DNA from: an uncultured Thermoplasmatales archaeon | Lineage (GTDB): Archaea > Thermoplasmatota > E2 > DHVEG-1 | Reading direction: 5' to 3' | Length of the DNA stretch: 64,000 nt | NCBI GenBank assembly: GCA_964636235.1 | Contig: CAZWQV010000001.1 | Location: forward strand, 13,022 to 77,021 | Shown here: in pieces, positions 1 through 64,000 of the stretch | Layout of the letters: each line of letters starts with the position of its first letter | Position numbering within the stretch: the stretch's first letter is position 1 | Made by a program: the position numbers and the translations under genes | Notes under the pieces: model-generated | Seen by the model: the letters and a program-made list of their open reading frames with translations, nothing else | The model's database searches: none | What the model was told of the DNA's origin: nothing

Positions 1-9122: not shown

Positions 9123-10091
9123 ATGAGTATAGATCAAAGGGATAAGAAATTACTATATCATTTAAGTTTAAATTCAAGAATGTCCCTAGAATCTTTAGGT
9201 AAAATATTATATCTAAGTAAAAATTCTGTAAAGTATAGAATAAAAAGATTAGAAAAGATAGGAGTAATAAAAAATTATTATACCGTGATTGATATATTTA
9301 AACTTGGATACATCTGTATTCGGTGTTATATAACTTATCAAAACATCTCTCCTGAAATAAAATATAAAATAATCAATCATTTCAAATCCAATAAAAATGT
9401 CTGCGTTGTATCCTCAATGACAGGGCCATCGAATCTTACTGTCATTTTTTGGGTAAAAAAAATTAATGAATTCCAGAAATTTTGGCTGGAAACATACAAT
9501 AAATATGGATATTTTTTTAACAAACAAAACTTATCGCTTTATTATGAAATTCATCTTTACCCATTTACATTTCTCAATATGCACGAGGATGATTTTGATA
9601 ATAAAAAAAGAGATGAAATAATCATTGGTGGAAATGTTATAGAAACCGATCAAATTGATTTTAAGATAATGAAAATGTTAGCATATAATAGTAGAATACC
9701 AATAAAAACTATAGCTAATAAATTAGATATATCCATAAGAACTGCACATTATAGAATAATAAAATTAAAAAAGATGGATATAATTCGGATTTTTACTATT
9801 AATATTGATTTTTCTAAACTGGATTTCAAATGGTTCAAAGTGGATGTTTATTTATTCGATAATAGTAAAAAAAATAATATTATTCATTATTTAAAAAATA
9901 ATCCAAATATGACGGCTATTGATATAACAACTGGTTTTTCTGATTTGGAACTTGAATTTCATGTAAAAGATATTGGACAACTTGATTGTATACTTGATGA
10001 TTTAACAAGTAAATTTAACACTTCGATAAAATATTATTCATATTTCAATATTAAAGAAAATTACAAATATTATTACTTTCCAGAAAAATAA
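9123..10091 (+). CDS. Transcriptional regulator with two tandem Lrp/AsnC-like HTH modules
   Basis: Two HTH-like segments (LSKNSVKYRIKRLEKIGVI and DISIRTAHYRIIKLKKMDII), each followed by a RAM-like region; paralogous to the ORF at 35571-36620. Confidence 0.5.
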   Translation: MSIDQRDKKLLYHLSLNSRMSLESLGKILYLSKNSVKYRIKRLEKIGVIKNYYTVIDIFKLGYICIRCYITYQNISPEIKYKIINHFKSNKNVCVVSSMTGPSNLTVIFWVKKINEFQKFWLETYNKYGYFFNKQNLSLYYEIHLYPFTFLNMHEDDFDNKKRDEIIIGGNVIETDQIDFKIMKMLAYNSRIPIKTIANKLDISIRTAHYRIIKLKKMDIIRIFTINIDFSKLDFKWFKVDVYLFDNSKKNNIIHYLKNNPNMTAIDITTGFSDLELEFHVKDIGQLDCILDDLTSKFNTSIKYYSYFNIKENYKYYYFPEK

Positions 10092-10426
10092 ATTATTTTC
10101 AAATATAAAAAATTATGCATAATATCCTTTACTAAAAAAGTCACATTTATTATATTCTCTAGCAGAAATCCATCTTATGAAGCCTACGGAGATACTACGG
10201 TTTATAGGTTATAATCCTTATAAATTTTAATTTGAAAATATAAAAAAATCTATAGGAAAAGTAATTATATATTTCAGAGTCTTTAACATCTTAAAACATT
10301 ATTGAATAAAAATTTGATTTCAATTATATAAATAATTTTTTATAATTTGTTTCAATTATTGTTTATTGTTGTCAAAACCATTAAATATAGTTATTTTTTA
10401 TATTAACTTATATATGGGGGCAAATT

Positions 10427-11989
10427 ATGAAAAAGCTGATCTTAATCATAATAACTTTATCTATGATCATTCCAACAACTATCAGTTCGTCTTTGCCGCA
10501 TTCATTTAATGAAATACCTACACAAATATCAACAATCGAGGATCTAGATCCTTTGTTAGACTTAACAGTCACGTTTGAACTCCTAAAGTTACGATCACTT
10601 GAAAAAAATGATAACCATCTTCATTTTCGAGAATATATCGATAGATACACAGACCCAGATTTCTATCTTAAAGTATGGATCAACGGAGAAATGAGTAAAA
10701 GTCCCATTTGGAGAAATACTTGCTACATATACGATCCAAATTGGAATATAACCGTAAACGTTCCAGATGATGAAGAATGGGTAGATATAAGAATTGAGCT
10801 ATGGGATTGGAATCTTGGAAGAGATCAAAAATGTGATATCAGTGGATATCAAGATGGTGGAAAGGACAGATATGGTGTTGAATTGCAATATTGCATAAAG
10901 AGCGGGCATTGGATTGGTGGTGATTATTTAGAAAATCTTTATCTAAACGCTGATCCCAGTGGATACGGTCGATTGGATGGATGTGATGATGGTAGTATTT
11001 ACCAGCATGATTTTGATTGTGAACTCTGGTTCAATATTTATCAAAACGATTACGATGGGGATGGCATCCCATATTGGACAGAGGTGAATGTCTATGGAAC
11101 AGATCCCCAGATTGATGACAGAGGGAGGGATGATGACGGTGATGATGTACCTATTGAATGGGAACACAAATGGGGAAATTCATACAAATGGGATTACGAA
11201 ATATTCGAATATAACCAACTCTATTGGTATGATCCCTTTTCTTGGGATGATCATCATAATATTGACATTGACAATGATGGATTATCTAATTATGAGGAAT
11301 ACCTCACATCTCAATGGGGCTCAGATCCTTTTAGAAAAGATCTTTTTGTGGAAATGGACCTGATGGAGCCAGGACCTAATGGTGAATTAACAGAGTTTCC
11401 AAGGGATTCTAAAGAGATTCTTCGAACTGTTTATGATCGACAAAACATCGTGTATCATCTTGATGATGGATATATGGGTGGCGGTGAACGTATACCTTTT
11501 GATGATTCAGCAACCGATGATGAGATAAAAGAGATTTATTGGAATTATTTTTTACACGGAGATGAGAATTGTTGGAGACGTGGTGTATTTCATTATGGAT
11601 TAGTTATCTATAATGCTGAACGATTTCCTGGTTTTGGTTTCTGGGGAGGAGTGAAACCTGTTATTGATTCATATCAGATTTCTGCGTTAGGCATGGATAA
11701 AAAGGCGAACTTGTTCTACTTGAATAGAGATATTGTTTATGCAAGTGCATATATGCATGAATGTGGGCATACCCTTGGTATATTCCATGGTAATACGCCG
11801 GGTTGTGATGATCAAGAGGGAAAATATCCCTGGCAGGCGAACTGGTGGAGATGGCGATCATATAAAAGTGTGATGAATTATGGTTATATGTATCAAATGG
11901 TCGATTATTCAGATGGATCTAGAGGAAAGAACGATTTTGATGACTGGGATAGGCTTGATTTCAAGTTTTTTGAAACCCCTCTTTGGTAA
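10427..11989 (+). CDS. Secreted metzincin zinc metalloprotease with acidic Ca-binding (thrombospondin-type-3-like) repeats
   Basis: Signal peptide; HECGHTLGIFH (HExxHxxGxxH) and downstream Met-turn SVMNY; DxDxDG repeats (DYDGDGIPYWTE, DIDNDGLSNYEEY, DDDGDDV). Confidence 0.6.
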   Translation: MKKLILIIITLSMIIPTTISSSLPHSFNEIPTQISTIEDLDPLLDLTVTFELLKLRSLEKNDNHLHFREYIDRYTDPDFYLKVWINGEMSKSPIWRNTCYIYDPNWNITVNVPDDEEWVDIRIELWDWNLGRDQKCDISGYQDGGKDRYGVELQYCIKSGHWIGGDYLENLYLNADPSGYGRLDGCDDGSIYQHDFDCELWFNIYQNDYDGDGIPYWTEVNVYGTDPQIDDRGRDDDGDDVPIEWEHKWGNSYKWDYEIFEYNQLYWYDPFSWDDHHNIDIDNDGLSNYEEYLTSQWGSDPFRKDLFVEMDLMEPGPNGELTEFPRDSKEILRTVYDRQNIVYHLDDGYMGGGERIPFDDSATDDEIKEIYWNYFLHGDENCWRRGVFHYGLVIYNAERFPGFGFWGGVKPVIDSYQISALGMDKKANLFYLNRDIVYASAYMHECGHTLGIFHGNTPGCDDQEGKYPWQANWWRWRSYKSVMNYGYMYQMVDYSDGSRGKNDFDDWDRLDFKFFETPLW

Positions 11990-12042
11990 TACATATGAGA
12001 AATTGAATACTATTTATATGTTAATAACATATTTATAGAATA

Positions 12043-12573
12043 ATGACCGATCAAATAGTTTATGATGTGATAGAAAAAATTGATACGTTAGAGATACGTC
12101 AATACCCCGAGTTAATATTCGCTGTGGTTGAAAACGATATGGATGATTCTGGATTTAATTTATTGTTTCGATATATCTCTGGTGAAAATAAAACACAAAG
12201 TAAAATTAGGATGACTGCACCAGTAATTACCTCAGAGAAAATGAAAATGACAGCCCCTGTCGTTTCTCGAGATCATTATATGGCTTTTGCAATTCCTTCC
12301 GCTTACAATAAAGATACAGTCCCTATACCAATAAATCCTTCAGTAAAAATTGAAGTTCAACCAAAAAAAATAATGGCGGTCCTTAAATTTAATGGAAGAA
12401 CGTCTGAAAAAATAGTACAAAAATATATACAAGAACTTATCAATATCTTAAAAACTCATAAAATACAGATTAAAGCAGAACCAGTATTGATGAGATATAA
12501 TAGTCCTTTTACCCCTGGTTTTTTACGAAGAAACGAAGTAGCAGCAGAAATAATTAAAAACAATAAAAAGTAG
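12043..12573 (+). CDS. SOUL/HBP heme-binding family protein
   Basis: Conserved SOUL-like blocks (YExxxxxxxYExR, MTAPV, RxNE near C-terminus). Confidence 0.6.
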   Translation: MTDQIVYDVIEKIDTLEIRQYPELIFAVVENDMDDSGFNLLFRYISGENKTQSKIRMTAPVITSEKMKMTAPVVSRDHYMAFAIPSAYNKDTVPIPINPSVKIEVQPKKIMAVLKFNGRTSEKIVQKYIQELINILKTHKIQIKAEPVLMRYNSPFTPGFLRRNEVAAEIIKNNKK

Positions 12574-12628
12574 GATGAAAAGTTATTTACAGAGACCGGA
12601 TATCAGAAAGTCATCCAAATTCTAAATG

Positions 12629-13195
12629 TTATGGTTCTCTAAGTACCTTGTATAAATTGGATGTATCAAATCCTTCCCTTTTAGCAATATCTTTCATTTC
12701 ATTGAGAAGCGTGTCATCTATTACCGGTATTCGTGATAGGAACCAAAGATTTTCTCTGTTTTTTGTTCCTACAACAGCCCATTGATAATTATTATCCAAT
12801 CCTATAACATTATAATCAGAGTCAAATCCAAAAAAGTTAACAATTAAAGCACCATTTTTATTAGAACTATTTGCATATCGAGCGGTCCCTTCTATTTGCT
12901 TTTCACGTCCTCTAAGGATGCATTTATTTAACACATGAATAGTAGTTTCAGATTCAACAGTATATGTTGCCGTGCTATTGATACATTTTTCTGAGGAATA
13001 ACCAAATGGATAAATTCCATAAAAAACTGGGAGTTCATATACGCTATACCATAAACCAGAATATTGAACAGCATCCAATTCATCGACTACGTTGAGAGGT
13101 TCACCAGGATTGTCATCAATACAACCAGAAAAAAATCCGATACAAAGAAGTGAAATTGTTATAAATAAAAATATAATAAACAATTGCTTTTTCAT
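12629..13195 (-). CDS. blc: Bacterial-type lipocalin (Blc-like) lipoprotein
   Basis: Signal peptide with lipobox-like FSGC; lipocalin SCR1 YSGLWYSV; Blc-like NYQWAVVG ... LWFLSR. Confidence 0.65.
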   Translation of the reverse strand: MKKQLFIIFLFITISLLCIGFFSGCIDDNPGEPLNVVDELDAVQYSGLWYSVYELPVFYGIYPFGYSSEKCINSTATYTVESETTIHVLNKCILRGREKQIEGTARYANSSNKNGALIVNFFGFDSDYNVIGLDNNYQWAVVGTKNRENLWFLSRIPVIDDTLLNEMKDIAKREGFDTSNLYKVLREP

Positions 13196-13484
13196 TTTAT
13201 TTTCCCCCAGGGAAGTTAATTATTTCTCCCTCAAATTAATAATTAAATGTCAATTTATATACTTATCTATTGTTATTAATATAAAAAAACAAATTTCATT
13301 CATAATATTATTTTTTTAAATTGATTAATTTTCATGTAATAATTATAAAGAAAGAAAATACAAAGATTTACTTGTAGATTGGCATTCAAATCCTTCCCCC
13401 ATATATTATCAGAACGAGTTTAGAATCCCACGTCTAAATTATTGCAATATTTGTCACGTTTCTAATGAGAAAATCCTTCTTAAA

Positions 13485-13557
13485 AGCCGACGGAGGGATT
13501 TGAACCCCCGACCTGCTGATTACGAATCAGCCGCACCACCAGCTATGCTACGTCGGC
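13485..13557 (-). tRNA. tRNA-Thr (anticodon CGU)
   Basis: Reverse complement folds as cloverleaf: 7-bp acceptor stem GCCGACG/CGTCGGC, anticodon loop UUCGUAA, T-arm GGGGG-TTCAAAT-CCCTC; no encoded CCA. Confidence 0.85.
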
Positions 13558-13649
13558 ATAATAAAACCTGGAAATACAATTCTCTGATAAAACCTCTTCG
13601 CCGATTAGAATAGCAATATCTTTTTAGTTAACTATCATATTTACTTTGA

Positions 13650-14315
13650 TTGATTCAAATGATTTGTGGTGTCGATGAGGCAGGAAAAGGTCCAGTGTTA
13701 GGCCCATTAGTTGTTGCAGGAGTAAATTTTCCATCAGATGATCAAATTAATTCTCTTGGATTTAAGGATTCAAAAAAATTAAGTCCAAAAAGAAGAGAGT
13801 ATTATGCAAAAATTATTGAAAAGCATGCATCAAATATTGAAATACTTGTTATTGCAGCATCTGATATTGATGATATGCGGAAAGTCATGACTATGAATGA
13901 AATTGAAGTATTTGCTTTTACAAAAGTAATTAAAAAGTTGAAACCTGAAATGTGCTATGTTGATGCCGCGGATGTAAACGAAGAACGTTTTGGAAGGGAA
14001 ATAGCAAAAACACTTCCTAAGAAAATGGAAATAATTTCAAAACATAAAGCTGATGATTTATTTCCAGTTGTAAGTGCTGCATCCATTATTGCAAAAACAC
14101 GACGCGATGCAGAAATGAGGAAAATCGCAACAAAACTCGAGCCAAGAATCGGCAAACCTATCGGAAGTGGCTATCCCGCTGATCCAATAACAAAATCATT
14201 TCTTGAAACCTGGATAAAAACATTCAATAAACTTCCCCCACAGACTAGACGCTCTTGGCAGACCTCTAAAAACCTATTAATGAAACAAAAAATTAAAAAA
14301 TTGGATGATTTTTAA
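13650..14315 (+). CDS. rnhB: Ribonuclease HII
   Basis: N-terminal ICGVDEAGKGPVLGPLVVAG catalytic motif; 221 aa. Confidence 0.9.
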   Translation: MIQMICGVDEAGKGPVLGPLVVAGVNFPSDDQINSLGFKDSKKLSPKRREYYAKIIEKHASNIEILVIAASDIDDMRKVMTMNEIEVFAFTKVIKKLKPEMCYVDAADVNEERFGREIAKTLPKKMEIISKHKADDLFPVVSAASIIAKTRRDAEMRKIATKLEPRIGKPIGSGYPADPITKSFLETWIKTFNKLPPQTRRSWQTSKNLLMKQKIKKLDDF

Positions 14316-14334
14316 AATAGATTTAAGGGATAAG

Positions 14335-14392
14335 AAAAGGACCCACTTTTTGAAAAATACGGGAATTAATGGAGTTACAAATGGGTCCTTTT
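14335..14392. terminator. 11-bp inverted repeat (AAAAGGACCCA ... TGGGTCCTTTT) between convergent rnhB and response-regulator genes
   Basis: Perfect 11-bp arms separated by 36 nt, flanked by A/T runs on both sides; could terminate both convergent transcripts. Confidence 0.4.
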
Positions 14393-14519
14393 AATACTTA
14401 TGGGACAAGTAAGAATAGGCAATGAAATAATCATATTTAAACCACAATTGACAAAAAGTCAAAGTGTAAAAATAACAGTAAATTTTAAATACTATAAAAA
14501 AAGGAGGAAATGTGGTTTA

Positions 14520-14876
14520 TTATTGGATTATTGCAAGCAGTGTATCCTCATTGAACGGTTTTCCAATATAGTCTTGGACATAACTTGCAAGTTCAGCGAT
14601 TTTTGAATGATCTTGTGTTCCTTTTCCAGTAATGATTTTTATATTTACTTGATCAATAAGATCTCTGTTGACAATCTCTCTGATGGTATCACATACATCC
14701 ATTTTTGGCATCATGATATCAATGAGAACTATCCCTGTATATCCCTGCTCAATTTTTTTTATACAATCTTTTCCATTGTTACATGCGATTACTTCGACAT
14801 TGTGTTGTGCATAGAAGGTTTTGAGTGCAAGTAGGATATCTTCTTCGTCATCCACAATTAAAATTTTATCAATCAT
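14520..14876 (-). CDS. Single-domain response regulator (CheY-like receiver)
   Basis: 118 aa; DD pair near N-terminus (LIVDDEED), phospho-acceptor Asp in LIDIMMP, conserved Lys region; no adjacent histidine kinase. Confidence 0.8.
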   Translation of the reverse strand: MIDKILIVDDEEDILLALKTFYAQHNVEVIACNNGKDCIKKIEQGYTGIVLIDIMMPKMDVCDTIREIVNRDLIDQVNIKIITGKGTQDHSKIAELASYVQDYIGKPFNEDTLLAIIQ

Positions 14877-15002
14877 TTTTTAAACCACCAACCCGTTTTA
14901 TCTTGGTTATAGAATTTTTTGTTTGAAATCATATATAAATCATGACTGGTAGTTTTTCAAAATGTATTATTAAAAAAATTTTGAAAAGAAAAAAGGAAGG
15001 AT

Positions 15003-16094
15003 TTATTGGTGGTCTTCCTGAAATTGCTTTAGAAATGATGCAAGTGTTTCGACTCCTTCAAGGGTCATTGCATTGTAAATCGATGCTCTCATGCCCCCAA
15101 CAGAACGATGTCCTTTTAACCCAATGAGATCATGTTTTAATGCTTCTTGGAAGCATTGTTGTTCTAATTCAGGAGTTTCTAAGTTAAAAGTGATATTCAT
15201 CAAGGACCTGGAATCATTTTTCGCATGACCTTTATAAAATCCATCTGAAGCATCAATGACATCATAAATGAGTTTCGCTTTCTTTTTATTAATTCTTTCA
15301 ATTTCTTTCACGCCACCCAGATTTTTAAGATATTCAAGACTTAATTTACACATATAAATAGAAAAGCATGGGCAGGTGTTAAAAAGAGAATTCTTATCTG
15401 CATGGGTTTTCCATTTCTGCATCGTTGGCGTATTTTCTGATACTCGTGACAATAAATCTTCACGAACGATAACAAGTGTGACACCTGCAGGACCAATATT
15501 TTTCTGAGCTCCAGCATAAATCACACCAAAGTCTTTGACGTTAATTTCTTTATCCATAATATTTGAGGACATATCGCAAACTAATGGTACATCTGATGGT
15601 GTTTTTGGCCATGTGTGATATTCTGTTCCATAAATCGTATTATTTCCTGTGATATGTGCATATGATTTTTGGTCATCAAATGAAATATCTTTTGGAATAT
15701 AGGAAAATTTATCATCCTCAGAACTGGCAACTATATCAACTTCACCAAATAATTTGGCTTCTTTAATTGCTTTTTTTGACCAAGTTCCAGTATTAACATA
15801 TTGCATTGCTTTATCATTTTGATATAAATTAACTGGAACCATATAGAATTGACTTGATGCTCCACCCTGTAACCAAAGGATTTTGTAATCATCAGGAACA
15901 TTCATTAGTTCCTTTACTAAATCAATTGATTCATTGTGAACTTGATCATATTCTTTGGATCGATGTGATATTTCTAATATTGAAATACCTGTTCCTTTGA
16001 AATCTAATAATTCTTCCTGAGCTTTTTTTAATGCAGGTAGAGGAAGAGTCGCAGGGCCTGCATAAAAATTAAATACCCGTTTCATTAAACTCAC
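15003..16094 (-). CDS. serC: Phosphoserine aminotransferase
   Basis: 363 aa; FNFxAGPA N-terminus, PLP-lysine region (GAQKNIGPAGVT), class-V aminotransferase length. Confidence 0.85.
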   Translation of the reverse strand: MSLMKRVFNFYAGPATLPLPALKKAQEELLDFKGTGISILEISHRSKEYDQVHNESIDLVKELMNVPDDYKILWLQGGASSQFYMVPVNLYQNDKAMQYVNTGTWSKKAIKEAKLFGEVDIVASSEDDKFSYIPKDISFDDQKSYAHITGNNTIYGTEYHTWPKTPSDVPLVCDMSSNIMDKEINVKDFGVIYAGAQKNIGPAGVTLVIVREDLLSRVSENTPTMQKWKTHADKNSLFNTCPCFSIYMCKLSLEYLKNLGGVKEIERINKKKAKLIYDVIDASDGFYKGHAKNDSRSLMNITFNLETPELEQQCFQEALKHDLIGLKGHRSVGGMRASIYNAMTLEGVETLASFLKQFQEDHQ

Positions 16095-16282
16095 CTGATT
16101 ATTTTATCTTATGGAGATGTATTGATATTGGTTTTTTAAATTATTCGTAGGAAAAATGTTTGAAACGGCCATTTTTCATCCATTTTTTTAATCTGATAAC
16201 ATATGTACAGATAGTAGATAATGAATGTACAACAACTCCTTAATAACTAAACCAGACAAAATAGGTGTTGTGAGGAAACAAC

Positions 16283-16630
16283 ATGAATAAAATTTTTATT
16301 GAGGCGTTGAAAAAATCGTTTGATATGAAAACAGAGGATGCAGTGAATCTAGCAAAAACCGTTGAAAAAATATTTGATGGGAAAACTGAAGTAGAAGATA
16401 TGAGCATTGATAAATATTCAAGAGCTCTTTTTTATGAATTGCAACGTCAACAGTTACTTAAAATAAGAAGAGAAGAAGTAAAAGAGGAGGGAAAACAATT
16501 ACGAAAATTTTACTGGTCGTTTGATAAGATAAAAATTAAAGAAAAAGCAAGCATGAAAGAATATGAAGAAGATTTTACCATTTATAAAAAAATCCCAAAA
16601 AATGCTTGGCTTGTTCGTTTGAATAATTAA
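16283..16630 (+). CDS. Hypothetical charged protein
   Basis: 115-aa ORF, Lys/Glu-rich, no recognisable motif. Confidence 0.3.
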   Translation: MNKIFIEALKKSFDMKTEDAVNLAKTVEKIFDGKTEVEDMSIDKYSRALFYELQRQQLLKIRREEVKEEGKQLRKFYWSFDKIKIKEKASMKEYEEDFTIYKKIPKNAWLVRLNN

Positions 16631-16642
16631 AAATTTACCTCT

Positions 16643-17233
16643 TTATTTTATATTGCTTTTTAGCTTATTTTCTAATTTATTTAATTTTTTTTGACAACGC
16701 GTCATTAAATCATTTCCAAATTGAACCAATTCTTTAATATACGAAGCTGAAACCACTAATTTCCCATTTTTCCCAATAGGAACATCCATTCGTTCAGTAC
16801 TTATTAATTCAACAATAATGCGATCTTTAACAGTTTTAAATCCAGAATGCTTAAACCCTGAAGAAACCCCAATTTTTAACAGTGTATCAGCATCTTGTAT
16901 TGATTCAGATGCAATATGAAAAATAGGTGCTTGGGCAATAAACCATAATTGATCTGATGTATATTTTTCAAGAGCAGGTTCAACATCATCAAATTCTACT
17001 TCTCTATGCCATTTTCCATGAAAAATAGCTTGTTTTTTATCACCAACTTTTGGTAATTGCATGATAATTATCCTCCCCGCACAACTACTAGTTGTAACGT
17101 ATTGGGGTTGCTCATTGATCAGATTCAGAATAGATACTACCAACTGATCAACTTGATGAAGATCGAAAGCGTGAGTTAATTTTTTAAGAGTCTGGGTTTT
17201 AAATTCTAAAAAATGAGTATCTTTAAAAACCAC
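16643..17233 (-). CDS. taw3: tRNA wybutosine-synthesis protein Taw3/TYW3 (SAM-dependent methyltransferase, DUF207)
   Basis: 196 aa with hallmark TTSSCAGRI motif. Confidence 0.65.
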   Translation of the reverse strand: MVFKDTHFLEFKTQTLKKLTHAFDLHQVDQLVVSILNLINEQPQYVTTSSCAGRIIIMQLPKVGDKKQAIFHGKWHREVEFDDVEPALEKYTSDQLWFIAQAPIFHIASESIQDADTLLKIGVSSGFKHSGFKTVKDRIIVELISTERMDVPIGKNGKLVVSASYIKELVQFGNDLMTRCQKKLNKLENKLKSNIK

Positions 17234-17251
17234 GATATTTCACCTTATTTT

Positions 17252-18397
17252 TTAATTTTCTTTTTTGGTTATTTGGATATTTCGTTTCTTTAATTCTTTG
17301 AACAATTGTTTTGGTGGAATTATTGATTCGGGGCAAAAAACACCTCTTTTATTAATAATATTTTTTCCAATTAAATCAGCAGTAATTGATACCGGAAAAC
17401 CTGTGGTTCTCATCATTGCAGTAAATCCAGTTTTCTTGTCCATATAATCTATCATTTCGTATACTACAGAAACAGGTTCTTTTTGATGTTTGCATTTACT
17501 GATTACTTTCAATAAAACAACATCTTCATTACTTTTCGGTAAATATGTTTCTAACATTTTTATTAGAACGGTTCTTGGAACAATTTCCAATCCATCTATA
17601 TTTATTTGTTTAGTTGATCCAAAACCTAAATCAAGGAGAGTTTTAAATTTTTGACAATGACCGGGAAATCGAATTGTTTTATAGTCCAAATATGAAACAA
17701 TATCTTTATAGGAATAAGGTAAAGTCGAGCTGCCTCCTGATGTAATAAATGCTTCCAAATTTTCAAATGGCTTGGAAAATGAAATAGATTCAATTTCGGT
17801 CATGGATGATTTTTTCTTTACAATTCCATGATCAAGTATTAATGCATCTTCTACGTATTCATTAAGTAAACCGTTAGGTGAAAATACTAGTTCATACTCT
17901 AACGGTGGCTTTGGATGAACCGGCAGACCACCTACGCGAATTTTAACATATTCAATATCATTGTAGGTGTCAACTATGTCTCTAGTAATGACAGAAACTA
18001 ATCCAGGAGCTAAACCTGAATCAGGAATGATGGTTACCTGTTTTTCTTTTGCTTGCCGGTTAAATGATCGTTGTTTGTTTACAATATCGTTGTTCCCCCC
18101 CAAATCAATAAGATGAATTTGATATTCAAGGGCAATTCTCGTTAACATTAGATTAAAAAAATAAGGGACAGCAGAGATCATAACATGAATATCAGAGCAC
18201 GCATTGCCAGTTATTTTTTCATCTGTAATATTAATTTGTCTGGTGTGTAACTTTGAATGCTGAATAATAGCCTCTGCTTGTTTTAAGTTATTTTTATCCT
18301 TATCAAGTAATAACACCTCATTAAAAATGGTGTTATGACATAAATCGTAAGCTATTGCTCTACCCATCAAACCAGATCCAATAACCGCCGCTTTCAT
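17252..18397 (-). CDS. Saccharopine dehydrogenase-family NAD(P)-dependent oxidoreductase
   Basis: N-terminal Rossmann fold VIGSGLMGRAIAYDL; 381 aa typical for Sacchrp_dh family. Confidence 0.65.
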   Translation of the reverse strand: MKAAVIGSGLMGRAIAYDLCHNTIFNEVLLLDKDKNNLKQAEAIIQHSKLHTRQINITDEKITGNACSDIHVMISAVPYFFNLMLTRIALEYQIHLIDLGGNNDIVNKQRSFNRQAKEKQVTIIPDSGLAPGLVSVITRDIVDTYNDIEYVKIRVGGLPVHPKPPLEYELVFSPNGLLNEYVEDALILDHGIVKKKSSMTEIESISFSKPFENLEAFITSGGSSTLPYSYKDIVSYLDYKTIRFPGHCQKFKTLLDLGFGSTKQINIDGLEIVPRTVLIKMLETYLPKSNEDVVLLKVISKCKHQKEPVSVVYEMIDYMDKKTGFTAMMRTTGFPVSITADLIGKNIINKRGVFCPESIIPPKQLFKELKKRNIQITKKEN

Positions 18398-18546
18398 TGA
18401 TTGTACCTCTACACAAAGATATAAAATGAGATAATAATAACATATTGGTTCTCATTTTAAAAAAAATATTTTCTTGTTTTATACATAGCATAATGATTAT
18501 ATGAGATTATTTCATTTCCCTACAAAACAATCGGGAGGCAAAACCG

Positions 18547-19839
18547 ATGGTAACAGAATTGTGGGATTCAAAAATTGAAGCAATGAAACCTGATGAATTA
18601 AATAAATTACAGATGAAACGATTCAAGCATCTTATAAAACATGTTTATGAAAATAATGCTTTTTATAAGAAACGGTTAAAGGAAGTTGATGTCACTCCTT
18701 CTAATATTACATCAATGAAGGATATTGAAAAAATTCCATATCTAACAAAACAAGATCTTCGTGACTATTATCCTTTTGGTTTGGTTTGTACGGAATTAGA
18801 TGATATTATTGAGGTTCATGCAAGTTCTGGTACAACAGGTAAACCTGTGGTAGGACCTTACACTTTAAAAGATGTTGATTTATGGGGTGAGGTGATGGCC
18901 CGGTCATTGTATGCAAATGGAATGCGAAAGGGTGATCGGATGCAGAATTCCTATGGCTATGGTTTATTTACTGGAGCACATGGATTTGAAAAAGGTGCCC
19001 AAAAGATTGGTGCAATGGTCATCACGATCTCATCCGGAAATACACAACGTCAAATTAATGTGATGAAGGATTTTGAAAGTACTGTCCTTGCTTGTACTCC
19101 ATCATATTCTCTTTATATGGCTGAAGTAGCTGATGACATGGGTTATGATCCAGTAAATGATTTCAAATTAAACCTAGGAGTCTTTGGTGCTGAAGCATGG
19201 AGTGAGGAGATGCGAACTAATGTTGAGAAACGATGGGGAATTACTGCTCATGAACATTATGGCCTTACTGAAATTATTGGACCTGGAGTGGTGTCAGAAT
19301 GTAAAGAAAAGCATCTTCATATCAATGCAGATCATTTTTATCCTGAAATCATTGATCCAAAAACAGGGGAAACGTTAGGGCCTGGTGAAGAAGGAGAACT
19401 TGTGTTTACTACTCTGACAAAAGAGGCGTTTCCAGCTATTCGTTTTAGGACTAAAGATCTTGCTACTATCTCAGATGAAATCTGTAATTGTGGCAGAACC
19501 CTTCCCATTCAATCCAGAATTAAAGGTAGATCTGATGATATGATGAAAGTAAAAGGGGTTATTGTATTTCCTTCTCAAATTGAAGCAGGACTTATGCAAG
19601 TGGAAGGCGTGAGTGAATTTTATCAGATTATAAAATCCAAAAAAGGAGATATCACAGAGCTGTCTGTAGAAGTAGAACCAACAGAAGCACGCTGGAAAGA
19701 AGGAAAACTTGATGATTTTGAACAAAAAGCTCAAGATGAAATCTATAGTATTCTAAACTTACATGTACCAGTAAAAGCTATACAACCAAAGACAATTGAA
19801 CGAAGTACTGGTAAGGCAAAACGAGTCATTGAACGGTAA
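18547..19839 (+). CDS. paaK: Phenylacetate-CoA ligase family adenylate-forming enzyme (PaaK / F390-synthetase-like)
   Basis: 430 aa; AMP-binding SSGTTGKP motif, YGLTE, C-terminal PaaK-like domain. Confidence 0.75.
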   Translation: MVTELWDSKIEAMKPDELNKLQMKRFKHLIKHVYENNAFYKKRLKEVDVTPSNITSMKDIEKIPYLTKQDLRDYYPFGLVCTELDDIIEVHASSGTTGKPVVGPYTLKDVDLWGEVMARSLYANGMRKGDRMQNSYGYGLFTGAHGFEKGAQKIGAMVITISSGNTQRQINVMKDFESTVLACTPSYSLYMAEVADDMGYDPVNDFKLNLGVFGAEAWSEEMRTNVEKRWGITAHEHYGLTEIIGPGVVSECKEKHLHINADHFYPEIIDPKTGETLGPGEEGELVFTTLTKEAFPAIRFRTKDLATISDEICNCGRTLPIQSRIKGRSDDMMKVKGVIVFPSQIEAGLMQVEGVSEFYQIIKSKKGDITELSVEVEPTEARWKEGKLDDFEQKAQDEIYSILNLHVPVKAIQPKTIERSTGKAKRVIER

Positions 19840-19951
19840 AATATAAACATAAACAAAGAGACTTTAGATGAAATAGTAATTAAACATTAATGACAGAAAA
19901 TATAGTAAAATGTATTAATCATAATTTAATGACAGGGTCAGAGGTATTATC

Positions 19952-20623
19952 TTGAAAAAAGAAGACTTTATTTGGTTTGCGGCTTTAATTGGAATTATAG
20001 CCTTCTTAATATATCCAAATACAAACAAGATGTTTGTTGGTTTTACAACTAGCTATCCTTATATAGCCGGTTTTATAAAATTCGCCATACTGGCAACAAT
20101 GGGCGACCTTTTAGCCTACAGATTAGTTACAAGTGAATGGAAAATTAGAAAAGGATTCTTATTTAGATCATTTATATGGGGCTTTTTAGGAGTGGTAATC
20201 GTATTAATATTTGCTATTTTTGCAGCCGGTGTAACAGCTGCAATGGAAAAAGGATTGCTACCAGGTGCAGGTATTACTTTAGCATTTGCGTTTTTTACCA
20301 GTTTTATAGTGAATTTAACTTTTGCACCAACTATGATGGGGTTCCATAGAGTAACAGACACATATGCAGATATAAGATTTATTGAAGGTAAAAAGGATGT
20401 AAAATTGAATCAAGTATTAGATAAAGTTGATTGGAGTAATTTTGTTTCTTTTGTGGTATTAATAACAATTCCACTATTTTGGATACCTGCTCATACAATA
20501 ACATTCTCATTACCCGAAGAGTATAGAGTACTAATGGCTGCATTTTTATCAATTGCATTAGGTGCAATATTATCCTTTGCTAAAGCTAAAAATCAAAAAA
20601 AAAGATCAACTAAGACATCTTAA
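19952..20623 (+). CDS. Integral membrane protein of unknown function
   Basis: 223 aa; about six predicted TM segments; TTG start per ORF track. Confidence 0.4.
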   Translation: MKKEDFIWFAALIGIIAFLIYPNTNKMFVGFTTSYPYIAGFIKFAILATMGDLLAYRLVTSEWKIRKGFLFRSFIWGFLGVVIVLIFAIFAAGVTAAMEKGLLPGAGITLAFAFFTSFIVNLTFAPTMMGFHRVTDTYADIRFIEGKKDVKLNQVLDKVDWSNFVSFVVLITIPLFWIPAHTITFSLPEEYRVLMAAFLSIALGAILSFAKAKNQKKRSTKTS

Positions 20624-20710
20624 ATTACTTATAAGTCCATATAAAATGCTCTGGTTAATACTTCTATTGTGGTATGTTTAATCATGATTTCAGGAATTTA
20701 TTTTTCCTGA

Positions 20711-21487
20711 TTATTTTTCCTTTTTTAATATCAATTCTGCTACCTTTTTTCCAGATAATAACATGCCACCAAAAATTGGCCCCATACGTTGACTACCATA
20801 AACTGCATTTGCACACATACCCGTTACATAAAGACCAGGATAAGCTTCTTTTGTGTTTGCTACAACAGTTTTCTCACCAATGTCCGCGTTCATTGATTTT
20901 TCTTTTTCAATATTTCCACTTGGAGTATCAAGCGGACCACATTTCTCACGGACAATCTTACATACTTCTGAGGGATGGCCTGTCGCATCAATACAGTACT
21001 TTGCTCGTATGGTAAGAGGATCAACATGAAGGCCCGCAACTTCAACTGCACTCCAATTGATCACAAATCCATTAATATTATGCTTATCATCTAAAAGAAC
21101 GTCCTCAACGCTAATAGTATTGAAAATACGAACACCTGCATCTATTGCAGTACTGCAAAGCTTGGTAATTGCTTCAATAGAATCCGCACTATAATACCCA
21201 TTTTTTTCATCAGTAACTTTAATATGGGCCTCTTCTAAAAGTTTTTTAGATTCTTTTTGAACCACAATAACAGGAAACGTCATGCCTCCACCCCACATAC
21301 CACCACCAATACTTAATTTTCTTTCAAAAAGCACAACTTTTTTACCTGCTTTAGCTAGATATTTTGCAGCTACCAGCCCAGCGGGTCCTCCACCTGCTAT
21401 TGCAACATCAACATCAAAACTTTCTGAAAATTCTTTACTGAATCGTTGAAAAATTGTTTTTGTAACCATTACATCATCAATTTTCAT
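20711..21487 (-). CDS. thi4: Thiamine thiazole synthase (archaeal Thi4 type)
   Basis: 258 aa; [18 protein letters not shown] fold; length and motifs of archaeal Thi4. Confidence 0.85.
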
Positions 21488-21557
21488 TTACTCCACCTAT
21501 AAGATGAAAACATGAAACAAGCATCCCTTATTAAACCATACTATCATACAATAAAAA

Positions 21558-22076
21558 GTGAATTCACATTTTATTTTTATGTTCATTAAACCTAATTTAT
21601 TTATATGTCATTATTACTGTGTACATTTTGTGTACCTTGTTCGTCATTTTCAACCAAAAGATACCTTTCCTGTTATTCATCTTGCCTCAAAAGTGTTAAC
21701 GGAACATTATGATTCAAGTCTTTTCTCCTATCTTTATGAAACCACACCTTGGGGATTTTGGGTTTGTGAACATAAACAAGAAATTATTGGATTTATTATT
21801 GGTATTCAGTTTCAAGAAAGAGTCGGAAGAATTTTAATGATCGGAATTGAAAAAGCATATCGGAAGAAGGGAATTGCTCAATCGTTGTTGAAACAAATAC
21901 TAATTGAATTTCAAAAACGATTCTTAACCACTATTGAACTTGAAGTAAAAACCACCAATACAAAAGCAATAAAATTTTATCAAAAAAACCAGTTTAAGAT
22001 TGAGGAAAAAATTCCTCATTTTTATCAAAATGGAGAAGATGCTTATCTTATGAAGCGAGTACTTCCAACCCATTGA
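21558..22076 (+). CDS. GNAT-family N-acetyltransferase (RimI-like)
   Basis: Acetyl-CoA binding motif (GIEKAYRKKGIAQSLL); true start probably internal (in-frame GTG near 21630). Confidence 0.6.
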   Translation: MNSHFIFMFIKPNLFICHYYCVHFVYLVRHFQPKDTFPVIHLASKVLTEHYDSSLFSYLYETTPWGFWVCEHKQEIIGFIIGIQFQERVGRILMIGIEKAYRKKGIAQSLLKQILIEFQKRFLTTIELEVKTTNTKAIKFYQKNQFKIEEKIPHFYQNGEDAYLMKRVLPTH

Positions 22077-22368
22077 TAAGATCTTTTTCTTTATCAGTCA
22101 TAAATCTTTCGGCCATCATCTCAAGTCTTGATGATATTTTATCAAGTCCCGTGAAATTATTTTTTGTTAATAAATCAGCAATCCCTTTACTTAATGTAAA
22201 AACTGCAAGTGTATGTTCCCGTTTAGATTTGTAGACTTGATAAGGAGTAACATTAAGAGTATTATAGACAATAAATTCTTCAATACCATCATTTCCTATT
22301 AAATCTTCTAAATGAGTTTTTAATTGTAATAAAAACGTGTGTAGCTGTATTAATTCATCCTTCTGCAT
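22048..22368 (-). CDS. Small conserved hypothetical protein
   Basis: 106-aa ORF; 29-nt convergent overlap with the GNAT gene; no recognisable catalytic motif. Confidence 0.35.
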   Translation of the reverse strand: MQKDELIQLHTFLLQLKTHLEDLIGNDGIEEFIVYNTLNVTPYQVYKSKREHTLAVFTLSKGIADLLTKNNFTGLDKISSRLEMMAERFMTDKEKDLINGLEVLAS

Positions 22369-22512
22369 ATTATTATTCCACCATCAAAATACCACATCTA
22401 AATAATAATCAAGGTTTTTATGACTTTCTACGAAGACTTATAAATATTAAAAAAAAAATTTCATTAAAAAAACAAATAAAAAATAAAAAAAAATGAAAAT
22501 GAAGGATTGATT

Positions 22513-23739
22513 TTATTTCTTTGTGACAACTTTCACTGATTTTGGTTGTTTCACAACATTTCCCATCTTCATACCGACAATTGTTTTCACATTTTTGTTA
22601 TGTGCAATATCGAGTAATCTCTGAGTTATGATACCATCAAAAACCACGGTCTCAATGTTTTTGCTCTTCTTCAGTTCATCAGTTAATTCACGAACTGGCA
22701 GTGTTTTGATTTCTTTATCTTTTGCATCAAGAAGTACTGCTTTTAAAGAACCAGAAACATCTTCTAAGATCGAAAAGTAATCCTTCTTTCCTTTATCATC
22801 AGATTTTTTTGATGAACTAGTTGATGAGGATTTTTTGGTTTCTTTTTCTTCTTTTGCAGGCTGGCCTTTTCGATCATTTTTTTCTTGATCGGTTCGTGAT
22901 TTCATCTCAATATCATACATTTCTGCATATTGTTCAGCAGGAATTTTATTTTTTAATGCTTTCATTACTAGTTTCTGTGGAATCTCCTCTACTTCTCTGG
23001 TCGGTGGTGCTCTTGAGACAAAATCAACATCCGCAGTTTGTAATAATTCTTTAAGAATCAGTTCTCCACCACGATCACCATCGACAAAAGCTGTGGTAAT
23101 TCTTTCCGTTGTAAGATCAGTTACCGTAGGGGGTATATTTGTTCCGCCACAAGCAATAACATTTTTAATTCCATATCTGAGAAGATTTAGTACATCTCTT
23201 CGTCCTTCAACGACGATGATTGCATCACTTTTTTCAATGTTTGGTCCTGCAGGACAATGATCGGGGCCATAATTGATAATTTCTTCGATTTGTACTGCTT
23301 GCCGCACATTATCAGCAATGCTAGAGCCCTCCATTTTACCTTCTTCAAGTACTTTATTAAGTAGTTCTTTTGCTCGCTCTATAACCATTTTTCTACGAGC
23401 AACTCGAACATCTTCTACTTCCTCAGCTGTGATAGTTGCTTTACAAGGACCTACCCGATCAATGCTTTCAAAAGCTGCTGCTAAAATAACTGTTTCAACT
23501 TTATCTAAAGAAGTGGGAAGTGTTATGCTTCCGGTACTTTTTCCGTTTTTTGATTCTAATTCTACTTCTATTCTACCTACTCGAGCAGATCTCTGTAATT
23601 CTCTCAAATCTAATTCATCACCAAGGAGCCCTTCGGTTTGCCCAAAAATGGCTCCAACGACATCGGATTTTTCAATAACACCATCCGCTCGAATTGTCGC
23701 TTTAATTAAATATTTTGTTGTAGCTGGATCTATAACCAT
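22513..23739 (-). CDS. dnaG: Archaeal DnaG-type primase (Toprim)
   Basis: Conserved archaeal DnaG N-terminus (DVVGAIFGQTEGLLGD) and Toprim core (IIVVEGRRD ... DGDRGG); start placed at MVIDPATTKY; Lys/Ser-rich tail. Confidence 0.85.
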   Translation of the reverse strand: MVIDPATTKYLIKATIRADGVIEKSDVVGAIFGQTEGLLGDELDLRELQRSARVGRIEVELESKNGKSTGSITLPTSLDKVETVILAAAFESIDRVGPCKATITAEEVEDVRVARRKMVIERAKELLNKVLEEGKMEGSSIADNVRQAVQIEEIINYGPDHCPAGPNIEKSDAIIVVEGRRDVLNLLRYGIKNVIACGGTNIPPTVTDLTTERITTAFVDGDRGGELILKELLQTADVDFVSRAPPTREVEEIPQKLVMKALKNKIPAEQYAEMYDIEMKSRTDQEKNDRKGQPAKEEKETKKSSSTSSSKKSDDKGKKDYFSILEDVSGSLKAVLLDAKDKEIKTLPVRELTDELKKSKNIETVVFDGIITQRLLDIAHNKNVKTIVGMKMGNVVKQPKSVKVVTKK

Positions 23740-24027
23740 TATTATCAACCTCGATTTTAATATGTTGAAGATTTTTTGAAAAATAGCACATTCCACTAGT
23801 CCATAATATAGTGGGATGAATATTTCTGAATATCAAATACCTGAAACTTAACGAGTATTTGGATCATGTTTATGAAATTGAATCAATTATGAGTAAAGTA
23901 ACAAACAATTATTGAATGTTACGTAAGTGCTATTCTTCAATTGACACTATATGGCATAGTGCATATGTTTATTAGTTTTGCGCCATATTTAAATGTTACC
24001 CTTTTATTTCCCCTTGTGGATTGACAA

Positions 24028-26163
24028 ATGACTGAAAAAATATATATTGGTGTCGCTTGGCCATATGCAAATGGATCATTACATTTAGGTCATATCGCGG
24101 GTTGTTACCTTCCTGCAGATATTTTCGCACGCTTTAATCGATTAATCGGAAATGATGTATTGATGGTCTCAGGAAGTGATGAACATGGAACACCAATCAC
24201 GATCAGTGCAGAAAATGAAGGAATATCACCCCAGGATTTTGTTGATAAATATAATAAAGAACATACTGAGAATATGAAGCAACTTGGTATTTCATTTGAT
24301 TTGTTTACTCGGACAACAACTGACAATCATTATCATGTTGTTCAAGATATTTTTAAAACATTGTATGAAAAAAATCATATCTATGAAAAAGAGGTAGAAT
24401 CATTTTATTGTCACAATTGCAATCGATTCTTACCAGATAGATATATTGAGGGTAGTTGTCCAGAATGTAATAATTTACAGGCTAGAGGTGATCAATGCGA
24501 TGAATGTGGTCATTTGTTGGACCCTCAGGATTTATTAGATGTCCGTTGTAAATTATGTAATTCTACACCGGAGTTACGGAAAACAACGCATTTATTTTTT
24601 GCATTAAATCATTTTGAATCTAAATTAATTGATTGGATGAAAGATAAAACTTATTGGAAATCAAGTGTACATAAATTTACAGAAAATTGGCTGAAAGATG
24701 GGTTGCATGAAAGAGCTATAACAAGGGATATAAATTGGGGTATTCCAGTTCCTGTTGATGGATATGAGGACAAACGAATTTATGTCTGGTTTGATGCTGT
24801 TATCGGCTATCTTTCTGCAAGTATCGAATGGAGTTCTTATCAGGAAAATAAGGAGAAATGGAAAGAATGGTGGTATAATACAAAAGCAAAACATTATTAT
24901 TTTTTAGCCAAGGATAATATTCCCTTTCATTCCATCATATGGCCTTCTATCTTGATGGGATATAAAGATGAACTACAATTACCCTATGATATTCCTGCTA
25001 ATGAATATTTGCGACTACAGGGTCAACAATTTTCTAAAAGTAAAGGATTGGGTATCTGGGTTCCAGATATTGTAAAAAAATATGATGTTGATGCTATCCG
25101 TTATTATCTATCAATTAATATGCCAGAAAACAAAGATGCAAATTGGTCGTGGGATGATTTTGTCGTTAAAAATAATGATGAATTAGTAGGCACATTTGGT
25201 AATTTCATACATCGAGTATTAACGTTTACTCAAAAGAATTTTGGTATGATACCCGAAGCTGGATTATATGATGAAAGCGATGAAAAAATCATTAAAGAAA
25301 TTGAAAAAACCATGGATGCTGTAAAAGAATCATTATCACATTGTCAGTTCAAACAAGGATTAAAAGAAGTGATGAATTTAGCCAAAATAGGCAATGTCTA
25401 TTTTAATGAAAAAGCACCTTGGAAACAAATAAAAGAAAATGAAATGGCATGTAAGACCACATTGCATGTATGCCTAAGAATAGTTAAATGCCTCAGTATC
25501 TGTATTGCTCCATACTTACCATTTACTTCAGAAAAACTATGGCAATTATTGGGAGAAGATATATCTTTTTCAAATGCTTCTTGGGATGATGCAAAAAAGC
25601 CTCTTAAAAGTAATTATAAAATTGAAAAACCAAAACCATTATTTACAAAGCTTTCATTGGAGGAGATCATGCCAGAAATTGATCCATTCTCAAAATTAGA
25701 CTTACGTGTCGCAGAGATTAATGAAGTGAAAGATCATCCAAATGCAGATAAATTATATCTGATTAATATCGATATAGGAGCTCTTGGAAAACGAGAAATA
25801 GTTGCAGGATTAAAAAAACATTATCAACCCGATGAATTAGTGGGCAAAAAGATTATTATCGTTTCAAATCTAGAACCTGCAACAATAAGAGGAATTAAAT
25901 CAAGTGGTATGCTTCTTGCTGCATCTGATAAACAGGGAACTGTATCTTTACTAAATCCTCTTGATGCTAAGCCAGGAAGCATCATCACCATAAAAGATAT
26001 ACCACATATGCCTGAAAAAATATTGCCATTTGACAAATTTTTAGAGGTAAAATTAACGGTTAACAATGAACAAAAAGTAATTTATGAACAAAGAAAGCTT
26101 TTTTCTGAAGGAGGCGAAGTAACCACCGATAAGCCTGTTGAAGAACATGCAGAAATTCATTAA
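24028..26163 (+). CDS. metG: Methionyl-tRNA synthetase with C-terminal tRNA-binding (EMAP-like) domain
   Basis: HIGH (ANGSLHLGH), KMSKS-type (FSKSKG), two CxxC zinc knuckles, C-terminal OB-fold tRNA-binding domain. Confidence 0.92.
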   Translation: MTEKIYIGVAWPYANGSLHLGHIAGCYLPADIFARFNRLIGNDVLMVSGSDEHGTPITISAENEGISPQDFVDKYNKEHTENMKQLGISFDLFTRTTTDNHYHVVQDIFKTLYEKNHIYEKEVESFYCHNCNRFLPDRYIEGSCPECNNLQARGDQCDECGHLLDPQDLLDVRCKLCNSTPELRKTTHLFFALNHFESKLIDWMKDKTYWKSSVHKFTENWLKDGLHERAITRDINWGIPVPVDGYEDKRIYVWFDAVIGYLSASIEWSSYQENKEKWKEWWYNTKAKHYYFLAKDNIPFHSIIWPSILMGYKDELQLPYDIPANEYLRLQGQQFSKSKGLGIWVPDIVKKYDVDAIRYYLSINMPENKDANWSWDDFVVKNNDELVGTFGNFIHRVLTFTQKNFGMIPEAGLYDESDEKIIKEIEKTMDAVKESLSHCQFKQGLKEVMNLAKIGNVYFNEKAPWKQIKENEMACKTTLHVCLRIVKCLSICIAPYLPFTSEKLWQLLGEDISFSNASWDDAKKPLKSNYKIEKPKPLFTKLSLEEIMPEIDPFSKLDLRVAEINEVKDHPNADKLYLINIDIGALGKREIVAGLKKHYQPDELVGKKIIIVSNLEPATIRGIKSSGMLLAASDKQGTVSLLNPLDAKPGSIITIKDIPHMPEKILPFDKFLEVKLTVNNEQKVIYEQRKLFSEGGEVTTDKPVEEHAEIH

Positions 26164-26175
26164 GGATGTGAAAAA

Positions 26176-27072
26176 ATGAGTATTGTAACAGAGGCTAAAC
26201 TACCATTTAAGGTCTTTAAAAAAGGAAAAGTACGAGATATCTATGATGTTGGTGATCAACTTCTCTTAATTGTTACTGATCGAATATCAGCATTTGATTG
26301 GGTGCTTCATGAACCTATACCTTATAAGGGAATTTGTTTAACCCAGATTTCAGCATTTTGGTTTGACTATTTTAAAGAATTGATTCCTAATCATATGGTA
26401 AGTGCATCGGTTGATGATTTTCCAGCAGAGTTTCAATCATATAAGAAAGAACTTTTTGGACGAAGTATGTTAGTAAAAAAAGCTGAAGTTCTACCGATTG
26501 AATGTATTGTCAGAGGATATATTTCAGGTTCTGCATGGAAATCATATAAAAAAGATCAAACCGTGTGTGGTATGAAACTACCCAGTGGTTTAAAAGAGTC
26601 TGATCAATTTGATGAACCTTTATTTACTCCTTCAACAAAAGCAGAAACGGGTCATGATGAGAACATTTCTTATGAAGAAATGGCATCTATTATTGGTGAA
26701 GAGGACGCAGCAAAACTTCGCGATTTATCACTGCAAATTTACAAGACTGCAACTTCATATGCAAGGAAAAAGGGTATAATTATTGCCGATACAAAATTTG
26801 AATTTGGAAAAATCGGTAATCAAATCATTCTTGTTGATGAAGTTTTAACACCGGATTCTTCACGTTTTTGGCCAGCAGATGAGTATCAACCGGGGAAAAG
26901 TCAATCTAGTTTTGATAAACAATTCGTCAGGGATTATTTATCTAGTACTGGATGGGATAAGAATTCATCACCACCACATCTTCCAGATGAAGTGATTAAC
27001 GGAACTAAGGATAGATACTTAGAAGCATATGAAAAATTAACGGGAAGAAAACTTATTGTTGATTCCTATTAA
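26176..27072 (+). CDS. purC: SAICAR synthetase
   Basis: 298 aa; GKVRDIYDV and LIVTDRISAFD signature. Confidence 0.9.
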   Translation: MSIVTEAKLPFKVFKKGKVRDIYDVGDQLLLIVTDRISAFDWVLHEPIPYKGICLTQISAFWFDYFKELIPNHMVSASVDDFPAEFQSYKKELFGRSMLVKKAEVLPIECIVRGYISGSAWKSYKKDQTVCGMKLPSGLKESDQFDEPLFTPSTKAETGHDENISYEEMASIIGEEDAAKLRDLSLQIYKTATSYARKKGIIIADTKFEFGKIGNQIILVDEVLTPDSSRFWPADEYQPGKSQSSFDKQFVRDYLSSTGWDKNSSPPHLPDEVINGTKDRYLEAYEKLTGRKLIVDSY

Positions 27073-28571
27073 CTAATGGTAATCATCTGAGTTGTTTCTT
27101 TGGGAATGGTCCCAGTTACATAAACAGCGGCCATCTCATCTTTTTCTCGTATCTGTTTAATTTCTCCATAGTTAACCGTATATGAATTGTTAGGTACAAT
27201 AAACTCTTTCATAAAGGAGATATTTGTTTCCAAATCATTTTCAACTGTAACTGAGTATTGATTTATTGATGATTGATTAATTCTATAAGATGGAATTGAA
27301 TATTTTGGTTCTTTATAATTAATCGATTGTATCTGTCCATCCGCAATCTTAATCATTCGATATCCCCAATATCCTTGATCATCGTCAACACTACTTGCGG
27401 CTGTGGTTGTGGTAATAAAATAGGTATTATTCTGTATTGTTACATCATCATAATGCACATGGCCTGCAAGAACCATATCTATCTGATATTGATTAATCAA
27501 GGAAAGAAGATGCTCTCTTCCATAATATCCATTCTTCAGTAATGAGTCTGAGGTGGTATCCCATAAAGGATTATGATGAAGCATCATTGAGAGCATAGGG
27601 GAACTCTTATGTTTTGTTAGATCTTGCTCAATCCATTGTGCTTGCTCTTCTCGAATAGATCCGCCCCAATTGAATACAAGATATGAAAAACCAAATCTAG
27701 CAATTTTTGGCCAATCATATGAATTTAAGGAAAGAAAATGATTATTTCCATAATCAAATGAATAATAGAGCGGGCCAAAATAATATTGCCAAAATTTTAA
27801 TCCATCTTGAAATGTTTGGATATACCCATCATGATTACCGGGGGCAAGATAAGTTGGTACTTGAAACTCTTGCAAGATATCATAACAGAGTCTATATTCA
27901 TGACTATATTCAAATGGATATGCTTGGCCAAATGTTAAATCCCCAGTAATAATGACAAAATCAGGATGAAGTAAATTTATTTCCTCTATTACTTTATGAG
28001 CTGCCTTCCACCCAATTGTTTCTTTTGGATTCTCTGCTAGTCCTCTAGGATCACCAATATGAAAATCAGCAATTTGGATGAATGTATAGGTATCATCAAT
28101 GGTTTGTTGTACATTTACTGCTCGGGGTCTTGTTTGAATGTATTGATTTTCTTCAGCTTCTAAGCTAATAGTGAGATTATATAGTTCTTCGCTAACATTA
28201 GAAGGTATTGAAACAGTTATATAAAAAATATTATTTTCGTTTTTGAAATCATCAACTGATAGAATATAATTATCTGGAAGAGGATCATATGCAGTCTGCA
28301 AAGAAACAGATAGAGTTTCAAATACAGGTGATTGTAGCTGTATGATAAATGATTGTCCAGGTTCAGCTATTACAGGTATTGCAGAGCGGGGATAAAGTAT
28401 TGTAAAATTCTGATCTTCAAATATCTTTTGATAAGAGGGTGAAATTGAAATGGAGATGGTTTGATTGATAAAATCTTCCTGCTTTATCATAGTTGCTGAT
28501 AATAATGGTGTGGTTAGGAGAATGACTGTTAATAATACTATTTGCACATTGCATAATGGATTTATTTTCAA
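27069..28571 (-). CDS. Secreted calcineurin-like metallophosphoesterase
   Basis: Signal peptide; motifs GDPRG/DxH, GDLTFGQ, GNHDG, GHVHY. Confidence 0.6.
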   Translation of the reverse strand: MKINPLCNVQIVLLTVILLTTPLLSATMIKQEDFINQTISISISPSYQKIFEDQNFTILYPRSAIPVIAEPGQSFIIQLQSPVFETLSVSLQTAYDPLPDNYILSVDDFKNENNIFYITVSIPSNVSEELYNLTISLEAEENQYIQTRPRAVNVQQTIDDTYTFIQIADFHIGDPRGLAENPKETIGWKAAHKVIEEINLLHPDFVIITGDLTFGQAYPFEYSHEYRLCYDILQEFQVPTYLAPGNHDGYIQTFQDGLKFWQYYFGPLYYSFDYGNNHFLSLNSYDWPKIARFGFSYLVFNWGGSIREEQAQWIEQDLTKHKSSPMLSMMLHHNPLWDTTSDSLLKNGYYGREHLLSLINQYQIDMVLAGHVHYDDVTIQNNTYFITTTTAASSVDDDQGYWGYRMIKIADGQIQSINYKEPKYSIPSYRINQSSINQYSVTVENDLETNISFMKEFIVPNNSYTVNYGEIKQIREKDEMAAVYVTGTIPKETTQMITIS

Positions 28572-28683
28572 TGGTATACCACCATGAATAATATGATTAA
28601 CACATTTTTATAATTTATTATATTATAAATATTATGTTTTTAAATTATGAAGAAAGTTGTGAATCTTAATAATACCTGTTGTT

Positions 28684-29520
28684 TTATCCTTCTTGGACTG
28701 GGACTCTCCAATCAAGTCCAGGAGTTCGTAGTCCAATTTTTGGGATTAATGAAAGACGACGTTTATGTTGACTTGATTTTCTAAGTTGATGAATACGATT
28801 GACATCTTCGATGGAAACAGATACTTGTTGGGCAATCTTCTGCTGAGAGAGTTTACATTCCAAACCATATAATATCTGATCAAGTTGTTCATACTTTAAT
28901 CGTAGCTCTTTTTCATCAGTCTGTCCTTTCCATAATCCTGCAGTTGGAGGCTTTTTGATTATTTCTGAGGGTATATCTAAGTATCGGGCAAGTTCAAAAA
29001 CCTGTGTTTTATAGATATCTCCCAAGGGCATGATATCTACACCACCATCACCATATTTTGTGAAATACCCAATTAACAACTCTGATTTATTAGATGTACC
29101 ACATACCAAACTTTTAGTTTTATTGGCATAAGAGTATAGTAACACCATTCTCAATCGTGCCTTAATATTTGCCTTTGTTAGTTGATCTATATCAACATCC
29201 ATTGTATGAACCACAGAATCAACTAAATCTGAAATTTCAATGGTTTGGCATGATAAATGAAACCGATCCACTAATGTTTTAACATGTTCCCTATCTGATT
29301 GTGGAGTAGCCTTTTCAGGTAAAAAAAGGCAGTGAGTATTTTTTAACTCTGGCATCTGTTTGCATATAACAGCCATTACCGCAGAATCAACTCCCCCAGA
29401 AAGACCTAATACAACCGAATTGACATGAGCAGATTCAACATATGATTTAATAAAAGATTTTAAAATGATAATGGCATTTTCGGAATCAAAACTTGGTTTT
29501 AATGAAATAACATCACCTTT
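28684..29520 (-). CDS. nadE: NH3-dependent NAD+ synthetase
   Basis: GLSGGVDS PP-loop; conserved N-terminal LKPSFD block lies upstream of the first ATG (29376) and the frame is open back to a TAA (complement of 29521-29523), so the start codon is uncertain/non-canonical. Confidence 0.8.
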   Translation of the reverse strand, partial: KGDVISLKPSFDSENAIIILKSFIKSYVESAHVNSVVLGLSGGVDSAVMAVICKQMPELKNTHCLFLPEKATPQSDREHVKTLVDRFHLSCQTIEISDLVDSVVHTMDVDIDQLTKANIKARLRMVLLYSYANKTKSLVCGTSNKSELLIGYFTKYGDGGVDIMPLGDIYKTQVFELARYLDIPSEIIKKPPTAGLWKGQTDEKELRLKYEQLDQILYGLECKLSQQKIAQQVSVSIEDVNRIHQLRKSSQHKRRLSLIPKIGLRTPGLDWRVPVQEG

Positions 29521-29606
29521 TTATCTGCAACATTCATCAGATTAAAGAATTTGCGAATTCAAAAGTAAATACTAATAATGATATTTTATTATAATGGTTC
29601 TCATCT

Positions 29607-30977
29607 ATGAATTCATACTCCTCACCACATCAATTATCATTTTTCTCAAAATTAAAATATTTACCTTTACTTTCAACAGGTACATTTCTTCGTACTTATT
29701 ATCACACATGCAAAATAATCAGACAATTACAATCATCTTCATCAGATAAAATAAAACAATATCAAGTAAAACGATTACAAGAGATATTGCATCATGCAAA
29801 CCAACATGTACCATATTATCAAAAAATATTTTCAGAAAAAAACATCAAACCTTCGTCTATACAAAAAATTTCTGACATCACAAAAATTCCTCTTCTTACA
29901 AAACAATTGATTAGAAAAAATCTATCGACCTTAAAGGCAACCAACTTTCCATCAAACGCATTTCAATTACGATCAACAGGAGGTACAACTGGAAATCCTT
30001 TGCACTTTTATTTAGAAAAAGCACATTGGTTAGGAATCCATTACGCGTATAATTCAATATACATGCAACAGGCAGGGTATCATTGGAATGACAAAGTCGT
30101 TTCAATAACTGGAATTAATTCCATTAAAATGTATCATCCCTTTTTTAGAACTCTCGAGCTTTCATCATTTCATACAACATCGAAATATCTAAATCAATAT
30201 ATATCAGATATTAACAGATTCAAACCAAAATTTATTACTTCATTTCCATCCGCTCTTCTTTTGTTAACAAAATATCAACTAAACCAAGGACGTGATTTAC
30301 AAATTAATCTACAAGGAATTTTCTGTCACGGTGAATTAATCGACAGCGTTCAAAAAAAATTTCTTGAAGATACCTATCACTGCCCGGTTTTTGATCAATA
30401 TGGCCATAGAGAACAATGCGTATTTGCAACCACTTGTAAAGATTCCTCATATTATCATGTATATCCTAGTTACGGTCTAGTAGAAATATTAGATAAAGAT
30501 CATCAGCCAGTTTTAAAACAAAATAGAAAAGGAGAAATTATTGCTACGAGTTTTACCAATAGCATTTTTCCATTTATTCGATATAAAACGGAAGATTTAG
30601 CAGAAATTAGCAATGAAGCGTGTTACTGTGGTTCATCATACCCTTTAATGAAAAAAATTATAGGAAGAACGCAAGAATTTATTATTACTGCAAATAACGA
30701 AAAAATTCCTCTTACTGGATTGTATCATATCATCGCAGAACAAGCAGACATCATCAAAGAATGTCAATTATTCCAAGATACTCCCGGCAAGCTCATAGTC
30801 AATTTTGTAAAGGATGAGAACACCTCAGAAAAAAGTATCATAAAAATGAAACAATCATTTAATAAAAAATTAGGGAGTACTATCCATATAAACTTTCGTG
30901 CAGTTAAAGAGATACAAAGAACAAAATACGGAAAATTTCAATATCTCATTCAAAAAATTCCTATGAATGATAACTAG
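29607..30977 (+). CDS. Adenylate-forming enzyme, CapK / coenzyme F390 synthetase-like (PaaK superfamily)
   Basis: 456 aa; STGGTTGNP AMP-binding motif; distant paralog of the PaaK-like gene at 18547. Confidence 0.6.
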   Translation: MNSYSSPHQLSFFSKLKYLPLLSTGTFLRTYYHTCKIIRQLQSSSSDKIKQYQVKRLQEILHHANQHVPYYQKIFSEKNIKPSSIQKISDITKIPLLTKQLIRKNLSTLKATNFPSNAFQLRSTGGTTGNPLHFYLEKAHWLGIHYAYNSIYMQQAGYHWNDKVVSITGINSIKMYHPFFRTLELSSFHTTSKYLNQYISDINRFKPKFITSFPSALLLLTKYQLNQGRDLQINLQGIFCHGELIDSVQKKFLEDTYHCPVFDQYGHREQCVFATTCKDSSYYHVYPSYGLVEILDKDHQPVLKQNRKGEIIATSFTNSIFPFIRYKTEDLAEISNEACYCGSSYPLMKKIIGRTQEFIITANNEKIPLTGLYHIIAEQADIIKECQLFQDTPGKLIVNFVKDENTSEKSIIKMKQSFNKKLGSTIHINFRAVKEIQRTKYGKFQYLIQKIPMNDN

Positions 30978-30988
30978 AAAAATTCTTA

Positions 30989-31528
30989 TCATTTTTTATG
31001 AAACATAGAGTTGCCATATGCATCAATCGCAACAACAACAGGGCCAAAGTGATCAATAGTAAAGATCCATACAGCCTCTGCCATACCCAGTTCCTCAAGC
31101 CAATAAACATTTTTAACTGAGGTAATTTGATCAGCAGCGAGTGCTCCGACCCCGCCAGTATAAACAAAAAAAACCCCTTTTTCTTTTAAAGCAATTCTGG
31201 TTTTTTCTCCCATCATTCCTTTTCCAATAATTGTATTTGTATGAAATTTTTGGATGAATTCCTGTTCAAAGAGATCCATTCTTGAACTAGTAGTTGGTCC
31301 TGCAGATATCACCCGCCATTTTCCCTGTTTTTTTTCCATTAACGGCCCACAATGATAAAGTCCCATTGATTGAATATCAAAGGGAATTTTCTTTTTATCC
31401 AAAGATAATAACCGTTGATGAGCTTCATCACGGGCGGTAAAAACAGTCCCCGATAACGATACAATATCACCTACATGAAGTGAATTTAAATCATCATCTG
31501 TTAGAGGTATTGTGAGATTTGAAATCAT
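30989..31528 (-). CDS. fumB: Fumarate hydratase class I, beta (C-terminal) subunit
   Basis: 179 aa; GKGMMG motif typical of FumB/TtdB. Confidence 0.8.
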   Translation of the reverse strand: MISNLTIPLTDDDLNSLHVGDIVSLSGTVFTARDEAHQRLLSLDKKKIPFDIQSMGLYHCGPLMEKKQGKWRVISAGPTTSSRMDLFEQEFIQKFHTNTIIGKGMMGEKTRIALKEKGVFFVYTGGVGALAADQITSVKNVYWLEELGMAEAVWIFTIDHFGPVVVAIDAYGNSMFHKK

Positions 31529-31530
31529 TG

Positions 31531-32400
31531 CTACTCCACCATTTCATATCTTCCATCTTTTTTAAGAATCATTGTCGCTCTTCTGTCAGCCCAACATTGT
31601 ACTACCATTCCAACGGGTAAAGATGCAGGATGTCTTGGAGCTTTCTCAATATGAACATCTAAAACAGTTGTTTTTCCACCAAGTCCCATAGGGCCAATAC
31701 CGGTTTGGTTAATCTTTTTGATGAGATTTTTTTCAACTTTTGCCACGTTTGGATCATTATGGCGAATACCAACCGGTCGCAATAATGCCTTTTTACCCAG
31801 TTTCATAGCTAAATCCGCACCTCCACCAATGCCAATTCCAACCACAGTTGGCGGACATGGATTTCCCCCTGCGTTTTGTATTTCTCTGAGGATAAAGGAT
31901 TCCACACCTTCCATACCTTCACCTGGTTTAAGCATTACAAGCTTACTCATATTTTCACTGCCTCCACCTTTTGGAATTGCAGTTATTATAACATAATCTT
32001 CATCGATGAAATCCCAGGTGATTGCAGGGATATATTCCCCAATATTATCTTTATGATTTCTTTTAGTAAATGGGTCAAAAGTATTGGGTCGAAGAGGTAC
32101 TTCAAATGTTGCTTTTTTTACTGAAGTTAACAATAAATCTTTTAATTTTCCAATATATGGAAAATCCTTGCCAACCTCAATAAAAAAAGTCTGAACCCCG
32201 GTATCCTGACATAAAGGTCTTTTGGTTTTTTTTGCGATCTCAATATTTTTTAAAATATTTTCAAGTTGAATCCTGGCAATTCCTTCCTCTTGTTCATATG
32301 CTTTTTTTAATGCAAATATTACATCTAAAGGTAATTCAGTTTCTGCTTTTTGAATTAACCGAACTAATCCATCTACAATATATGACTCATCCATTTTCAA
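31531..32400 (-). CDS. fumA: Fumarate hydratase class I, alpha (N-terminal) subunit
   Basis: 289 aa; LCQDTGV motif; 2-bp spacing to the beta subunit. Confidence 0.82.
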   Translation of the reverse strand: MKMDESYIVDGLVRLIQKAETELPLDVIFALKKAYEQEEGIARIQLENILKNIEIAKKTKRPLCQDTGVQTFFIEVGKDFPYIGKLKDLLLTSVKKATFEVPLRPNTFDPFTKRNHKDNIGEYIPAITWDFIDEDYVIITAIPKGGGSENMSKLVMLKPGEGMEGVESFILREIQNAGGNPCPPTVVGIGIGGGADLAMKLGKKALLRPVGIRHNDPNVAKVEKNLIKKINQTGIGPMGLGGKTTVLDVHIEKAPRHPASLPVGMVVQCWADRRATMILKKDGRYEMVE

Positions 32401-32434
32401 TCATGACATCAATTAAATAATGATAAAATTTTCT

Positions 32435-33421
32435 TCACCTATATGTAATCATTCCGTGTGACTCATAAATATTTTCGATCAAATTTTTCATTTGATCATA
32501 GGTAGAAATCTTTAATATATCTGATTTAAATTGTGTATTATTCATCATTGCTGAAAAATATTTTGGAATGCTCTTTCGAGATCGAATTATTCCTTGTTTT
32601 TCACCATAAAATTGACATTGATATTTTACATGTTTCAAAGAAACAGTCTTTCTTTCTTTTAAAATTGGTGGTTGATAATATTGATTATGTAGATACTGAT
32701 GTAATTCAAGAACAATCCATGGATTACCGATTAATGATCGGCCAGGCATGACAGCATCAGCATGGGTCTTCTGTAAAATCTTTTTTGCATTTTCTCCAGT
32801 TATTCCCCCATTTGCTATGACTGGAATTGATATCATTCTCTTTGCTCTTGCAATACAATTATAATCAATAAAAGAACCGAATTTTCTATCACCTGGTCTT
32901 CCGTGTATAATTAATGCACTTGCCCCTGCCTTTTCTAATTTTTTCGCAAGTGATACAATATTTTTTGTTGCATCAGAAAAACCAGTTCTTAATTTTACTG
33001 ATACTGGTATTTTCACGGCATCAACAACTTGATGGACAATAGATTGCGCTAATTGTTCATTTTTCATAAGCGCAACCCCTTGCCCTTTCTTAATCACTTT
33101 TTTAACAGTACATCCCATATTGATATCTATAAAATCAAATCCTTTCAATTCCAATACTTTTGCTGCATCTGCCATTTCATCTGGACTATTTCCAACTAGT
33201 TGAGATCCTTTCAGATGATTTCCAGATTCCATTTGAAGTATTTTTTCGGTTTTTTGATTTTTTTCAAGGACGGCACGAGCATTTACCATTTCAGTAATGA
33301 TACAACAGGGAGAAAAAGATGCTAACAGTTTTCTAAAGGGAAAATCAGTATAACCACTAAGTGGTGGAAGCATATATTGATAGGACCGTATTTTTTGTTG
33401 AAAATCAGAAGTATTAATCAT
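32435..33421 (-). CDS. dus: tRNA-dihydrouridine synthase
   Basis: TIM-barrel flavoenzyme motifs (PLSGYTDFPFR, IDINMGC, HGR). Confidence 0.8.
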   Translation of the reverse strand: MINTSDFQQKIRSYQYMLPPLSGYTDFPFRKLLASFSPCCIITEMVNARAVLEKNQKTEKILQMESGNHLKGSQLVGNSPDEMADAAKVLELKGFDFIDINMGCTVKKVIKKGQGVALMKNEQLAQSIVHQVVDAVKIPVSVKLRTGFSDATKNIVSLAKKLEKAGASALIIHGRPGDRKFGSFIDYNCIARAKRMISIPVIANGGITGENAKKILQKTHADAVMPGRSLIGNPWIVLELHQYLHNQYYQPPILKERKTVSLKHVKYQCQFYGEKQGIIRSRKSIPKYFSAMMNNTQFKSDILKISTYDQMKNLIENIYESHGMITYR

Positions 33422-33466
33422 ATATAAAAAAGAGAAAAAAGAAGGAAATTAAATTTTCCTTTATAT

Positions 33467-35431
33467 TTATTGACGGTTTTTCACAAGTGTATCGACAATA
33501 CTTGGATCTGCAAGTGTGCTTGTGTCTCCCAGTTGATCTAAATTGCCATCAGCAATTTTACGTAGGATACGTCTCATGATTTTTCCAGATCTTGTTTTTG
33601 GAAGACCTTCAGTGTATTGGATTTTATCTGGACTTGCTATAGCCCCTATTTCCTCTCGAACGGTTTTGACAAGTTCTTTAGTAAGATTATCATCAACCGT
33701 TTCACCTGCCTTTAAGGTGACATATGCATAGATTCCTTGTCCTTTTATATCATGTGGGAATCCAACGACTGCTGCTTCTGCAACTTTCTTATGTTTCCCA
33801 AGTGCACCTTCCACTTCAGCAGTTCCAATTCGATGGCCTGATACGTTGATAACATCATCTACTCGACCAGTGATCCAATAGTATCCATCATTATCTCTAT
33901 AAACACCATCACCTGTGAAATATAGGCCGGGATATACTGAGAAATAGGTTTCTTTAAATCGTTTATGGTCTCCATAGACTGTTCTCATAAGTCCGGGCCA
34001 TGCATCTTTTATAACAAGATTACCACTGACATCATTACCTTTAATTTCAGTTCCTTGATCATCAACAACCATGGGCTCAACACCGAAGAATGGTAAAGTC
34101 GCGCTTCCTGGTTTCAATGGTGTAGCTCCTGGAAGAGGAGTAATTAAAATGCCACCAGTTTCTGTTTGCCACCAGGTATCAACAATAGGACATCGTTTTC
34201 CTCCAACGAGATTATAATACCAATGCCATTCTTTCGATTTAATTGGTTCACCCACAGTTCCTAGAAGTTTTAATGAAATAAGATCATGTTCTTTTACCCA
34301 TTCATCTCCCTCTCTCATTAGAGCTCGAAGGGCAGTTGGAGCAGTATAGAAGCTATTTACTTGATATTTTTCACAAATAGCCCAGAATCTTCCCCAATCT
34401 GGATAGTTAGGAACTCCTTCGTACATGATTGTAGTTGCCTTATTTGTAAGTGGACCATAGACAATATATGAATGCCCTGTAATCCAGCCAATATCGGCAG
34501 TACACCAATAAATATCTCCGGGGTGATAATCAAATACATATTTGTGAGTGACTGCTGCATAAACAAGATATCCACCCGTTGTATGTAGTACGCCTTTTGG
34601 TTTTCCAGTTGAACCAGATGTATATAAAATAAATAATGGATCTTCTGCATCCATTTTTTCTGGTGGACAGACCGGGTCTGCATTTTTCATTTCTTCATGC
34701 CACCAACAGTCTTTATCAGAAAATGCAACTTCCTTACCTACACGCTTTACCACAATAACAGATTCGATACTTGGAGTATCTTTTACTGCTTTGTCAGCTG
34801 TTACTTTCATGGGAAGTGGTTTTGCTCCTCGAACACCCTCATCTTGAGTGATAAGAATTTTACATTCTGAATCATTAATTCTATCTCGAAGTGAATCTGC
34901 TGAAAAACCTCCGAAAACGATAGAGTGAATTGCGCCAATTCGTGAACAGGCAAGCATTGATATTGCTAATTCTGGAACCATCTGGAGATAAATGCAAACT
35001 CGATCTCCTTTTTTGACCCCTTTGCTTTTCAAAACGTTTGCAAATTTTTGAACTTCATCAAGAAGCTCTTTGTAGGTAAATTCTTTATCCTGAGTTGGCT
35101 CATTTCCTTCCCAGATTATAGCAATATCATCTCCATATCCATTTTCGACATGTCTATCTAAGCAATTATAGGAAACATTAAGTTTACCATCAACAAACCA
35201 TTTTATTTTTGCATCATTAAAGTCGCAGTCTTTTACTTTTGTCCATTTTTTAAACCAGCTTACTTGTTCTTCTGCTAATTTTGCCCAAAATCCTTCCGGA
35301 TCTTTCACTGATTCTTCGTACATTTTTTTGTATTCTGACATATTTTTTATATATGCGCGATTACTAAATTCTGGATTTGGTGCATAAGTTGGAATAGTTG
35401 TTTCTTCAGCCATATTTTTTAATTCCTCCAT
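33467..35431 (-). CDS. acs: Acetyl-CoA synthetase (AMP-forming)
   Basis: 654 aa; [14 protein letters not shown]-binding motif, Acs-type N-terminal domain, C-terminal [11 protein letters not shown]. Confidence 0.9.
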
Positions 35432-35570
35432 ATTTCACAATTTTTTGAGTTATTCCTCAATTTTTTCATTTAATAGGTCTTATTATCCCCCTAAATGGGG
35501 GTGCTCGAATAATCTTACAGTATAAGAAGTTTTTGTAACATTTATCCATAAATTATTGAGTAATATTAAA

Positions 35571-36620
35571 TTAAATTTCAAGAATCTTTTTAGTAATTGG
35601 TGCAAAATCAAAATGCTTTAAAAATTCCATTTGGTCAAACATATATTTTCTAACAAGCGGTGTATAACTTATAAAATCATTCTCTTTTAAAAAACGAATT
35701 TTTTGCATTTTATCCTCTTTATAATTTTGATATGAGGGATATGCAGAAATAATAACACTTTCAAATCGTCTACTTGCAAGAAAAATCGTAGAAGGTGTAT
35801 CAAGAACTGAGATATCTTCTTTAGATGGTGGTTTTCCAGGATTATATTGGAAATGATAAAATGCAAGAATTTCAAAACCCAACTTATGTAAATTTGGTAT
35901 GGTAAGATTTTTCATTAATTTGAGTTGATAAAACTTGTTTTTTAAACGAGAAACAGTATGTCTTGAAAGATTTACTATATCTCCTATTTTTTGGGTTGTT
36001 TTTTGAGGATATTCAATCAAGGTAGCAAAAACAAGTTTTTCTTTTTTTGAAAGAGGGATAGGTTTTCCATTTTTAAACCATTGTTCATCCGTTGCATTGT
36101 TAGTATTATCAATATTATAATATGTACCTAGTGTTCTACCGTAATTAAAAAATCGAATGATATTGCTTGTTTGAAAAGGAAAAATCATCTCTGATGGATA
36201 TTCATTTTCAAGTAATCCTAATTTCCCAAATGTTTCAGTTCTAATATCATTAATTTTTCCAATATTAGTATAATTTTTTGATAAACTTATTGAAAAACCC
36301 TTTTCTTGTATACCCGTAGAATAAAATATTTCATCGTAAATTTCAATTGATTCTTTTGCCCGCTCAATTCGTTCTTTTAATGGAATGATAGGATTGAATT
36401 CTGAGTGAATTACGGCTAATAATTCACTACCTAGTTTGTTTAGAAGAGGAATGCGAATTTGTTTAAATGCATCATGTTCTATTAATCGTCTTTTTATTGA
36501 TGTAAATGTTGAAAGTTTTACATTGATTATCTCAGATAATGCACTATCATTAAGCTCTGGATAGGTGACAAGTCCAAATAGTACCTTTTGTTCATTTTTT
36601 GTTAATTCTATATGATTCAC
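35571..36620 (-). CDS. Transcriptional regulator with two tandem Lrp/AsnC-like HTH modules (paralog of 9123-10091)
   Basis: Internal duplication (LTKNEQKVLFGLV ... IKRRLIEHDAF // LSKKEKLVFATLI ... SRLKNKFYQL); divergent from the acn-aclBA-icd operon. Confidence 0.5.
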   Translation of the reverse strand: MNHIELTKNEQKVLFGLVTYPELNDSALSEIINVKLSTFTSIKRRLIEHDAFKQIRIPLLNKLGSELLAVIHSEFNPIIPLKERIERAKESIEIYDEIFYSTGIQEKGFSISLSKNYTNIGKINDIRTETFGKLGLLENEYPSEMIFPFQTSNIIRFFNYGRTLGTYYNIDNTNNATDEQWFKNGKPIPLSKKEKLVFATLIEYPQKTTQKIGDIVNLSRHTVSRLKNKFYQLKLMKNLTIPNLHKLGFEILAFYHFQYNPGKPPSKEDISVLDTPSTIFLASRRFESVIISAYPSYQNYKEDKMQKIRFLKENDFISYTPLVRKYMFDQMEFLKHFDFAPITKKILEI

Positions 36621-36832
36621 ATAAAACGAAAATGATTAAGGTTTTATATAATTTTCTCATTTTCACTAAAAATGATATCAATTAATATTATTTTGATAAT
36701 TATTATAACAATTTTGCTCATAATAACGAATTATAGACACAAGAAATAGATTATTGCCGAATTGAAAGGGAAAACATTTATTAAATAGACAAACATTTAT
36801 TCGCAAAAATCTCAAATCAAGAGGTTTCCACC

Positions 36833-38773
36833 ATGGGAAAGTCAATAACTGAAAAAATACTTGACAAACATATTGTCAAAGGAACTCCTGAAAAAGGAGA
36901 AGAAGTTGGGATTAGAATTGATCAAACCTTAACCCAAGATGCTACTGGCACTATGGCATATCTTCAATTTGAGGCTATGAAAGTGCCAAAAGTCAAAACA
37001 GAATTATCGGTAAGCTATGTCGACCATAATACAGTTCAAATTGGATTTGAAAATGCAGATGATCATAAATATTTACAAAGTGTAGCTGCAAAATATGGAA
37101 TAGTATATTCAAGAGCAGGTAATGGCATCTGTCATCAAGTTCATCTTGAAAGATTTGGAAAACCTGGAAAGACATTGCTTGGATCTGATTCCCATACCCC
37201 AACAGGTGGGGGCATTGGAATGATTGCAATAGGCGCTGGTGGACTAGATGTAGCAGTAGCAATGGCCGGTGGTCCATTTTATCTAACTTGCCCTAAGGTA
37301 ATAAAGGTTAATTTGAAAGGAAAACTTAAACCATGGTGTGCCGCAAAAGATGTTGTTCTAAAAGTTTTAGAAAAATTCACCACAAAAGGTAACGTTGGAA
37401 AAGTCTTTGAATATTCCGGCCCTGGCGTAAAAACATTAAATGTACCTGCCCGAGCAACGATTACGAATATGGGTGCCGAGTGCGGTGTTACTACAAGTGT
37501 GTTCCCAAGTGATGATATTACCAAAGAATTCTTGAAAGCACAAGGTAGGGAAGATGATTGGATTGGTCTTACCGCCGATGATGACGCAACATATGATGAA
37601 GTTGTGGAAATCAATTTAAGTGAAATTGAACCATTAGCTGCAACCCCACATAGCCCAGGAAATATCAGTAAAGTAAAAGATCTAGAAGGGATGAAAGTTG
37701 ATCAAGTGTGTGTGGGAAGTTGTACAAATTCATCATATAGAGACCTTATGACAGTTGCTAAAATAATTGAAGGGAAAACAGTTCATCCCGATGTAAGTTT
37801 TGTTGTTGCACCAGGGTCAAGGCAGGTCATTCAAAATATTGCAAAAGACAGTGGTCTTACTAGCATTTTAAATGCTGGTGCTCGTCTTGCTGAATCAGCT
37901 TGTGGTTTTTGTATCGGAAATAGCCAATCACCAAAAACTGACGCAGTTAGTCTTCGAACAAGTAATCGTAACTTTTTAGGTAGAAGTGGAACAAAAAGTG
38001 CAAATGCTTATTTAGTTAGTCCTGAAACAGCAGCAGCAGCCGTATTAACTGGAGAATTTACCGATCCTAGAGATTTAGAAAAGAAGGGCATTAAATATCC
38101 AAACGTAAAAATGCCTATGAAATTCATCATTGATGATTCCATGTTTATCTTCCCAAAAGATGCGAAAAAAACAGAGATTTATCGTGGACCAAATATTGGA
38201 GATCCACCTGAAGCAGAACCATTGAAAGATACTATCAAAGGCGATGTTACTATTAAAGTTGAAGATAAAATCACAACGGATCATATCATTCCAGCCGGAT
38301 CAAAAATGAAATATCGAAGTAATGTTCCAAAATACTCAGAATTTTTATTTGAAGTGGTTGATCCAACATTTCATGATAGAGCAAAACAACTCAAGGAAAG
38401 AGGAAGAGATAACATCATTGTAGCAGGTCTCTCATATGGACAAGGTAGTAGCAGAGAACATGCTGCATTATGTCCTATGTATATGGGTGTGAAAGCAGTC
38501 ATTGCAAAATCAATAGAACGAATCCATAATGCAAATCTGATTAATTTTGGTATTTTACCATTGAATTTTAAAAATGAAAAAGACTATGATACAATAGACC
38601 AAGGGGACGAACTGGAGATTCCAAACATTAAATCAATTTTAAAGGATGGAAAAAATTTAATAGTGAAAAATAAAACGAAAGGAACTGAATTTGAAGTTAC
38701 CTACAATCTTTCTGATAGGCAAAAAAATGTATTGCTTGCAGGAGGAACACTTGCATTTATGAAAGATAAATAA
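36833..38773 (+). CDS. acn: Aconitate hydratase (catalytic plus swivel domains, 646 aa)
   Basis: Aconitase family motifs (IRIDQTLTQDATG, GSDSHT, CTNSS, SYGQGSSREHAA swivel); first gene of operon with ACL and IDH. Confidence 0.82.
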   Translation: MGKSITEKILDKHIVKGTPEKGEEVGIRIDQTLTQDATGTMAYLQFEAMKVPKVKTELSVSYVDHNTVQIGFENADDHKYLQSVAAKYGIVYSRAGNGICHQVHLERFGKPGKTLLGSDSHTPTGGGIGMIAIGAGGLDVAVAMAGGPFYLTCPKVIKVNLKGKLKPWCAAKDVVLKVLEKFTTKGNVGKVFEYSGPGVKTLNVPARATITNMGAECGVTTSVFPSDDITKEFLKAQGREDDWIGLTADDDATYDEVVEINLSEIEPLAATPHSPGNISKVKDLEGMKVDQVCVGSCTNSSYRDLMTVAKIIEGKTVHPDVSFVVAPGSRQVIQNIAKDSGLTSILNAGARLAESACGFCIGNSQSPKTDAVSLRTSNRNFLGRSGTKSANAYLVSPETAAAAVLTGEFTDPRDLEKKGIKYPNVKMPMKFIIDDSMFIFPKDAKKTEIYRGPNIGDPPEAEPLKDTIKGDVTIKVEDKITTDHIIPAGSKMKYRSNVPKYSEFLFEVVDPTFHDRAKQLKERGRDNIIVAGLSYGQGSSREHAALCPMYMGVKAVIAKSIERIHNANLINFGILPLNFKNEKDYDTIDQGDELEIPNIKSILKDGKNLIVKNKTKGTEFEVTYNLSDRQKNVLLAGGTLAFMKDK

Positions 38774-38787
38774 GAAGGGGTAAACGT

Positions 38788-40074
38788 ATGGCACAAAAAG
38801 GTATAAGAGAGTATGATGCAAAAAGAATGATGGCGAAAGCTTTACCTGAGTATTCAAATGGAAAAATCAAATTTGAAGCAAAACAGGTATTGATTGGTCC
38901 TGACACAGATCTGAATAAACTTGAAAAAGAAAATCCTTGGCTTAAAAAAGAAAAATTAGTTGCTAAACCGGATCAATTATTCGGAAAAAGAGGGAAAAAT
39001 AATCTTCTTTATGTCAATAAATCATGGGATGAAGTGAAAAAGTGGATCAAGGAACGAATGAACAAAAAAGTTACTATCAAACAAACAACTGGTGAAACCA
39101 CAGGTGTTCTTACTCATTTTCTGGTGGAAAAATTTGTACCTCATAAAGAAGAATATTACGTTGCTATCACCACCCATAGAGAAAAAGATATTATCCATTT
39201 TTCTATGAAAGGTGGTGTAAATATCGAAGAAGTATGGGATAGCGTTGTCACTCTTGAAATTCCTATATTAAAATCAATTGACGAGGTAAATGTAGAAAAA
39301 TTTTTACCAAAAGAACTTGGTGATAAAAAAGAAAAAGTAGCATTATTTATAAAAACAATTTACAAGATGCTGGTGGATTATCATTTTGTCTATTTGGAAT
39401 TGAATCCATTCACTTTTGTAAATAATGAACCTGTTGCTCTAGATACTGTTGCAAAAGTCGATGATTATGCTTCATATCAATGTGCTGAAAAATGGGGAAA
39501 TCTGAAATTTCCCAGCCCATTTGGACTTAATAAAATAAAAGAGGAAGAGCGAGTGGATGACCTTGACGAACGAACAGGTGCATCATTAAAATTAACCGTA
39601 CTAAATCCTGAAGGACGTATATGGAATTTAGTTGCTGGTGGTGGTGCAAGCGTTATTTACGCTGATACAGTTGCAGATCTTGGATTTACTGATGAGCTTG
39701 CAAATTATGGTGAATACAGTGGTAATCCAAGTACTGAGCTTACCTATGAATATACAAAAACAATCCTTGATCTTATGACAAGATCTAAAGATAAAAAAGG
39801 ACGTCCAAAATTTTTGATTATTGGTGGAGGAATAGCTAATTTCACTGATGTTGCTAAAACATTCACAGGAATTATTCAAGCTATAGATGAATATGCAGAT
39901 AAACTAAAGAAAACCAATGTAAAAATATATGTCAGGAGAGGTGGACCAAATTATAAAGAGGGGCTTGAAAACATGAGAAGACTTGGGAAAAAACTTGGCC
40001 TTCCAATTGAGGTGTACGGTCCCGAAACACATATGACACGTATTGTTTCAATGGCTCTTAAAGGAGGTGAATGA
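38788..40074 (+). CDS. aclB: ATP-citrate lyase beta subunit (ATP-grasp, SucC-like)
   Basis: 428 aa ATP-grasp protein; 3 bp from the aclA start. Confidence 0.78.
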   Translation: MAQKGIREYDAKRMMAKALPEYSNGKIKFEAKQVLIGPDTDLNKLEKENPWLKKEKLVAKPDQLFGKRGKNNLLYVNKSWDEVKKWIKERMNKKVTIKQTTGETTGVLTHFLVEKFVPHKEEYYVAITTHREKDIIHFSMKGGVNIEEVWDSVVTLEIPILKSIDEVNVEKFLPKELGDKKEKVALFIKTIYKMLVDYHFVYLELNPFTFVNNEPVALDTVAKVDDYASYQCAEKWGNLKFPSPFGLNKIKEEERVDDLDERTGASLKLTVLNPEGRIWNLVAGGGASVIYADTVADLGFTDELANYGEYSGNPSTELTYEYTKTILDLMTRSKDKKGRPKFLIIGGGIANFTDVAKTFTGIIQAIDEYADKLKKTNVKIYVRRGGPNYKEGLENMRRLGKKLGLPIEVYGPETHMTRIVSMALKGGE

Positions 40075-40077
40075 TCT

Positions 40078-41958
40078 ATGGCATCACAAAAAGCAAAGCA
40101 AATAAAAAAATTACCTGATTATGAATTATTTGACAAAAATACCAAAGCTTTTATCTATGGGACTCAACAAAAAGCAGCCCAACGCATGCTTGACTTTGAT
40201 TACATGTGTGGCCGCGGAGAACCAAGTGTAGTAGGTTTTATTACTCCAACAGGTGGAGGATATTATCAATTATTCTGGGGTACAAAGGAAATTCGAATTC
40301 CTCGATACACAAGTATCAATGAGGCAATCAAAGCACATCCTGAAGCAGATGTTATGGTCAATTTTGCCTCCGAACGTTCATGTGCTGAATCAACCATGGA
40401 AGCATTGGAAACCGACACCATTAGAACCATTATCATGATTGCAGAGGGAGTTCCTCAAAGAGATGTAAGAAAAATCGCAAAAATTGCTAAGGACAAAAAG
40501 AAATGGATTATTGGTCCAGCGACCGTTGGAGGTATCAAACCAGGTTGCTTTAAAATTGGTAATGCTGCAGGAACATCTCAAAATATTAAGGATACAAAGT
40601 TATATCGGCCTGGATCTGTAGGATTTGTTTCGGTCTCTGGTGGTTTATCAAATGAAGGATACAATATTGTAGCACAAAACACAGATGGTATTTACGAAGG
40701 ATATGCAGTGGGTGGTGATGTGTACCCGGCAACAACATTACTAGATCATCTTTTACGGTATGAAAAAAATCCTAACATAAAGATGATGGTTAGTCTTGGA
40801 GAAGTTGGGGGAAAGGACGAGTATGATATCGTGGATGCGATAAAACAGGAAAAAATCACAAAACCCTTGGTTATGTGGGTAACTGGTACCTGTGCTGAAA
40901 TGCTACCCGGTGGCGTTCAATTCGGCCATGCTGGTGCAAAAGCAGAAGGAAAAGAAGATACCGCAGCGGCAAAAAATAAAGCGTTAAAAGATGCAGGAGT
41001 CGTCGTTCCTGATTCATTTGATGATTATGGGGAAAAAATCAATGAAACATTTTTGAAACTGAAAAAACAGGGAAAAATCCAGGAAATTGATGAACCAACT
41101 CCCCCACATATTCCAATGGATTACAAACAGGCTGTGGCTGAAGGTCTTGTTAGAAAACCAACAAATTTCATTTCAACTATCTGTGATGAAACTGGTGAAA
41201 TTCATAATTATTGTGGAGTTCCTATAGATGAAGTTATTAAAAAAGGATATGGCATCGGAGGAGTGCTCGGTCTCTTATGGTTTAAAAAGGATCTACCAAA
41301 ATATGCAAGAGAATTTATCGAACTTGTGATTCAAATTGTAGCAGATCATGGACCTGCAGTATCTGGTGCTCATAACACGATTGTCACCGCAAGAGCAGGA
41401 AAAAGCCTTATTGAATCAATCATCAGCGGTATTGTAACAATTGGCCCTCGTTTTGGAGGTGCAGTAAATGGAGCTGCAAAACATTTTTCATTAGGACTTG
41501 AAAAAGAATTAGAGCCACGTGAATTTGTTGATTATATGAAAAAACAAAATATTCGGATCCAAGGAATCGGACATCGAATTCATAGCATCGACAATCCTGA
41601 TGAACGGGTGGAAATAATGATCAACTATGCCAAAAAACATTTTCCAAAGCATCCATTGCTCGATTATGCATTACAAGTTCAAGCGGTTACCACTATGAAA
41701 AAGAATACATTAATATTAAATGTTGATGGATGTATCGGAGTGCTCTTTGTTGATATGCTTATCAACCTTGGATACTCAAAAGATGAAATTAAAGAAATGA
41801 TTGATATGGGATTCTTTAATGCATTTTTCATTATCGGTAGAACCATGGGATTCATGGGCCATTATTTCGATCAAAAACGATTGAAAACACCATTATACCG
41901 TCATCCATGGGACGATATTTTATATGATGTTCCGAAAAAACCAGAAAAAGTAGAATAG
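40078..41958 (+). CDS. aclA: ATP-citrate lyase alpha subunit (CoA-binding + phosphohistidine + citrate-synthase-like domain)
   Basis: GHAGA phosphohistidine motif; C-terminal citrate-synthase-like IGHRIHSIDNPDERV, diagnostic for ACL rather than succinyl-CoA synthetase. Confidence 0.8.
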   Translation: MASQKAKQIKKLPDYELFDKNTKAFIYGTQQKAAQRMLDFDYMCGRGEPSVVGFITPTGGGYYQLFWGTKEIRIPRYTSINEAIKAHPEADVMVNFASERSCAESTMEALETDTIRTIIMIAEGVPQRDVRKIAKIAKDKKKWIIGPATVGGIKPGCFKIGNAAGTSQNIKDTKLYRPGSVGFVSVSGGLSNEGYNIVAQNTDGIYEGYAVGGDVYPATTLLDHLLRYEKNPNIKMMVSLGEVGGKDEYDIVDAIKQEKITKPLVMWVTGTCAEMLPGGVQFGHAGAKAEGKEDTAAAKNKALKDAGVVVPDSFDDYGEKINETFLKLKKQGKIQEIDEPTPPHIPMDYKQAVAEGLVRKPTNFISTICDETGEIHNYCGVPIDEVIKKGYGIGGVLGLLWFKKDLPKYAREFIELVIQIVADHGPAVSGAHNTIVTARAGKSLIESIISGIVTIGPRFGGAVNGAAKHFSLGLEKELEPREFVDYMKKQNIRIQGIGHRIHSIDNPDERVEIMINYAKKHFPKHPLLDYALQVQAVTTMKKNTLILNVDGCIGVLFVDMLINLGYSKDEIKEMIDMGFFNAFFIIGRTMGFMGHYFDQKRLKTPLYRHPWDDILYDVPKKPEKVE

Positions 41959-41973
41959 TGGAGGATTCAACAT

Positions 41974-44205
41974 ATGAGTAAAGATGAAAAAATAATTTAC
42001 ACAAAGGTTGATGAAGCACCAGCTTTAGCAACCTGCTCTTTTCTTCCCGTTGTAAAAACTTTTTCGGATGCAGCTGAGATCAATATTGAAACAAGAGATA
42101 TCTCTCTTGCGGGAAGAATCATTGCTCGATTTCCTGAAAATCTAACAGATGAACAAAAGCAATCAGATGATCTTGCAGAGCTTGGAGAACTGGTAAAAAA
42201 ACCAGAAGCAAATATAATCAAATTACCGTGTATCAGTGCTTCTATCCCACAATTAAATGCTGCCGTTAAGGAATTACAAAAGAAAGGGTATCAGATTCCT
42301 GATTATCCTGAGGAACCAGAAACTGATAAAGAAATGGAAATCAAAGTACGGTTTGATAAAATCAAGGGTAGCGCCGTGAATCCGGTACTTCGTATGGGAA
42401 ACTCCGATAGACGAGTACCTGACCCTGTGAAAAACTATGCAAAGAAACATCCTCATCCAATGGGTGAATGGTCAGCAAGTTCAAAATCACATGTTGCTCA
42501 TATGAAAAAAGGTGATTTACGTTCAAATGAGAAATCAACCACGATCACAAAAGATGATGAAGGTATTGCTAGAATTGAATTGTTGAAAGAAGATGGATCT
42601 GTGCATGTTTTAAAGGAAAAACTTCCTTTAATTCAAGGCGAAATAATTGATGCATCTGTCCTAAGTAAAAAAGCCCTTCGATTATTTATTGAAAAACAGA
42701 TTGACGATGCAAAACAAAAAGACATTTTATTCTCAGTACATCTAAAAGCAACCATGATGAAAGTTTCGGATCCCATTATTTTTGGTCATGTTGTATCTGT
42801 CTTTTTTAAAGATGTATTTGAAAAACATGCTGAAACATTTAAACAGCTCGGGATCAGTCCAAACAATGGTCTTGGGGATTTATATGCCAAAATTAAGCAA
42901 TTACCGGATAATCAACGAAAAGAGATTGAACAGGATATTAAAGCGTGTTATAAAAAACAACCGAAACTTGCGATGGTAAACTCAGATAAAGGCATTACAA
43001 ATCTTCATGTCCCATCAGATGTTATTATTGATGCTTCCATGCCAGCTGCCATTAGAAATTCAGGAAAGATGTGGGGACCAGATGGCAAAGCATATGATAC
43101 GAAATTTGTCATTCCGGATAGTAGTTATGCAGGAGTATATCAAACAGTTATAGAATTCTGTAAAAAACATGGTGCCTTTGATCCAACAAGCATGGGAACT
43201 GTTCAGAACGTGGGATTAATGGCTCAAAAGGCAGAGGAGTATGGATCGCATGATAAAACCTTTGAGATTGCTGAGAAAGGAATAGTACAAGCAGTTTCAG
43301 AATCAGGGACAGTACTGCTTGAACAAGCTGTTGAGCAAGGCGATATCTTCCGTATGTGCCAGGTGAAGGATTTACCGATTCAAGACTGGGTGAAACTTGC
43401 GGTTAATAGAGCAAAAACAACTGGATTTCCTGCCGTATTTTGGCTTGATAAAACAAGAGCACATGATGCTGAACTAATTAAAAAAGTAAATGTCTATTTG
43501 AAAAATTATGACACAAACGATCTTGAGATTCATATCAAATCACCTGTTGAAGCAACCCAGTTTTCCTGTGAATTAATAGCAAACGGAAAAAACACCATCG
43601 CCGTTACAGGAAATGTTCTTAGGGATTATTTAACTGATCTATTTCCAATTCTTGAAGTGGGAACCAGTGCTAAAATGCTTTCCATTGTTCCTCTTATGAA
43701 GGGCGGTGGATTGTTTGAAACAGGTGCTGGCGGATCTGCTCCAAAACATGTACAGCAATTTAATGAGGAAGGACATTTACGTTGGGATTCACTTGGGGAA
43801 TTTTTAGCACTTGCTGCTTCATTTGAGCATTATAGCAAACGAACAAATAACGAAAAGGCGCATATTCTTAGCAAAACCCTTGATAGAGCAACTGAAAAGT
43901 TTCTTGAAACAAATAAATCTCCATCTCGAAAAGTGAACGAACGAGACAATCGTGGAAGTCATTTTTATTTAGCAATGTACTGGGCAGAAGCATTGGCACA
44001 GCAAACAGAGGATACATCATTAAAAGAACGGTTTTCAAATCTTTTCAACAAGTTAAAAGAAAAGGAAGACATCATCAATAATGAATTACTTGGCGCACAG
44101 GATAAAACCGTGGATATCAACGGATACTACAAACCTGATGATAAATTAGCAAGTAAAGCGATGCGTCCAAGTGAGACATTTAATTCAATCCTCGATGCAT
44201 TTTAA
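41974..44205 (+). CDS. icd: Monomeric NADP-dependent isocitrate dehydrogenase
   Basis: 743-aa single-chain IDH, length and N-terminus typical of the monomeric IDH family. Confidence 0.85.
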
Positions 44206-44237
44206 GGATGATACGATCATCCTTTTCGTATTTTTTA
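44205..44237 (+). terminator. Stem-loop (AAGGATGAT-ACG-ATCATCCTT) plus T-tract at end of acn-aclBA-icd operon
   Basis: 9-bp perfect inverted repeat starting at the icd stop, followed by TTCGTATTTTTT. Confidence 0.55.
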
Positions 44238-44271
44238 TCCAATATTTATTTAATTAACAAATCAATAAATT

Positions 44272-44667
44272 ATGTGTATCTCTATGAATATTGAAGAATC
44301 GCTTGCTGCAGTGGAAAAAGCAATTATAGAGTTAATTGAAAAAAACAAAATCATACCAATCATTGTTGAAGGAAAAAAAGATAAAAGATCACTAAGAAAA
44401 CTTGGCGTAAAAGGTAAAATCATTGCAGTAAACCAAGGGTTATCATTATCTGATTTTTGTGATGACCTGGTAAAGCAATTTGATGAAATAATAATACTAA
44501 CTGATTGGGATAGAAAAGGGGGCATGCTTTGCTATAGAATAAAAGATTTACTGAAAGGTAGAATTCGATATGACACGTCTTTTCGAGAACAGCTGGGAAA
44601 ACATGCTATGATTAAAACAGTCGAAGGATTATATTCATGGATAAAAACCATGAACAAAAAAATCTGA
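44272..44667 (+). CDS. Small Toprim-domain protein
   Basis: 131 aa; Toprim-like IIVEGKKD ... ILTDWDRKG. Confidence 0.5.
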   Translation: MCISMNIEESLAAVEKAIIELIEKNKIIPIIVEGKKDKRSLRKLGVKGKIIAVNQGLSLSDFCDDLVKQFDEIIILTDWDRKGGMLCYRIKDLLKGRIRYDTSFREQLGKHAMIKTVEGLYSWIKTMNKKI

Positions 44668-44680
44668 AATATTTTTGATA

Positions 44681-45052
44681 TTAATTCTTTATCTTTAAAG
44701 GACAATGCTTACAATCCAACGATTGGCATATTTTATTGTCTACCTTCCATTTTAACGCCCATTGTTTTAATGTTTTTATTACCGTTATGAATTCATTACC
44801 TGATGGTGTTAATTGATAAAATGATTTCACAGGGAATTCACTGGCATCAATTGTTTTAGTTATTAATCCTTGATCTTCCAGCTCCTTCAAACGATTTGAT
44901 AGCACTTTGGGTGTGATTTCTTCCATGTTCTTTTTTATTTCTGAATAGCGAACTTTTTCTTTATTACTCTTATACATTTCAAGAAGAATTAAAAGCATCC
45001 ATTTTTTTGATGCAAAATCCATTGTTTGATAAATCGTACATGCATGATCCAT
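44681..45052 (-). CDS. HxlR-family winged-helix transcriptional regulator
   Basis: 123 aa; HxlR core (YSEIKKNMEEITPKVLSNRLKELEDQGLI); divergent from the ferredoxin-hcp pair. Confidence 0.72.
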   Translation of the reverse strand: MDHACTIYQTMDFASKKWMLLILLEMYKSNKEKVRYSEIKKNMEEITPKVLSNRLKELEDQGLITKTIDASEFPVKSFYQLTPSGNEFITVIKTLKQWALKWKVDNKICQSLDCKHCPLKIKN

Positions 45053-45134
45053 GGTATACTTTTAGAAACTACCAAGTATAAATACCTTTGTATACATTAC
45101 ATACTTTGTATCAAAAAGATAGTAAATGATTTAA

Positions 45135-45980
45135 ATGAAAAGAAAAATAATTAAAATTGATAAATCACTCTGCAATGGATGTGGTAATTGTATCCCAAAT
45201 TGCCCTGAAGGTGCTATTCAAATAATAGATGAAAAAGCACAGATGATTAGTGATATATTTTGCGATGGATTAGGTGCATGTATCGGTCACTGCGCAAAAG
45301 GAGCTATTAGTGTAGAAGAACGAGAAGCAGAACCATATGACGAGAAAAAAGTAATGATAGAAAATATTATTCCATCTGGAGAAAAAACCATATTAGCCCA
45401 TCTAAATCATTTGAAAGATCATGGAGAAAAAACTTATATAACTCAAGCTTTAGAAGTGCTAAATGAACAAGGAATCGATATTGAATTTGATAAATCAGAC
45501 CTGAAATCAACACCCACATATCAAGGATGTCCTGGTGCTAAAGCAATTGATTTTTCAACCCAGAAAACAGAATGTGAAAGCGAAACATTAATAGCTAGTT
45601 CTCAACTTAAACAGTGGCCGATTCAACTACATCTCATATCTCCACTAGCCTCTTACTTTCAAGAATCTGATGTCATTCTTGTCGCAGATTGTGTTGCCTA
45701 TTCAAAGGGTAATTTTCATAACGAACTTTTACAGGGAAAAAGAATTGCAATTGCCTGTCCAAAATTAGACCGAAATATAGACCAATACATTGATAAATTA
45801 GCAATCATGATTGATCGGACAAAAATAAACACATTAACTGTTATTACTATGGAGGTCCCTTGTTGTTCTGGATTGTTAACTATTGCCAAAAACGCATTAG
45901 AAAATGCAACCAGAAACATTCCAATAAAACATATTATGATAGGCATTAAGGGAGAAAAATTAAAAGAACAATGGATTTAG
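45135..45980 (+). CDS. Iron-sulfur protein: N-terminal 2x[4Fe-4S] ferredoxin domain plus Cys-containing C-terminal domain of unassigned family
   Basis: CNGCGNCIPNCP and CDGLGACIGHCAKG motifs; additional Cys (CPGAK, ADCVAY, IACPKLD, VPCCSG); 17 bp upstream of hcp. Confidence 0.55.
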   Translation: MKRKIIKIDKSLCNGCGNCIPNCPEGAIQIIDEKAQMISDIFCDGLGACIGHCAKGAISVEEREAEPYDEKKVMIENIIPSGEKTILAHLNHLKDHGEKTYITQALEVLNEQGIDIEFDKSDLKSTPTYQGCPGAKAIDFSTQKTECESETLIASSQLKQWPIQLHLISPLASYFQESDVILVADCVAYSKGNFHNELLQGKRIAIACPKLDRNIDQYIDKLAIMIDRTKINTLTVITMEVPCCSGLLTIAKNALENATRNIPIKHIMIGIKGEKLKEQWI

Positions 45981-45997
45981 TTAAGGAGAAATAAAAA

Positions 45998-47632
45998 ATG
46001 TTTTGTTATCAATGTGAAGAAACCGCAAAAGGAAAAGGATGTACCATCGTTGGAGTTTGCGGAAAAAATGAAAATGTTGCCAATCTACAAGATTTATATT
46101 TATACATGTTAAAAGGAATATCTATTGTAGCTCTTGAAGCAAAAAAAAATGGCTCTCAAACCAAAAATGCTGATACGTTCATTATGAATGGTTTATTTTC
46201 TACAATCACTAATACTAATTTTAACAAACAATATTTTAAGAAAATGATACCTAAAGCAATACAAATTAGAGACGATTTACAAGAAAAAGTAAATGGGGAT
46301 ACTTCTTTTGATGCTCTTCAGTGGCATCCAAAAAATGATGAAGATATTAACAAAAAAGCATCAGAAATTGGTATATTAGCAGAAACAAATGAAGATATCC
46401 GATCACTCAAAGAACTATTAACCTATGGTATGAAAGGAATTGCTGCTTATGCACATCATGCATCTGTCTTAGGAAAAGAAAAGCAAGAGATTTATGATTT
46501 TATCCAGACTGGTCTTGCTGCAACATTACAAGAGCAAACAATAGAAAAACTGACAGAGCTTGTTATGCAATGTGGAGAGATGGGTGTTAAGACGATGGCA
46601 CTTCTTGATGAAGCAAACACATCATCATATGGTCATCCAGAACCAACTCAAGTAGAGCTAAATGTGAGAAACAACCCCAGCATACTTATCAGTGGTCATG
46701 ATCTTAAAGATTTAGAAGAATTACTATTGCAAACAAAAGGAACTGGAATTGATATCTATACCCATGGTGAAATGTTGCCAGCAAATGCGTATCCATTCTT
46801 CAAAAAATATGATCATTTTATTGGAAATTATGGTGGATCATGGTGGAGGCAAAAAGACGAATTTGAAAAATTCAATGGACCTATTCTTCTTACCTCAAAT
46901 TGTCTTGTCCCACCAAAGGAAACATATAAAGATAGAGTATATACAACAGGTGTTGTTGGTTTTGAAGGAGTAAAACATATACCTGACAGAAAAAATGGAA
47001 AAGAAAAAGATTTTTCAGATATAATAAAACAAGCTCGTTTAAGTAAACCTCCAGAATCGTTGGAACAAGGGAAAATTACTATTGGGTTTGCTCGGAACAC
47101 ATTATTGGGTGCAGCAGATAACATTCTTGAAGCTGTAAAATCAGGCGATATAACTCATTTTGTTGTTATGGCAGGATGTGACGGTCGACATAAAGAACGA
47201 GATTATTATACTCAATTTGCTCGATCATTACCAAAAAGTGCGGTCATTCTAACAGCCGGATGTGCTAAATATCGTTACAATAAATTAAATCTAGGAGAAA
47301 TTAATGGTATTCCAAGAGTTATCGATGCTGGACAATGTAATGATTCATATTCTCTTGCTGTCATTGCTATGAAACTAGCTGATATCCTCAATGTTGATTT
47401 TAACGAATTACCAATTATCTATAATATTGCATGGTATGAACAAAAGGCAGTTCTGGTTTTACTTGCCCTCCTGCATCTTGGTGTAAAAAACATAATGCTT
47501 GGACCAGTGTTACCTGCATTTGTTTCTTCAAATGTACTAAATTTACTGGTTGAAAAATTTAATGTACAGACAAATTCAACCGTTGAAAAAGATATTGAAA
47601 AATTATTTAAACCACTTATTAAAAAACAATAA
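45998..47632 (+). CDS. hcp: Hybrid cluster protein (hydroxylamine reductase)
   Basis: Hallmark N-terminus [12 protein letters not shown]; 544 aa. Confidence 0.9.
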
Positions 47633-47743
47633 AACATTTTTCTTTTTTTATTTGAAATATGAGTATGGTTAAAGGGGCAAATAATAAATATAATACATAA
47701 TATATTACATATAACAATTGTTAATAAACGGAGGCAATAAATC

Positions 47744-48166
47744 ATGAAAACAAAAAGCGCAGGATTAATGTGCATTGGGATTATGCTTATCATTGCAATG
47801 GCAATCCCTGCAATAGCAAATCAAAACGATACAACCTTGGAATTTGTTGGAATCAGTGGCGGATTTGGCGGAGTGACCGTCGAAGTTGAAAACACAGGAA
47901 ATGCCGTTGCTTCAGGAATAACAATGACAACAACCATTCAAGGCGGCATATTGAATGGAATTGATTTAACACACTTTTGTGGTGGGTGTGAAGACTGTGG
48001 AACAACACTTGGACCAGGCACAATTAAAACAGAAAACACCATGGAAGCAGGGTTAATAATGGGATTTGGCCCAGTACAAATAACTTGTGTTGCTGCAGCA
48101 GAAAACGCCCAAGAAGTATCATCCGAAGCAAGTGGATTTGTCATTGGCCCAATGATATTAATATAA
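47744..48166 (+). CDS. Small secreted Gly/Thr-rich protein of unknown function
   Basis: N-terminal signal/anchor MKTKSAGLMCIGIMLIIAMAIPAIA; four Cys in CGGCEDCG. Confidence 0.35.
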   Translation: MKTKSAGLMCIGIMLIIAMAIPAIANQNDTTLEFVGISGGFGGVTVEVENTGNAVASGITMTTTIQGGILNGIDLTHFCGGCEDCGTTLGPGTIKTENTMEAGLIMGFGPVQITCVAAAENAQEVSSEASGFVIGPMILI

Positions 48167-48191
48167 ATATAAAAAATGATTATGGATAAGC

Positions 48192-49112
48192 ATGCAAATT
48201 TCGGATACTATTTCAAAAAAAATTGAAATATTAAAAGAAAAGCAAGATGCGCTTATCCTTGTTCATAATTATCAACGACCTGAAATACAAGATATAGCGG
48301 ATTTTTTAGGAGATTCTTTTGCACTTTCAAAACAAGCAGAAAAAAGTTCACATCATGTGATTATTTTTTGTGGTGTAGATTTCATGGTCGAAAGTGCAAA
48401 AATATTAAGTCCTGATAAAAAAGTAATTCATCCTGACCTTGAAGCAAAATGCCCAATGGCAGCAATGGTAGAACCTGAACCATTGTCAATGTTGAAAGAA
48501 AAACATCCTCATGCTGCAGTAGTCTCATATGTTAACACATCTGCTGAAATTAAAGCACTGAGTGATATTTGTTGTACATCTTCTAATGCAGTAAAAATCA
48601 TAAAAAGCTTGAAGGAAAAGAAAATAATTTTTGTTCCAGATACAAATCTTGGCCTTTATATCAAACGATTTGTAACAAATAAAGAGATTATTATTTGGCC
48701 TGGAATATGTCCTACTCATCATAAAATTAAAAAAAATGATATTGCACAATTAAAACAACATCATCCTTCAGCAATAGTTCTTGTTCATCCTGAATGCAAT
48801 CCAGATGTTATTGATATAGCAGATCATGTTCTTTCAACACAAGGAATGATTAATCATGTAAAAGATTCACCTCATGATGAATTCATTATAGGAACTGAAA
48901 AAGAGATTTGTTATCGTTTAAAAAAAGAAAATCCGAACAAGCATTTTTATGCGATAGAAAAAGCTTTATGTCCTAACATGAAAAAAATCAAACTTCAGCA
49001 TGTGGTAAACAGTTTAGAAACATTATCACCACAGATATTTCTAGATGTTAATACGATTAAAAAGGCAAAAATTCCACTTCAAAAAATGTTAATGGTTGGA
49101 AGAGGAGATTAA
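48192..49112 (+). CDS. nadA: Quinolinate synthase
   Basis: 306 aa; ILVHNYQ N-terminal motif; three Cys Fe-S ligands at NadA-like positions. Confidence 0.85.
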   Translation: MQISDTISKKIEILKEKQDALILVHNYQRPEIQDIADFLGDSFALSKQAEKSSHHVIIFCGVDFMVESAKILSPDKKVIHPDLEAKCPMAAMVEPEPLSMLKEKHPHAAVVSYVNTSAEIKALSDICCTSSNAVKIIKSLKEKKIIFVPDTNLGLYIKRFVTNKEIIIWPGICPTHHKIKKNDIAQLKQHHPSAIVLVHPECNPDVIDIADHVLSTQGMINHVKDSPHDEFIIGTEKEICYRLKKENPNKHFYAIEKALCPNMKKIKLQHVVNSLETLSPQIFLDVNTIKKAKIPLQKMLMVGRGD

Positions 49113-49171
49113 CAAGATAACCATTAATTGGCAACGAAGAGTACTAAAATAAAAAAACATTAACTAATACT

Positions 49172-49654
49172 ATGGTTGCAAAAAGAAGTTCTCAATTAGC
49201 TGTCATAATTCTTATCATTTTTATTATTATAGCTTTCCTTGGATATTCTTATTATGCAGATGCAGATGCGTTATTACATGTATATGCAGAAGTAGAGAGT
49301 ATCAATAATGTTAATGTAAAATTAAGCTCAGCAAGTATAACCTTCACCATGAACATTACAAACCCATCAACTAGAAATATCAATGATCTTTCATCTCATT
49401 TTGATATTTACATAGAACAAAATAAAATCGGTGATGGTTCATTTTCAAATATTGATATTCCCGCTGATTCTTCCATATTAAAGCCTGTAACAATTACAGT
49501 TTATTATAATCAAACCATTTCATCCATCTGGAATGTTATCGTTGATAAATTTCAAGGACAACAATCAAAATTAATTATTAAAGGAACAATGACTGCATCT
49601 GTTATATTTGGACTCACTACGGCATCACAAGACTTTACTACACAATCAAATTAA
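49172..49654 (+). CDS. Membrane-anchored LEA_2 / WHy-domain (LEA14-like) protein, single repeat
   Basis: N-terminal TM helix then about 110-aa beta-rich domain similar to each repeat of the 51658 ORF. Confidence 0.45.
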   Translation: MVAKRSSQLAVIILIIFIIIAFLGYSYYADADALLHVYAEVESINNVNVKLSSASITFTMNITNPSTRNINDLSSHFDIYIEQNKIGDGSFSNIDIPADSSILKPVTITVYYNQTISSIWNVIVDKFQGQQSKLIIKGTMTASVIFGLTTASQDFTTQSN

Positions 49655-49774
49655 ATAAAAACAATAGTGAAAATATAAAGAACTGTATAATAAATATTTG
49701 TCACAAGTTATATACTATTTGCTAGTCAATACATTTATATTAGAGAAAATAGATAAATACTTTAGAGGGTTTCT

Positions 49775-51517
49775 TTGAAACGAGTCATAGCTTTTATGAT
49801 TATTTGTTTGGTACTCATACAATCTTTTATAGTAATCTCTGAGTCAAATCAGAGAGAGTACATTTATGATCAACTTAGATTCATATGTACTGATGGTTAT
49901 GGGTTCAATGAAGCAAAGTATCAGCAAATAGTTCAGATGTTTGAACAACAGAAAAGAGAGCCTCAACCTTTTGTTGAAATAGAGTTAATTAATAATCAGG
50001 AATCTAATATTATCGATCAAATTTCATGTAATGATGGATTGATGGATTCACCTTGGCCAATGAAATGTCATGATAATAGGCACACAGGAAGAAGTCCTTA
50101 TACTACAGCGAACAATAATGGTGCAGAACTATGGAAATTTGAATCCGATACTTGGATTCAAGGTGGCCCAATAATTGGAAATGATGGAACTATTTATTTT
50201 GGAGATTATTCTGGAAATTTTTATGCATTAAATAACGATGGGAGTTTAAAATGGAGAATTGACAGGGGAGTTATTACACATGGAACAATTCGTTCTACTC
50301 CTTTAATCGGAGAAGACAATATAATATATATTGGTTGTTGGGATGATTACTTATATGCTTTTTATCCAGATGGAACATTAAAATGGAAATCTTATACTGG
50401 CGGTACAATTACCAGTTCTCCAGCCATATCAGAAGATGGAACAATTTATATTGGTAATATGGTTGGTTCTAGTAGTGGCGATATTGTTGCAGTAAATCCA
50501 GATGGAAGTATAAAATGGAAATATACAACTGGATATTATATTACTGCAGATCCAGCTATTGGTGACGATGGAACTATCTATATTGGTTCAGGTGATAAAT
50601 ATCTATATGCAATAAATCCTGATGGAACACTTAAATGGCGGTTTAAAACCGGACATTATATAAAAGGACCTGCTTCAATTACAGAAGATGGAACCATATA
50701 CTTTGGATCATATGATGATTATCTTTATGCGTTATATACAAATGGAACAATGAAATGGAAAATAAAAACAGGGTCAGGAACAGAAACAAATCCATCAATT
50801 GGGCCAGATGGAACCATTTATGTTGGTGATGATAGATTATATGCAATTAATCCCGATGGAACATTAAAATGGGCATTTAATATAGGAGAAGACCAAAAGA
50901 TATTTCAATCCTCCCCTACTGTTTCAAGTGAGGGAACTATATATATTGGAACTCATATTGATGAAACAGATGGCGGTGAACTTATATCAGTGAATTCAGA
51001 TGGTACTCTTCGATGGCGAAGGCAGATTGCAAATGTTCTCGTTGACTCCTCACCTTGTATAGGGGAAAATGGTATTGTTTATATTGGGTCAAGTTTCGAT
51101 GATCAAGGAAATGACTATGGATACTTGTATGCATTTGGTCATGGAGATAATGTAAATAACCCACCAGACAAACCATCAATAACTGGTCCCAATAGTGGAA
51201 AAACTGGTGAAACATATTCTTATTCAATTGCTGCAACTGATCCGGATAATGATCAGATTTCAATTTATGTTGATTGGGGAGATAACACAAACTCAGGTTG
51301 GCAAGGACCATATCAATCAGGGTCAAGCATCACCTTATCTCATATATGGAATAATGATGGAACCTATTCAATTAAAGCAAAAGCAAAAGATGATGAAGGT
51401 TCAGAAAGCACATATGCAACCTTACAAGTAACCATGCCAAAAAATAAATTGTTTTTTAATAACATCATAAGATTTTTACAAAATCATAAAGTCTTCTCAT
51501 TTTTAATATACATATAA
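49775..51517 (+). CDS. Secreted PQQ-like beta-propeller repeat protein with C-terminal PKD domain
   Basis: About 9 repeats of DGT(I/L)Y(I/F)G..D..LYA(I/L)NPDGTLKW; C-terminal PKD signature YSYSIAATDPDNDQISIYVDWGDN. Confidence 0.65.
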   Translation: MKRVIAFMIICLVLIQSFIVISESNQREYIYDQLRFICTDGYGFNEAKYQQIVQMFEQQKREPQPFVEIELINNQESNIIDQISCNDGLMDSPWPMKCHDNRHTGRSPYTTANNNGAELWKFESDTWIQGGPIIGNDGTIYFGDYSGNFYALNNDGSLKWRIDRGVITHGTIRSTPLIGEDNIIYIGCWDDYLYAFYPDGTLKWKSYTGGTITSSPAISEDGTIYIGNMVGSSSGDIVAVNPDGSIKWKYTTGYYITADPAIGDDGTIYIGSGDKYLYAINPDGTLKWRFKTGHYIKGPASITEDGTIYFGSYDDYLYALYTNGTMKWKIKTGSGTETNPSIGPDGTIYVGDDRLYAINPDGTLKWAFNIGEDQKIFQSSPTVSSEGTIYIGTHIDETDGGELISVNSDGTLRWRRQIANVLVDSSPCIGENGIVYIGSSFDDQGNDYGYLYAFGHGDNVNNPPDKPSITGPNSGKTGETYSYSIAATDPDNDQISIYVDWGDNTNSGWQGPYQSGSSITLSHIWNNDGTYSIKAKAKDDEGSESTYATLQVTMPKNKLFFNNIIRFLQNHKVFSFLIYI

Positions 51518-51657
51518 TCAGAAAATTCTTAAAATTTATTTTTTAAAAGAAAGAAAACACATCAATTAGTTGAATAACCAAAAGAATATATGGATTATAT
51601 TATAGTATACAATTGAATAATAAATATTAAATATTAATAATAAAAATATAATCATAG

Positions 51658-52896
51658 ATGCTGAGATTTTCAAATAAATACATTAGAATAGTAATCGTTA
51701 TAGCTATGCTCCTAGTAATTAATATTGCTATTATATCCTTGGTACTTTCAAATTTAATAGGATTAGAAGCCCCTGAAATAACCATGAAAATCGAAATCAG
51801 TGAAGCAACTGAAGAAAATATTATCATTGAAAGTACATTATTTATATCAAACCCTAATTCTTTTTCAGCAGAATTGAAAGATTTTAAATTAATGATAACA
51901 ACTGAATCAGGTTATGAAATTGGGACCACAGATATTCCAAATATTCTCCTCCCATCAGATGACTCAATCAATTTTAGCTCTGATACAAATTTTAAATTAA
52001 GCGGGGAAAAATTTCATATTTTAAATAGTAAAATAACTGGAAATTTACAAGTTCATCTACTTGGAATTTTTAATAAAAACCTACCTGTAAGTATACACAT
52101 AATAACCAATCCAACTACATTAATAGATGCCGTAGCCCTCCCACAAATAAATGCCAAAATCAACTCATATGATTTGACCAGCCAAGGATTGAAGATAACA
52201 GGAATATTAGACATTGTAAATGCAAATACAATCGGGTTTAAAATAAACCAAACCACTCTCTCTTTTTCAGATTCTACTGGTGATAATTACGGAACATTAA
52301 TTATAAACACAACCACAATTCCAGCCAAACAAACAATTTCTCAACCATTCACTGGCATTATATCATATGAAATTTTCAACAAAGGCACATTATTTATGAG
52401 ACTGTCAGGTAATACAAATGTCATTATTGGAGGATTTATTAAAGAACTGCCCTTTAACGTCACTACTGCGATTGCAATACCTGATTTCCAATCATTTCTT
52501 CTTTATGATCAAAATTTTAGTATTACCCTTTTTACAGATGTAGATTTCACTTATAAATCAGTAAATGCAGAAATTGGAGTGATCTATAAGAATCCCACAG
52601 AGATCCCATTCAAAGCATACAATCTTACCACCAGTATCTATAGAATTTATGAATCTGGAAAAACCTTACTTGCTAATGACTTCATATCGGAACAATCATA
52701 TCCACCTAAATCTGAAACAATCCTTACATCGAATTTCACCTTAACGTATTTAGAATTAATCCCAAATTTTTCAAAAGGACCTGCCAAATGGTTGGAAGTT
52801 TTTTTATACGTCGAATTTAGTATCGGAGAATCAAATCAAAGAATTCCAGTGACTATTAAAGGATTAATAAGCCCATCCATAATCGGTGTTGATTGA
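51658..52896 (+). CDS. Membrane-anchored protein with three LEA_2 / WHy-like repeats
   Basis: N-terminal TM helix; three about 120-aa repeats each beginning (I/L)xIExxLxISNPNxFS-like. Confidence 0.45.
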   Translation: MLRFSNKYIRIVIVIAMLLVINIAIISLVLSNLIGLEAPEITMKIEISEATEENIIIESTLFISNPNSFSAELKDFKLMITTESGYEIGTTDIPNILLPSDDSINFSSDTNFKLSGEKFHILNSKITGNLQVHLLGIFNKNLPVSIHIITNPTTLIDAVALPQINAKINSYDLTSQGLKITGILDIVNANTIGFKINQTTLSFSDSTGDNYGTLIINTTTIPAKQTISQPFTGIISYEIFNKGTLFMRLSGNTNVIIGGFIKELPFNVTTAIAIPDFQSFLLYDQNFSITLFTDVDFTYKSVNAEIGVIYKNPTEIPFKAYNLTTSIYRIYESGKTLLANDFISEQSYPPKSETILTSNFTLTYLELIPNFSKGPAKWLEVFLYVEFSIGESNQRIPVTIKGLISPSIIGVD

Positions 52897-53023
52897 AAAT
52901 CAAGACACAAAATACTTTTAATTAACTCTCCTTTTTGTTTAAACAAAACATTTGAATAGTCTGTTTTCATGAGCCCTTTCTATTTCATAGTTATTAAAAC
53001 AAAATAGTCGATGGGGGAACACA

Positions 53024-55831
53024 TTGAAAGATATCGTTATAAAAGGAGCAAGAGAACATAATCTTCAAAACATAAGTGTGCAACTTCCAAGAGATAAATT
53101 CATCGTTATCACTGGCCTTTCTGGATCAGGTAAATCAACTCTTGCTTTTGATACTATTTATGCTGAAGGACAGCGAAGATATGTTGAATCATTATCTGCA
53201 TATGCTAGGCAGTTTCTTGGCCTTATGAATAAACCAGATGTTGATAGTATCGATGGATTATCACCTGCCATATCAATAGAGCAGAAAACAACAAGTAAAA
53301 ATCCAAGAAGTACCGTTGGCACGATTACTGAGATCTATGATTATCTCAGATTACTCTTCGCTCGAGTGGGAACTCCATATTGCCCAATCCATCATGAAAA
53401 AATCGAATCACAAACAGCTGAAAATATTGCCGCAACTATTGCTGATAAGTACAAAGAAATGATCACAATACTTTCTCCTATTATTCGACAGAAAAAAGGA
53501 ACATATGAGCAACTTTTTAAAGATTTAAACCAAGAAGGATACATACGAGTACGTGTTGATAAAGCGATATATAGAACAGATGAGACTATATCATTGGATA
53601 GATACAAACAACATGATATTGAACTAGTCATTGACCGACTGAAACCAAATGATTCCACGAGATTAACAGAAGCATGTGAACATGCACTAAAAAAGTCAGA
53701 AGGATTATTGGTCGTTCTTGATTCGGAGAATAATGAACAGTTATTTTCTTCAAAAATGGCTTGTCCTATCTGCGGTCTTGCTTTTGAAGAATTACAACCA
53801 AGAATGTTTTCATTTAACAGCCCATTCGGTGCTTGTGAAACTTGTCATGGTCTTGGAATAAACATGGAATTTGACCCGGATTTAATAATTCCAGACAAAG
53901 CTAAATCAATATCAGATGGTGCAATAAGGCTATATAAAGGGATACATGATAGATGGAGAATAAAATATCTAGGTGCAGTGGCCAACCATTTTGGTTTTGA
54001 TATTTTTACTCCAATAATGGATCTTTCGGAGCAACAATTCGATGCGCTTATGTATGGATCTTCTGATAGAATTAGATTCAATCTTTCCATGAGACATGGA
54101 TCAACCAATTGGTCAGGGATAAGACAATGGGAAGGACTAATCCCACAGTCAGATCGATTATATAAACAGACTGAATCAGATTATCGAAGAAGAGACCTTG
54201 AAAAATTTATGAGAGTCTATCCTTGTCCAGTTTGTAATGGAAAAAGACTCAAACCAAAAGCATTAGCTGTAAAAATTAATGATAAGACCATTGCAGATGT
54301 AACAGATATGAGCATTAAACAATCGATTCTCTTTTTTAAATCGTTAATATTATCAAAAAAGCAGCAAGAAATCGCCTGGCAGATTTTAAAGGAGATTAAT
54401 GCCCGACTTCACTTCCTAGACAATGTTGGATTAAGTTATCTAACTCTTTCTCGTAACTCTGGAACATTATCTGGCGGAGAAGCGCAACGAATTAGACTTG
54501 CAACACAAATCGGATCTAATCTGATGGGAGTTATTTATATTCTTGATGAACCATCTATTGGACTTCATCAAAGAGACAATAAAAAATTAATTGATACCTT
54601 GCATCATCTAAGAGATATCGGAAATACCTTAATTGTTGTTGAACATGATGAAGAGACAATTAGAAACTCTGATTATATAATCGATATGGGACCAGGTGCT
54701 GGCATTCATGGTGGAAAAATTGTTGCAAAAGGAAATGTATCTGAAATTGAAAATCATCCCTCATCATTAACTGGGAAATATTTGTCAGGAAAACTTGCTA
54801 TTTCCATTCCAACAAAGAGAAGAACATCAAATAATTATATTCATCTGTATGGTTGTAAAGAGCATAATTTAAAAAATATTGATGTTGATATTCCACTAGG
54901 CGTTCTCACACTCGTTACTGGTGTATCTGGAAGTGGCAAATCTACACTGATCTATGATATTTTATATCCTGCTCTAAAAAAAGAAATCTACAAATCACGG
55001 GTTACGACAGGAGCATATGAATCTCTTGGTTATGATGATAAAATTGATAAAGTAATAGTCATCGATCAAAGTCCAATAGGTAAAACCCCTCGAAGCAATC
55101 CATCGACATATACAAAAGTGTTTGATGAAATTAGAAAACTTTTTGCCCAGACCCAAGAGGCGAAAAAACGTGGATATAAACCAGGACGTTTTTCATTCAA
55201 TGTGAAAGGAGGTAGATGTGAAGCCTGTGCAGGAGATGGTGTGATAAAAATTGAAATGAATTTTTTACCAGATATTTACGTACAATGCGAAGAGTGCAAA
55301 GGAAAAAGATATAACAAAGAAACCCTAGATGTTACATATAAAGGAAAAAATATCGCCGACGTTCTAGACATGAGTGTGGAAGAAGCGTTATCATTTTTTG
55401 AAAATATTCCATATATCAAACGAAAATTGAAGACACTTTCACAAGTGGGACTTGATTATATTAAATTAGGGCAAAGTTCAACAACTTTGTCTGGAGGAGA
55501 AGCACAACGTATTAAATTAACAAGAGAACTGTCAAAAAGGAGTACAGGAAATACCATCTATTTGTTAGATGAACCAACCACTGGTTTGCATTTTCATGAT
55601 GTCAAAAAACTCATTGAAGTATTAAATAATCTGGTAGACAAAGGTAATAGTATAATTGTCATCGAACATAATCTTGAAGTAATCAAAAATGCTGATTATA
55701 TCATTGATTTAGGTCCTGAGGGAGGAGATCTTGGCGGAAGAATTATTGCTACAGGTACTCCCGAGGAAATTGTTAAACGAAAAAACAGTTATACTGGTGA
55801 GGTATTAAAACCAGTATTAAGCTCAAAATAA
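53024..55831 (+). CDS. uvrA: Excinuclease ABC subunit A
   Basis: 935 aa; two ABC ATPase modules ([18 protein letters not shown]), zinc-finger CxxC pairs, LSGGEAQRI signatures. Confidence 0.93.
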
Positions 55832-55840
55832 TTGTCATAT

Positions 55841-57391
55841 ATGTTTCATACCGATCATATCCCAAATAAACCAGGCTGCTATCTGTTTAAAAATTCGAAA
55901 GGTATTATTTTATATGTTGGGAAAGCAAAAAACCTAAAGAAACGATTAAATAGTTACCAACAAAAAAAGAATCATGATAGTAAAACAATTTCTCTTTTAC
56001 AACAGGTTACTACTGTTGATTTTATTATTACAGATAATGAAGTTGAAGCATTAGTTTTAGAAAACACACTCATTAAAAAACATCAACCAAAATACAATAT
56101 CCGATTAAAAGACTCAAAAGGATTTTCATATATAAAAATAACAGATGAACCATTTCCAAGAGTCATTATTGCAAGGCAAAAACAAGGTAAAGGAACATTT
56201 ATTGGCCCATTTGTTTCCGCTGCAGAAAGAGATTACATCCTCCAATTTATTCAAAAAACATTTCAACTGAGAACCTGTAATAAACTGCCAAAAAAACAAT
56301 GCCTTCGCTATCATATACATTTATGCAAAGCACCATGCATCAATAACATATCGCAAGATGATTATCTAAAGCTTATTACGCATGTGAAACATATTTTGAC
56401 CGGGCACATCAGTAAAGCAATCACATCTCTTGAATCAGAAATGAAAATGTTTGCAGATAATCAACAATTTGAACAAGCTCTTGAGAGAAGAAATCAGATT
56501 CAAGCATTAAAGCATCTTCAAGAAAAACAGAAAATGGAACGAGAAAAAAGATTCAACGAAGATATTATTAATTATCTCATTGAAGATGATTCCATGTACA
56601 TTATGATGTTTAATATTTACAAGGGAACATTAACCAATAAACAAGAATTCATGTTTGAATCATCTGAAGATGCATTTGAGCAATTTTTAATTCAGTATTA
56701 TACAGAAAATCCAATCCCTAAACAGATAATTATACCAAAAAAGATATCCTCTGCGTTTGACACCTATTTTTCTCAAATTAAAAAAAGCAAAGTACAATGT
56801 ATTGTCCCTCAGAAAGGGGAAAAAAAACAATTACTTTCTCTTATTGAAAAAAATATTGAAATTACATTTTTTGCTTCCACTAAAAAAATTTCATTACTTC
56901 AACAGAAATTACGTCTTCATGAAAAACCAACCGTTATCGAATGTTTTGATATCTCGCATCTATCAGGTACAAGCATGGTTGGATCGATGGTTCAGTTCCG
57001 AAATGGAAAACCAGACAAAACCAATTACAGAAGATTTCGAATTCGAAGTGTAAAAGGAATTGATGATGTTTCAGCTATTGGAGAAGTTGTCCGCCGCAGA
57101 TATAAAAGACTAAAAGAAGAGCGGCAGTTGTATCCAAATTTAATCATCATTGATGGTGGAAAGGGTCAGCTTAATAGAGCAATAAATGAACTTGATGAAT
57201 TAGGTGTTATCATCCCTATTATTAGTATCGCAAAGAAATTTGAAGAGATCTATATTCCGGGTCAATTACATCCCATACGTTTAAATAAAAAAGATAAAGC
57301 ATTACAATTTCTTCAAGAAATACGGGACGAAGCACATCGATTTGCCATTTCATATAATAGACTGCTTAGAAAAAAGGAGATGATCTCATAA
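55841..57391 (+). CDS. uvrC: Excinuclease ABC subunit C
   Basis: GIY-YIG N-terminus (PGCYLF ... LYVGKAKNL), UvrBC-interaction and RNase-H-like endonuclease domains; ATG at 55841 preferred over TTG at 55832. Confidence 0.9.
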   Translation: MFHTDHIPNKPGCYLFKNSKGIILYVGKAKNLKKRLNSYQQKKNHDSKTISLLQQVTTVDFIITDNEVEALVLENTLIKKHQPKYNIRLKDSKGFSYIKITDEPFPRVIIARQKQGKGTFIGPFVSAAERDYILQFIQKTFQLRTCNKLPKKQCLRYHIHLCKAPCINNISQDDYLKLITHVKHILTGHISKAITSLESEMKMFADNQQFEQALERRNQIQALKHLQEKQKMEREKRFNEDIINYLIEDDSMYIMMFNIYKGTLTNKQEFMFESSEDAFEQFLIQYYTENPIPKQIIIPKKISSAFDTYFSQIKKSKVQCIVPQKGEKKQLLSLIEKNIEITFFASTKKISLLQQKLRLHEKPTVIECFDISHLSGTSMVGSMVQFRNGKPDKTNYRRFRIRSVKGIDDVSAIGEVVRRRYKRLKEERQLYPNLIIIDGGKGQLNRAINELDELGVIIPIISIAKKFEEIYIPGQLHPIRLNKKDKALQFLQEIRDEAHRFAISYNRLLRKKEMIS

Positions 57392-59322
57392 CAGAATTTG
57401 AATTCACATCACCATTTCAGCCAAAAGGATCACAACCAGAGGCTATAAAAAAACTATCAAAAGGGATACAAAATAATTTTGATAAGCAAACCTTATTGGG
57501 AGTTACAGGGAGCGGAAAAACATATACCATGGCTAAAGTAATTCATGAGGCACAAAGACCAACTATTGTCATCGCCCATAACAAGACGTTGGCTATTCAA
57601 CTCTATAATGAATTCAAGGAGTTTTTCCCTCACAATCGTGTTGAATATTTTGTATCATATTATGATTATTATCAACCGGAATCATATATTCCTTCGAAAG
57701 ATCTTTATATTGAAAAAGATGCAGATATTAACCCAAAAATTGAACAAATGAGACTTTCAGCAACGGCATCTCTTTTATCTAGAAGAGATGTCATTGTCGT
57801 TGCCTCCGTATCTGCTATTTATAGTGTAGGCGATCCAACTGATTTTTCAAGAATGCGATTTGAATTTCAAAAAAACAGTCCCATCTCACGAGAAGAAATC
57901 ATTAATCAATTGGTCTTAATGCAGTATGAACGAAACGATTTTGATTTACAACAAGGTCGATTTAGAGTTAAGGGAGATGTTATTGATATCATACCAGGGT
58001 ATTATGATAATATTATTCGCATTGAATTATTTGGTGATGAAATTGAGCGGATTATAGAACTTGATAAAATAACAGCAAAGGTATTAGATGAATTTTCATA
58101 TCTTTATTTATTTCCCGCAAAACATTTTGTGATACCGGAGGAAAAAAAAGACAAAGCAATTGAGTCAATTAAACAAGAACTTGATGATACATTAACAAAT
58201 CTTGATATGATAGAAGCGCATCGATTAAAACAACGAACTCTTTATGATATCGAGATGATTGAAGAAACTGGTTTTTGTAAAGGAATTGAAAACTACTCTC
58301 GCCATTTTGATGGAAGAAAACCCGGTGATCGACCATATTGTTTACTTGATTATTTTCCTTCAGACTTTTTAATGTTTATTGACGAAAGTCATAGGACGAT
58401 TCCGCAGATTCATGCCATGCAACATGGTGACTATTCACGTAAGAAATCTCTAATTGAATATGGGTTTCGATTACCCAGTGCATTTGACAATAGACCTTTG
58501 ACGTTTGCTGAGTTTACTCAGTTCATGAATCATGTAATTTTTGTTTCCGCAACACCGGGAGACTATGAAATGCAGATTTCAAAACAGATAGTAGAGCAAA
58601 TCATTAGGCCCACGGGTCTTGTTGATCCTGAAGTTGATGTGCGCCCAATTGAGGGTCAAATAAAGGATTTAATCGATGAAATAAATAGAACCATCAAAAA
58701 TGGTCATCGTGTGATTGTAACAACGCTAACAAAGAAACTAGCTGAAGAATTATCAGAGTATTTATCAGAACAAGGAATTAAAACTCGGTACTTACATGCA
58801 GAAATTGACACACTTGAACGGACAGAAATAATTCGTGAACTTCGACTAGGTGAATTTGATGTATTAGTTGGCATTAATTTACTACGTGAAGGTTTGGATA
58901 TCCCTGAAATAGGATTTATTGGAATTCTTGATGCTGATAAAGAAGGGTTTTTACGTGATCAACGCAGTCTCATCCAGATTATTGGAAGAGCTGCAAGGAA
59001 CGCTGATGCAAAAGTTGTACTTTATGCTGATACGGTTACCGAGTCCATGCAAAAAGCATTGGATGAGACCATGCGGAGAAGAAATATGCAGATTGCATAT
59101 AATAAAAAACATAATATCATACCGCAAACCATTATTAAACCAATAAAGGAAAGAAAAATAGAAATTAAAGATACAAAACATATTCCACGATCAACCATTC
59201 CGGATATGATTAGAAAACTCGAAAGTGACATGAAGAAAGCATCAGATAGCCTAGATTTTGAACGTGCGATATTTTTAAGAGATAAAATAAAACAATTACG
59301 ATTGCGTTTATCAACAAAATAA
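57388..59322 (+). CDS. uvrB: Excinuclease ABC subunit B
   Basis: Helicase motifs (GVTGSGKT, DESH) and C-terminal UvrB/UvrC interaction helix; conserved N-terminus (FTSPFQPKGSQPEAI) lies upstream of the first ATG/TTG (57496) in an open frame bounded by TAG 57367-57369, so the start codon is non-canonical or unresolved. Confidence 0.88.
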   Translation: MTEFEFTSPFQPKGSQPEAIKKLSKGIQNNFDKQTLLGVTGSGKTYTMAKVIHEAQRPTIVIAHNKTLAIQLYNEFKEFFPHNRVEYFVSYYDYYQPESYIPSKDLYIEKDADINPKIEQMRLSATASLLSRRDVIVVASVSAIYSVGDPTDFSRMRFEFQKNSPISREEIINQLVLMQYERNDFDLQQGRFRVKGDVIDIIPGYYDNIIRIELFGDEIERIIELDKITAKVLDEFSYLYLFPAKHFVIPEEKKDKAIESIKQELDDTLTNLDMIEAHRLKQRTLYDIEMIEETGFCKGIENYSRHFDGRKPGDRPYCLLDYFPSDFLMFIDESHRTIPQIHAMQHGDYSRKKSLIEYGFRLPSAFDNRPLTFAEFTQFMNHVIFVSATPGDYEMQISKQIVEQIIRPTGLVDPEVDVRPIEGQIKDLIDEINRTIKNGHRVIVTTLTKKLAEELSEYLSEQGIKTRYLHAEIDTLERTEIIRELRLGEFDVLVGINLLREGLDIPEIGFIGILDADKEGFLRDQRSLIQIIGRAARNADAKVVLYADTVTESMQKALDETMRRRNMQIAYNKKHNIIPQTIIKPIKERKIEIKDTKHIPRSTIPDMIRKLESDMKKASDSLDFERAIFLRDKIKQLRLRLSTK

Positions 59323-59327
59323 TATTA

Positions 59328-60140
59328 TTATTTATCTACGAAGTAATAATTCATTTCATGTTGAATGATAGTATCTTTAATCATTTTTCCAAGTATTTTC
59401 TCTAGCCTATCTGTTTCTATTTGCAGTGTTGATTGTAATTCTTCAAAGGTTTTATTCTTTTTTAATAGCAATAGAAGAATTTTTCCTCTTATCTGTCTAT
59501 CCGATCCATCAAATGTCGATTGGGTTGTTTTTGGTTTTATTCCTGTACTCTGAGCCGTTAATACAAGAGAGCCGTAATCCATCAATGCATTATGCCACAT
59601 TCTACTTTGTCCCTCGGGAAGACATCGCTGGGCAATCATATATAATTCTTTTTCAGATGTTGATTCATCTAAATTAAATTCATGAATAAAGATTCTTCTT
59701 ATATTTGTATCAACGGTAGGAATATTCTCATTTCCTGCAAAAATACGAACCGCTTTAGAAGTATAATTTCCTATTCCGGGTAGTTCCTCATAAAATTCCA
59801 TTGCTTTAAGCACATTACCATTGAATTTATGGACTATTTTTTTAACAGATTCGTGCAAGTACTTTGCTCTTCTATTATAACCTAATCCAACCCAATTAGA
59901 TAATACATCATAAAATGATGCATCAGATAAATCTTCTATAGTAGGCCACTTTTTGATCCATTTATTGTAATAATCAATTACTCTATTTACTTGTGTCTGT
60001 TGTAACATAAATTCAGATATGAGAATTTTATAAGGATCTTTTGTATTTCTCCAAGGTAATTCTCTCTTATTATTTTGATAAAAAGTAAGAATTATTTGTT
60101 GAAATGATTCTATATCTTTTGTACTAATATCAATATTCAA
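59328..60140 (-). CDS. MutY-like HhH-GPD DNA glycosylase lacking the 4Fe-4S cysteine loop, with a short C-terminal extension
   Basis: MutY-like N-terminus (ELPWR ... DPYKILISEFMLQQTQV ... GLGYNRRA), HhH LPGIGNYTSKAV, catalytic Asp in VDTNIRRI; no Cys after the HhH-GPD core. Confidence 0.65.
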   Translation of the reverse strand: MNIDISTKDIESFQQIILTFYQNNKRELPWRNTKDPYKILISEFMLQQTQVNRVIDYYNKWIKKWPTIEDLSDASFYDVLSNWVGLGYNRRAKYLHESVKKIVHKFNGNVLKAMEFYEELPGIGNYTSKAVRIFAGNENIPTVDTNIRRIFIHEFNLDESTSEKELYMIAQRCLPEGQSRMWHNALMDYGSLVLTAQSTGIKPKTTQSTFDGSDRQIRGKILLLLLKKNKTFEELQSTLQIETDRLEKILGKMIKDTIIQHEMNYYFVDK

Positions 60141-60333
60141 TCTTTCTCACCAGATTATTTCTATTTGTATTATCAATTGAAAATATTTAATCTTCTATTT
60201 AAAATTAAATAAATATTTAAATTAATACAAAATTGATTTTTTATTTTGAAATATATTTTATTTTATTATGACAATCTATTTATATTAATGAAAATAACTT
60301 ATTGTTAGAGAAAACCAAACATGGAGTTAAAAC

Positions 60334-60627
60334 ATGGGGGAACCTACAGACGTAACATTGAAACAAGCAACATATGAATTGCTTCAAACCAGTATTTTTA
60401 AAAATATTTCAAGGAGAACTAATAATAGATTTGCAGAAAAGCTTGCTATTTGGTTGGTTCGTTATATATTAATCATCTCATCCATGAATGAATCGTTACA
60501 TATTAATCTTGAACAGATTTTATTAAATCTTCATGGAGACAGGTTAAAAAAAATTGTTAACATCACAACCAAATCAGTTGAGACAGTTTCAAATGATTCT
60601 GAAAAATATGATAGTTATATATGGTAA
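60334..60627 (+). CDS. Hypothetical small protein
   Basis: 97-aa ORF with no recognisable motifs. Confidence 0.2.
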   Translation: MGEPTDVTLKQATYELLQTSIFKNISRRTNNRFAEKLAIWLVRYILIISSMNESLHINLEQILLNLHGDRLKKIVNITTKSVETVSNDSEKYDSYIW

Positions 60628-60686
60628 AAAAACAAAAAAAGGGAGTAGTTATTTCTCCCATTGTATTAATTTTTTTGAAATCTTAT

Positions 60687-61250
60687 TTATTTGAAATTCC
60701 AATTGTCTTTCCAATATTGATGAAGTTCATCTAATGTTTTGTCAAGAGTTATTGTATCTTTGACATCCCAGAAATAGTTGGTTGGCATTGGAAATATAGT
60801 GTTTGATGGGAAATTCCAAGTTTCTGCAAGGTATGGGTCGATAAAGCAGCAATAATGTTTGTATGTTCCATCTGTTTCTACCCAACCATAAAAAGTTCCA
60901 ACTCTTGAGTGGTTTTTATCATAAATTGGTTTGTCAATAAGCTCATCAGTTGGACAAGAGGTATTTCCGCATGGAACTGCTTTATTCCAGTATCTTCCTA
61001 GTTGCTCTATTGTTTTATTTAAGGTGACATGATCATGGCATTCTTTTATATAATCGCTATAAATTGGATAGAGCTTGTGTGTTCCTCTGAACCATGTGTC
61101 ACGAGTGTTTTCATTTGGTCGAATACCAAAGAAATATCCTGGAAATTCATTGTTCCAGCTTTTCCAATATTTATCTACTTTTCCAATGGTGTTTCCATTT
61201 GAATCATAAACTTCTTTACCTACTAGATATTGTGGATTATCTATTTTCAT
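60687..61250 (-). CDS. Hypothetical protein with internal tandem duplication (PRC-barrel-like halves)
   Basis: Repeat LVGKEVYDSNGNTIGKVDKYW // LIDKPIYDKNHSRVGTFYGW and DHVTLNKTIEQLGRYW // DTITLDKTLDELHQYW; several Cys. Confidence 0.35.
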   Translation of the reverse strand: MKIDNPQYLVGKEVYDSNGNTIGKVDKYWKSWNNEFPGYFFGIRPNENTRDTWFRGTHKLYPIYSDYIKECHDHVTLNKTIEQLGRYWNKAVPCGNTSCPTDELIDKPIYDKNHSRVGTFYGWVETDGTYKHYCCFIDPYLAETWNFPSNTIFPMPTNYFWDVKDTITLDKTLDELHQYWKDNWNFK

Positions 61251-61403
61251 TTACCATCTCTCCTAGTCAAATATGGCATTGCATCTTTGACACCTTATAT
61301 AAATCATTCTATTTTTTTAACCGAATTGTTAATATATTTATTAAAATAAGTTATTTATTAATTATAAAAATAAATTATTGTATTATTTTTTATAATAATA
61401 TTT

Positions 61404-61754
61404 TTATTCTTCTAATTTTGCAAGGGTTTTTTTTATTGCCATATACCATTGTTCAAGACAACGTTCTGCATGTTTTTTTATCGTTTTATTATCCAAACAT
61501 GTATAGACATGATAATAGCCGCCTTGTGCGAGGTTTCTAGTTATTTTGTCACACATTCCACAATTCGCTAATTTTTGTAATGATCGATAAACCGTGCTTC
61601 TTTCTTTATCAAGTTTTTTTGCTAATTCATCTGCTCTAAGCTCTCCAGATTTTTTGAGCAATTTATATACTTCAATATCTAAGTTATTCAGATTAAAGAC
61701 ACATTTTACTGCATCATCGCATTGAAGGTTTTTGGTATCATCCAAAACTCTCAT
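61404..61754 (-). CDS. Small winged-helix (TrmB/MarR-like) transcriptional regulator
   Basis: 116 aa; HTH region LRADELAKKLDKERSTVYRSLQKL; divergent from trxA. Confidence 0.5.
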   Translation of the reverse strand: MRVLDDTKNLQCDDAVKCVFNLNNLDIEVYKLLKKSGELRADELAKKLDKERSTVYRSLQKLANCGMCDKITRNLAQGGYYHVYTCLDNKTIKKHAERCLEQWYMAIKKTLAKLEE

Positions 61755-61843
61755 CTAAAACAACATATTCAATTTCAAATATATAATGGTTGTGTTAAAT
61801 TAATGCACAAACGTTATATAGTACTTAAAACATACAATAAATA

Positions 61844-62254
61844 ATGACAGACGAGTTAGCAGCAATTAAAAGAAAAAAACTCGAAGAATTAAAAAAGAGA
61901 TATTTAACTGGAGGAAATGACATGGAAAATATGCCAAATACACCACTAGATGTTAAAGATGCGAATTTTAATGATTACATTAGCAAATATGATACAATTG
62001 TTATTGATTGTTGGGCTCCCTGGTGTGGACCTTGCAGGATGATCGCACCAGTTATTGAGGATCTGGCAAAAGAAATGCAAGGAAAAATCGTTTTTGGAAA
62101 ATTAAATGTTGATGAAAACCAATCGACATCAACACAATATGGGATAATGAGTATTCCTTCATTACTTGTATTTAAAAACGGAAAACTGGTTGACAAGATT
62201 GTCGGTGCAATGCCCAAACCGATGCTTAAAACAAAACTTGAATCATATATGTAG
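61844..62254 (+). CDS. trxA: Thioredoxin
   Basis: WAPWCGPC active site; 136 aa. Confidence 0.88.
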   Translation: MTDELAAIKRKKLEELKKRYLTGGNDMENMPNTPLDVKDANFNDYISKYDTIVIDCWAPWCGPCRMIAPVIEDLAKEMQGKIVFGKLNVDENQSTSTQYGIMSIPSLLVFKNGKLVDKIVGAMPKPMLKTKLESYM

Positions 62255-62280
62255 TTACTTATATGGAGTTTGACCCTTAA

Positions 62281-64000: not shown

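Follow-up and report, generated by a model that had tools for sequence, protein, structure and literature searches.

Two tandem Lrp/AsnC-fold proteins divergent from separate operons, and a short word shared by their upstream regions, in an uncultured Thermoplasmatales archaeon

The 64,000-nucleotide stretch of DNA from an uncultured Thermoplasmatales archaeon that was analysed here (the window) carries two genes, R1 and R2, whose products follow the same plan. R1 (9123..10091, plus strand) encodes a protein of 322 aa and R2 (35571..36620, minus strand, GTG start) one of 349 aa, and in each of them two units, consisting of a winged helix-turn-helix (wHTH) and a RAM-like domain, are joined in one polypeptide. 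Comparison of the halves of each protein confirmed the internal duplication of both ORFs reported in a preliminary description of this DNA, with 29% identity over 148 aa (E 8e-14) in R1 and 32% identity over 93 aa (E 2e-13) in R2. As also reported there, each gene is divergent from an operon, R1 from a pair of Peptidase_C25 genes and R2 from acn-aclB-aclA-icd, and both divergent intergenic regions contain the identical 10-mer GCAAAAATCT. The window has exactly two copies of it, on the plus strand in both cases: one spans 9065-9074, and the other, at 36803-36812, precedes the acn ATG (36833) by 21-30 nt. The 10-mer extends to a 16-mer, TTATTYGCAAAAATCT, that is 15/16 identical between the sites: copy 1, TTATTTGCAAAAATCT, is located at 9059..9074 and copy 2, TTATTCGCAAAAATCT, at 36797..36812, both again on the plus strand.

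R1 is a bona fide tandem Lrp/AsnC protein (double FFRP), as established by its Pfam and PDB profile hits, with an N module covering approximately aa 1-150 and a C module covering approximately aa 170-322. Two stretches of the protein, aa 3-50 and ~176-222, match the Pfam models HTH_24 (72.1 bits, cutoff 21.9) and HTH_AsnC-type (62 bits, cutoff 27), and the C-terminal RAM (AsnC_trans_reg) domain of βαββαβ topology is present. The two overlapping Peptidase_C25 genes divergent from R1 (5814-7322 and 7319-9013, together 5814..9013 on the minus strand) encode secreted proteins with N-terminal signal-like sequences and Pfam scores of 185 and 165 bits, and this gene pair is a probable target of R1. 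Downstream of R1, a gene at 10427..11989 (+) encodes a 520-aa secreted protein in which a regular-expression match located the metzincin signature HECGHTLGIFH at aa 444. No Pfam family scored above threshold for this product, the Astacin and Reprolysin models being sub-threshold at E ~0.05. From its signature it is probably a divergent zinc metalloprotease, and its gene is a possible further target of R1. With this metzincin-like product 3' of R1 and the C25 pair on the other side, R1 would thus be bordered by secreted proteases on both sides.

The R1 family is small and its neighbours vary, yet they repeatedly encode secreted proteins or peptidases: Peptidase_C25 (in the window and in L082, a Hodarchaeota contig where it adjoins one of three tandem-Lrp paralogs), Peptidase_M14 (L080), β-helix/NosD proteins (L078 and L082; one such protein beside an R1-family gene has 823 aa), an FG-GAP protein (L083) and a PKD protein (L076). 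This recurrent location of R1-type regulators beside genes for secreted peptidases and surface proteins suggests a possible switch for extracellular proteolysis. The tandem Lrp/AsnC paralogs of L082 (Hodarchaeota GCA_048887025.1; 2402-3373, 6001-6993 and 10507-11472) lie within 10 kb, interleaved with secreted hydrolase genes for β-helix/NosD, α/β-hydrolase and Peptidase_C25 products.

Some other stretches of the window were recorded in the course of this survey. Genes for a SOUL haem-binding protein (12043-12573) and a lipocalin-like protein (12629-13195) lie 2-3 kb downstream of R1, and no link between them and R1 was found. A 116-aa single winged-HTH protein (61404-61754, minus strand), encoded divergently from a thioredoxin gene (61844-62254, plus strand), weakly matches the R1-family HMM through its HTH only (E 9e-7). 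The 1080 nt from 3911 to 4990, flanked by genes for TBP (4991-5590, minus strand) and an SdhA/FrdA-like flavoprotein (2249-3910, minus strand), hold no ORF of at least 120 aa and carry TTTGCAAAAA at 4206-4215 (minus strand).

Assignment of R2 required structure prediction. Neither the HTH_AsnC-type nor the AsnC_trans_reg model of Pfam matched R2 at E ≤ 1, NCBIfam gave nothing better than E 0.017, and the R2 family profile reached FFRPs of the PDB only at E 0.02-0.14; in Pfam, R2 showed weak matches to TrmB and MarR HTH models. The AlphaFold (AF2) model of R2 (pLDDT 88, pTM 0.88), however, has halves that match the FFRP structures 2cyy, 7fby and 9w4w with a Foldseek probability of 1.0 and TM 0.62-0.73, which supports an Lrp/AsnC fold, a wHTH followed by a βαββαβ domain, that is visible only in the predicted structure. 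The earlier designation of both proteins as tandem Lrp/AsnC therefore stands with respect to the fold, seen in the Pfam and PDB profiles for R1 and in the AlphaFold model for R2, whereas Pfam recognises only R1 as AsnC-type. A comparison with the HTH_AsnC and TrmB families divided the two proteins in the same way, R1 being AsnC-type and R2 giving weak TrmB/MarR HTH hits.

The best BLASTP segment between R1 and R2 has 20% identity over 69 aa (E 0.014), so that the similarity of the HTH segments, formerly described as clear, is weak in pairwise alignment. Alignment of the two family profiles with hhalign gave 94% probability and E 1e-7 over 87 columns, comprising the HTH, the linker and the first strand. 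Calling the two proteins paralogous is consequently justified at the superfamily level but not in the sense of close paralogs: judged from these alignments, R1 and R2 have a common plan and a remote ancestor and are no recent paralogs.

R2 represents a large unnamed Thermoplasmatota family of tandem wHTH and RAM-like proteins. The superfamily around it forms 846 clusters at 50% identity, and its tandem wHTH-RAM-like unit seems to lack a dedicated Pfam model. This supports the view that an unusual regulator family is present at this locus, with R2 as the member to which it applies. Distant relatives of R2 (P0252, P0202, P0246, P0289) have Response_reg-PAS-module or PAS(-PAS)-module architectures. 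The gene for one distant paralog (L087) is divergent from that for a 7TM histidine kinase and is followed by one for an FG-GAP protein, and another distant member of the superfamily adjoins dnaK-grpE. The occurrence of receiver (REC) and PAS domains in relatives of R2 argues for a transcription factor and against an enzyme, and these fusions suggest that the tandem wHTH-RAM-like unit serves as an output domain in archaeal signalling proteins.

The genomic surroundings of R2 are highly conserved. Of 56 distinct R2-family loci whose upstream sequence is long enough, 54 have a divergent aconitase gene within 400 nt, both exceptions coming from one sample, and a co-directional acs gene follows R2 in 50 of 53 loci, usually with a fumarase gene next. 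In the window, the acn-aclB-aclA-icd operon (36833..44205, plus strand) is the probable target of R2, and acs, encoding acetyl-CoA synthetase (33467..35431, minus strand), lies directly 3' of R2 with its own promoter-like region, in which the sequence TTATTCG recurs (35506-35512, minus strand). Across the compared loci R2 is 53-85% identical, which overlaps the ranges of the neighbouring enzymes (Acn 75-91%, AclB 51-88%, Acs 33-89%). Such conservation is high for a regulator and counts against this role; within the protein, the HTH segments belong to the best-conserved parts.

The comparison of these loci brought additional features to light. The acs leader (35432-35570, minus strand) begins with the conserved sequence TTATTCGAGCA and contains, after it, a GC-rich hairpin (CCCCC/GGGGG) at 35487-35501. 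A C to T change in one arm of this hairpin in L002 keeps the pairing as G·U, and in other clades this place is taken by different hairpins of the type GACC...GGTC (compared loci L002, L014, L019, L057, L061 and L064). These patterns suggest that the leader may be an undescribed cis-regulatory RNA; a search of 35380-36900 against Rfam found no family. Furthermore, conservation within the gene order is mosaic, as seen when L002, L008, L009, L023, L027, L031 and L061 were compared with window positions 38788-41958. R2, Acn and Acs of L002 are the closest to those of the window (85%, 86% and 89%), but its AclB and AclA are only 58-60% identical, and loci in which R2 is only 56-63% identical to that of the window have AclB and AclA of 84-92% identity. 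Acs identity is bimodal across the loci, at either ~48% or ~80-89%. This suggests that aclBA and acs may have been replaced or recombined inside a conserved gene order. The type of icd also differs: in the window (41974-44205) and in L002 a 743-aa monomeric-type IDH (PF03971) is encoded after aclA, while L003 has a 408-aa Iso_dh gene (4608-5834) between acn and aclB.

In an alignment of 58 acn-R2 intergenic regions, two BRE/TATA pairs, a GAGG Shine-Dalgarno sequence and several central blocks are conserved. In the 212-nt region of the window, one of the best-conserved blocks is the putative R2 core promoter, composed of TGAGAAAA (BRE-like) and TTATATAAAA (TATA) at 36642..36659 on the minus strand and centred ~27 nt before the GTG; R2 is probably leaderless with this GTG start. 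The putative acn core promoter, GAAAACA with TTTATTAAA (BRE and TATA; 36770..36785, plus strand), is kept in nearly all 58 loci. Promoters and transcription starts were assigned here from sequence and conservation. The 10-mer begins with G36803. Counted from the start of the acn TATA box, this base is 26 nt downstream, which would put the 10-mer at the predicted transcription start of acn, at the beginning of its 5'-UTR. The GAGG sequence at 36821-36824 follows copy 2 of the 16-mer.

Between the two promoters, repeat search and alignment identified conserved central blocks that form a dyad, TTATTTTGA...TCATAATAA (36686..36727), with the family consensus TGnTCA-~16 nt-TGAnCA and conserved G/C in columns 90, 93 and 115. 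Tested across clades as an inverted repeat, blocks 1 and 2 reached z 3.3 compared to z 0.6 for the direct-repeat control, values that belong to a modest range of dyad statistics (z 2.2-3.3) obtained from phylogenetically related loci. On these sequence criteria the central dyad is the best candidate for an R2 operator. Blocks 2 and 3 as an inverted repeat (z 2.2) and direct-repeat models (z 0.6-0.8) were not retained. Conserved block 3 (columns 146-158), upstream of the acn BRE/TATA, contains AGATTATTGCCGAAT (36748..36762), an inverted near-copy of the 16-mer core with one mismatch (core GCAATAATCT on the minus strand, 36748-36757). An inverted repeat flanking the acn TATA box and made up of 36748-36762 and 36799-36812 is a weak lead; its cross-clade z was only 2.5, and few loci were individually significant.

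The R1 control region has a different organisation. Repeat search located a 29-bp near-palindrome, AATTATTTGCAA-aaatc-TTGCACATAATT, at 9057..9085, with 12-nt arms of 92% complementarity, a 5-nt spacer and the 16-mer word at its core. Within it, the box GCAAA[AAT]cTTGC (9065-9077) has the form of the ~13-bp dyad abcdeWWWedcba described for archaeal FFRPs (PMC2715240). The centre of the palindrome, at 9071, is midway between a putative R1 TATA box (9092-9101) and a putative C25 TATA box (~9041-9055), both read from the sequence. This box and this position between two TATA boxes make the palindrome a reasonable candidate, and it is plausible that it constitutes the R1 operator. It is the best palindrome of the R1 region, but reached only p ~0.056 against shuffles, and it is not retained in R1 orthologues of 58-62% identity. 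In a hand alignment to the contact pattern of FL11 (PMC2715240), the two R1 heads appear to differ at the base-contact positions, and the half-sites predicted for R1 from the FL11 contact code contained bases too ambiguous to assess the box.

How far the shared word departs from chance depends on the test, the p value for a word picked after the fact spanning ~0.43 to ~0.002. When pairs of intergenic regions with the same GC content (17% and 23%) were simulated, 43% of the pairs had some word of 10 nt or more in common, two copies of the 10-mer were reached in 9 of 100 shuffles of the whole window, and weighting the 10-mer by composition resulted in p ~0.04. The 16-mer scored 21.7 bits versus a null of 14.8±1.8, corresponding to p ~0.002 for this pair; of 27 intergenic regions paired with that of R1, the acn region gave the best match, and no shuffle yielded two copies of it. 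These mixed outcomes imply that the match is borderline to moderately non-random. An exact all-A/T 13-mer, ATAATTATTATAA, longer than the 10-mer, is likewise common to both intergenic regions (9037-9049 and 36696-36708); it overlaps the putative C25 TATA box in the R1 region and sits in the central dyad in the acn region.

Comparison with related genomes did not support the common operator that had been proposed from the shared 10-mer. The 16-mer was found in none of 85 related loci. In acn-R2 intergenic regions, close relatives keep the 10-mer position only in part, as CGAAAAA(A)TC, and distant ones have CCGCACCRATAC instead, although the HTH segments of R2 are strongly conserved. In five aligned regions upstream of R1 orthologues the proximal promoter is kept, and the 10-mer aligns with a variable stretch. 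Neither family conserves the word in its orthologous regions, which leaves the common operator unproven. The two copies also differ in their position relative to the promoter, at about -50 for R1 (~50 nt before the start) and at about +1 to +10 for acn, and the word belongs to a different element at each site, namely the core of the palindrome upstream of R1 and the transcription-start region of acn. Most likely, the shared word is a coincidence or a lineage-specific feature and no conserved common operator.

If the word were a true common operator for R1, R2 or both, it would couple expression of the C25 proteases and autoregulation of R1 with acn-acl-icd in a feast/famine circuit. The statistics of the 16-mer speak for this explanation, as do the inverted one-mismatch copy of its core across the acn TATA box and the location of the R1 copy inside an FFRP-type palindrome. 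However, the match was chosen post hoc and simpler tests gave p 0.04-0.43, the palindrome's second half-site has no counterpart at acn, and the base-contacting residues of the four HTH heads differ. Together with the absence of the word from related loci and its unequal promoter positions, this leads us to consider a common operator unlikely. Alternatively, the word might reflect promoter grammar, that is an initiator and the first transcribed bases at transcription starts. Its start 26 nt after that of the acn TATA box is in agreement with this, ATTC is present at the word position in almost all acn promoters, and the TTATTCG of the acs promoter occupies the equivalent place. R1 would then have a second, distal promoter with a TATA box at ~9041-9049 and a start near G9065, and a TATA-like TTATTATAA is indeed found 24 nt before G9065. 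On the other hand, ATTYG after TATA is not general among the other promoters of the window, TATTYG is only ~1.5-fold enriched in intergenic DNA, and R1 orthologues retain the proximal leaderless promoter without the word. ATTYG as a general initiator motif in this genome is not supported, and promoter grammar as the source of the match is in our estimation rather improbable.

A further alternative concerns the proteins themselves, one or both of which might be fused siroheme decarboxylases of the AhbA/AhbB or NirDL type, these being the only characterised tandem Lrp-fold proteins and fusion being common in archaea. The conserved active-site motif of these enzymes is HxYxR (PMC4145669), and it is present in none of 19 R1-family and none of 28 R2-family sequences. 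R1 scores 22 bits with the NCBIfam model AhbA (cutoff 140) and 15.3 bits with AhbB (cutoff 125), R2 matches neither, and the R1 profile favours DNA-binding FFRPs by 17 orders of magnitude. Relatives of R2 carry REC and PAS domains, and the neighbours in the window and ~60 loci are peptidase genes for R1 and acn, acl, icd, acs and fum for R2, with no haem genes (ahbC/ahbD, nirJ). Considering the missing motif, the NCBIfam cutoffs, the contexts and the REC/PAS fusions, we rejected a siroheme decarboxylase identity, to which we give almost no credence.

We favour, with moderate confidence, the interpretation that R1 and R2 are two different regulators of the same plan with separate targets, and that the shared word is no conserved common operator. 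From the architecture, fold, remote homology, synteny, promoter conservation and non-conservation of the word we infer the DNA binding, targets, effectors and direction of regulation proposed in the following. Fusion of two Lrp/AsnC-type units per chain would create a covalent pseudo-dimer with two non-identical DNA-reading heads. Its two RAM-like domains would lie against each other in the manner of an Lrp dimer and provide one or more effector sites, and the two differing HTH heads would recognise a pair of half-sites for which symmetry is not required. R1 would be a local regulator, probably responsive to amino acids or peptides, that binds the dyad centred at 9071, with the R1 promoter on one side and the promoter of the C25 operon on the other. 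It would thereby act from about -50 on two divergent promoters and control the C25 operon, itself and possibly the downstream metzincin-like gene. A position of about -50 is used by archaeal Lrp-type activators such as Ptr2. A review on Lrp proteins describes Ptr2, LysM and Ss-LrpB as activators. R2, the dedicated neighbour of the acn/acl/icd operon, acs and fumarase, would bind several phased conserved central blocks of the 212-nt region between its own leaderless promoter and the acn promoter. In this position it would sense a metabolite of the citrate/acetyl-CoA node and adjust its own expression and that of the acn-acl-icd operon accordingly. A more far-reaching proposal, in which the R2-type module is a widespread archaeal transcription factor family, its acn-linked orthologue an ACL/acetyl-CoA-node metabolite switch and the 16-mer the site that couples C25 proteolysis to it, appears decidedly doubtful to us.

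These uncultured Thermoplasmatota are peptide degraders carrying ATP-citrate lyase, and to our knowledge their central-carbon regulation is undescribed. The linkage of R2 to acn (54/56) and acs (50/53) provides a concrete candidate regulator together with a defined 212-nt control region, and a fused double-Lrp protein with two different heads would extend DNA recognition by FFRPs to asymmetric sites read by an obligate pseudo-dimer. The shared 10-mer carries little weight unless binding is shown. In a limited literature search we came across neither a fused double-Lrp transcription factor nor an account of the R2 family or of a regulator of an archaeal ACL operon, and nothing specific for Thermoplasmatota.

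Already known are single-unit FFRPs and fused AhbAB/NirDL enzymes. Known FFRPs, including P. furiosus LrpA (1i1g), Pyrococcus FL11/PH1519 (1ri7, 2e1c) and PH0140 (7fby), Ss-LrpB and LysM, are single units of ~150 aa that form symmetric dimers, whereas R1 and R2 each consist of two diverged units fused in one chain, so that the heads differ and the site need not be symmetric; the Lrp review makes no mention of tandem forms. Unlike these proteins, R2 moreover falls outside the Pfam AsnC models and reaches PDB FFRPs by sequence at E 0.02. NirDL/AhbAB (4czc, 4czd), the only solved tandem Lrp-fold protein, is of similar length to R1 and R2 and is the best full-length structural match for the models of both, but it is an enzyme whose catalytic HxYxR motif is absent from R1 and R2 and whose genomic context differs. 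The TrmB family resembles R2 in its HTH: with the Pfam TrmB HTH model the N-terminal wHTH of R2 scores 30.5 bits (cutoff 25.6), and some databases call R2 relatives MarR or TrmB-like; however, R2 lacks the sugar-binding C-terminal domain of TrmB type and has instead an HTH followed by a RAM-like βαββαβ domain, with the whole unit duplicated. A targeted term search of a census of archaeal response-regulator output domains brought up no mention of such a tandem module. Distant relatives of R2 resemble archaeal one- and two-component regulators with REC/PAS inputs, as they show REC-PAS-module and PAS-module architectures and a histidine-kinase neighbour, but R2 itself has no input domain, and its RAM-like domains would be the sensor.

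Follow-up and report, generated by a model that had tools for sequence, protein, structure and literature searches.

A four-gene aconitase, ATP-citrate lyase and isocitrate dehydrogenase cassette common to an uncultured Thermoplasmatota archaeon and Cloacimonadota, with a candidate role in reductive citrate cleavage

What ATP-citrate lyase (ACL) does in an uncultured archaeon, and how the archaeon came to have it, are the questions raised by four genes, acn-aclB-aclA-icd, in the stretch of DNA analysed here (64 kb in all, hereafter the window). The host is archaeal, with TBP (4991-5590), archaeal DnaG (22513-23796) and TYW3 all encoded in the window; it is best placed in the Thermoplasmatota, where uncultured MAGs match it, and its lineage there is probably DHVEG-1/Thermoprofundales. 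The four ORFs acn (36833-38773), aclB (38788-40074), aclA (40078-41958) and icd (41974-44205) lie on the plus strand with spacers of only 14, 3 and 15 nt, and a Shine-Dalgarno-like motif precedes each of them (4/4; for acn AGAGGT, with the ATG 7 nt after). Judged by spacing and signals, they look like one operon, and every element of the tight operon described in an earlier sequence-only reading was recovered at these positions. The profile matches of the four proteins are far above chance. The acn product (646 aa) is an aconitate hydratase (NF005558, 961 bits, cutoff 612; PF00330, PF00694), and the icd product (743 aa) matches monomeric NADP-dependent isocitrate dehydrogenase (IDH; TIGR00178, 1286 bits, cutoff 950; PF03971 over its full length). 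The latter is 69% identical over 736 residues to the enzyme of Azotobacter vinelandii (PDB 1ITW/1J1W), which is likewise monomeric, and its His592, Arg603 and Arg652 align with the NADP-binding triad H589, R600 and R649 of that protein. This supports its assignment as a monomeric IDH with NADP determinants; its next relatives are bacterial. A. vinelandii, unlike the archaeon, is an aerobic gammaproteobacterium that uses its IDH in an oxidative cycle, with no linkage to ACL.

The aclB and aclA products are predicted to form a bona fide two-subunit ACL. AclB (428 aa, beta subunit) carries the ACL-specific ATP-grasp domain PF24948 (9.6e-76) and the citrate-binding domain PF16114 (6.2e-87), and AclA (626 aa, alpha subunit) combines CoA_binding, Ligase_CoA with the phosphohistidine, and Citrate_synt, the citryl-CoA-lyase module. 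The two-subunit ACL of another archaeon, Methanothrix soehngenii (Methanosaeta concilii; ACLY-A/B, PDB 6HXI/6ZNW), has the identical domain order and aligns end-to-end with both AclB (6HXI_A, 531 bits) and AclA (6HXI_B, 812 bits), although its AclA is only 58% identical and falls outside the clade formed by the window and its bacterial relatives. The motifs that had been named as diagnostic of ACL were located in AclA, GHAGA at residues 283-287 (nt 40924-40938) and GHRIHSIDNPDERV at residues 498-511; in the alignment with solved ACLs the catalytic His and Asp are both kept, as they are in Methanothrix, the latter being Asp550 in NVDG (nt 41719-41730), which aligns with the D-to-A site of 6ZNW. 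AclA also aligns end-to-end with human ACLY (766 bits), and the claim that it is an ACL and not a succinyl-CoA synthetase is thus borne out. That aclB and aclA encode a succinyl-CoA synthetase or a citryl-CoA synthetase/lyase is scarcely credible: models for succinate-CoA ligase subunits (90 and 150 bits) and for citryl-CoA lyase do score in NCBIfam, but all far under their cutoffs, and both the two AclB domains and the fused C-terminal citryl-CoA-lyase module of AclA, of which 611 residues align with solved ACLs, speak against it.

The whole set is also present in another domain of life. In a survey of species representatives by genome scan and tblastn synteny table, acn-aclB-aclA-icd occurred in the same order in about 24 Thermoplasmatota and at least 12 Cloacimonadota, the latter with identities to the window of 80-84% (acn), 77-82% (aclB), 83-85% (aclA) and 70-73% (icd). 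Among other archaeal ACLs, identity falls to 50-60%: for AclA, 85% in Cloacimonadota compares with 58% in Methanothrix, 60% in another Thermoplasmata lineage, and 68-70% in Bipolaricaulota, Myxococcota and Acidimicrobiia. In trees of aclB+aclA, of acn+aclB+aclA and of icd, all neighbour-joining, Thermoplasmatota and Cloacimonadota form a clade with 100% bootstrap, and the deeper relatives of both the ACL and the IDH clade are bacterial. Bipolaricaulota-type relatives also link ACL to an IDH gene (iclR-icd-aclB-aclA), making the ACL-IDH module a recurrent unit. Because the same four genes stand in the same order at 70-85% amino-acid identity in Cloacimonadota, these comparisons strongly support the view that the cassette crossed between the domains as one block, earlier than the diversification of the sampled members in either group; either group may have been the recipient of the last transfer. 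The horizontal acquisition proposed earlier therefore stands as an exchange with bacteria, but not as a recent gain: the GC of the cassette is fully host-like at each codon position and its context is one and the same in more than 20 Thermoplasmatota species-level MAGs, so that the acquisition was not recent. Earlier papers already reported ACL in this archaeal lineage (PMC11287216) and the gene cluster of Cloacimonadota (Ca. Celaenobacter and relatives; Williams et al., 2021, PMC8542988); what is new is that archaea and bacteria share all four genes in one order.

An identity of 80-85% across domains is unusual, and could suggest an assembly or binning artefact, in which Cloacimonadota sequence was falsely joined to an archaeal contig or archaeal sequence to a Cloacimonadota one; indeed, a 5-kb contig binned as Woesearchaeota is 96-98% identical to a Cloacimonadota locus and looks like a binning error. 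For the cassette itself such an artefact is highly improbable. It is flanked by archaeal genes within a single 64-kb window. Its junctions are repeated in over 15 Thermoplasmatota contigs that were assembled independently, as well as in the 1.79-Mb contig CP070836.1, and the exact AclA protein is found on four separate JGI metagenome contigs. The third-position GC of the cassette is that of the host, and its promoter and terminator are archaeal in type. The Cloacimonadota copies, in turn, are carried, on contigs as long as 313 kb, among bacterial genes (T9SS sorting domain, T2SS-F, bacterial prepilin peptidase, SpoIIE, TetR) that vary between Cloacimonadota lineages.

The comparison also shows that each host supplies its own promoters, regulators and terminators to the cassette. 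About 50 nt 5' of the acn ATG lies a putative archaeal BRE/TATA-like element, AAAACATTTATTAAAT (36771-36786, plus strand), near-invariant across 13 aligned Thermoplasmatota trmB-acn intergenic regions. On the minus strand, a TATA-like element and a TTTTCTCATTTT box (36642-36663), where TTTCTCATTTT is conserved in at least 80% of these 13 loci, may serve as promoter or operator of the divergent regulator gene (35571-36620). This encodes a TrmB/MarR-like protein of 349 aa (PF01978 TrmB, 3.2e-07) with two tandem winged-HTH modules, and the divergent duplicated-HTH regulator noted earlier is confirmed by the alignment of its N and C halves, which points to an internal duplication (hhalign probability 98.2%, E = 4e-14). 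Regulators with 55-64% identity to it adjoin the cassette at 12 related loci. At the other end, a stem-loop/T-tract terminator had been recognised from the letters, and folding agrees: in the plus-strand terminator (44204-44241), a hairpin of 9 bp with a 3-nt loop (44204-44224) overlaps the icd stop codon, folds at -10.1 kcal/mol (z-score -3.2; 0/200 shuffles fold as well) and is followed by TTTTCGTATTTTTT, with its T4 and T6 runs. Nearly every Thermoplasmatota locus has oligo-T runs after icd, against few Cloacimonadota loci, among which no such terminator is conserved. Cloacimonadota keep the four genes, their order and their orientation, but their cassettes have TetR regulators (at two loci) or none in place of the duplicated TrmB-like protein and end in intrinsic terminators or read-through, and their AclA lacks an 11-residue N-terminal extension. 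Upstream on the minus strand, both neighbours named earlier were found, acs for an AMP-forming acetyl-CoA synthetase (33467-35431; TIGR02188, 1018 bits) and fumB/fumA for a two-subunit class-I fumarase (30989-32400; PF05681, PF05683; NF004885, 351 bits), although that description left out a bacterial-type dusB between them (32435-33421). By synteny, acs and fumarase are conserved neighbours across the archaeal lineage, and acs does not belong to the transferred cassette.

It follows from their enzymology that aconitase, ACL and IDH cover a contiguous reversible stretch of the TCA cycle, with the overall reaction 2-oxoglutarate + CO2 + NADPH + ATP + CoA <-> acetyl-CoA + oxaloacetate + NADP+ + ADP + Pi and with isocitrate and citrate as intermediates; the ACL step lies close to equilibrium. 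As the module is reversible, citrate cleavage from 2-oxoglutarate is a best guess, with ATP-yielding citrate synthesis as a serious rival. By a narrow preference, we read the operon as a cross-domain cassette that works chiefly in reductive mode, towards citrate cleavage. In such anaerobes, which degrade peptides, 2-oxoglutarate would come from glutamate/transamination or from OGOR, and the cassette enzymes would convert it to acetyl-CoA and oxaloacetate. Two gingipain-like C25 peptidases encoded in the window fit a peptide/glutamate-fed metabolism. The reductive direction was likewise inferred for Cloacimonadota MAGs, which have ACL, OGOR and thiol:fumarate reductase without citrate synthase or SDH (PMC8542988), and for a Great Salt Lake Thermoprofundales MAG, from ACL and hydrogenases (PMC11287216).

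The cassette would then be the citrate arm of an rTCA-type flow, autotrophic only if the rest of the genome encodes OGOR, a fumarate reductase and PFOR. The sequence-only reading and the Great Salt Lake study (PMC11287216) went further, placing the operon, as its citrate-cleavage step, in a full rTCA cycle that fixes CO2, which we consider unlikely. ACL is the usual marker of that cycle, fumarase is conserved next to the cassette, and Kor and Por oxidoreductases are common among Thermoprofundales MAGs; the related MAG with ACL also carries hydrogenases of groups 3b, 3c and 4d, and was termed a facultative autotroph (PMC11287216). Yet OGOR, PFOR, fumarate reductase, succinyl-CoA synthetase and pyruvate/PEP carboxylase are all absent from the 64 kb, and the peptidases are typical of heterotrophs. 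Moreover, the ACL belongs to the Methanothrix/eukaryote-like branch and not to the classical rTCA branch, whose Chlorobium limicola representative (PDB 6HXJ) shares the reaction and two-subunit layout but scores only 421 bits against AclA and 159 against AclB. The hosts of that branch (Chlorobiota, Campylobacterota, Aquificota, Nitrospirota) are demonstrated autotrophs with OGOR, PFOR and FRD. In the last three of these phyla, rTCA genes, those for IDH and aconitase among them, often lie together (PMC13147460). Only part of the proposed rTCA reading is borne out. The only FRD-like flavoprotein of the window (2249-3910) was rejected as fumarate reductase, scoring 510 bits as L-aspartate oxidase against 292 as TfrA; nadA and nadE lie in the same window.

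A better contender, possible though second to reductive cleavage, is that ACL serves as a citrate synthase that conserves ATP, with the operon as the oxidative arm of a horseshoe TCA, in which acetyl-CoA (e.g. from acetate via the adjacent acs) and oxaloacetate would give citrate and ATP, then isocitrate, then 2-oxoglutarate and NADPH for glutamate. There is precedent in another anaerobe, Desulfobacter postgatei, whose ACL reportedly runs in the citrate-forming direction as an ATP-yielding citrate synthase (a finding attributed to Moller et al., 1987, cited in PMC9768450); that organism, however, is a respiratory acetate oxidiser with a complete cycle. To our knowledge, D. postgatei apart, characterised ACLs act in the cleavage direction, which counts against the oxidative route. 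Citrate synthase is absent from 10/10 Ace Lake Cloacimonadota MAGs (PMC8542988), and ACL could therefore be the citrate-forming enzyme of these cassette bearers. ACL+IDH pairs also occur in Bipolaricaulota-type genomes, the closest non-cassette relatives, described by one study as Wood-Ljungdahl acetogens (PMC11287216), and in such acetogens the pair would most naturally be read as an oxidative branch leading to 2-oxoglutarate. The conserved AMP-forming acs fits acetate assimilation, and the Great Salt Lake DHVEG-1 MAG was described as without a complete TCA cycle. Against this, peptide fermenters with secreted C25 peptidases are unlikely to run short of glutamate or 2-oxoglutarate, and the published MAG reconstructions favour the reductive direction for both host groups. 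Thermoprofundales MAGs without ACL are reported to have TCA-cycle genes, and an additional acn/icd/ACL set under its own regulation hints at a separate function.

Reductive citrate cleavage would have a functional parallel in human cells, where IDH1-dependent reductive carboxylation of glutamine-derived 2-oxoglutarate, together with ACLY, takes the same three steps, from 2-oxoglutarate via isocitrate and citrate to acetyl-CoA and oxaloacetate. Over the part of human ACLY that corresponds to it, AclA shows 56% identity; human ACLY is one fused polypeptide where the archaeal enzyme has two subunits, and IDH1 is of the dimeric type where the archaeal IDH is monomeric.

The four genes considered here lie adjacent on the plus strand, as the sequence-only reading had proposed, and encode an aconitate hydratase (acn, 36833-38773; NF005558, 961 bits against a cutoff of 612), the beta subunit of an ATP-citrate lyase, ACL (aclB, 38788-40074; PF24948 and PF16114), its alpha subunit (aclA, 40078-41958; CoA_binding, Ligase_CoA and Citrate_synt) and a monomeric isocitrate dehydrogenase, IDH (icd, 41974-44205; TIGR00178, 1286 bits against a cutoff of 950). 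The open reading frames are tightly packed, with spacers of 14, 3 and 15 nt, and are preceded, from acn to icd, by the Shine-Dalgarno-like motifs AGAGGT, GAAGGGGT, GGAGGTGA and GGAGGA; such a motif is absent before the next gene downstream of icd. The stem-loop and T-tract terminator described earlier was also recovered, as a 9-bp hairpin (44204-44224) that overlaps the icd stop codon and is followed by T4 and T6 runs (-10.1 kcal/mol, z = -3.2; 0 of 200 shuffles fold as well). Based on the common strand, the spacers, one promoter and one terminator, we predict that the four genes form a single transcription unit. Its minus-strand neighbours upstream are a divergent TrmB-like regulator, an AMP-forming acs, a bacterial-type dusB and a two-subunit class-I fumarase; profile searches matched both acs and the fumarase, in agreement with the first annotation, and the regulator consists, as suspected, of an HTH-containing module duplicated in tandem (N against C half: BLAST E = 2e-13, hhalign 98.2%). 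The dusB gene (32435-33421, minus strand; TIGR00737, 302 bits, cutoff 293) sits between fumA and acs, which in related archaeal loci such as L001 lie too close together to accommodate it. It has the appearance of another bacterial gene inserted in this lineage. Rfam and tRNA scans of the window gave nothing relevant, the sole item being a tRNA-Thr at 13485-13557.

In AclB, the profile matches are the ACL-type ATP-grasp domain PF24948 (9.6e-76, 254.6 bits, cutoff 83) and the citrate-binding domain PF16114 (6.2e-87), and the protein aligns with ACLY-A of Methanothrix (Methanosaeta concilii; 6HXI_A) at 531 bits across residues 1-425. AclA combines the CoA-binding and CoA-ligase domains (PF02629 and PF00549) with a C-terminally fused citryl-CoA-lyase module (PF00285, aa 401-608). 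Its GHAGA phosphohistidine motif (aa 283-287) is matched in the alignment by that of M. concilii and of human ACLY, and its Asp550, within LILNVDG, aligns with a position occupied by Asp in 6HXI and by Ala in the mutant 6ZNW. The alignment to 6HXI_B reaches 812 bits over 611 residues, and that to residues 491-1097 of human ACLY 766 bits. A succinyl-CoA synthetase or citryl-CoA lyase identity was rejected, as the corresponding profile matches fell far under their cutoffs; the motif, the fused module and the 611-residue alignment to a solved ACL bear out the claim that AclA is a bona fide ACL rather than a succinyl-CoA synthetase. On these alignments, aclB and aclA are predicted to encode a two-subunit ACL that would form acetyl-CoA and oxaloacetate from citrate in a manner dependent on ATP and CoA. 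The enzyme is placed by its similarity scores in the Methanothrix/eukaryote-like branch rather than with the Chlorobium type, the C. limicola ACL (6HXJ) scoring far lower against AclA and AclB (421 and 159 bits) than the Methanothrix one (812 and 531). In our neighbour-joining (NJ) tree of AclA, the human and Methanothrix sequences fall outside the clade of the window. An earlier proposal connects Thermoplasmatota with eukaryotic ACLY, and a branch shared with Methanothrix and eukaryotic enzymes bears on the debate over the origin of eukaryotic ACLY (PMC11976288).

The IDH is a single polypeptide of about 740 aa that covers PF03971 at positions 1-734 of 734 and shares 69% identity with its counterpart from Azotobacter vinelandii. 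Its His592, Arg603 and Arg652 align with H589, R600 and R649 of the latter (1J1W), which we take to be the residues that bind the NADP 2'-phosphate. NADP determinant residues are listed in PMC13147460. The assignment as a monomeric NADP-dependent IDH thus stands on the full-length domain, the TIGR00178 score and the His/Arg/Arg triad common to both proteins. In a homologue search of 5.8 billion proteins, the 120 icd matches listed were, except for the window's own protein, all close relatives at 75-79% identity, and the few named ones among them came from Thermoplasmatota or Thermoplasmatales; for this reason PDB sequences served as outgroups in the icd tree. In several related loci the monomeric icd is replaced after aclA by an Iso_dh-family gene of about 400 aa (L012 3846-5054, L013 10783-11973, L023 2989-4182, L027 6599-7792, L037 5061-6254 and L066 245-1426), and in two others such a gene is additional, following the monomeric icd (L008 4937-6142 and L049 3660-4865), so that the fourth position of the cassette can be swapped or extended. 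NADP-IDH is the top match of this protein, yet under all cutoffs.

The window is archaeal, as it carries TBP (4991-5590), an archaeal DnaG (NF003108, 531 bits), TYW3 and Thi4; its GC content is about 32-33%. A scan with AclA of one genome per species found the best matches, at 84-92%, in uncultured Thermoplasmatales and Thermoplasmatota MAGs. In tblastn searches of 68 loci, the archaeal contigs retained the order fum - acs - regulator / acn - aclB - aclA - icd / PRK04017-like gene, and the same order is present in CP070836.1 of assembly GCA_020341795.1, a closed relative with a 1.79-Mb contig. The region between the regulator gene and acn, 212 bp long in the window, was compared across 13 related loci, of which 12 are binned as Thermoplasmatota; AAAACATTTATTAAAT, the BRE/TATA-like element of the operon, is kept about 50 nt before acn, and a TATA-like element together with TTTTCTCATTTT is kept before the regulator gene. 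Oligo-T runs follow icd in the archaeal loci. One of the best-matching MAGs (L013) comes from sediment of the Great Salt Lake north arm (30 cm), where an ACL-bearing DHVEG-1/Thermoprofundales MAG has been described (PMC11287216); the window therefore probably belongs to this lineage. ACL is reported in one Thermoprofundales MAG (PMC11287216) and as absent in eight others (PMC6461988). A contig of high GC (62%) binned as Thermoplasmatales (L027 1773-10957) carries a CitF-like citrate lyase alpha subunit, aclB, aclA, Iso_dh, oxaloacetate decarboxylase alpha and a Na+-pumping beta subunit, which ties ACL to a sodium-translocating decarboxylase or carboxylase.

The same acn-aclB-aclA-icd block was found by tblastn of the window proteins in 12 species representatives of Cloacimonadota, a bacterial phylum, with identities to the window of 80-84% for acn, 77-82% for aclB, 83-85% for aclA and 70-73% for icd. 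None of the archaeal flank genes lies beside the cassette in these 12 loci. The contigs, one of which measures 313 kb, are bacterial, and the cassettes are flanked by a T9SS sorting domain, SpoIIE phosphatases, a TAXI-TRAP binding protein, T2SS-F, a bacterial prepilin peptidase and TetR; these bacterial-only families, along with the archaeal markers in the window, indicate that both sets of contigs belong to their stated domains. The T-runs are mostly absent from the Cloacimonadota loci; strong intrinsic terminators of the bacterial kind occur in two of them and divergently oriented TetR genes in two, and the genomic context varies between lineages. The promoter, regulator and terminator are, as predicted from these regions, host-specific and replaced in each host. 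When the flanks of the bacterial copies were checked for conserved metabolic partners, no 2-oxoglutarate:ferredoxin oxidoreductase (OGOR) or fumarate reductase was linked, and the sole recurring gene was a TAXI-type solute-binding gene in four related loci (L015, L016, L026 and L032), where it lies directly 3' of icd as a TAXI-family TRAP protein; it may help to import a C4/C5 dicarboxylate, or glutamate, as a substrate for the module. A 5.3-kb contig binned as Woesearchaeota (L014) has aclB, aclA and icd 96-98% identical to those of L016, and a Cloacimonadota MAG (L024, Tobar13.5m) comes from the same lake sample; a mistake in binning, and not an ACL in DPANN, is the probable explanation for L014. 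A cluster of ACL, aconitase and IDH, as in the window, was noted earlier in the cloacimonadote Ca. Celaenobacter (PMC8542988). In the literature searched, of which our coverage is incomplete, we found neither a description of cross-domain sharing of the cassette nor a study joining Cloacimonadota, Thermoplasmatota, horizontal gene transfer and citrate.

The common gene order, an identity far over that of other archaea and a joint clade lead us to infer that the cassette was transferred between domains, as horizontal acquisition had been suspected from the start. AclA of the window is 85% identical to Cloacimonadota and 68-70% to Bipolaricaulota, Myxococcota and Acidimicrobiia, against 58% to Methanothrix, 60% to another Thermoplasmata lineage and 50% to a further archaeal MAG. 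NJ trees with bootstrapping were built for individual genes and for concatenated ones, the outgroups being Myxococcota/Acidimicrobiia or PDB sequences; in them, Thermoplasmatota and Cloacimonadota form a clade at 100% for aclB+aclA, acn+aclB+aclA and icd (the last rooted with PDB sequences). With the nearest outside relatives of ACL and IDH being bacterial, an ultimately bacterial source is likely. Support for the monophyly of Cloacimonadota is 100% in the ACL and concatenated trees and 74% in that of icd, and their branching with respect to the Thermoplasmatota subclades receives 21-37% in the concatenation. The acn-only tree makes them sister to the window plus L001, a related archaeal locus, at 76%, and in the icd tree each of the two groups is monophyletic to the exclusion of the other. 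The most recent transfer may have run from archaeon to bacterium or the other way round. The GC content of the cassette exceeds that of its flanks by 3.5-6 points in every archaeal locus; composition was nevertheless rejected as a sign of recent transfer, because the excess sits at first codon positions, likewise in acs and dnaG, and GC3 is host-like (0.205-0.258 for the four genes; window mean 0.218 +/- 0.032), which argues that the transfer is not recent. The cassette offers a clean multi-gene case of central carbon metabolism crossing domains.

As for its function, IDH and aconitase would reversibly convert 2-oxoglutarate, CO2 and NADPH through isocitrate to citrate, which ACL, with ATP and CoA, would reversibly convert to acetyl-CoA, oxaloacetate, ADP and Pi. 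We lean towards a module that runs mainly in this reductive, citrate-cleaving direction, which is favoured by the anaerobic protein- and amino-acid-degrading lifestyle of both host groups (C25 peptidases in the window; PMC6461988, PMC8542988), by the Cloacimonadota carriers, in which citrate synthase and succinate dehydrogenase are absent and OGOR and thiol:fumarate reductase present (PMC8542988), and by published reconstructions that inferred it (PMC8542988, PMC11287216). Beside these points stands an oxidative reading, somewhat unlikely in our view, in which ACL would act as an ATP-yielding citrate synthase. Its precedent is Desulfobacter postgatei, whose ACL is said, after Moller et al. in 1987, to run in this way and would be the analogue for the cassette. 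A full autotrophic reductive TCA (rTCA) cycle, in which the module would close into CO2 fixation, is improbable: of that part of the first interpretation the citrate-cleavage enzyme is present, but no OGOR, pyruvate:ferredoxin oxidoreductase (PFOR) or fumarate reductase lies within the 64-kb window, the first two having been sought among ORFs of at least 100 aa. Kor and Por are reported in most Thermoprofundales MAGs (PMC6461988). The sole fumarate reductase candidate in the window, a flavoprotein gene at 2249-3910 (minus strand; FAD_binding_2, Succ_DH_flav_C), was considered and rejected, since L-aspartate oxidase scores best (510 bits) over TfrA (292 bits against a cutoff of 718) and FrdA, and nadA (48192-49112) and nadE (28684-29376) are in the window. 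It is probably NadB, and a gene of this type could pass for fumarate reductase in MAG surveys.

Returning to the reductive direction, the cassette might be understood more broadly as a portable inter-domain module for reductive carboxylation, a reading that we consider rather unlikely as a whole. Its hosts would be anaerobic protein fermenters without succinate dehydrogenase and citrate synthase, which could turn glutamate-derived 2-oxoglutarate into acetyl-CoA and oxaloacetate by this means alone, and it would have passed between Thermoplasmatota and Cloacimonadota in common anoxic, protein-rich sediments, the last step perhaps from archaeon to bacterium. Such a module would give prokaryotes an equivalent of the IDH1/ACLY pathway that operates in animal cells under hypoxia, and would not be a carbon-fixation pathway. 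ACL is in routine use as a marker of rTCA autotrophy in MAGs. The marker appears to travel as a self-contained acn-ACL-icd cassette between archaeal and bacterial phyla of heterotrophic sediment anaerobes; because the rest of the cycle is unlinked and flux through the cassette may go either way, marker-based autotrophy calls in Thermoprofundales and Cloacimonadota are weakened, and since ACL here belongs to a module of three steps that is both mobile and reversible and occurs in heterotrophs, it is by itself no evidence of rTCA autotrophy. A Lake Cadagno metatranscriptome paper gave ACL expression only for Chlorobiaceae.

In loci of the Bipolaricaulota type (L044 2730-7825, and similarly L038, L040, L043, L048 and L068), the order is iclR - dimeric-type icd (432 aa) - aclB - aclA; one study described Bipolaricaulota as Wood-Ljungdahl acetogens (PMC11287216). 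As the ACL-IDH linkage recurs across the wider clade, the conserved functional unit would be the three-enzyme segment and not the whole cycle.

Elsewhere in the window, 10427-11989 (520 aa) and 51658-52896 (412 aa), both on the plus strand, have no family match at E <= 1e-5 in NCBIfam and Pfam, nor does the plus-strand ORF at 47744-48166 (140 aa, with an unusually high GC of 41%) in NCBIfam. A second duplicated-HTH protein (9123-10091, plus strand) has two AsnC-type HTH modules and a GC of 23%, against 33% for the window. At 44681-47632, a regulator of the MarR family, similar to RrpA/RrpB, which are redox regulators, is divergent from a ferredoxin-like protein and Hcp (829 bits), a unit with a likely role in nitrosative or oxidative stress. 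Two tandem gingipain-like C25 peptidases on the minus strand (5814-7322 and 7319-9013) fit a protein-degrading lifestyle, and the pair is also near the cassette in CP070836.1 (L073 1-2397). A complete, bacterial-type UvrA-UvrC-UvrB cluster for nucleotide excision repair (53024-59322, plus strand) adjoins the cassette region in CP070836.1 too.

Follow-up and report, generated by a model that had tools for sequence, protein, structure and literature searches.

The window, i.e., the whole 64,000-nucleotide stretch of DNA that was analysed, carried uvrA, uvrC and uvrB contiguously and in the same orientation, followed by a convergent glycosylase gene (Table 1). As the earlier note had proposed, the three uvr genes formed one operon-like block, and the spacing of uvrA and uvrC was 9 bp when the likely uvrC start, the ATG at 55841, was used. 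The open reading frame listing gave the uvrC frame as 55832–57391 (+), which would encode 519 aa if translated from the TTG at 55832. With uvrB ending at 59322 and the glycosylase frame, stop codon included, running from 59328, the reported 5-bp gap between the convergent genes was also correct. All three Uvr subunits scored above their NCBIfam equivalog cut-offs, a property shared with bacterial UvrABC: UvrA reached 1494.8 bits with NF001503 (cut-off 1147), UvrB 1004.8 bits with NF003673 (cut-off 743) and UvrC 484.7 bits with TIGR00194 (cut-off 285.45). We consider it very probable that the locus represents a vertically maintained NER operon, uvrA-uvrC-uvrB, of a Thermoplasmatota-type archaeon, abutted by the convergent gene of a MutYX base-excision glycosylase.

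Table 1. Genes, domains and residues of the uvr/glycosylase locus, in window coordinates
Feature	Position	Strand	Details
uvrA	53024..55831	+	935 aa; TTG start, GGGGG before it; NF001503, Pfam UvrA_inter and UvrA_DNA-bind
uvrC	55841..57391	+	516 aa from ATG; TIGR00194; GIY-YIG, UVR and both RNase H-like domains
uvrC/uvrB junction	57370..57391	+	A_AAA_AAG 57370-57376, GGAG 57376-57379, 8-nt spacer, ATA 57388-57390, uvrC TAA 57389-57391
uvrB	57388..59322	+	644 aa if ATA-started; NF003673; Pfam UvrB_inter, UvrB, Helicase_C, UVR
MutYX-type clusterless adenine glycosylase (predicted)	59328..60140	-	270 aa; TTG start, GGTGA upstream
Catalytic HhH-GPD domain	59544..60140	-	aa 1-199; PF00730, mapping against 8UUC and mouse MUTYH
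Catalytic E43	60012-60014	-	mapping against 8UUC and mouse MUTYH
HhH GIGNYT including Y126	59760-59777	-	within HhH-GPD domain
Catalytic D144	59709-59711	-	mapping against 8UUC and mouse MUTYH
Region in place of 4Fe-4S loop	59523..59561	-	aa 194-206, LTAQSTGIKPKTT, no cysteine
Connector end and X domain	59331..59522	-	aa 207-270; three helices and short strands
Q207	59520-59522	-	8-oxoG recognition pair by homology; aligns to Gln201 of 8UUC
R215	59496-59498	-	8-oxoG recognition pair by homology; aligns to Arg209 of 8UUC

The glycosylase contained the Pfam HhH-GPD domain, and its best NCBIfam match was mutY TIGR01084 (176.5 bits over model positions 2–194 of 277), compared with 52.3 bits for nth and 17 bits for ogg. 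This agreed with the earlier description of a MutY-like protein with a helix-hairpin-helix motif (GIGNYT). The motif, LPGIGNYT, occupied residues 120–127, and of the glycosylase families MutY came closest to the catalytic domain. The top PDB sequence matches were all MutY or MUTYH, the best being 8UUC (E 3.3e-45), and the alignment to 8UUC extended into the C-terminal domain (QSTFEGSRRQ versus QSTFDGSDRQ). The AF2 model (pLDDT 92.4) matched 8UUC over its full length in Foldseek (TM 0.85, rmsd 2.6 A, 273 columns), and canonical MutY structures covered the catalytic domain only (TMq ~0.65). Two assignments were rejected: canonical MutY, as the score lay below the TIGR01084 cut-off of 286.5 bits, the Cys loop was absent and the C-terminal fold differed, and Endonuclease III (Nth), as 52.3 bits fell short of the TIGR01083 cut-off of 211.7. 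At what we take to be the position of Lys120 in the EndoIII GVGRKTA motif, the window glycosylase has Tyr126 (GIGNYTS).

Judged by sequence and predicted structure, the window glycosylase is a MutYX, a type of MutY that has no Fe-S cluster and carries a C-terminal domain termed X (Trasvina-Arenas et al., NAR 2025; PMC12631127; PDB 8UUC). Since that type has already been described and solved, the glycosylase does not constitute a new class; the label “atypical” given to it by the earlier note was apt relative to canonical MutY, but within its own large family the protein is an ordinary one. Homologs were compared as two sets, the 120 closest (55–72% identity) and the best 150 representatives of clusters built at 50% identity, of which ~133 were clusterless. 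NCBI names this family “Fe-S cluster assembly protein HesB”.

The catalytic residues E43 and D144, as well as Y126 and the wedge residue Y88, were invariant in the homolog alignment (A1), and E43, Y88, Y126, D144, Y189, Q207 and R215 all mapped to residues described as functional in MutYX (PMC12631127) and were invariant in the family. The Q207/R215 pair, with the same eight-residue spacing as in 8UUC, was found in 120/120 close homologs; the wider set of 150 representatives had Gln at the first position in 131 cases and Arg at the second in 145. The C-terminus was short and helical, and not NUDIX-like, as had been noted: the AF2 model placed helices at 214–227, 232–239 and 243–255 and strands at 229, 260–262 and 265–267. 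The X domain of MutYX is a region of ~67 aa with three helices and three short strands that replaces the NUDIX-like domain (PMC12631127).

If the window glycosylase works as its Eggerthella homolog does, its HhH-GPD domain would flip out an adenine mispaired with 8-oxoguanine, Glu43 and Asp144 would cleave the glycosidic bond with the assistance of Tyr126, and Tyr88 would wedge into the helix. Gln207 and Arg215, situated where the connector ends and the small winged-helix-like X domain begins, would read the 8-oxoG, a role that falls to the FSH loop in enzymes with a NUDIX-like domain. The homology of the glycosylase, its fold, its lack of the cysteines and the conservation of each residue named above were shown by the analysis; from these we infer its substrate and activity, namely that it would remove adenine opposite 8-oxoG with no metal cluster. 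It is improbable that the MutYX fold was kept for another substrate, such as G:A or T:G mismatches or deaminated purines, with the X domain acting mainly as a general DNA clamp. Such a role would suit the lower OG:A versus G:A specificity of MutYX compared with canonical MutY and the suggestion that in anaerobes MutYX may have further substrates (PMC12631127). The host looks anaerobic (it encodes a hybrid-cluster protein, ATP-citrate lyase and ferredoxins), and the thymine glycosylase MIG (1kea) was also a significant match (E 1e-26). However, the invariance of Q207 and R215, the readers of the 8-oxo group, argues for retained 8-oxoG recognition, and the MutY models scored far above those of Nth and ogg.

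Archaeal UvrABC is widely held to derive from bacteria (reviewed in PMC7776575), and this established view, which the earlier note had invoked, fits the 55–60% identity of UvrA and UvrB to Bacillota proteins. The note's further picture of a compact acquired DNA-repair island was weakly supported, given that GC was flat across the cluster (0.32–0.34, within the range of the window) and that the uvrA-uvrC-uvrB order recurred in ~40 related metagenomic loci, whose UvrC proteins were 51–83% identical. We regard it as unlikely that the block entered the genome recently as a bacterial island of four genes, even with the bacterial derivation of archaeal UvrABC, the resemblance to Bacillota and the fact that MutYX has so far been described from bacteria and Entamoeba (PMC12631127) in its favour. 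Both GC and skew equaled those of the flanks, and no integrase, tRNA or repeat boundary was seen flanking the block; the window's one tRNA lies at 13485. The A-C-B order common to the ~40 related archaeal-type loci was unlike the B-A(-C) order of the bacterial loci that were fetched. It was in the closest relatives alone that the glycosylase gene adjoined uvrB or lay close to it: directly after uvrB in the closest one (L001/L084) and two genes away in L002/L003, and in the other related loci it was not detected within up to ~2 kb downstream of uvrB. The uvr/glycosylase cluster showed no mark of a recent island.

UvrC lacked the C-terminal (HhH)2 domain. It aligned to TIGR00194 only up to model position 539 of 574, ended 16 residues past the DEAHRFA motif and had no HhH Pfam match. 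The end point was identical in every related archaeal locus, and (HhH)2 was absent throughout the clade; a separate open reading frame for (HhH)2 was not found within the window. In contrast, the UvrCs of the fetched bacterial loci continued for ~60 more residues with PGIGPKR, and bacterial UvrC requires (HhH)2 for 5' incision.

The overlap of uvrC and uvrB held only with the non-canonical ATA as the uvrB start, whose last two bases begin the uvrC stop codon (ATAA); the first canonical start was the TTG at 57496. Starting there would cost 36 conserved N-terminal residues, and positions 1–651 of NF003673 corresponded to residues 3–638 of the ATA-started UvrB. Across 39 distinct related uvrC/uvrB junctions, the codon overlapping the uvrC stop was ATG (24), ATA (11), GTG (3) or TTG (1) and nothing else, and GGAG was present upstream in 11/11 ATA junctions versus 7/28 of the remaining ones. 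The ATA junctions were scattered across the UvrC tree. No other, canonical uvrB start stood ahead of the conserved P.G.QP motif in the window, L085 and L105, and eight of the 11 ATA loci carried an ATG 9–10 codons downstream, at which an alternative start is possible. GGAG or GGTG motifs 6–9 nt upstream were frequent in the genome.

On this comparison of junctions, the ATA at 57388 is the most likely translation start of uvrB; initiation there would depend on the GGAG 8 nt upstream, on ribosomes that terminate at the overlapping uvrC stop and then re-initiate, or on both. An alternative by which UvrB would be made as a UvrC-UvrB fusion, through -1 ribosomal frameshifting at the in-frame A_AAA_AAG rather than from the ATA, was disfavoured and appears very unlikely. 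The dnaX-type heptamer does lie seven codons ahead of the uvrC stop, a -1 shift on it leads into the uvrB frame, which is open right into uvrB, comparable heptamers occur in L002 and others, and a canonical uvrB start is absent from the window. However, in L085, also without a canonical start, the uvrB frame is closed by a stop codon immediately before the ATA, which makes a fusion impossible in that locus. The heptamer is also frequent across the AT-rich genome, with 13 in-frame copies in 18,169 codons, and simply codes for a conserved Lys-Lys, and frameshifting would be unnecessary in relatives with ATGA overlaps. Turning back to initiation at the ATA, we propose tentatively, at somewhat short of even chances, that in an AT-rich Thermoplasmatota clade a near-cognate ATA on the uvrC stop (ATAA/ATAG) genuinely starts uvrB, having arisen or reverted about six times and always with a strong GGAG. 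If so, the synthesis of UvrB would be coupled to the translation of an (HhH)2-less UvrC, and the operon would represent an archaeal NER module remodelled in such a way that UvrC and UvrB are intrinsically coupled. The putative ATA start on the uvrC stop would also set the operon apart from bacterial UvrABC genes.

At the four cysteine positions of mouse MUTYH, whose Cys-X6-Cys-X2-Cys-X5-Cys loop served as the reference, the glycosylase had Leu194 followed by gaps; its sole cysteine, C173, lay outside the loop position. The loop was found in 0/120 of the closest homologs. The Fe-S cysteines were therefore absent, as first noticed, and the suggestion of an Fe-S-independent MutY relative was upheld by the loss of all four ligands here and in 120/120 close homologs alike. 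Loss of the loop by frameshift, assembly error or pseudogene decay, for which nothing speaks but the oddity of a cysteine-free MutY, can be discounted almost entirely, as it was refuted by a 100% identical protein on an independent JGI contig and by the homolog comparison, in which the same architecture was common to all 120 proteins at 55–72% identity and the absence of the loop from every one excluded a frameshift or sequencing error, and as the frame is unbroken from the catalytic into the conserved C-terminal domain.

In 8UUC, two changes compensate for the lost cluster: H11 (Tyr180) is longer, and an added helix, Hw, brings Arg193 and Arg194 to the DNA backbone (PMC12631127). Y189 of the window glycosylase aligned to Tyr180, and a short helix predicted at aa 196–199 corresponded to Hw. 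These two elements, the longer helix with Tyr189 and the small additional one, may occupy the room left by the absent 4Fe-4S loop. The positions of Arg193/Arg194 were occupied by Gln197/Ser198 in the glycosylase and by Lys or Arg in most relatives. The backbone contact may consequently differ, and may be made otherwise, for example by K202 or K204.

Among known MutY types, canonical MutY and MUTYH (e.g., G. stearothermophilus 6U7T and E. coli) shared the HhH-GPD domain (E ~1e-30 to 1e-34) and the catalytic Glu/Asp/Tyr constellation with the window glycosylase, which has no Cys loop, NUDIX-like domain or FSH loop. The clusterless MutY of Lactobacillales likewise has no Fe-S cluster but keeps the NUDIX-like 8-oxoG recognition domain with its FSH loop (PMC12631127), whereas the window glycosylase does not. 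Closer was the MutYX of Eggerthella sp. (8UUC), in its two-domain architecture (~273 aa versus 270 aa), its lack of 4Fe-4S cysteines, its X domain of three helices and short strands, and its Gln/Arg 8-oxoG pair, wedge Tyr, catalytic Glu and extended-H11 Tyr. It was, however, only ~35% identical to the window glycosylase and comes from an actinobacterium rather than an archaeon. Its second catalytic residue is Glu134, not Asp as at position 144 here, its Tyr132 is swapped whereas the active-site Y126 of the window glycosylase is at the canonical H8 position, and the basic residues of its Hw are not conserved in the window glycosylase.

The combination of catalytic Asp and H8 Tyr with an X domain and a Gln/Arg pair is that of the Entamoeba/Chlorobi MutYX subtype (PMC12631127; FEBS J 2016;283:521), to which, by its sequence, the window glycosylase belongs; a protein of Chlorobium limicola, a named family member, was 43% identical. 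The archaeal proteins differed from that subtype in forming a dense group of their own at 55–72% identity. Archaea are not among the clades named for clusterless MutY or MutYX (PMC12631127), and the novelty lies in the reach of the MutYX family, which extends to archaea and to bacteria of the candidate phyla (CPR).

The 270-aa HhH-GPD protein encoded convergently to uvrB was found to be a MutYX, that is, a clusterless MutY in which a small C-terminal "X" domain takes the place of the NUDIX-like domain, and to belong to the Asp/H8-Tyr subtype. Its top curated family was mutY (TIGR01084) at 176.5 bits, under the cut-off of 286.5 and with the match limited to the catalytic domain (model positions 2-194 of 277), compared with 52 bits for Nth and 17 bits for ogg. 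Pfam recognized the HhH-GPD part alone, the X domain giving a weak PCI (winged-helix) match (E 0.0018). The best solved relative was PDB entry 8UUC (E 3.3e-45), with an alignment extending into the C-terminal part. This structure shows the MutYX from Eggerthella described by Trasvina-Arenas et al. 2025 (PMC12631127), an adenine glycosylase without a 4Fe-4S cluster, whose X domain of 67 residues (three helices and three short strands) replaces the NUDIX-like domain, which reads 8-oxoG by Gln201 and Arg209, and in which a lengthened helix H11, together with an additional helix Hw, makes up for the lost cluster. An AlphaFold2 model of the archaeal protein (pLDDT 92.4) matched 8UUC over 273 columns (TM 0.85, rmsd 2.6 A), whereas it matched canonical MutY structures in their catalytic domain only, in agreement with the earlier note, which had described the C-terminal extension as not NUDIX-like.

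The residue numbering of PMC12631127 was rebuilt from the HMMER alignment and then mapped onto the glycosylase, the 120 homologs closest to it and 150 sequences representing clusters at 50% identity. Glu33, Tyr78, Ala116, Glu134, Tyr180, Gln201 and Arg209 of 8UUC corresponded to E43, Y88, Y126, D144, Y189, Q207 and R215, respectively, all of which were invariant across the 120 closest homologs. The combination of Asp with the H8-Tyr marks the Entamoeba/Chlorobi subtype of MutYX (PMC12631127), which the glycosylase resembled in both residues, and a Chlorobium limicola protein was a member of the family. Helix Hw differed, as Arg193/Arg194 of 8UUC were replaced by Gln197/Ser198, positions that hold Lys or Arg in most relatives. 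In the columns of the four mouse MUTYH cysteines, the glycosylase had Leu194 followed by gaps, and the Cys loop was absent from the close homologs as well (0/120). A frameshift or assembly error masking the loop was ruled out, since an independent contig encoded an identical protein and the 120 homologs shared this architecture. The description of an atypical, possibly Fe-S-independent MutY relative was upheld, but the protein belongs to a published family, here represented in an archaeon. By homology, its predicted activity is the cluster-independent removal of adenine from opposite 8-oxoG. No second HhH-GPD paralog was found within the window.

The ORF list and family scans bore out that uvrA, uvrC and uvrB were adjacent and co-oriented, and the ORF list placed the end of the convergent glycosylase gene 5 bp from that of uvrB. 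The 9-bp gap between uvrA and uvrC held given the ATG at 55841 as the uvrC start. Rfam and tRNA scans of the whole window returned a single tRNA-Thr, far from the cluster, and nothing else.

Features of the uvr region and of other gene blocks, in window coordinates
Feature	Position	Strand	Basis or description
Aconitase to isocitrate dehydrogenase run	36833-44205		contiguous, co-oriented
Hybrid-cluster protein to NadA	45135-49112		follows the preceding run
uvrA	53024-55831	+	NF001503, 1494.8 bits, cut-off 1147
uvrC	55841-57391	+	TIGR00194, 484.7 bits, cut-off 285
Slippery heptamer A_AAA_AAG	57370-57376		in frame, seven codons before the uvrC stop
GGAG through ATA and uvrC stop	57376-57391		GGAG about 8 nt upstream of ATA
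uvrB	57388 (probable ATA start)-59322	+	NF003673, 1004.8 bits, cut-off 743
Glycosylase, 270 aa, HhH-GPD	59328-60140	-	ORF list and family scans
Block past the glycosylase	60334-62847		syntenic with 7341-9837 of L001
187-aa protein	60687-61250	-	no Pfam family

The overlap of uvrC and uvrB claimed in the earlier note stood only with a non-canonical ATA start and was lost with canonical starts, as the uvrB frame contained no ATG, GTG or TTG before 57496. The ATA at 57388-57390 overlapped the uvrC TAA, and the first position of the UvrB models aligned to residues just past it. Among 39 distinct related junctions, the uvrB start over the uvrC stop read ATGA in 24, GTGA in 3, TTGA in 1, ATAA in 8 and ATAG in 3, with no other codon at the start position. 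The ATA-type loci (11/39 distinct junctions) were the window and the related loci L001, L084 (the same locus as L001), L085, L089, L090, L092, L093, L095, L097, L105 and L109. A GGAG about 8 nt upstream was present at 11/11 ATA junctions vs 7/28 others (Fisher's test, p = 2e-5, the loci being phylogenetically non-independent), and GGAG or GGTG 6-9 nt upstream of starts was common in this genome. ATA states were scattered over a neighbour-joining tree of UvrC, implying roughly six changes, and no alternative canonical start lay ahead of the conserved P.G.QP motif in the window, L085 or L105. The simplest reading of these sequences is that uvrB would be translated by initiation, or coupled re-initiation, at the ATA.

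A dnaX-type slippery heptamer was also observed near the end of uvrC, its -1 frame being that of uvrB. A UvrC-UvrB fusion produced by -1 frameshifting at this site was rejected on two grounds: in L085 a uvrB-frame stop directly precedes the ATA, and the heptamer is frequent, with 13 in-frame copies in the 18,169 codons of the window; it was judged to be a by-product of conserved Lys-Lys in an AT-rich genome. A uvrB start at TTG 57496 was likewise rejected, because it would drop 36 residues aligned by the UvrB models and by all homologs.

UvrC, of about 516 aa, ended 16 residues past its DEAHRFA motif (C-terminus at 57340-57391), with the (HhH)2 domain missing, whereas bacterial UvrC in the fetched loci had about 60 extra residues with PGIGPKR. 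This end point was common to all related archaeal loci from the UvrC metagenome scan (L084-L163), and no separate (HhH)2 ORF or protein was found within the window. In bacterial UvrC, both ssDNA binding and 5' incision depend on this domain (PMC7835731). Short UvrCs were also seen in a Thaumarchaeota MAG (L017) and in one MAG labelled Proteobacteria (L033).

That archaeal UvrABC came from bacteria is established (PMC7776575). The metagenome scan with UvrC yielded 80 loci, about 40 of which had uvrA-uvrC-uvrB in order, with UvrC 51-83% identical. In contrast, bacterial loci fetched with UvrB had the order uvrB-uvrA(-uvrC), and were 52-60% identical to the window in UvrA and UvrB but 31-36% in UvrC. 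The closest related contig (L001) had an identical arrangement, including downstream TrmB, thioredoxin and redoxin genes; in L002 and L003 the glycosylase lay two genes past uvrB, and in the remaining UvrC-scan loci it was not seen within up to about 2 kb 3' of uvrB. GC across the cluster was flat (0.32-0.34). The uvr block has the character of an old operon maintained by vertical descent rather than of a recent island; in place of the compact acquired DNA-repair island proposed earlier, a better description is that of a conserved, lineage-specific operon to which the glycosylase is loosely linked. Among the matches listed by a pattern-based contig scan, most were Bacillota (52-58% identity) and a few were archaeal MAGs (60-68%); as pattern matches and not a tree, these are at most suggestive of where the uvr genes may have originated.

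The archaeal assignment of the window was indicated by an encoded archaeal-type DnaG primase (NF003108) and by the Thermoplasmatota MAGs that were the closest named homologs of the glycosylase. Aconitase, two ATP-citrate lyase subunits and monomeric isocitrate dehydrogenase formed a single run, which suggests a reductive TCA module, and were followed by a hybrid-cluster protein, a ferredoxin-domain protein and NadA. From general knowledge of aconitase, hybrid-cluster protein, NadA and the ferredoxins, the host is likely an anaerobe making many Fe-S proteins. The block past the glycosylase contained two unannotated ORFs (97 and 187 aa), a TrmB-family regulator, a thioredoxin (WCGPC) and a redoxin/AhpC-like protein (WCQPC), genes of a redox-stress type adjoining the predicted 8-oxoguanine repair enzyme. 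Trp, Tyr and Cys are abundant in the 187-aa protein, which is kept at the same position in L001 and appears to be an internal duplication, with two copies like ...GK.VYD..G..IG.V...YW...TL.KT..EL..YW. The bacterial-type NER operon is intact in this host, which also has, amid many Fe-S proteins, a cluster-free enzyme predicted to remove adenine opposite 8-oxoguanine.

A word-indexed protein search, in which 8000 candidates were scored, found at least 7981 proteins at E <= 1e-5. The best 120 of the 7981 were metagenome-derived, about 267-280 aa long and 55-72% identical to the glycosylase, a range into which over 120 clusters formed at 90% identity fell, and the organism-named members among them were Thermoplasmatota or Euryarchaeota MAGs. 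An exhaustive search gave 1460 cluster representatives at E <= 1e-30; among the best 150 of these, the cysteines were missing in about 133, and the recognition Gln and Arg were present in 131 and 145, respectively. Chlorobium limicola was another named member, and more distant ones included a Woesearchaeota MAG and Parcubacteria/Patescibacteria. Many family proteins, including the homologs P0010, P0020, P0048, P0086, P0126 and P0139, are named "Fe-S cluster assembly protein HesB" at NCBI, a misnomer for cluster-free MutYX-type glycosylases; JGI names such homologs 'A/G-specific adenine glycosylase', and neither Pfam nor NCBIfam has an X-domain model. For this genome, the practical yield is a correct annotation of the NER operon and the glycosylase.

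Clusterless MutYs have been treated as rare, with 46 counted in Lactobacillales, a few anaerobic bacterial groups and Entamoeba, and no other clades given, and this restricted, nested distribution was used as an argument for secondary loss of the cluster (PMC12631127). The abundance of the clusterless architecture in archaea widens the data on whether MutY ancestrally carried its Fe-S cluster. As the published clades comprise bacteria and Entamoeba only, the archaeal and candidate-phyla (CPR) spread extends the published range; relative to that study, this breadth is the new part, the kind of protein being already known.

Follow-up and report, generated by a model that had tools for sequence, protein, structure and literature searches.

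A putative AUA initiation codon for uvrB, overlapping the uvrC stop codon behind an extended Shine-Dalgarno sequence, in an uncultured archaeon

The uvrC and uvrB genes, whose products are interacting subunits, are co-directional in the 64,000-nucleotide stretch of DNA analyzed here (the window), which comes from an uncultured Thermoplasmatales archaeon. Named homologs from Thermoplasmatota (~73-75%) and an archaeal DnaG form the basis of our taxonomic placement, and in a single scan of genome contigs the nearest relative was no closer than 69%. The two genes overlap by 4 nt, and a Shine-Dalgarno (SD) sequence lies within the 3' end of uvrC. The locus comprises the following features.

55841 to 57391, plus strand: uvrC coding sequence, 516 aa from ATG 55841 in the open reading frame (ORF) list, ending in stop codon TAA 57389-57391
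55832, plus strand: TTG, alternative uvrC start
57367 to 57369, plus strand: TAG, the upstream limit of the uvrB frame as read from the sequence (stop-to-stop ORF 57370 to 59322)
57370 to 57376, plus strand: A_AAA_AAG heptamer in the uvrC zero frame, where a -1 slip would enter the uvrB frame; judged incidental (UvrC Lys-Lys codons)
57375 to 57385, plus strand: extended SD AGGAGaTGATC, within the last uvrC codons (K-E-M-I)
57388 to 57390, plus strand: ATA, proposed uvrB initiation codon, overlapping the uvrC stop as ATAA 57388-57391
57388 to 59322, plus strand: uvrB coding sequence as proposed from the ATA, 644 codons plus stop
57496 to 57498, plus strand: TTG, first in-frame canonical uvrB start, directly before the Walker A motif GVTGSGKT

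Gene callers take the 516-aa ATG start of uvrC and not the 519-aa form. In a profile search the product matches TIGR00194 at 484.7 bits, with the match ending at profile position 539 of 574, and a C-terminal (HhH)2 domain is absent both from this match and from the gene calls and Pfam lists of identical contigs.

The start of uvrB is less conventional. Downstream of TAG 57367-57369, the uvrB frame runs for 42 codons in which ATG, GTG and TTG are all absent, and the next of these codons is TTG 57496; an initial annotation had pointed this out, and the sequence and ORF list bear it out. It had also placed the conserved UvrB N-terminus ahead of 57496. Consistent with this, the UvrB equivalog NF003673 (NCBIfam; TIGR00631) matches at 1004.8 bits (cutoff 743) over profile positions 1-651 of 653, beginning at residue 9 of the translation from 57370, which is Glu 57394. 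The conserved UvrB N-terminus is thus truly encoded upstream of every canonical start. Alignment to solved UvrB structures begins with their residue 4 opposite query residue 3, and the product predicted from the ATA begins (M)TEFEFTSPFQPKGSQ. Leaders of at least 40 codons free of starts and stops occur in only 2 of the ~50 credible genes of the window, uvrB and nadE, and both leaders are coding by homology. Such rarity places the uvrB leader beyond chance.

The in-frame ATA 57388 that overlaps the uvrC TAA 57389-57391, also recorded initially, is confirmed by the sequence. Three explanations had been offered without a choice among them, namely a non-canonical initiator, termination-reinitiation from uvrC and an assembly indel. 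Two features of the junction were not mentioned at that time: the heptamer listed above and an out-of-frame ATG at 57380, which encodes UvrC Met516 and also lies inside the SD.

Our comparison set consisted of 45 distinct uvrC-uvrB junctions with a 4-nt overlap. The codon at the uvrB start position is ATG, GTG or TTG in 34, ATA in 10 and GTA in 1 (lineage L103/L105), and in 45 of 45 junctions it overlaps the uvrC stop in the form NTRR. Canonical relatives carry the classic ATGA, GTGA or TTGA, whereas the window and ten other lineages carry ATAA, ATAG or GTAG; a canonical restart codon is present in the overlap of the 34 and absent from 11 junctions, that of the window included. Where L001 reads GTG ACT GAG TTC GAG, the window reads ATA ACA GAA TTT GAA. 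On this alignment, ATA 57388 sits at the position homologous to the orthologous start codons. The initial annotation had left room for a genuine start at 57496, but the residue encoded there is not where orthologs begin. Three lineages with 81-85% identical UvrB retain ...AAAAAGGAGATGRTYWCATAA... despite a pS of ~0.65, and ATA is also kept in six lineages more distant than these. At least five switches of start class are required in 100 of 100 bootstrap neighbor-joining trees, which were built on only 400 residues.

It is extremely improbable that the junction is the product of artefact or decay, be it a sequence error hiding an ATG, a start-less pseudogene or a truncated protein made from TTG 57496. 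Gene-caller models are indeed truncated, at 597-608 aa, and one G-to-A error at 57390 would account for the window taken alone. However, four independent assemblies (L081-L084; two from JGI, and Logan assemblies of two runs) share exactly the same junction sequence, and another ten diverged lineages have ATA or GTA at this site. This shared architecture refutes the assembly indel, and the upstream canonical start that a corrected sequence might have revealed was found in none of the four assemblies. The frame is intact for 644 codons, and pN/pS, calculated among ATA lineages whose synonymous sites are near saturation, is 0.13-0.25 in the uvrB core, against the idea of a pseudogene, and 0.3-0.6 over the 36 codons after the ATA. 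By this measure the 36 codons, which lie upstream of the Walker A motif, are under purifying selection. Conserved within the leader are the PKGSQP motif, Phe at +3 and hydrophobicity at +5.

Selection on these upstream codons likewise speaks against a truncated product begun at TTG 57496 or at an internal Met. The TTG lacks an SD (only -2.3 kcal/mol), and its product would be without the N-terminal strand and the PKGSQPEAI element, both of which align to solved UvrB structures. A start at an internal Met two codons before PKGSQP was rejected as well, the Met being present only in some lineages (L085, L086) and replaced by Phe or Leu in the window, L091, L103, L123 and L130. We also considered the genetic code. 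If AUA were read as Met, internal ATA codons should align with Met in homologs, but the 17 in uvrB align with Ile (68%), Val (18%) and Leu, and those in nadE give a similar result. A reassignment of TGA that drove the change from TGA to TAA is countered by at least eight credible window genes that end in TGA. Assembly error, genetic-code change and pseudogene are excluded.

How, then, might an ATA be selected? The sequence AGGAGaTGATC pairs at 10 of 11 positions with the 16S 3' tail, here assumed to be canonical, the host 16S lying outside the window. With the same assumed anti-SD, the duplex of -13.6 kcal/mol ranks 2 of 51 window starts and is reached by 0.03% of background positions. The spacer in this register is 2 nt, and ordinary window genes have 1-5 nt. 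Across the junctions, AAGGAG ending 8 nt upstream (GGAG at -12 to -9) is found in 11 of 11 non-canonical versus 1 of 34 canonical cases (Fisher p = 1.2e-9, in a test that ignores phylogeny), and the mean anti-SD duplex energy is -12.0 versus -5.2 kcal/mol (Mann-Whitney p = 3e-6). In these comparisons SD strength co-varies with start-codon class. The non-canonical ATA initiator, first of the three initial options, is now strongly supported, given its orthologous start position, its conservation in diverged lineages and the strong SD that always accompanies it.

The heptamer raises another route into the uvrB frame. Programmed -1 frameshifting at A_AAA_AAG (57370-57376) would yield a UvrC-UvrB fusion of ~130 kDa with the junction peptide ...LLRKKGDDLITEFEF..., and uvrB would have no initiation codon of its own. 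We regard this as very unlikely, even though the heptamer of the window, in the zero frame of uvrC, conforms to the textbook X_XXY_YYZ pattern and the TAG ends at 57369, leaving the -1 frame, which is that of uvrB, open from 57370. Identical heptamers occur in L085, L098, L103 and L130, UvrC is without its C-terminal HhH domain, and -1 frameshifting is known in archaea from S. solfataricus fucA1 (PMC8211752), one of the known cases, with E. coli dnaX, of slippage at A_AAA_AAG or A_AAA_AAT. The window resembles them in having a perfect heptamer in the upstream frame, whose -1 frame is that of the downstream gene. In contrast to those two systems, the uvrC site has neither a downstream structure nor an upstream SD stimulator, and its heptamer is unconserved among start-less lineages. 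Within the ATA architecture it varies to T_AAA_AAG in L086 and G_AAA_AAG in L091, and it is absent in L100 (TCT AAG), L114 (ACG AAG) and L123 (GAA AAG); L100 even has a uvrB-frame TAA four codons before the ATA, with no slippery sequence after it. No significant structure was detected 5-9 nt downstream (the 57377-57470 fold has z = -0.74, with 49 of 200 shuffles at least as stable), and no SD-like stimulator was found in the sequence upstream of the heptamer. Between the heptamer and the ATA, substitutions exchange similar residues when read as uvrC (I/V, S/T) and radically different ones when read as uvrB (D/G, L/H/Y), and AAA AAG encodes a conserved Lys-Lys of the UvrC tail while providing a G of the SD. 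Low-level slippage may nevertheless occur in the window lineage itself.

The initial annotation had suggested a survey for other ATA and ATT starts, and it turned up one more, the ATT of nadE.

28684 to 29508, minus strand: nadE (NAD+ synthase), with non-canonical start ATT 29508-29506
29518 to 29512, minus strand: nadE SD AGGTGAT, in the same register as the uvrB SD

Both the Pfam and NCBIfam profiles for nadE begin upstream of its first canonical start, ATG 29376, and a protein started there would lose the SGGVDS motif. Homologs (MSLTPSFD...) have their Met1 opposite the ATT, and a start there yields 274 aa, the commonest length. The leader is identical in an 85% lineage (L174), and a 76% lineage has ATG. 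Upstream of nadE there is no gene, only an out-of-frame mini-ORF of 4-5 codons whose ATG lies inside the SD. The arrangement at nadE suggests that SD-led de novo initiation at AUH codons may work in this organism. A scan for ATA, ATT, ATC and CTG codons that follow a strong SD and precede the first canonical start returned uvrB and nadE; the only other hits were three trivial ones, lying a single codon ahead of a canonical start. On this result a genome-wide excess of hidden ATH starts was rejected.

Taken together, we think it probable that uvrB is functional and is translated from the near-cognate AUA 57388-57390 by SD-assisted initiation or reinitiation. We propose a model where the long SD duplex, AGGAGaUGAUC (57375-57385), situated in the last four uvrC sense codons, would keep the small ribosomal subunit in register and thereby place the AUA in the P site, to be read by initiator Met-tRNA with a third-position mismatch. 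Because two bases of the AUA also belong to the uvrC stop (AUAA), part of the initiation probably falls to ribosomes that have only just finished uvrC and remain bound through the SD. Termination-reinitiation is the expected behavior of an ancestral AUGA, GUGA or UUGA overlap. The initial suggestion of coupling from uvrC stands to this extent: it is compatible with an ATAA derived from ATGA, GTGA or TTGA and probably contributes, but it is inseparable from de novo SD-led initiation. A single G-to-A change turns ATGA into ATAA, converting ATG to ATA and TGA to TAA together, and it is observed solely at junctions where a Lys codon of uvrC has gone synonymously from AAA to AAG and so created the strong GGAG core. 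From the arrangement we infer the decoding of AUA by the initiator tRNA, the shares of de novo initiation and reinitiation, and the effect on UvrB expression level, with output expected to be lowered and coupled to uvrC.

The GTA of L103/L105 differs from AUG at two positions and fits poorly with simple codon-anticodon recognition. This lineage hints that restart may depend little on codon identity. In the extreme case, reinitiation would be purely codon-independent: SD-tethered ribosomes would resume in the uvrB frame at any codon, and the ATA would not be recognized as a start. We consider this unlikely. The invariant 4-nt overlap in 45 of 45 junctions is in keeping with it, as are the GTA with its double mismatch and the ATAG and GTAG overlaps, where reversion to NTG would abolish the stop; coupling at overlaps is, moreover, documented in archaea (PMC6728339). 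Yet only NTG and NTA occur at the position, with N being A, G or T, so that the first two bases follow the pattern of start codons (the stop codon, too, requires the T), known reinitiation still needs an initiator tRNA and a start codon, and the nadE ATT stands in the same SD register with no upstream ORF beyond its mini-ORF. Purely codon-independent restart largely overlaps with SD-assisted initiation or reinitiation at the AUA, and the two differ in emphasis only.

It is tempting to speculate further, although we hold the idea to be doubtful, that these lineages belong to a clade of uncultured Thermoplasmatota-like archaea with relaxed, SD-dependent start selection, in which AUA, AUU and GUA are stable initiators and the uvrC-uvrB junction is a two-site switch. 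One nucleotide would determine both the identity of the uvrC stop and the strength of the uvrB start, and a synonymous uvrC site would tune the SD. These two sites would then set the UvrB:UvrC stoichiometry, and the switch would have changed state at least five times among the relatives sampled. If confirmed, this would make AUA and GUA initiation here the first natural cases documented for Archaea, as far as a limited literature search shows.

Beyond the question of mechanism, there are practical consequences for annotation. Gene callers shorten UvrB to 608 aa (TTG 57496) or 597 aa (ATG 57529), with loss of the N-terminal strand and PKGSQPEAI, and NadE to 230 aa, with loss of the SGGVDS ATP-binding loop. 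These miscalls occur in every assembly of the lineage, and both proteins would look defective in repair or metabolic reconstructions. The uvrC-uvrB locus also amounts to a replicated natural experiment, in which start-codon strength, SD strength and stop identity are traded off at a 4-nt overlap. It suggests that archaeal initiation, with aIF1/aIF2 and not IF3, can use AUA and AUU given a long SD duplex, as recently shown in Staphylococcus. No principle is overturned, as non-canonical starts and SD compensation are already known phenomena.

In E. coli, infC and pcnB start at AUU. The S. aureus starts of infC (AUA), ccpN (AUA), cvfC1 (AUU) and citZ (AUA) are conserved, have extended SDs and give ~10% of AUG output (PMC13009471). 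Judged from the aligned sequences, the uvrB start is best read as a variant of these bacterial extended-SD AUA/AUU starts, one that is archaeal and linked to a stop-start overlap. As in Firmicutes, a near-cognate AUH stands at the orthologous start position, is conserved and follows a long, strong and well-spaced SD. Initiation at the Firmicutes starts is attenuated, to ~10% of AUG in S. aureus reporters, and attenuation is expected for uvrB, which is known here from sequence alone. Unlike the Firmicutes cases, the host is an archaeon with aIF1, aIF1A and aIF2 instead of IF3, and the genes are a DNA-repair helicase and an NAD synthase, not regulators or IF3. The uvrB start also overlaps an upstream stop, with one nucleotide fixing both identities; its state has switched at least five times among relatives, and GUA is present too.

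For archaea, a 2020 review of initiation gives AUG, GUG and UUG as the only start codons (PMC7531240), and a 2023 paper raises non-canonical starts only as a possible explanation of rare -5 overlaps (ATT) (PMC10666635). For both Haloferax volcanii and E. coli, experiments have demonstrated SD-helped termination-reinitiation at 4-nt overlaps (Huber et al. 2019, PMC6728339). The uvrC-uvrB pair resembles this AUGA-type coupling in its co-directional genes, its 4-nt overlap and an SD in the 3' end of the upstream gene, but its restart codon is non-canonical in the window and ten lineages, and the coupling here is read from the junction itself. Finally, compensation between start-codon and SD strength, whereby weaker starts have stronger or better conserved SDs, has been described for AUG, GUG and UUG only, in a setting where the direction of individual switches is not establishable (Belinky, Rogozin and Koonin 2017, PMC5622118). 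The distribution of GGAG between non-canonical and canonical junctions follows the same rule. Here, unlike in that work, canonical and NUA starts are contrasted at one orthologous site, the contrast is replicated over at least five switches, and the compensating change is at a synonymous site in the upstream gene.

The uvrA, uvrC and uvrB genes lie consecutively, all on the forward strand, with the two upstream genes placed as follows:

53024-55831, + strand: uvrA, from the ORF list and a profile search
55832/55841-57391 (alternative starts), + strand: uvrC, 3' neighbour of uvrA and 5' neighbour of uvrB

The initial annotation had described uvrB as lacking a canonical start codon before its conserved N-terminus, and that description is accurate. 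A TAG occupies 57367-57369 in the uvrB frame, the 42 codons that follow are free of ATG, GTG and TTG up to TTG 57496, and the conserved N-terminus is encoded 5' of that codon, with position 1 of the NCBIfam UvrB equivalog profile at Glu 57394. The profile match is end to end (positions 1-651 of 653, 1004.8 bits), and solved UvrB structures align from residue 4 onward with the third codon after 57388. Gene-caller models shorten the protein to 608 or 597 aa.

An assembly indel at the junction, which had been offered as one explanation, is excluded. Four assemblies, two made by Logan from separate sequencing runs and two from JGI metagenomes, are base-for-base identical to the window there, and the caller-shortened UvrB was recovered in all four. 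Source samples include those of SRR21285585, SRR21285564 and JGI 3300076654. In the uvrC frame the junction reads ...CTT AGA AAA AAG GAG ATG ATC TCA TAA. In three more lineages, UvrB shares 81-85% identity with that of the window, synonymous sites are near saturation (pS ~0.65), and the layout is again ...AAA AAG GAG ATG RTY WCA TAA..., where the uvrB frame reads ATA. A uvrB without a canonical start is a real, conserved and hitherto mis-annotated feature.

In the closest ortholog from the genome collection, locus L001 of a Methanomicrobiales MAG, uvrB opens GTG ACT GAG TTC GAG, and the window has ATA ACA GAA TTT GAA at the same position. Using the UvrC C-terminus as query, we gathered 80 metagenomic loci, which yielded 45 distinct junctions where uvrC runs into uvrB through a 4-nt overlap. 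The overlap codon is canonical in 34 of the 45 (ATG in 27, GTG in 5, TTG in 2), forming NTGA every time, and non-canonical in the other 11 (ATA in 10, GTA in 1), where the overlap is ATAA, ATAG or GTAG. Because this one position is occupied by ATG, GTG, TTG, ATA or GTA across the junctions and aligns with the GTG of L001, ATA 57388-57390 is homologous in position to the start codon. ATGA becomes ATAA by one G-to-A change, which at once weakens the start and converts the uvrC stop from TGA to TAA.

The Shine-Dalgarno (SD) sequence co-varies with the class of start. AAGGAG ends 8 nt 5' of the start position in all 11 non-canonical junctions, and most canonical junctions have AAAAGAnTTGA; GGAG is present in 11/11 non-canonical vs 1/34 canonical junctions (Fisher p = 1.2e-9, phylogeny ignored). 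With the anti-SD assumed to be canonical, mean duplex energy is -12.0 kcal/mol in the former and -5.2 kcal/mol in the latter. The contrast is chiefly a synonymous AAA/AAG choice at one uvrC Lys codon. In the UvrC+UvrB tree, ATA lineages are scattered among ATG lineages, with at least 5 start-class switches needed in 100 of 100 bootstrap NJ trees, and one relative, L139, which has GGAG together with ATG, appears intermediate between the two classes. The window's genes commonly have SDs complementary to AGGAGGTGATC, and their register spacers span 1-5 nt; the SD of uvrB (AGGAGaTGATC, 57375-57385, spacer 2) ranks second in duplex strength among 51 window starts, a value matched by 0.03% of background positions. 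Start-codon homology and SD co-variation together support the earlier suggestion of a non-canonical ATA initiator, and we consider it quite likely that AUA is the uvrB start codon.

We propose a model where the extended SD sets AUA in the P site, initiator tRNA would decode it there, and the resulting UvrB would begin (M)TEFEFTSPFQPK. Ribosomes ending at the overlapping uvrC UAA probably add output by termination-reinitiation.

One lineage, represented by L103 and L105, has GTA, a codon outside the table-11 start-codon list, at the uvrB start site (near locus position 1650), where it overlaps a TAG stop as GTAG; a strong AAGGAG lies 5' of it and a canonical start is nowhere nearby. As GTA is a double mismatch to AUG, these loci suggest that tethering and coupling may weigh more than codon identity.

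A further reading, formally possible in the window, is a -1 slip at A_AAA_AAG (57370-57376) that would give a UvrC-UvrB fusion with the junction peptide ...LLRKKGDDLITEFEFTSPFQPK. Read in the uvrC frame, the motif fits the -1 slippery heptamer perfectly, and the -1 frame is that of uvrB; however, it is missing or degenerate in L086, L091, L100, L114 and L123, and L100 has a stop in the uvrB frame four codons before ATA. From the heptamer to ATA, substitutions are conservative when read as uvrC but not when read as uvrB, and folding found no stimulatory structure 3' of the heptamer (z = -0.74). Being unconserved and without downstream structure, the heptamer is judged incidental, although slippage may yield a low-level fusion product in the window's lineage.

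Initiation at AUA remains our preferred reading, and four other candidates were rejected. TGA reassignment is ruled out by the several window genes that end in TGA, and ATA recoding by internal ATA codons that align with Ile, Val and Leu of homologs. A core pN/pS of 0.13-0.25 rules out a pseudogene. A shortened UvrB from TTG 57496 is ruled out since there is no SD there and the 36 upstream codons, from ATA to the Walker A motif, are constrained (pN/pS 0.3-0.6).

The neighbouring uvrC has two start candidates, TTG 55832, abutting the uvrA stop (TAA 55829-55831), and ATG 55841, 9 nt further on. An SD is not recognisable at either of them (-1.4 kcal/mol), a hint that uvrC may be translationally coupled to uvrA too. 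Bacterial UvrC has a C-terminal (HhH)2 DNA-binding domain. The UvrC of this whole clade (window 55841-57391; relatives L081-L093) is only 516 aa and lacks that domain; the UvrC profile is matched only as far as position 539 of 574, and the Pfam hits on record include no HhH. Protein P0049, an 867-aa UvrB relative, has an insertion to which Pfam assigns domains of inteins and of LAGLIDADG homing endonucleases.

A survey of the window's long ORFs for further ATA or ATT starts, as the initial annotation had advised, found one with ATT, the sole other long ORF whose long leader contains neither starts nor stops:

28684-29508, - strand: nadE (NAD+ synthase), from homolog alignment and profiles; its SD extends to 29518

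The first canonical start falls 3' of the catalytic SGGVDS motif. In alignments, Met1 of homologs (MSLTPSFD...) matches an in-frame ATT at 29508-29506, and a protein counted from that codon has 274 aa, the length most frequent among them. A strong SD, AGGTGAT (29518-29512), precedes the ATT in the same register as that of uvrB; the product would open (M)SLKPSFDSENAIIILK. L174, an 85% lineage, has exactly this leader, and L175/L176, a 76% lineage, has ATG. Since nadE is the first gene past a divergent promoter region, it argues that SD-led AUH initiation is possible de novo here, beyond reinitiation.

Gene callers return a 230-aa NadE truncation, probably because a strong SD-like GGGGGAG (29385-29395, -11.0 kcal/mol) lies 5' of ATG 29376 (- strand). 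This stretch is made of codons of the SGG motif and, ~16 nt away, is too distant for an SD. Elsewhere, the Peptidase_C25 gene (5814-7355, - strand) has as its mechanically assigned, putative start a TTG that overlaps the preceding gene's TGA (TTGA, 7319-7322) without an SD (-0.3 kcal/mol), and its Pfam match does not begin before residue 70 of the stop-to-stop ORF.

The source organism is an archaeon, as its archaeal DnaG (NF003108, 531 bits) and closest named homologs in Thermoplasmatota indicate. A full-text literature search for AUA start codons in archaea returned nothing relevant, and a 2020 review of archaeal initiation gives AUG, GUG and UUG only (PMC7531240). The comparative evidence for uvrB is clean and wholly computational, and the underlying principles are already established. 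In E. coli, infC and pcnB start at AUU. Conserved AUA/AUU starts with extended SDs have been mapped in S. aureus infC, ccpN, cvfC1 and citZ, with ~10% of AUG output (PMC13009471), and compensation between start codon and SD has been inferred statistically for AUG, GUG and UUG (PMC5622118). SD-aided termination-reinitiation at AUGA overlaps has been demonstrated in Haloferax and E. coli (PMC6728339), and such overlaps are enriched among complex-subunit genes (PMC10666635). Beside these systems, uvrB is best classed as a putative archaeal non-canonical start that lies where stop and start overlap and whose compensation by the SD recurs from lineage to lineage.
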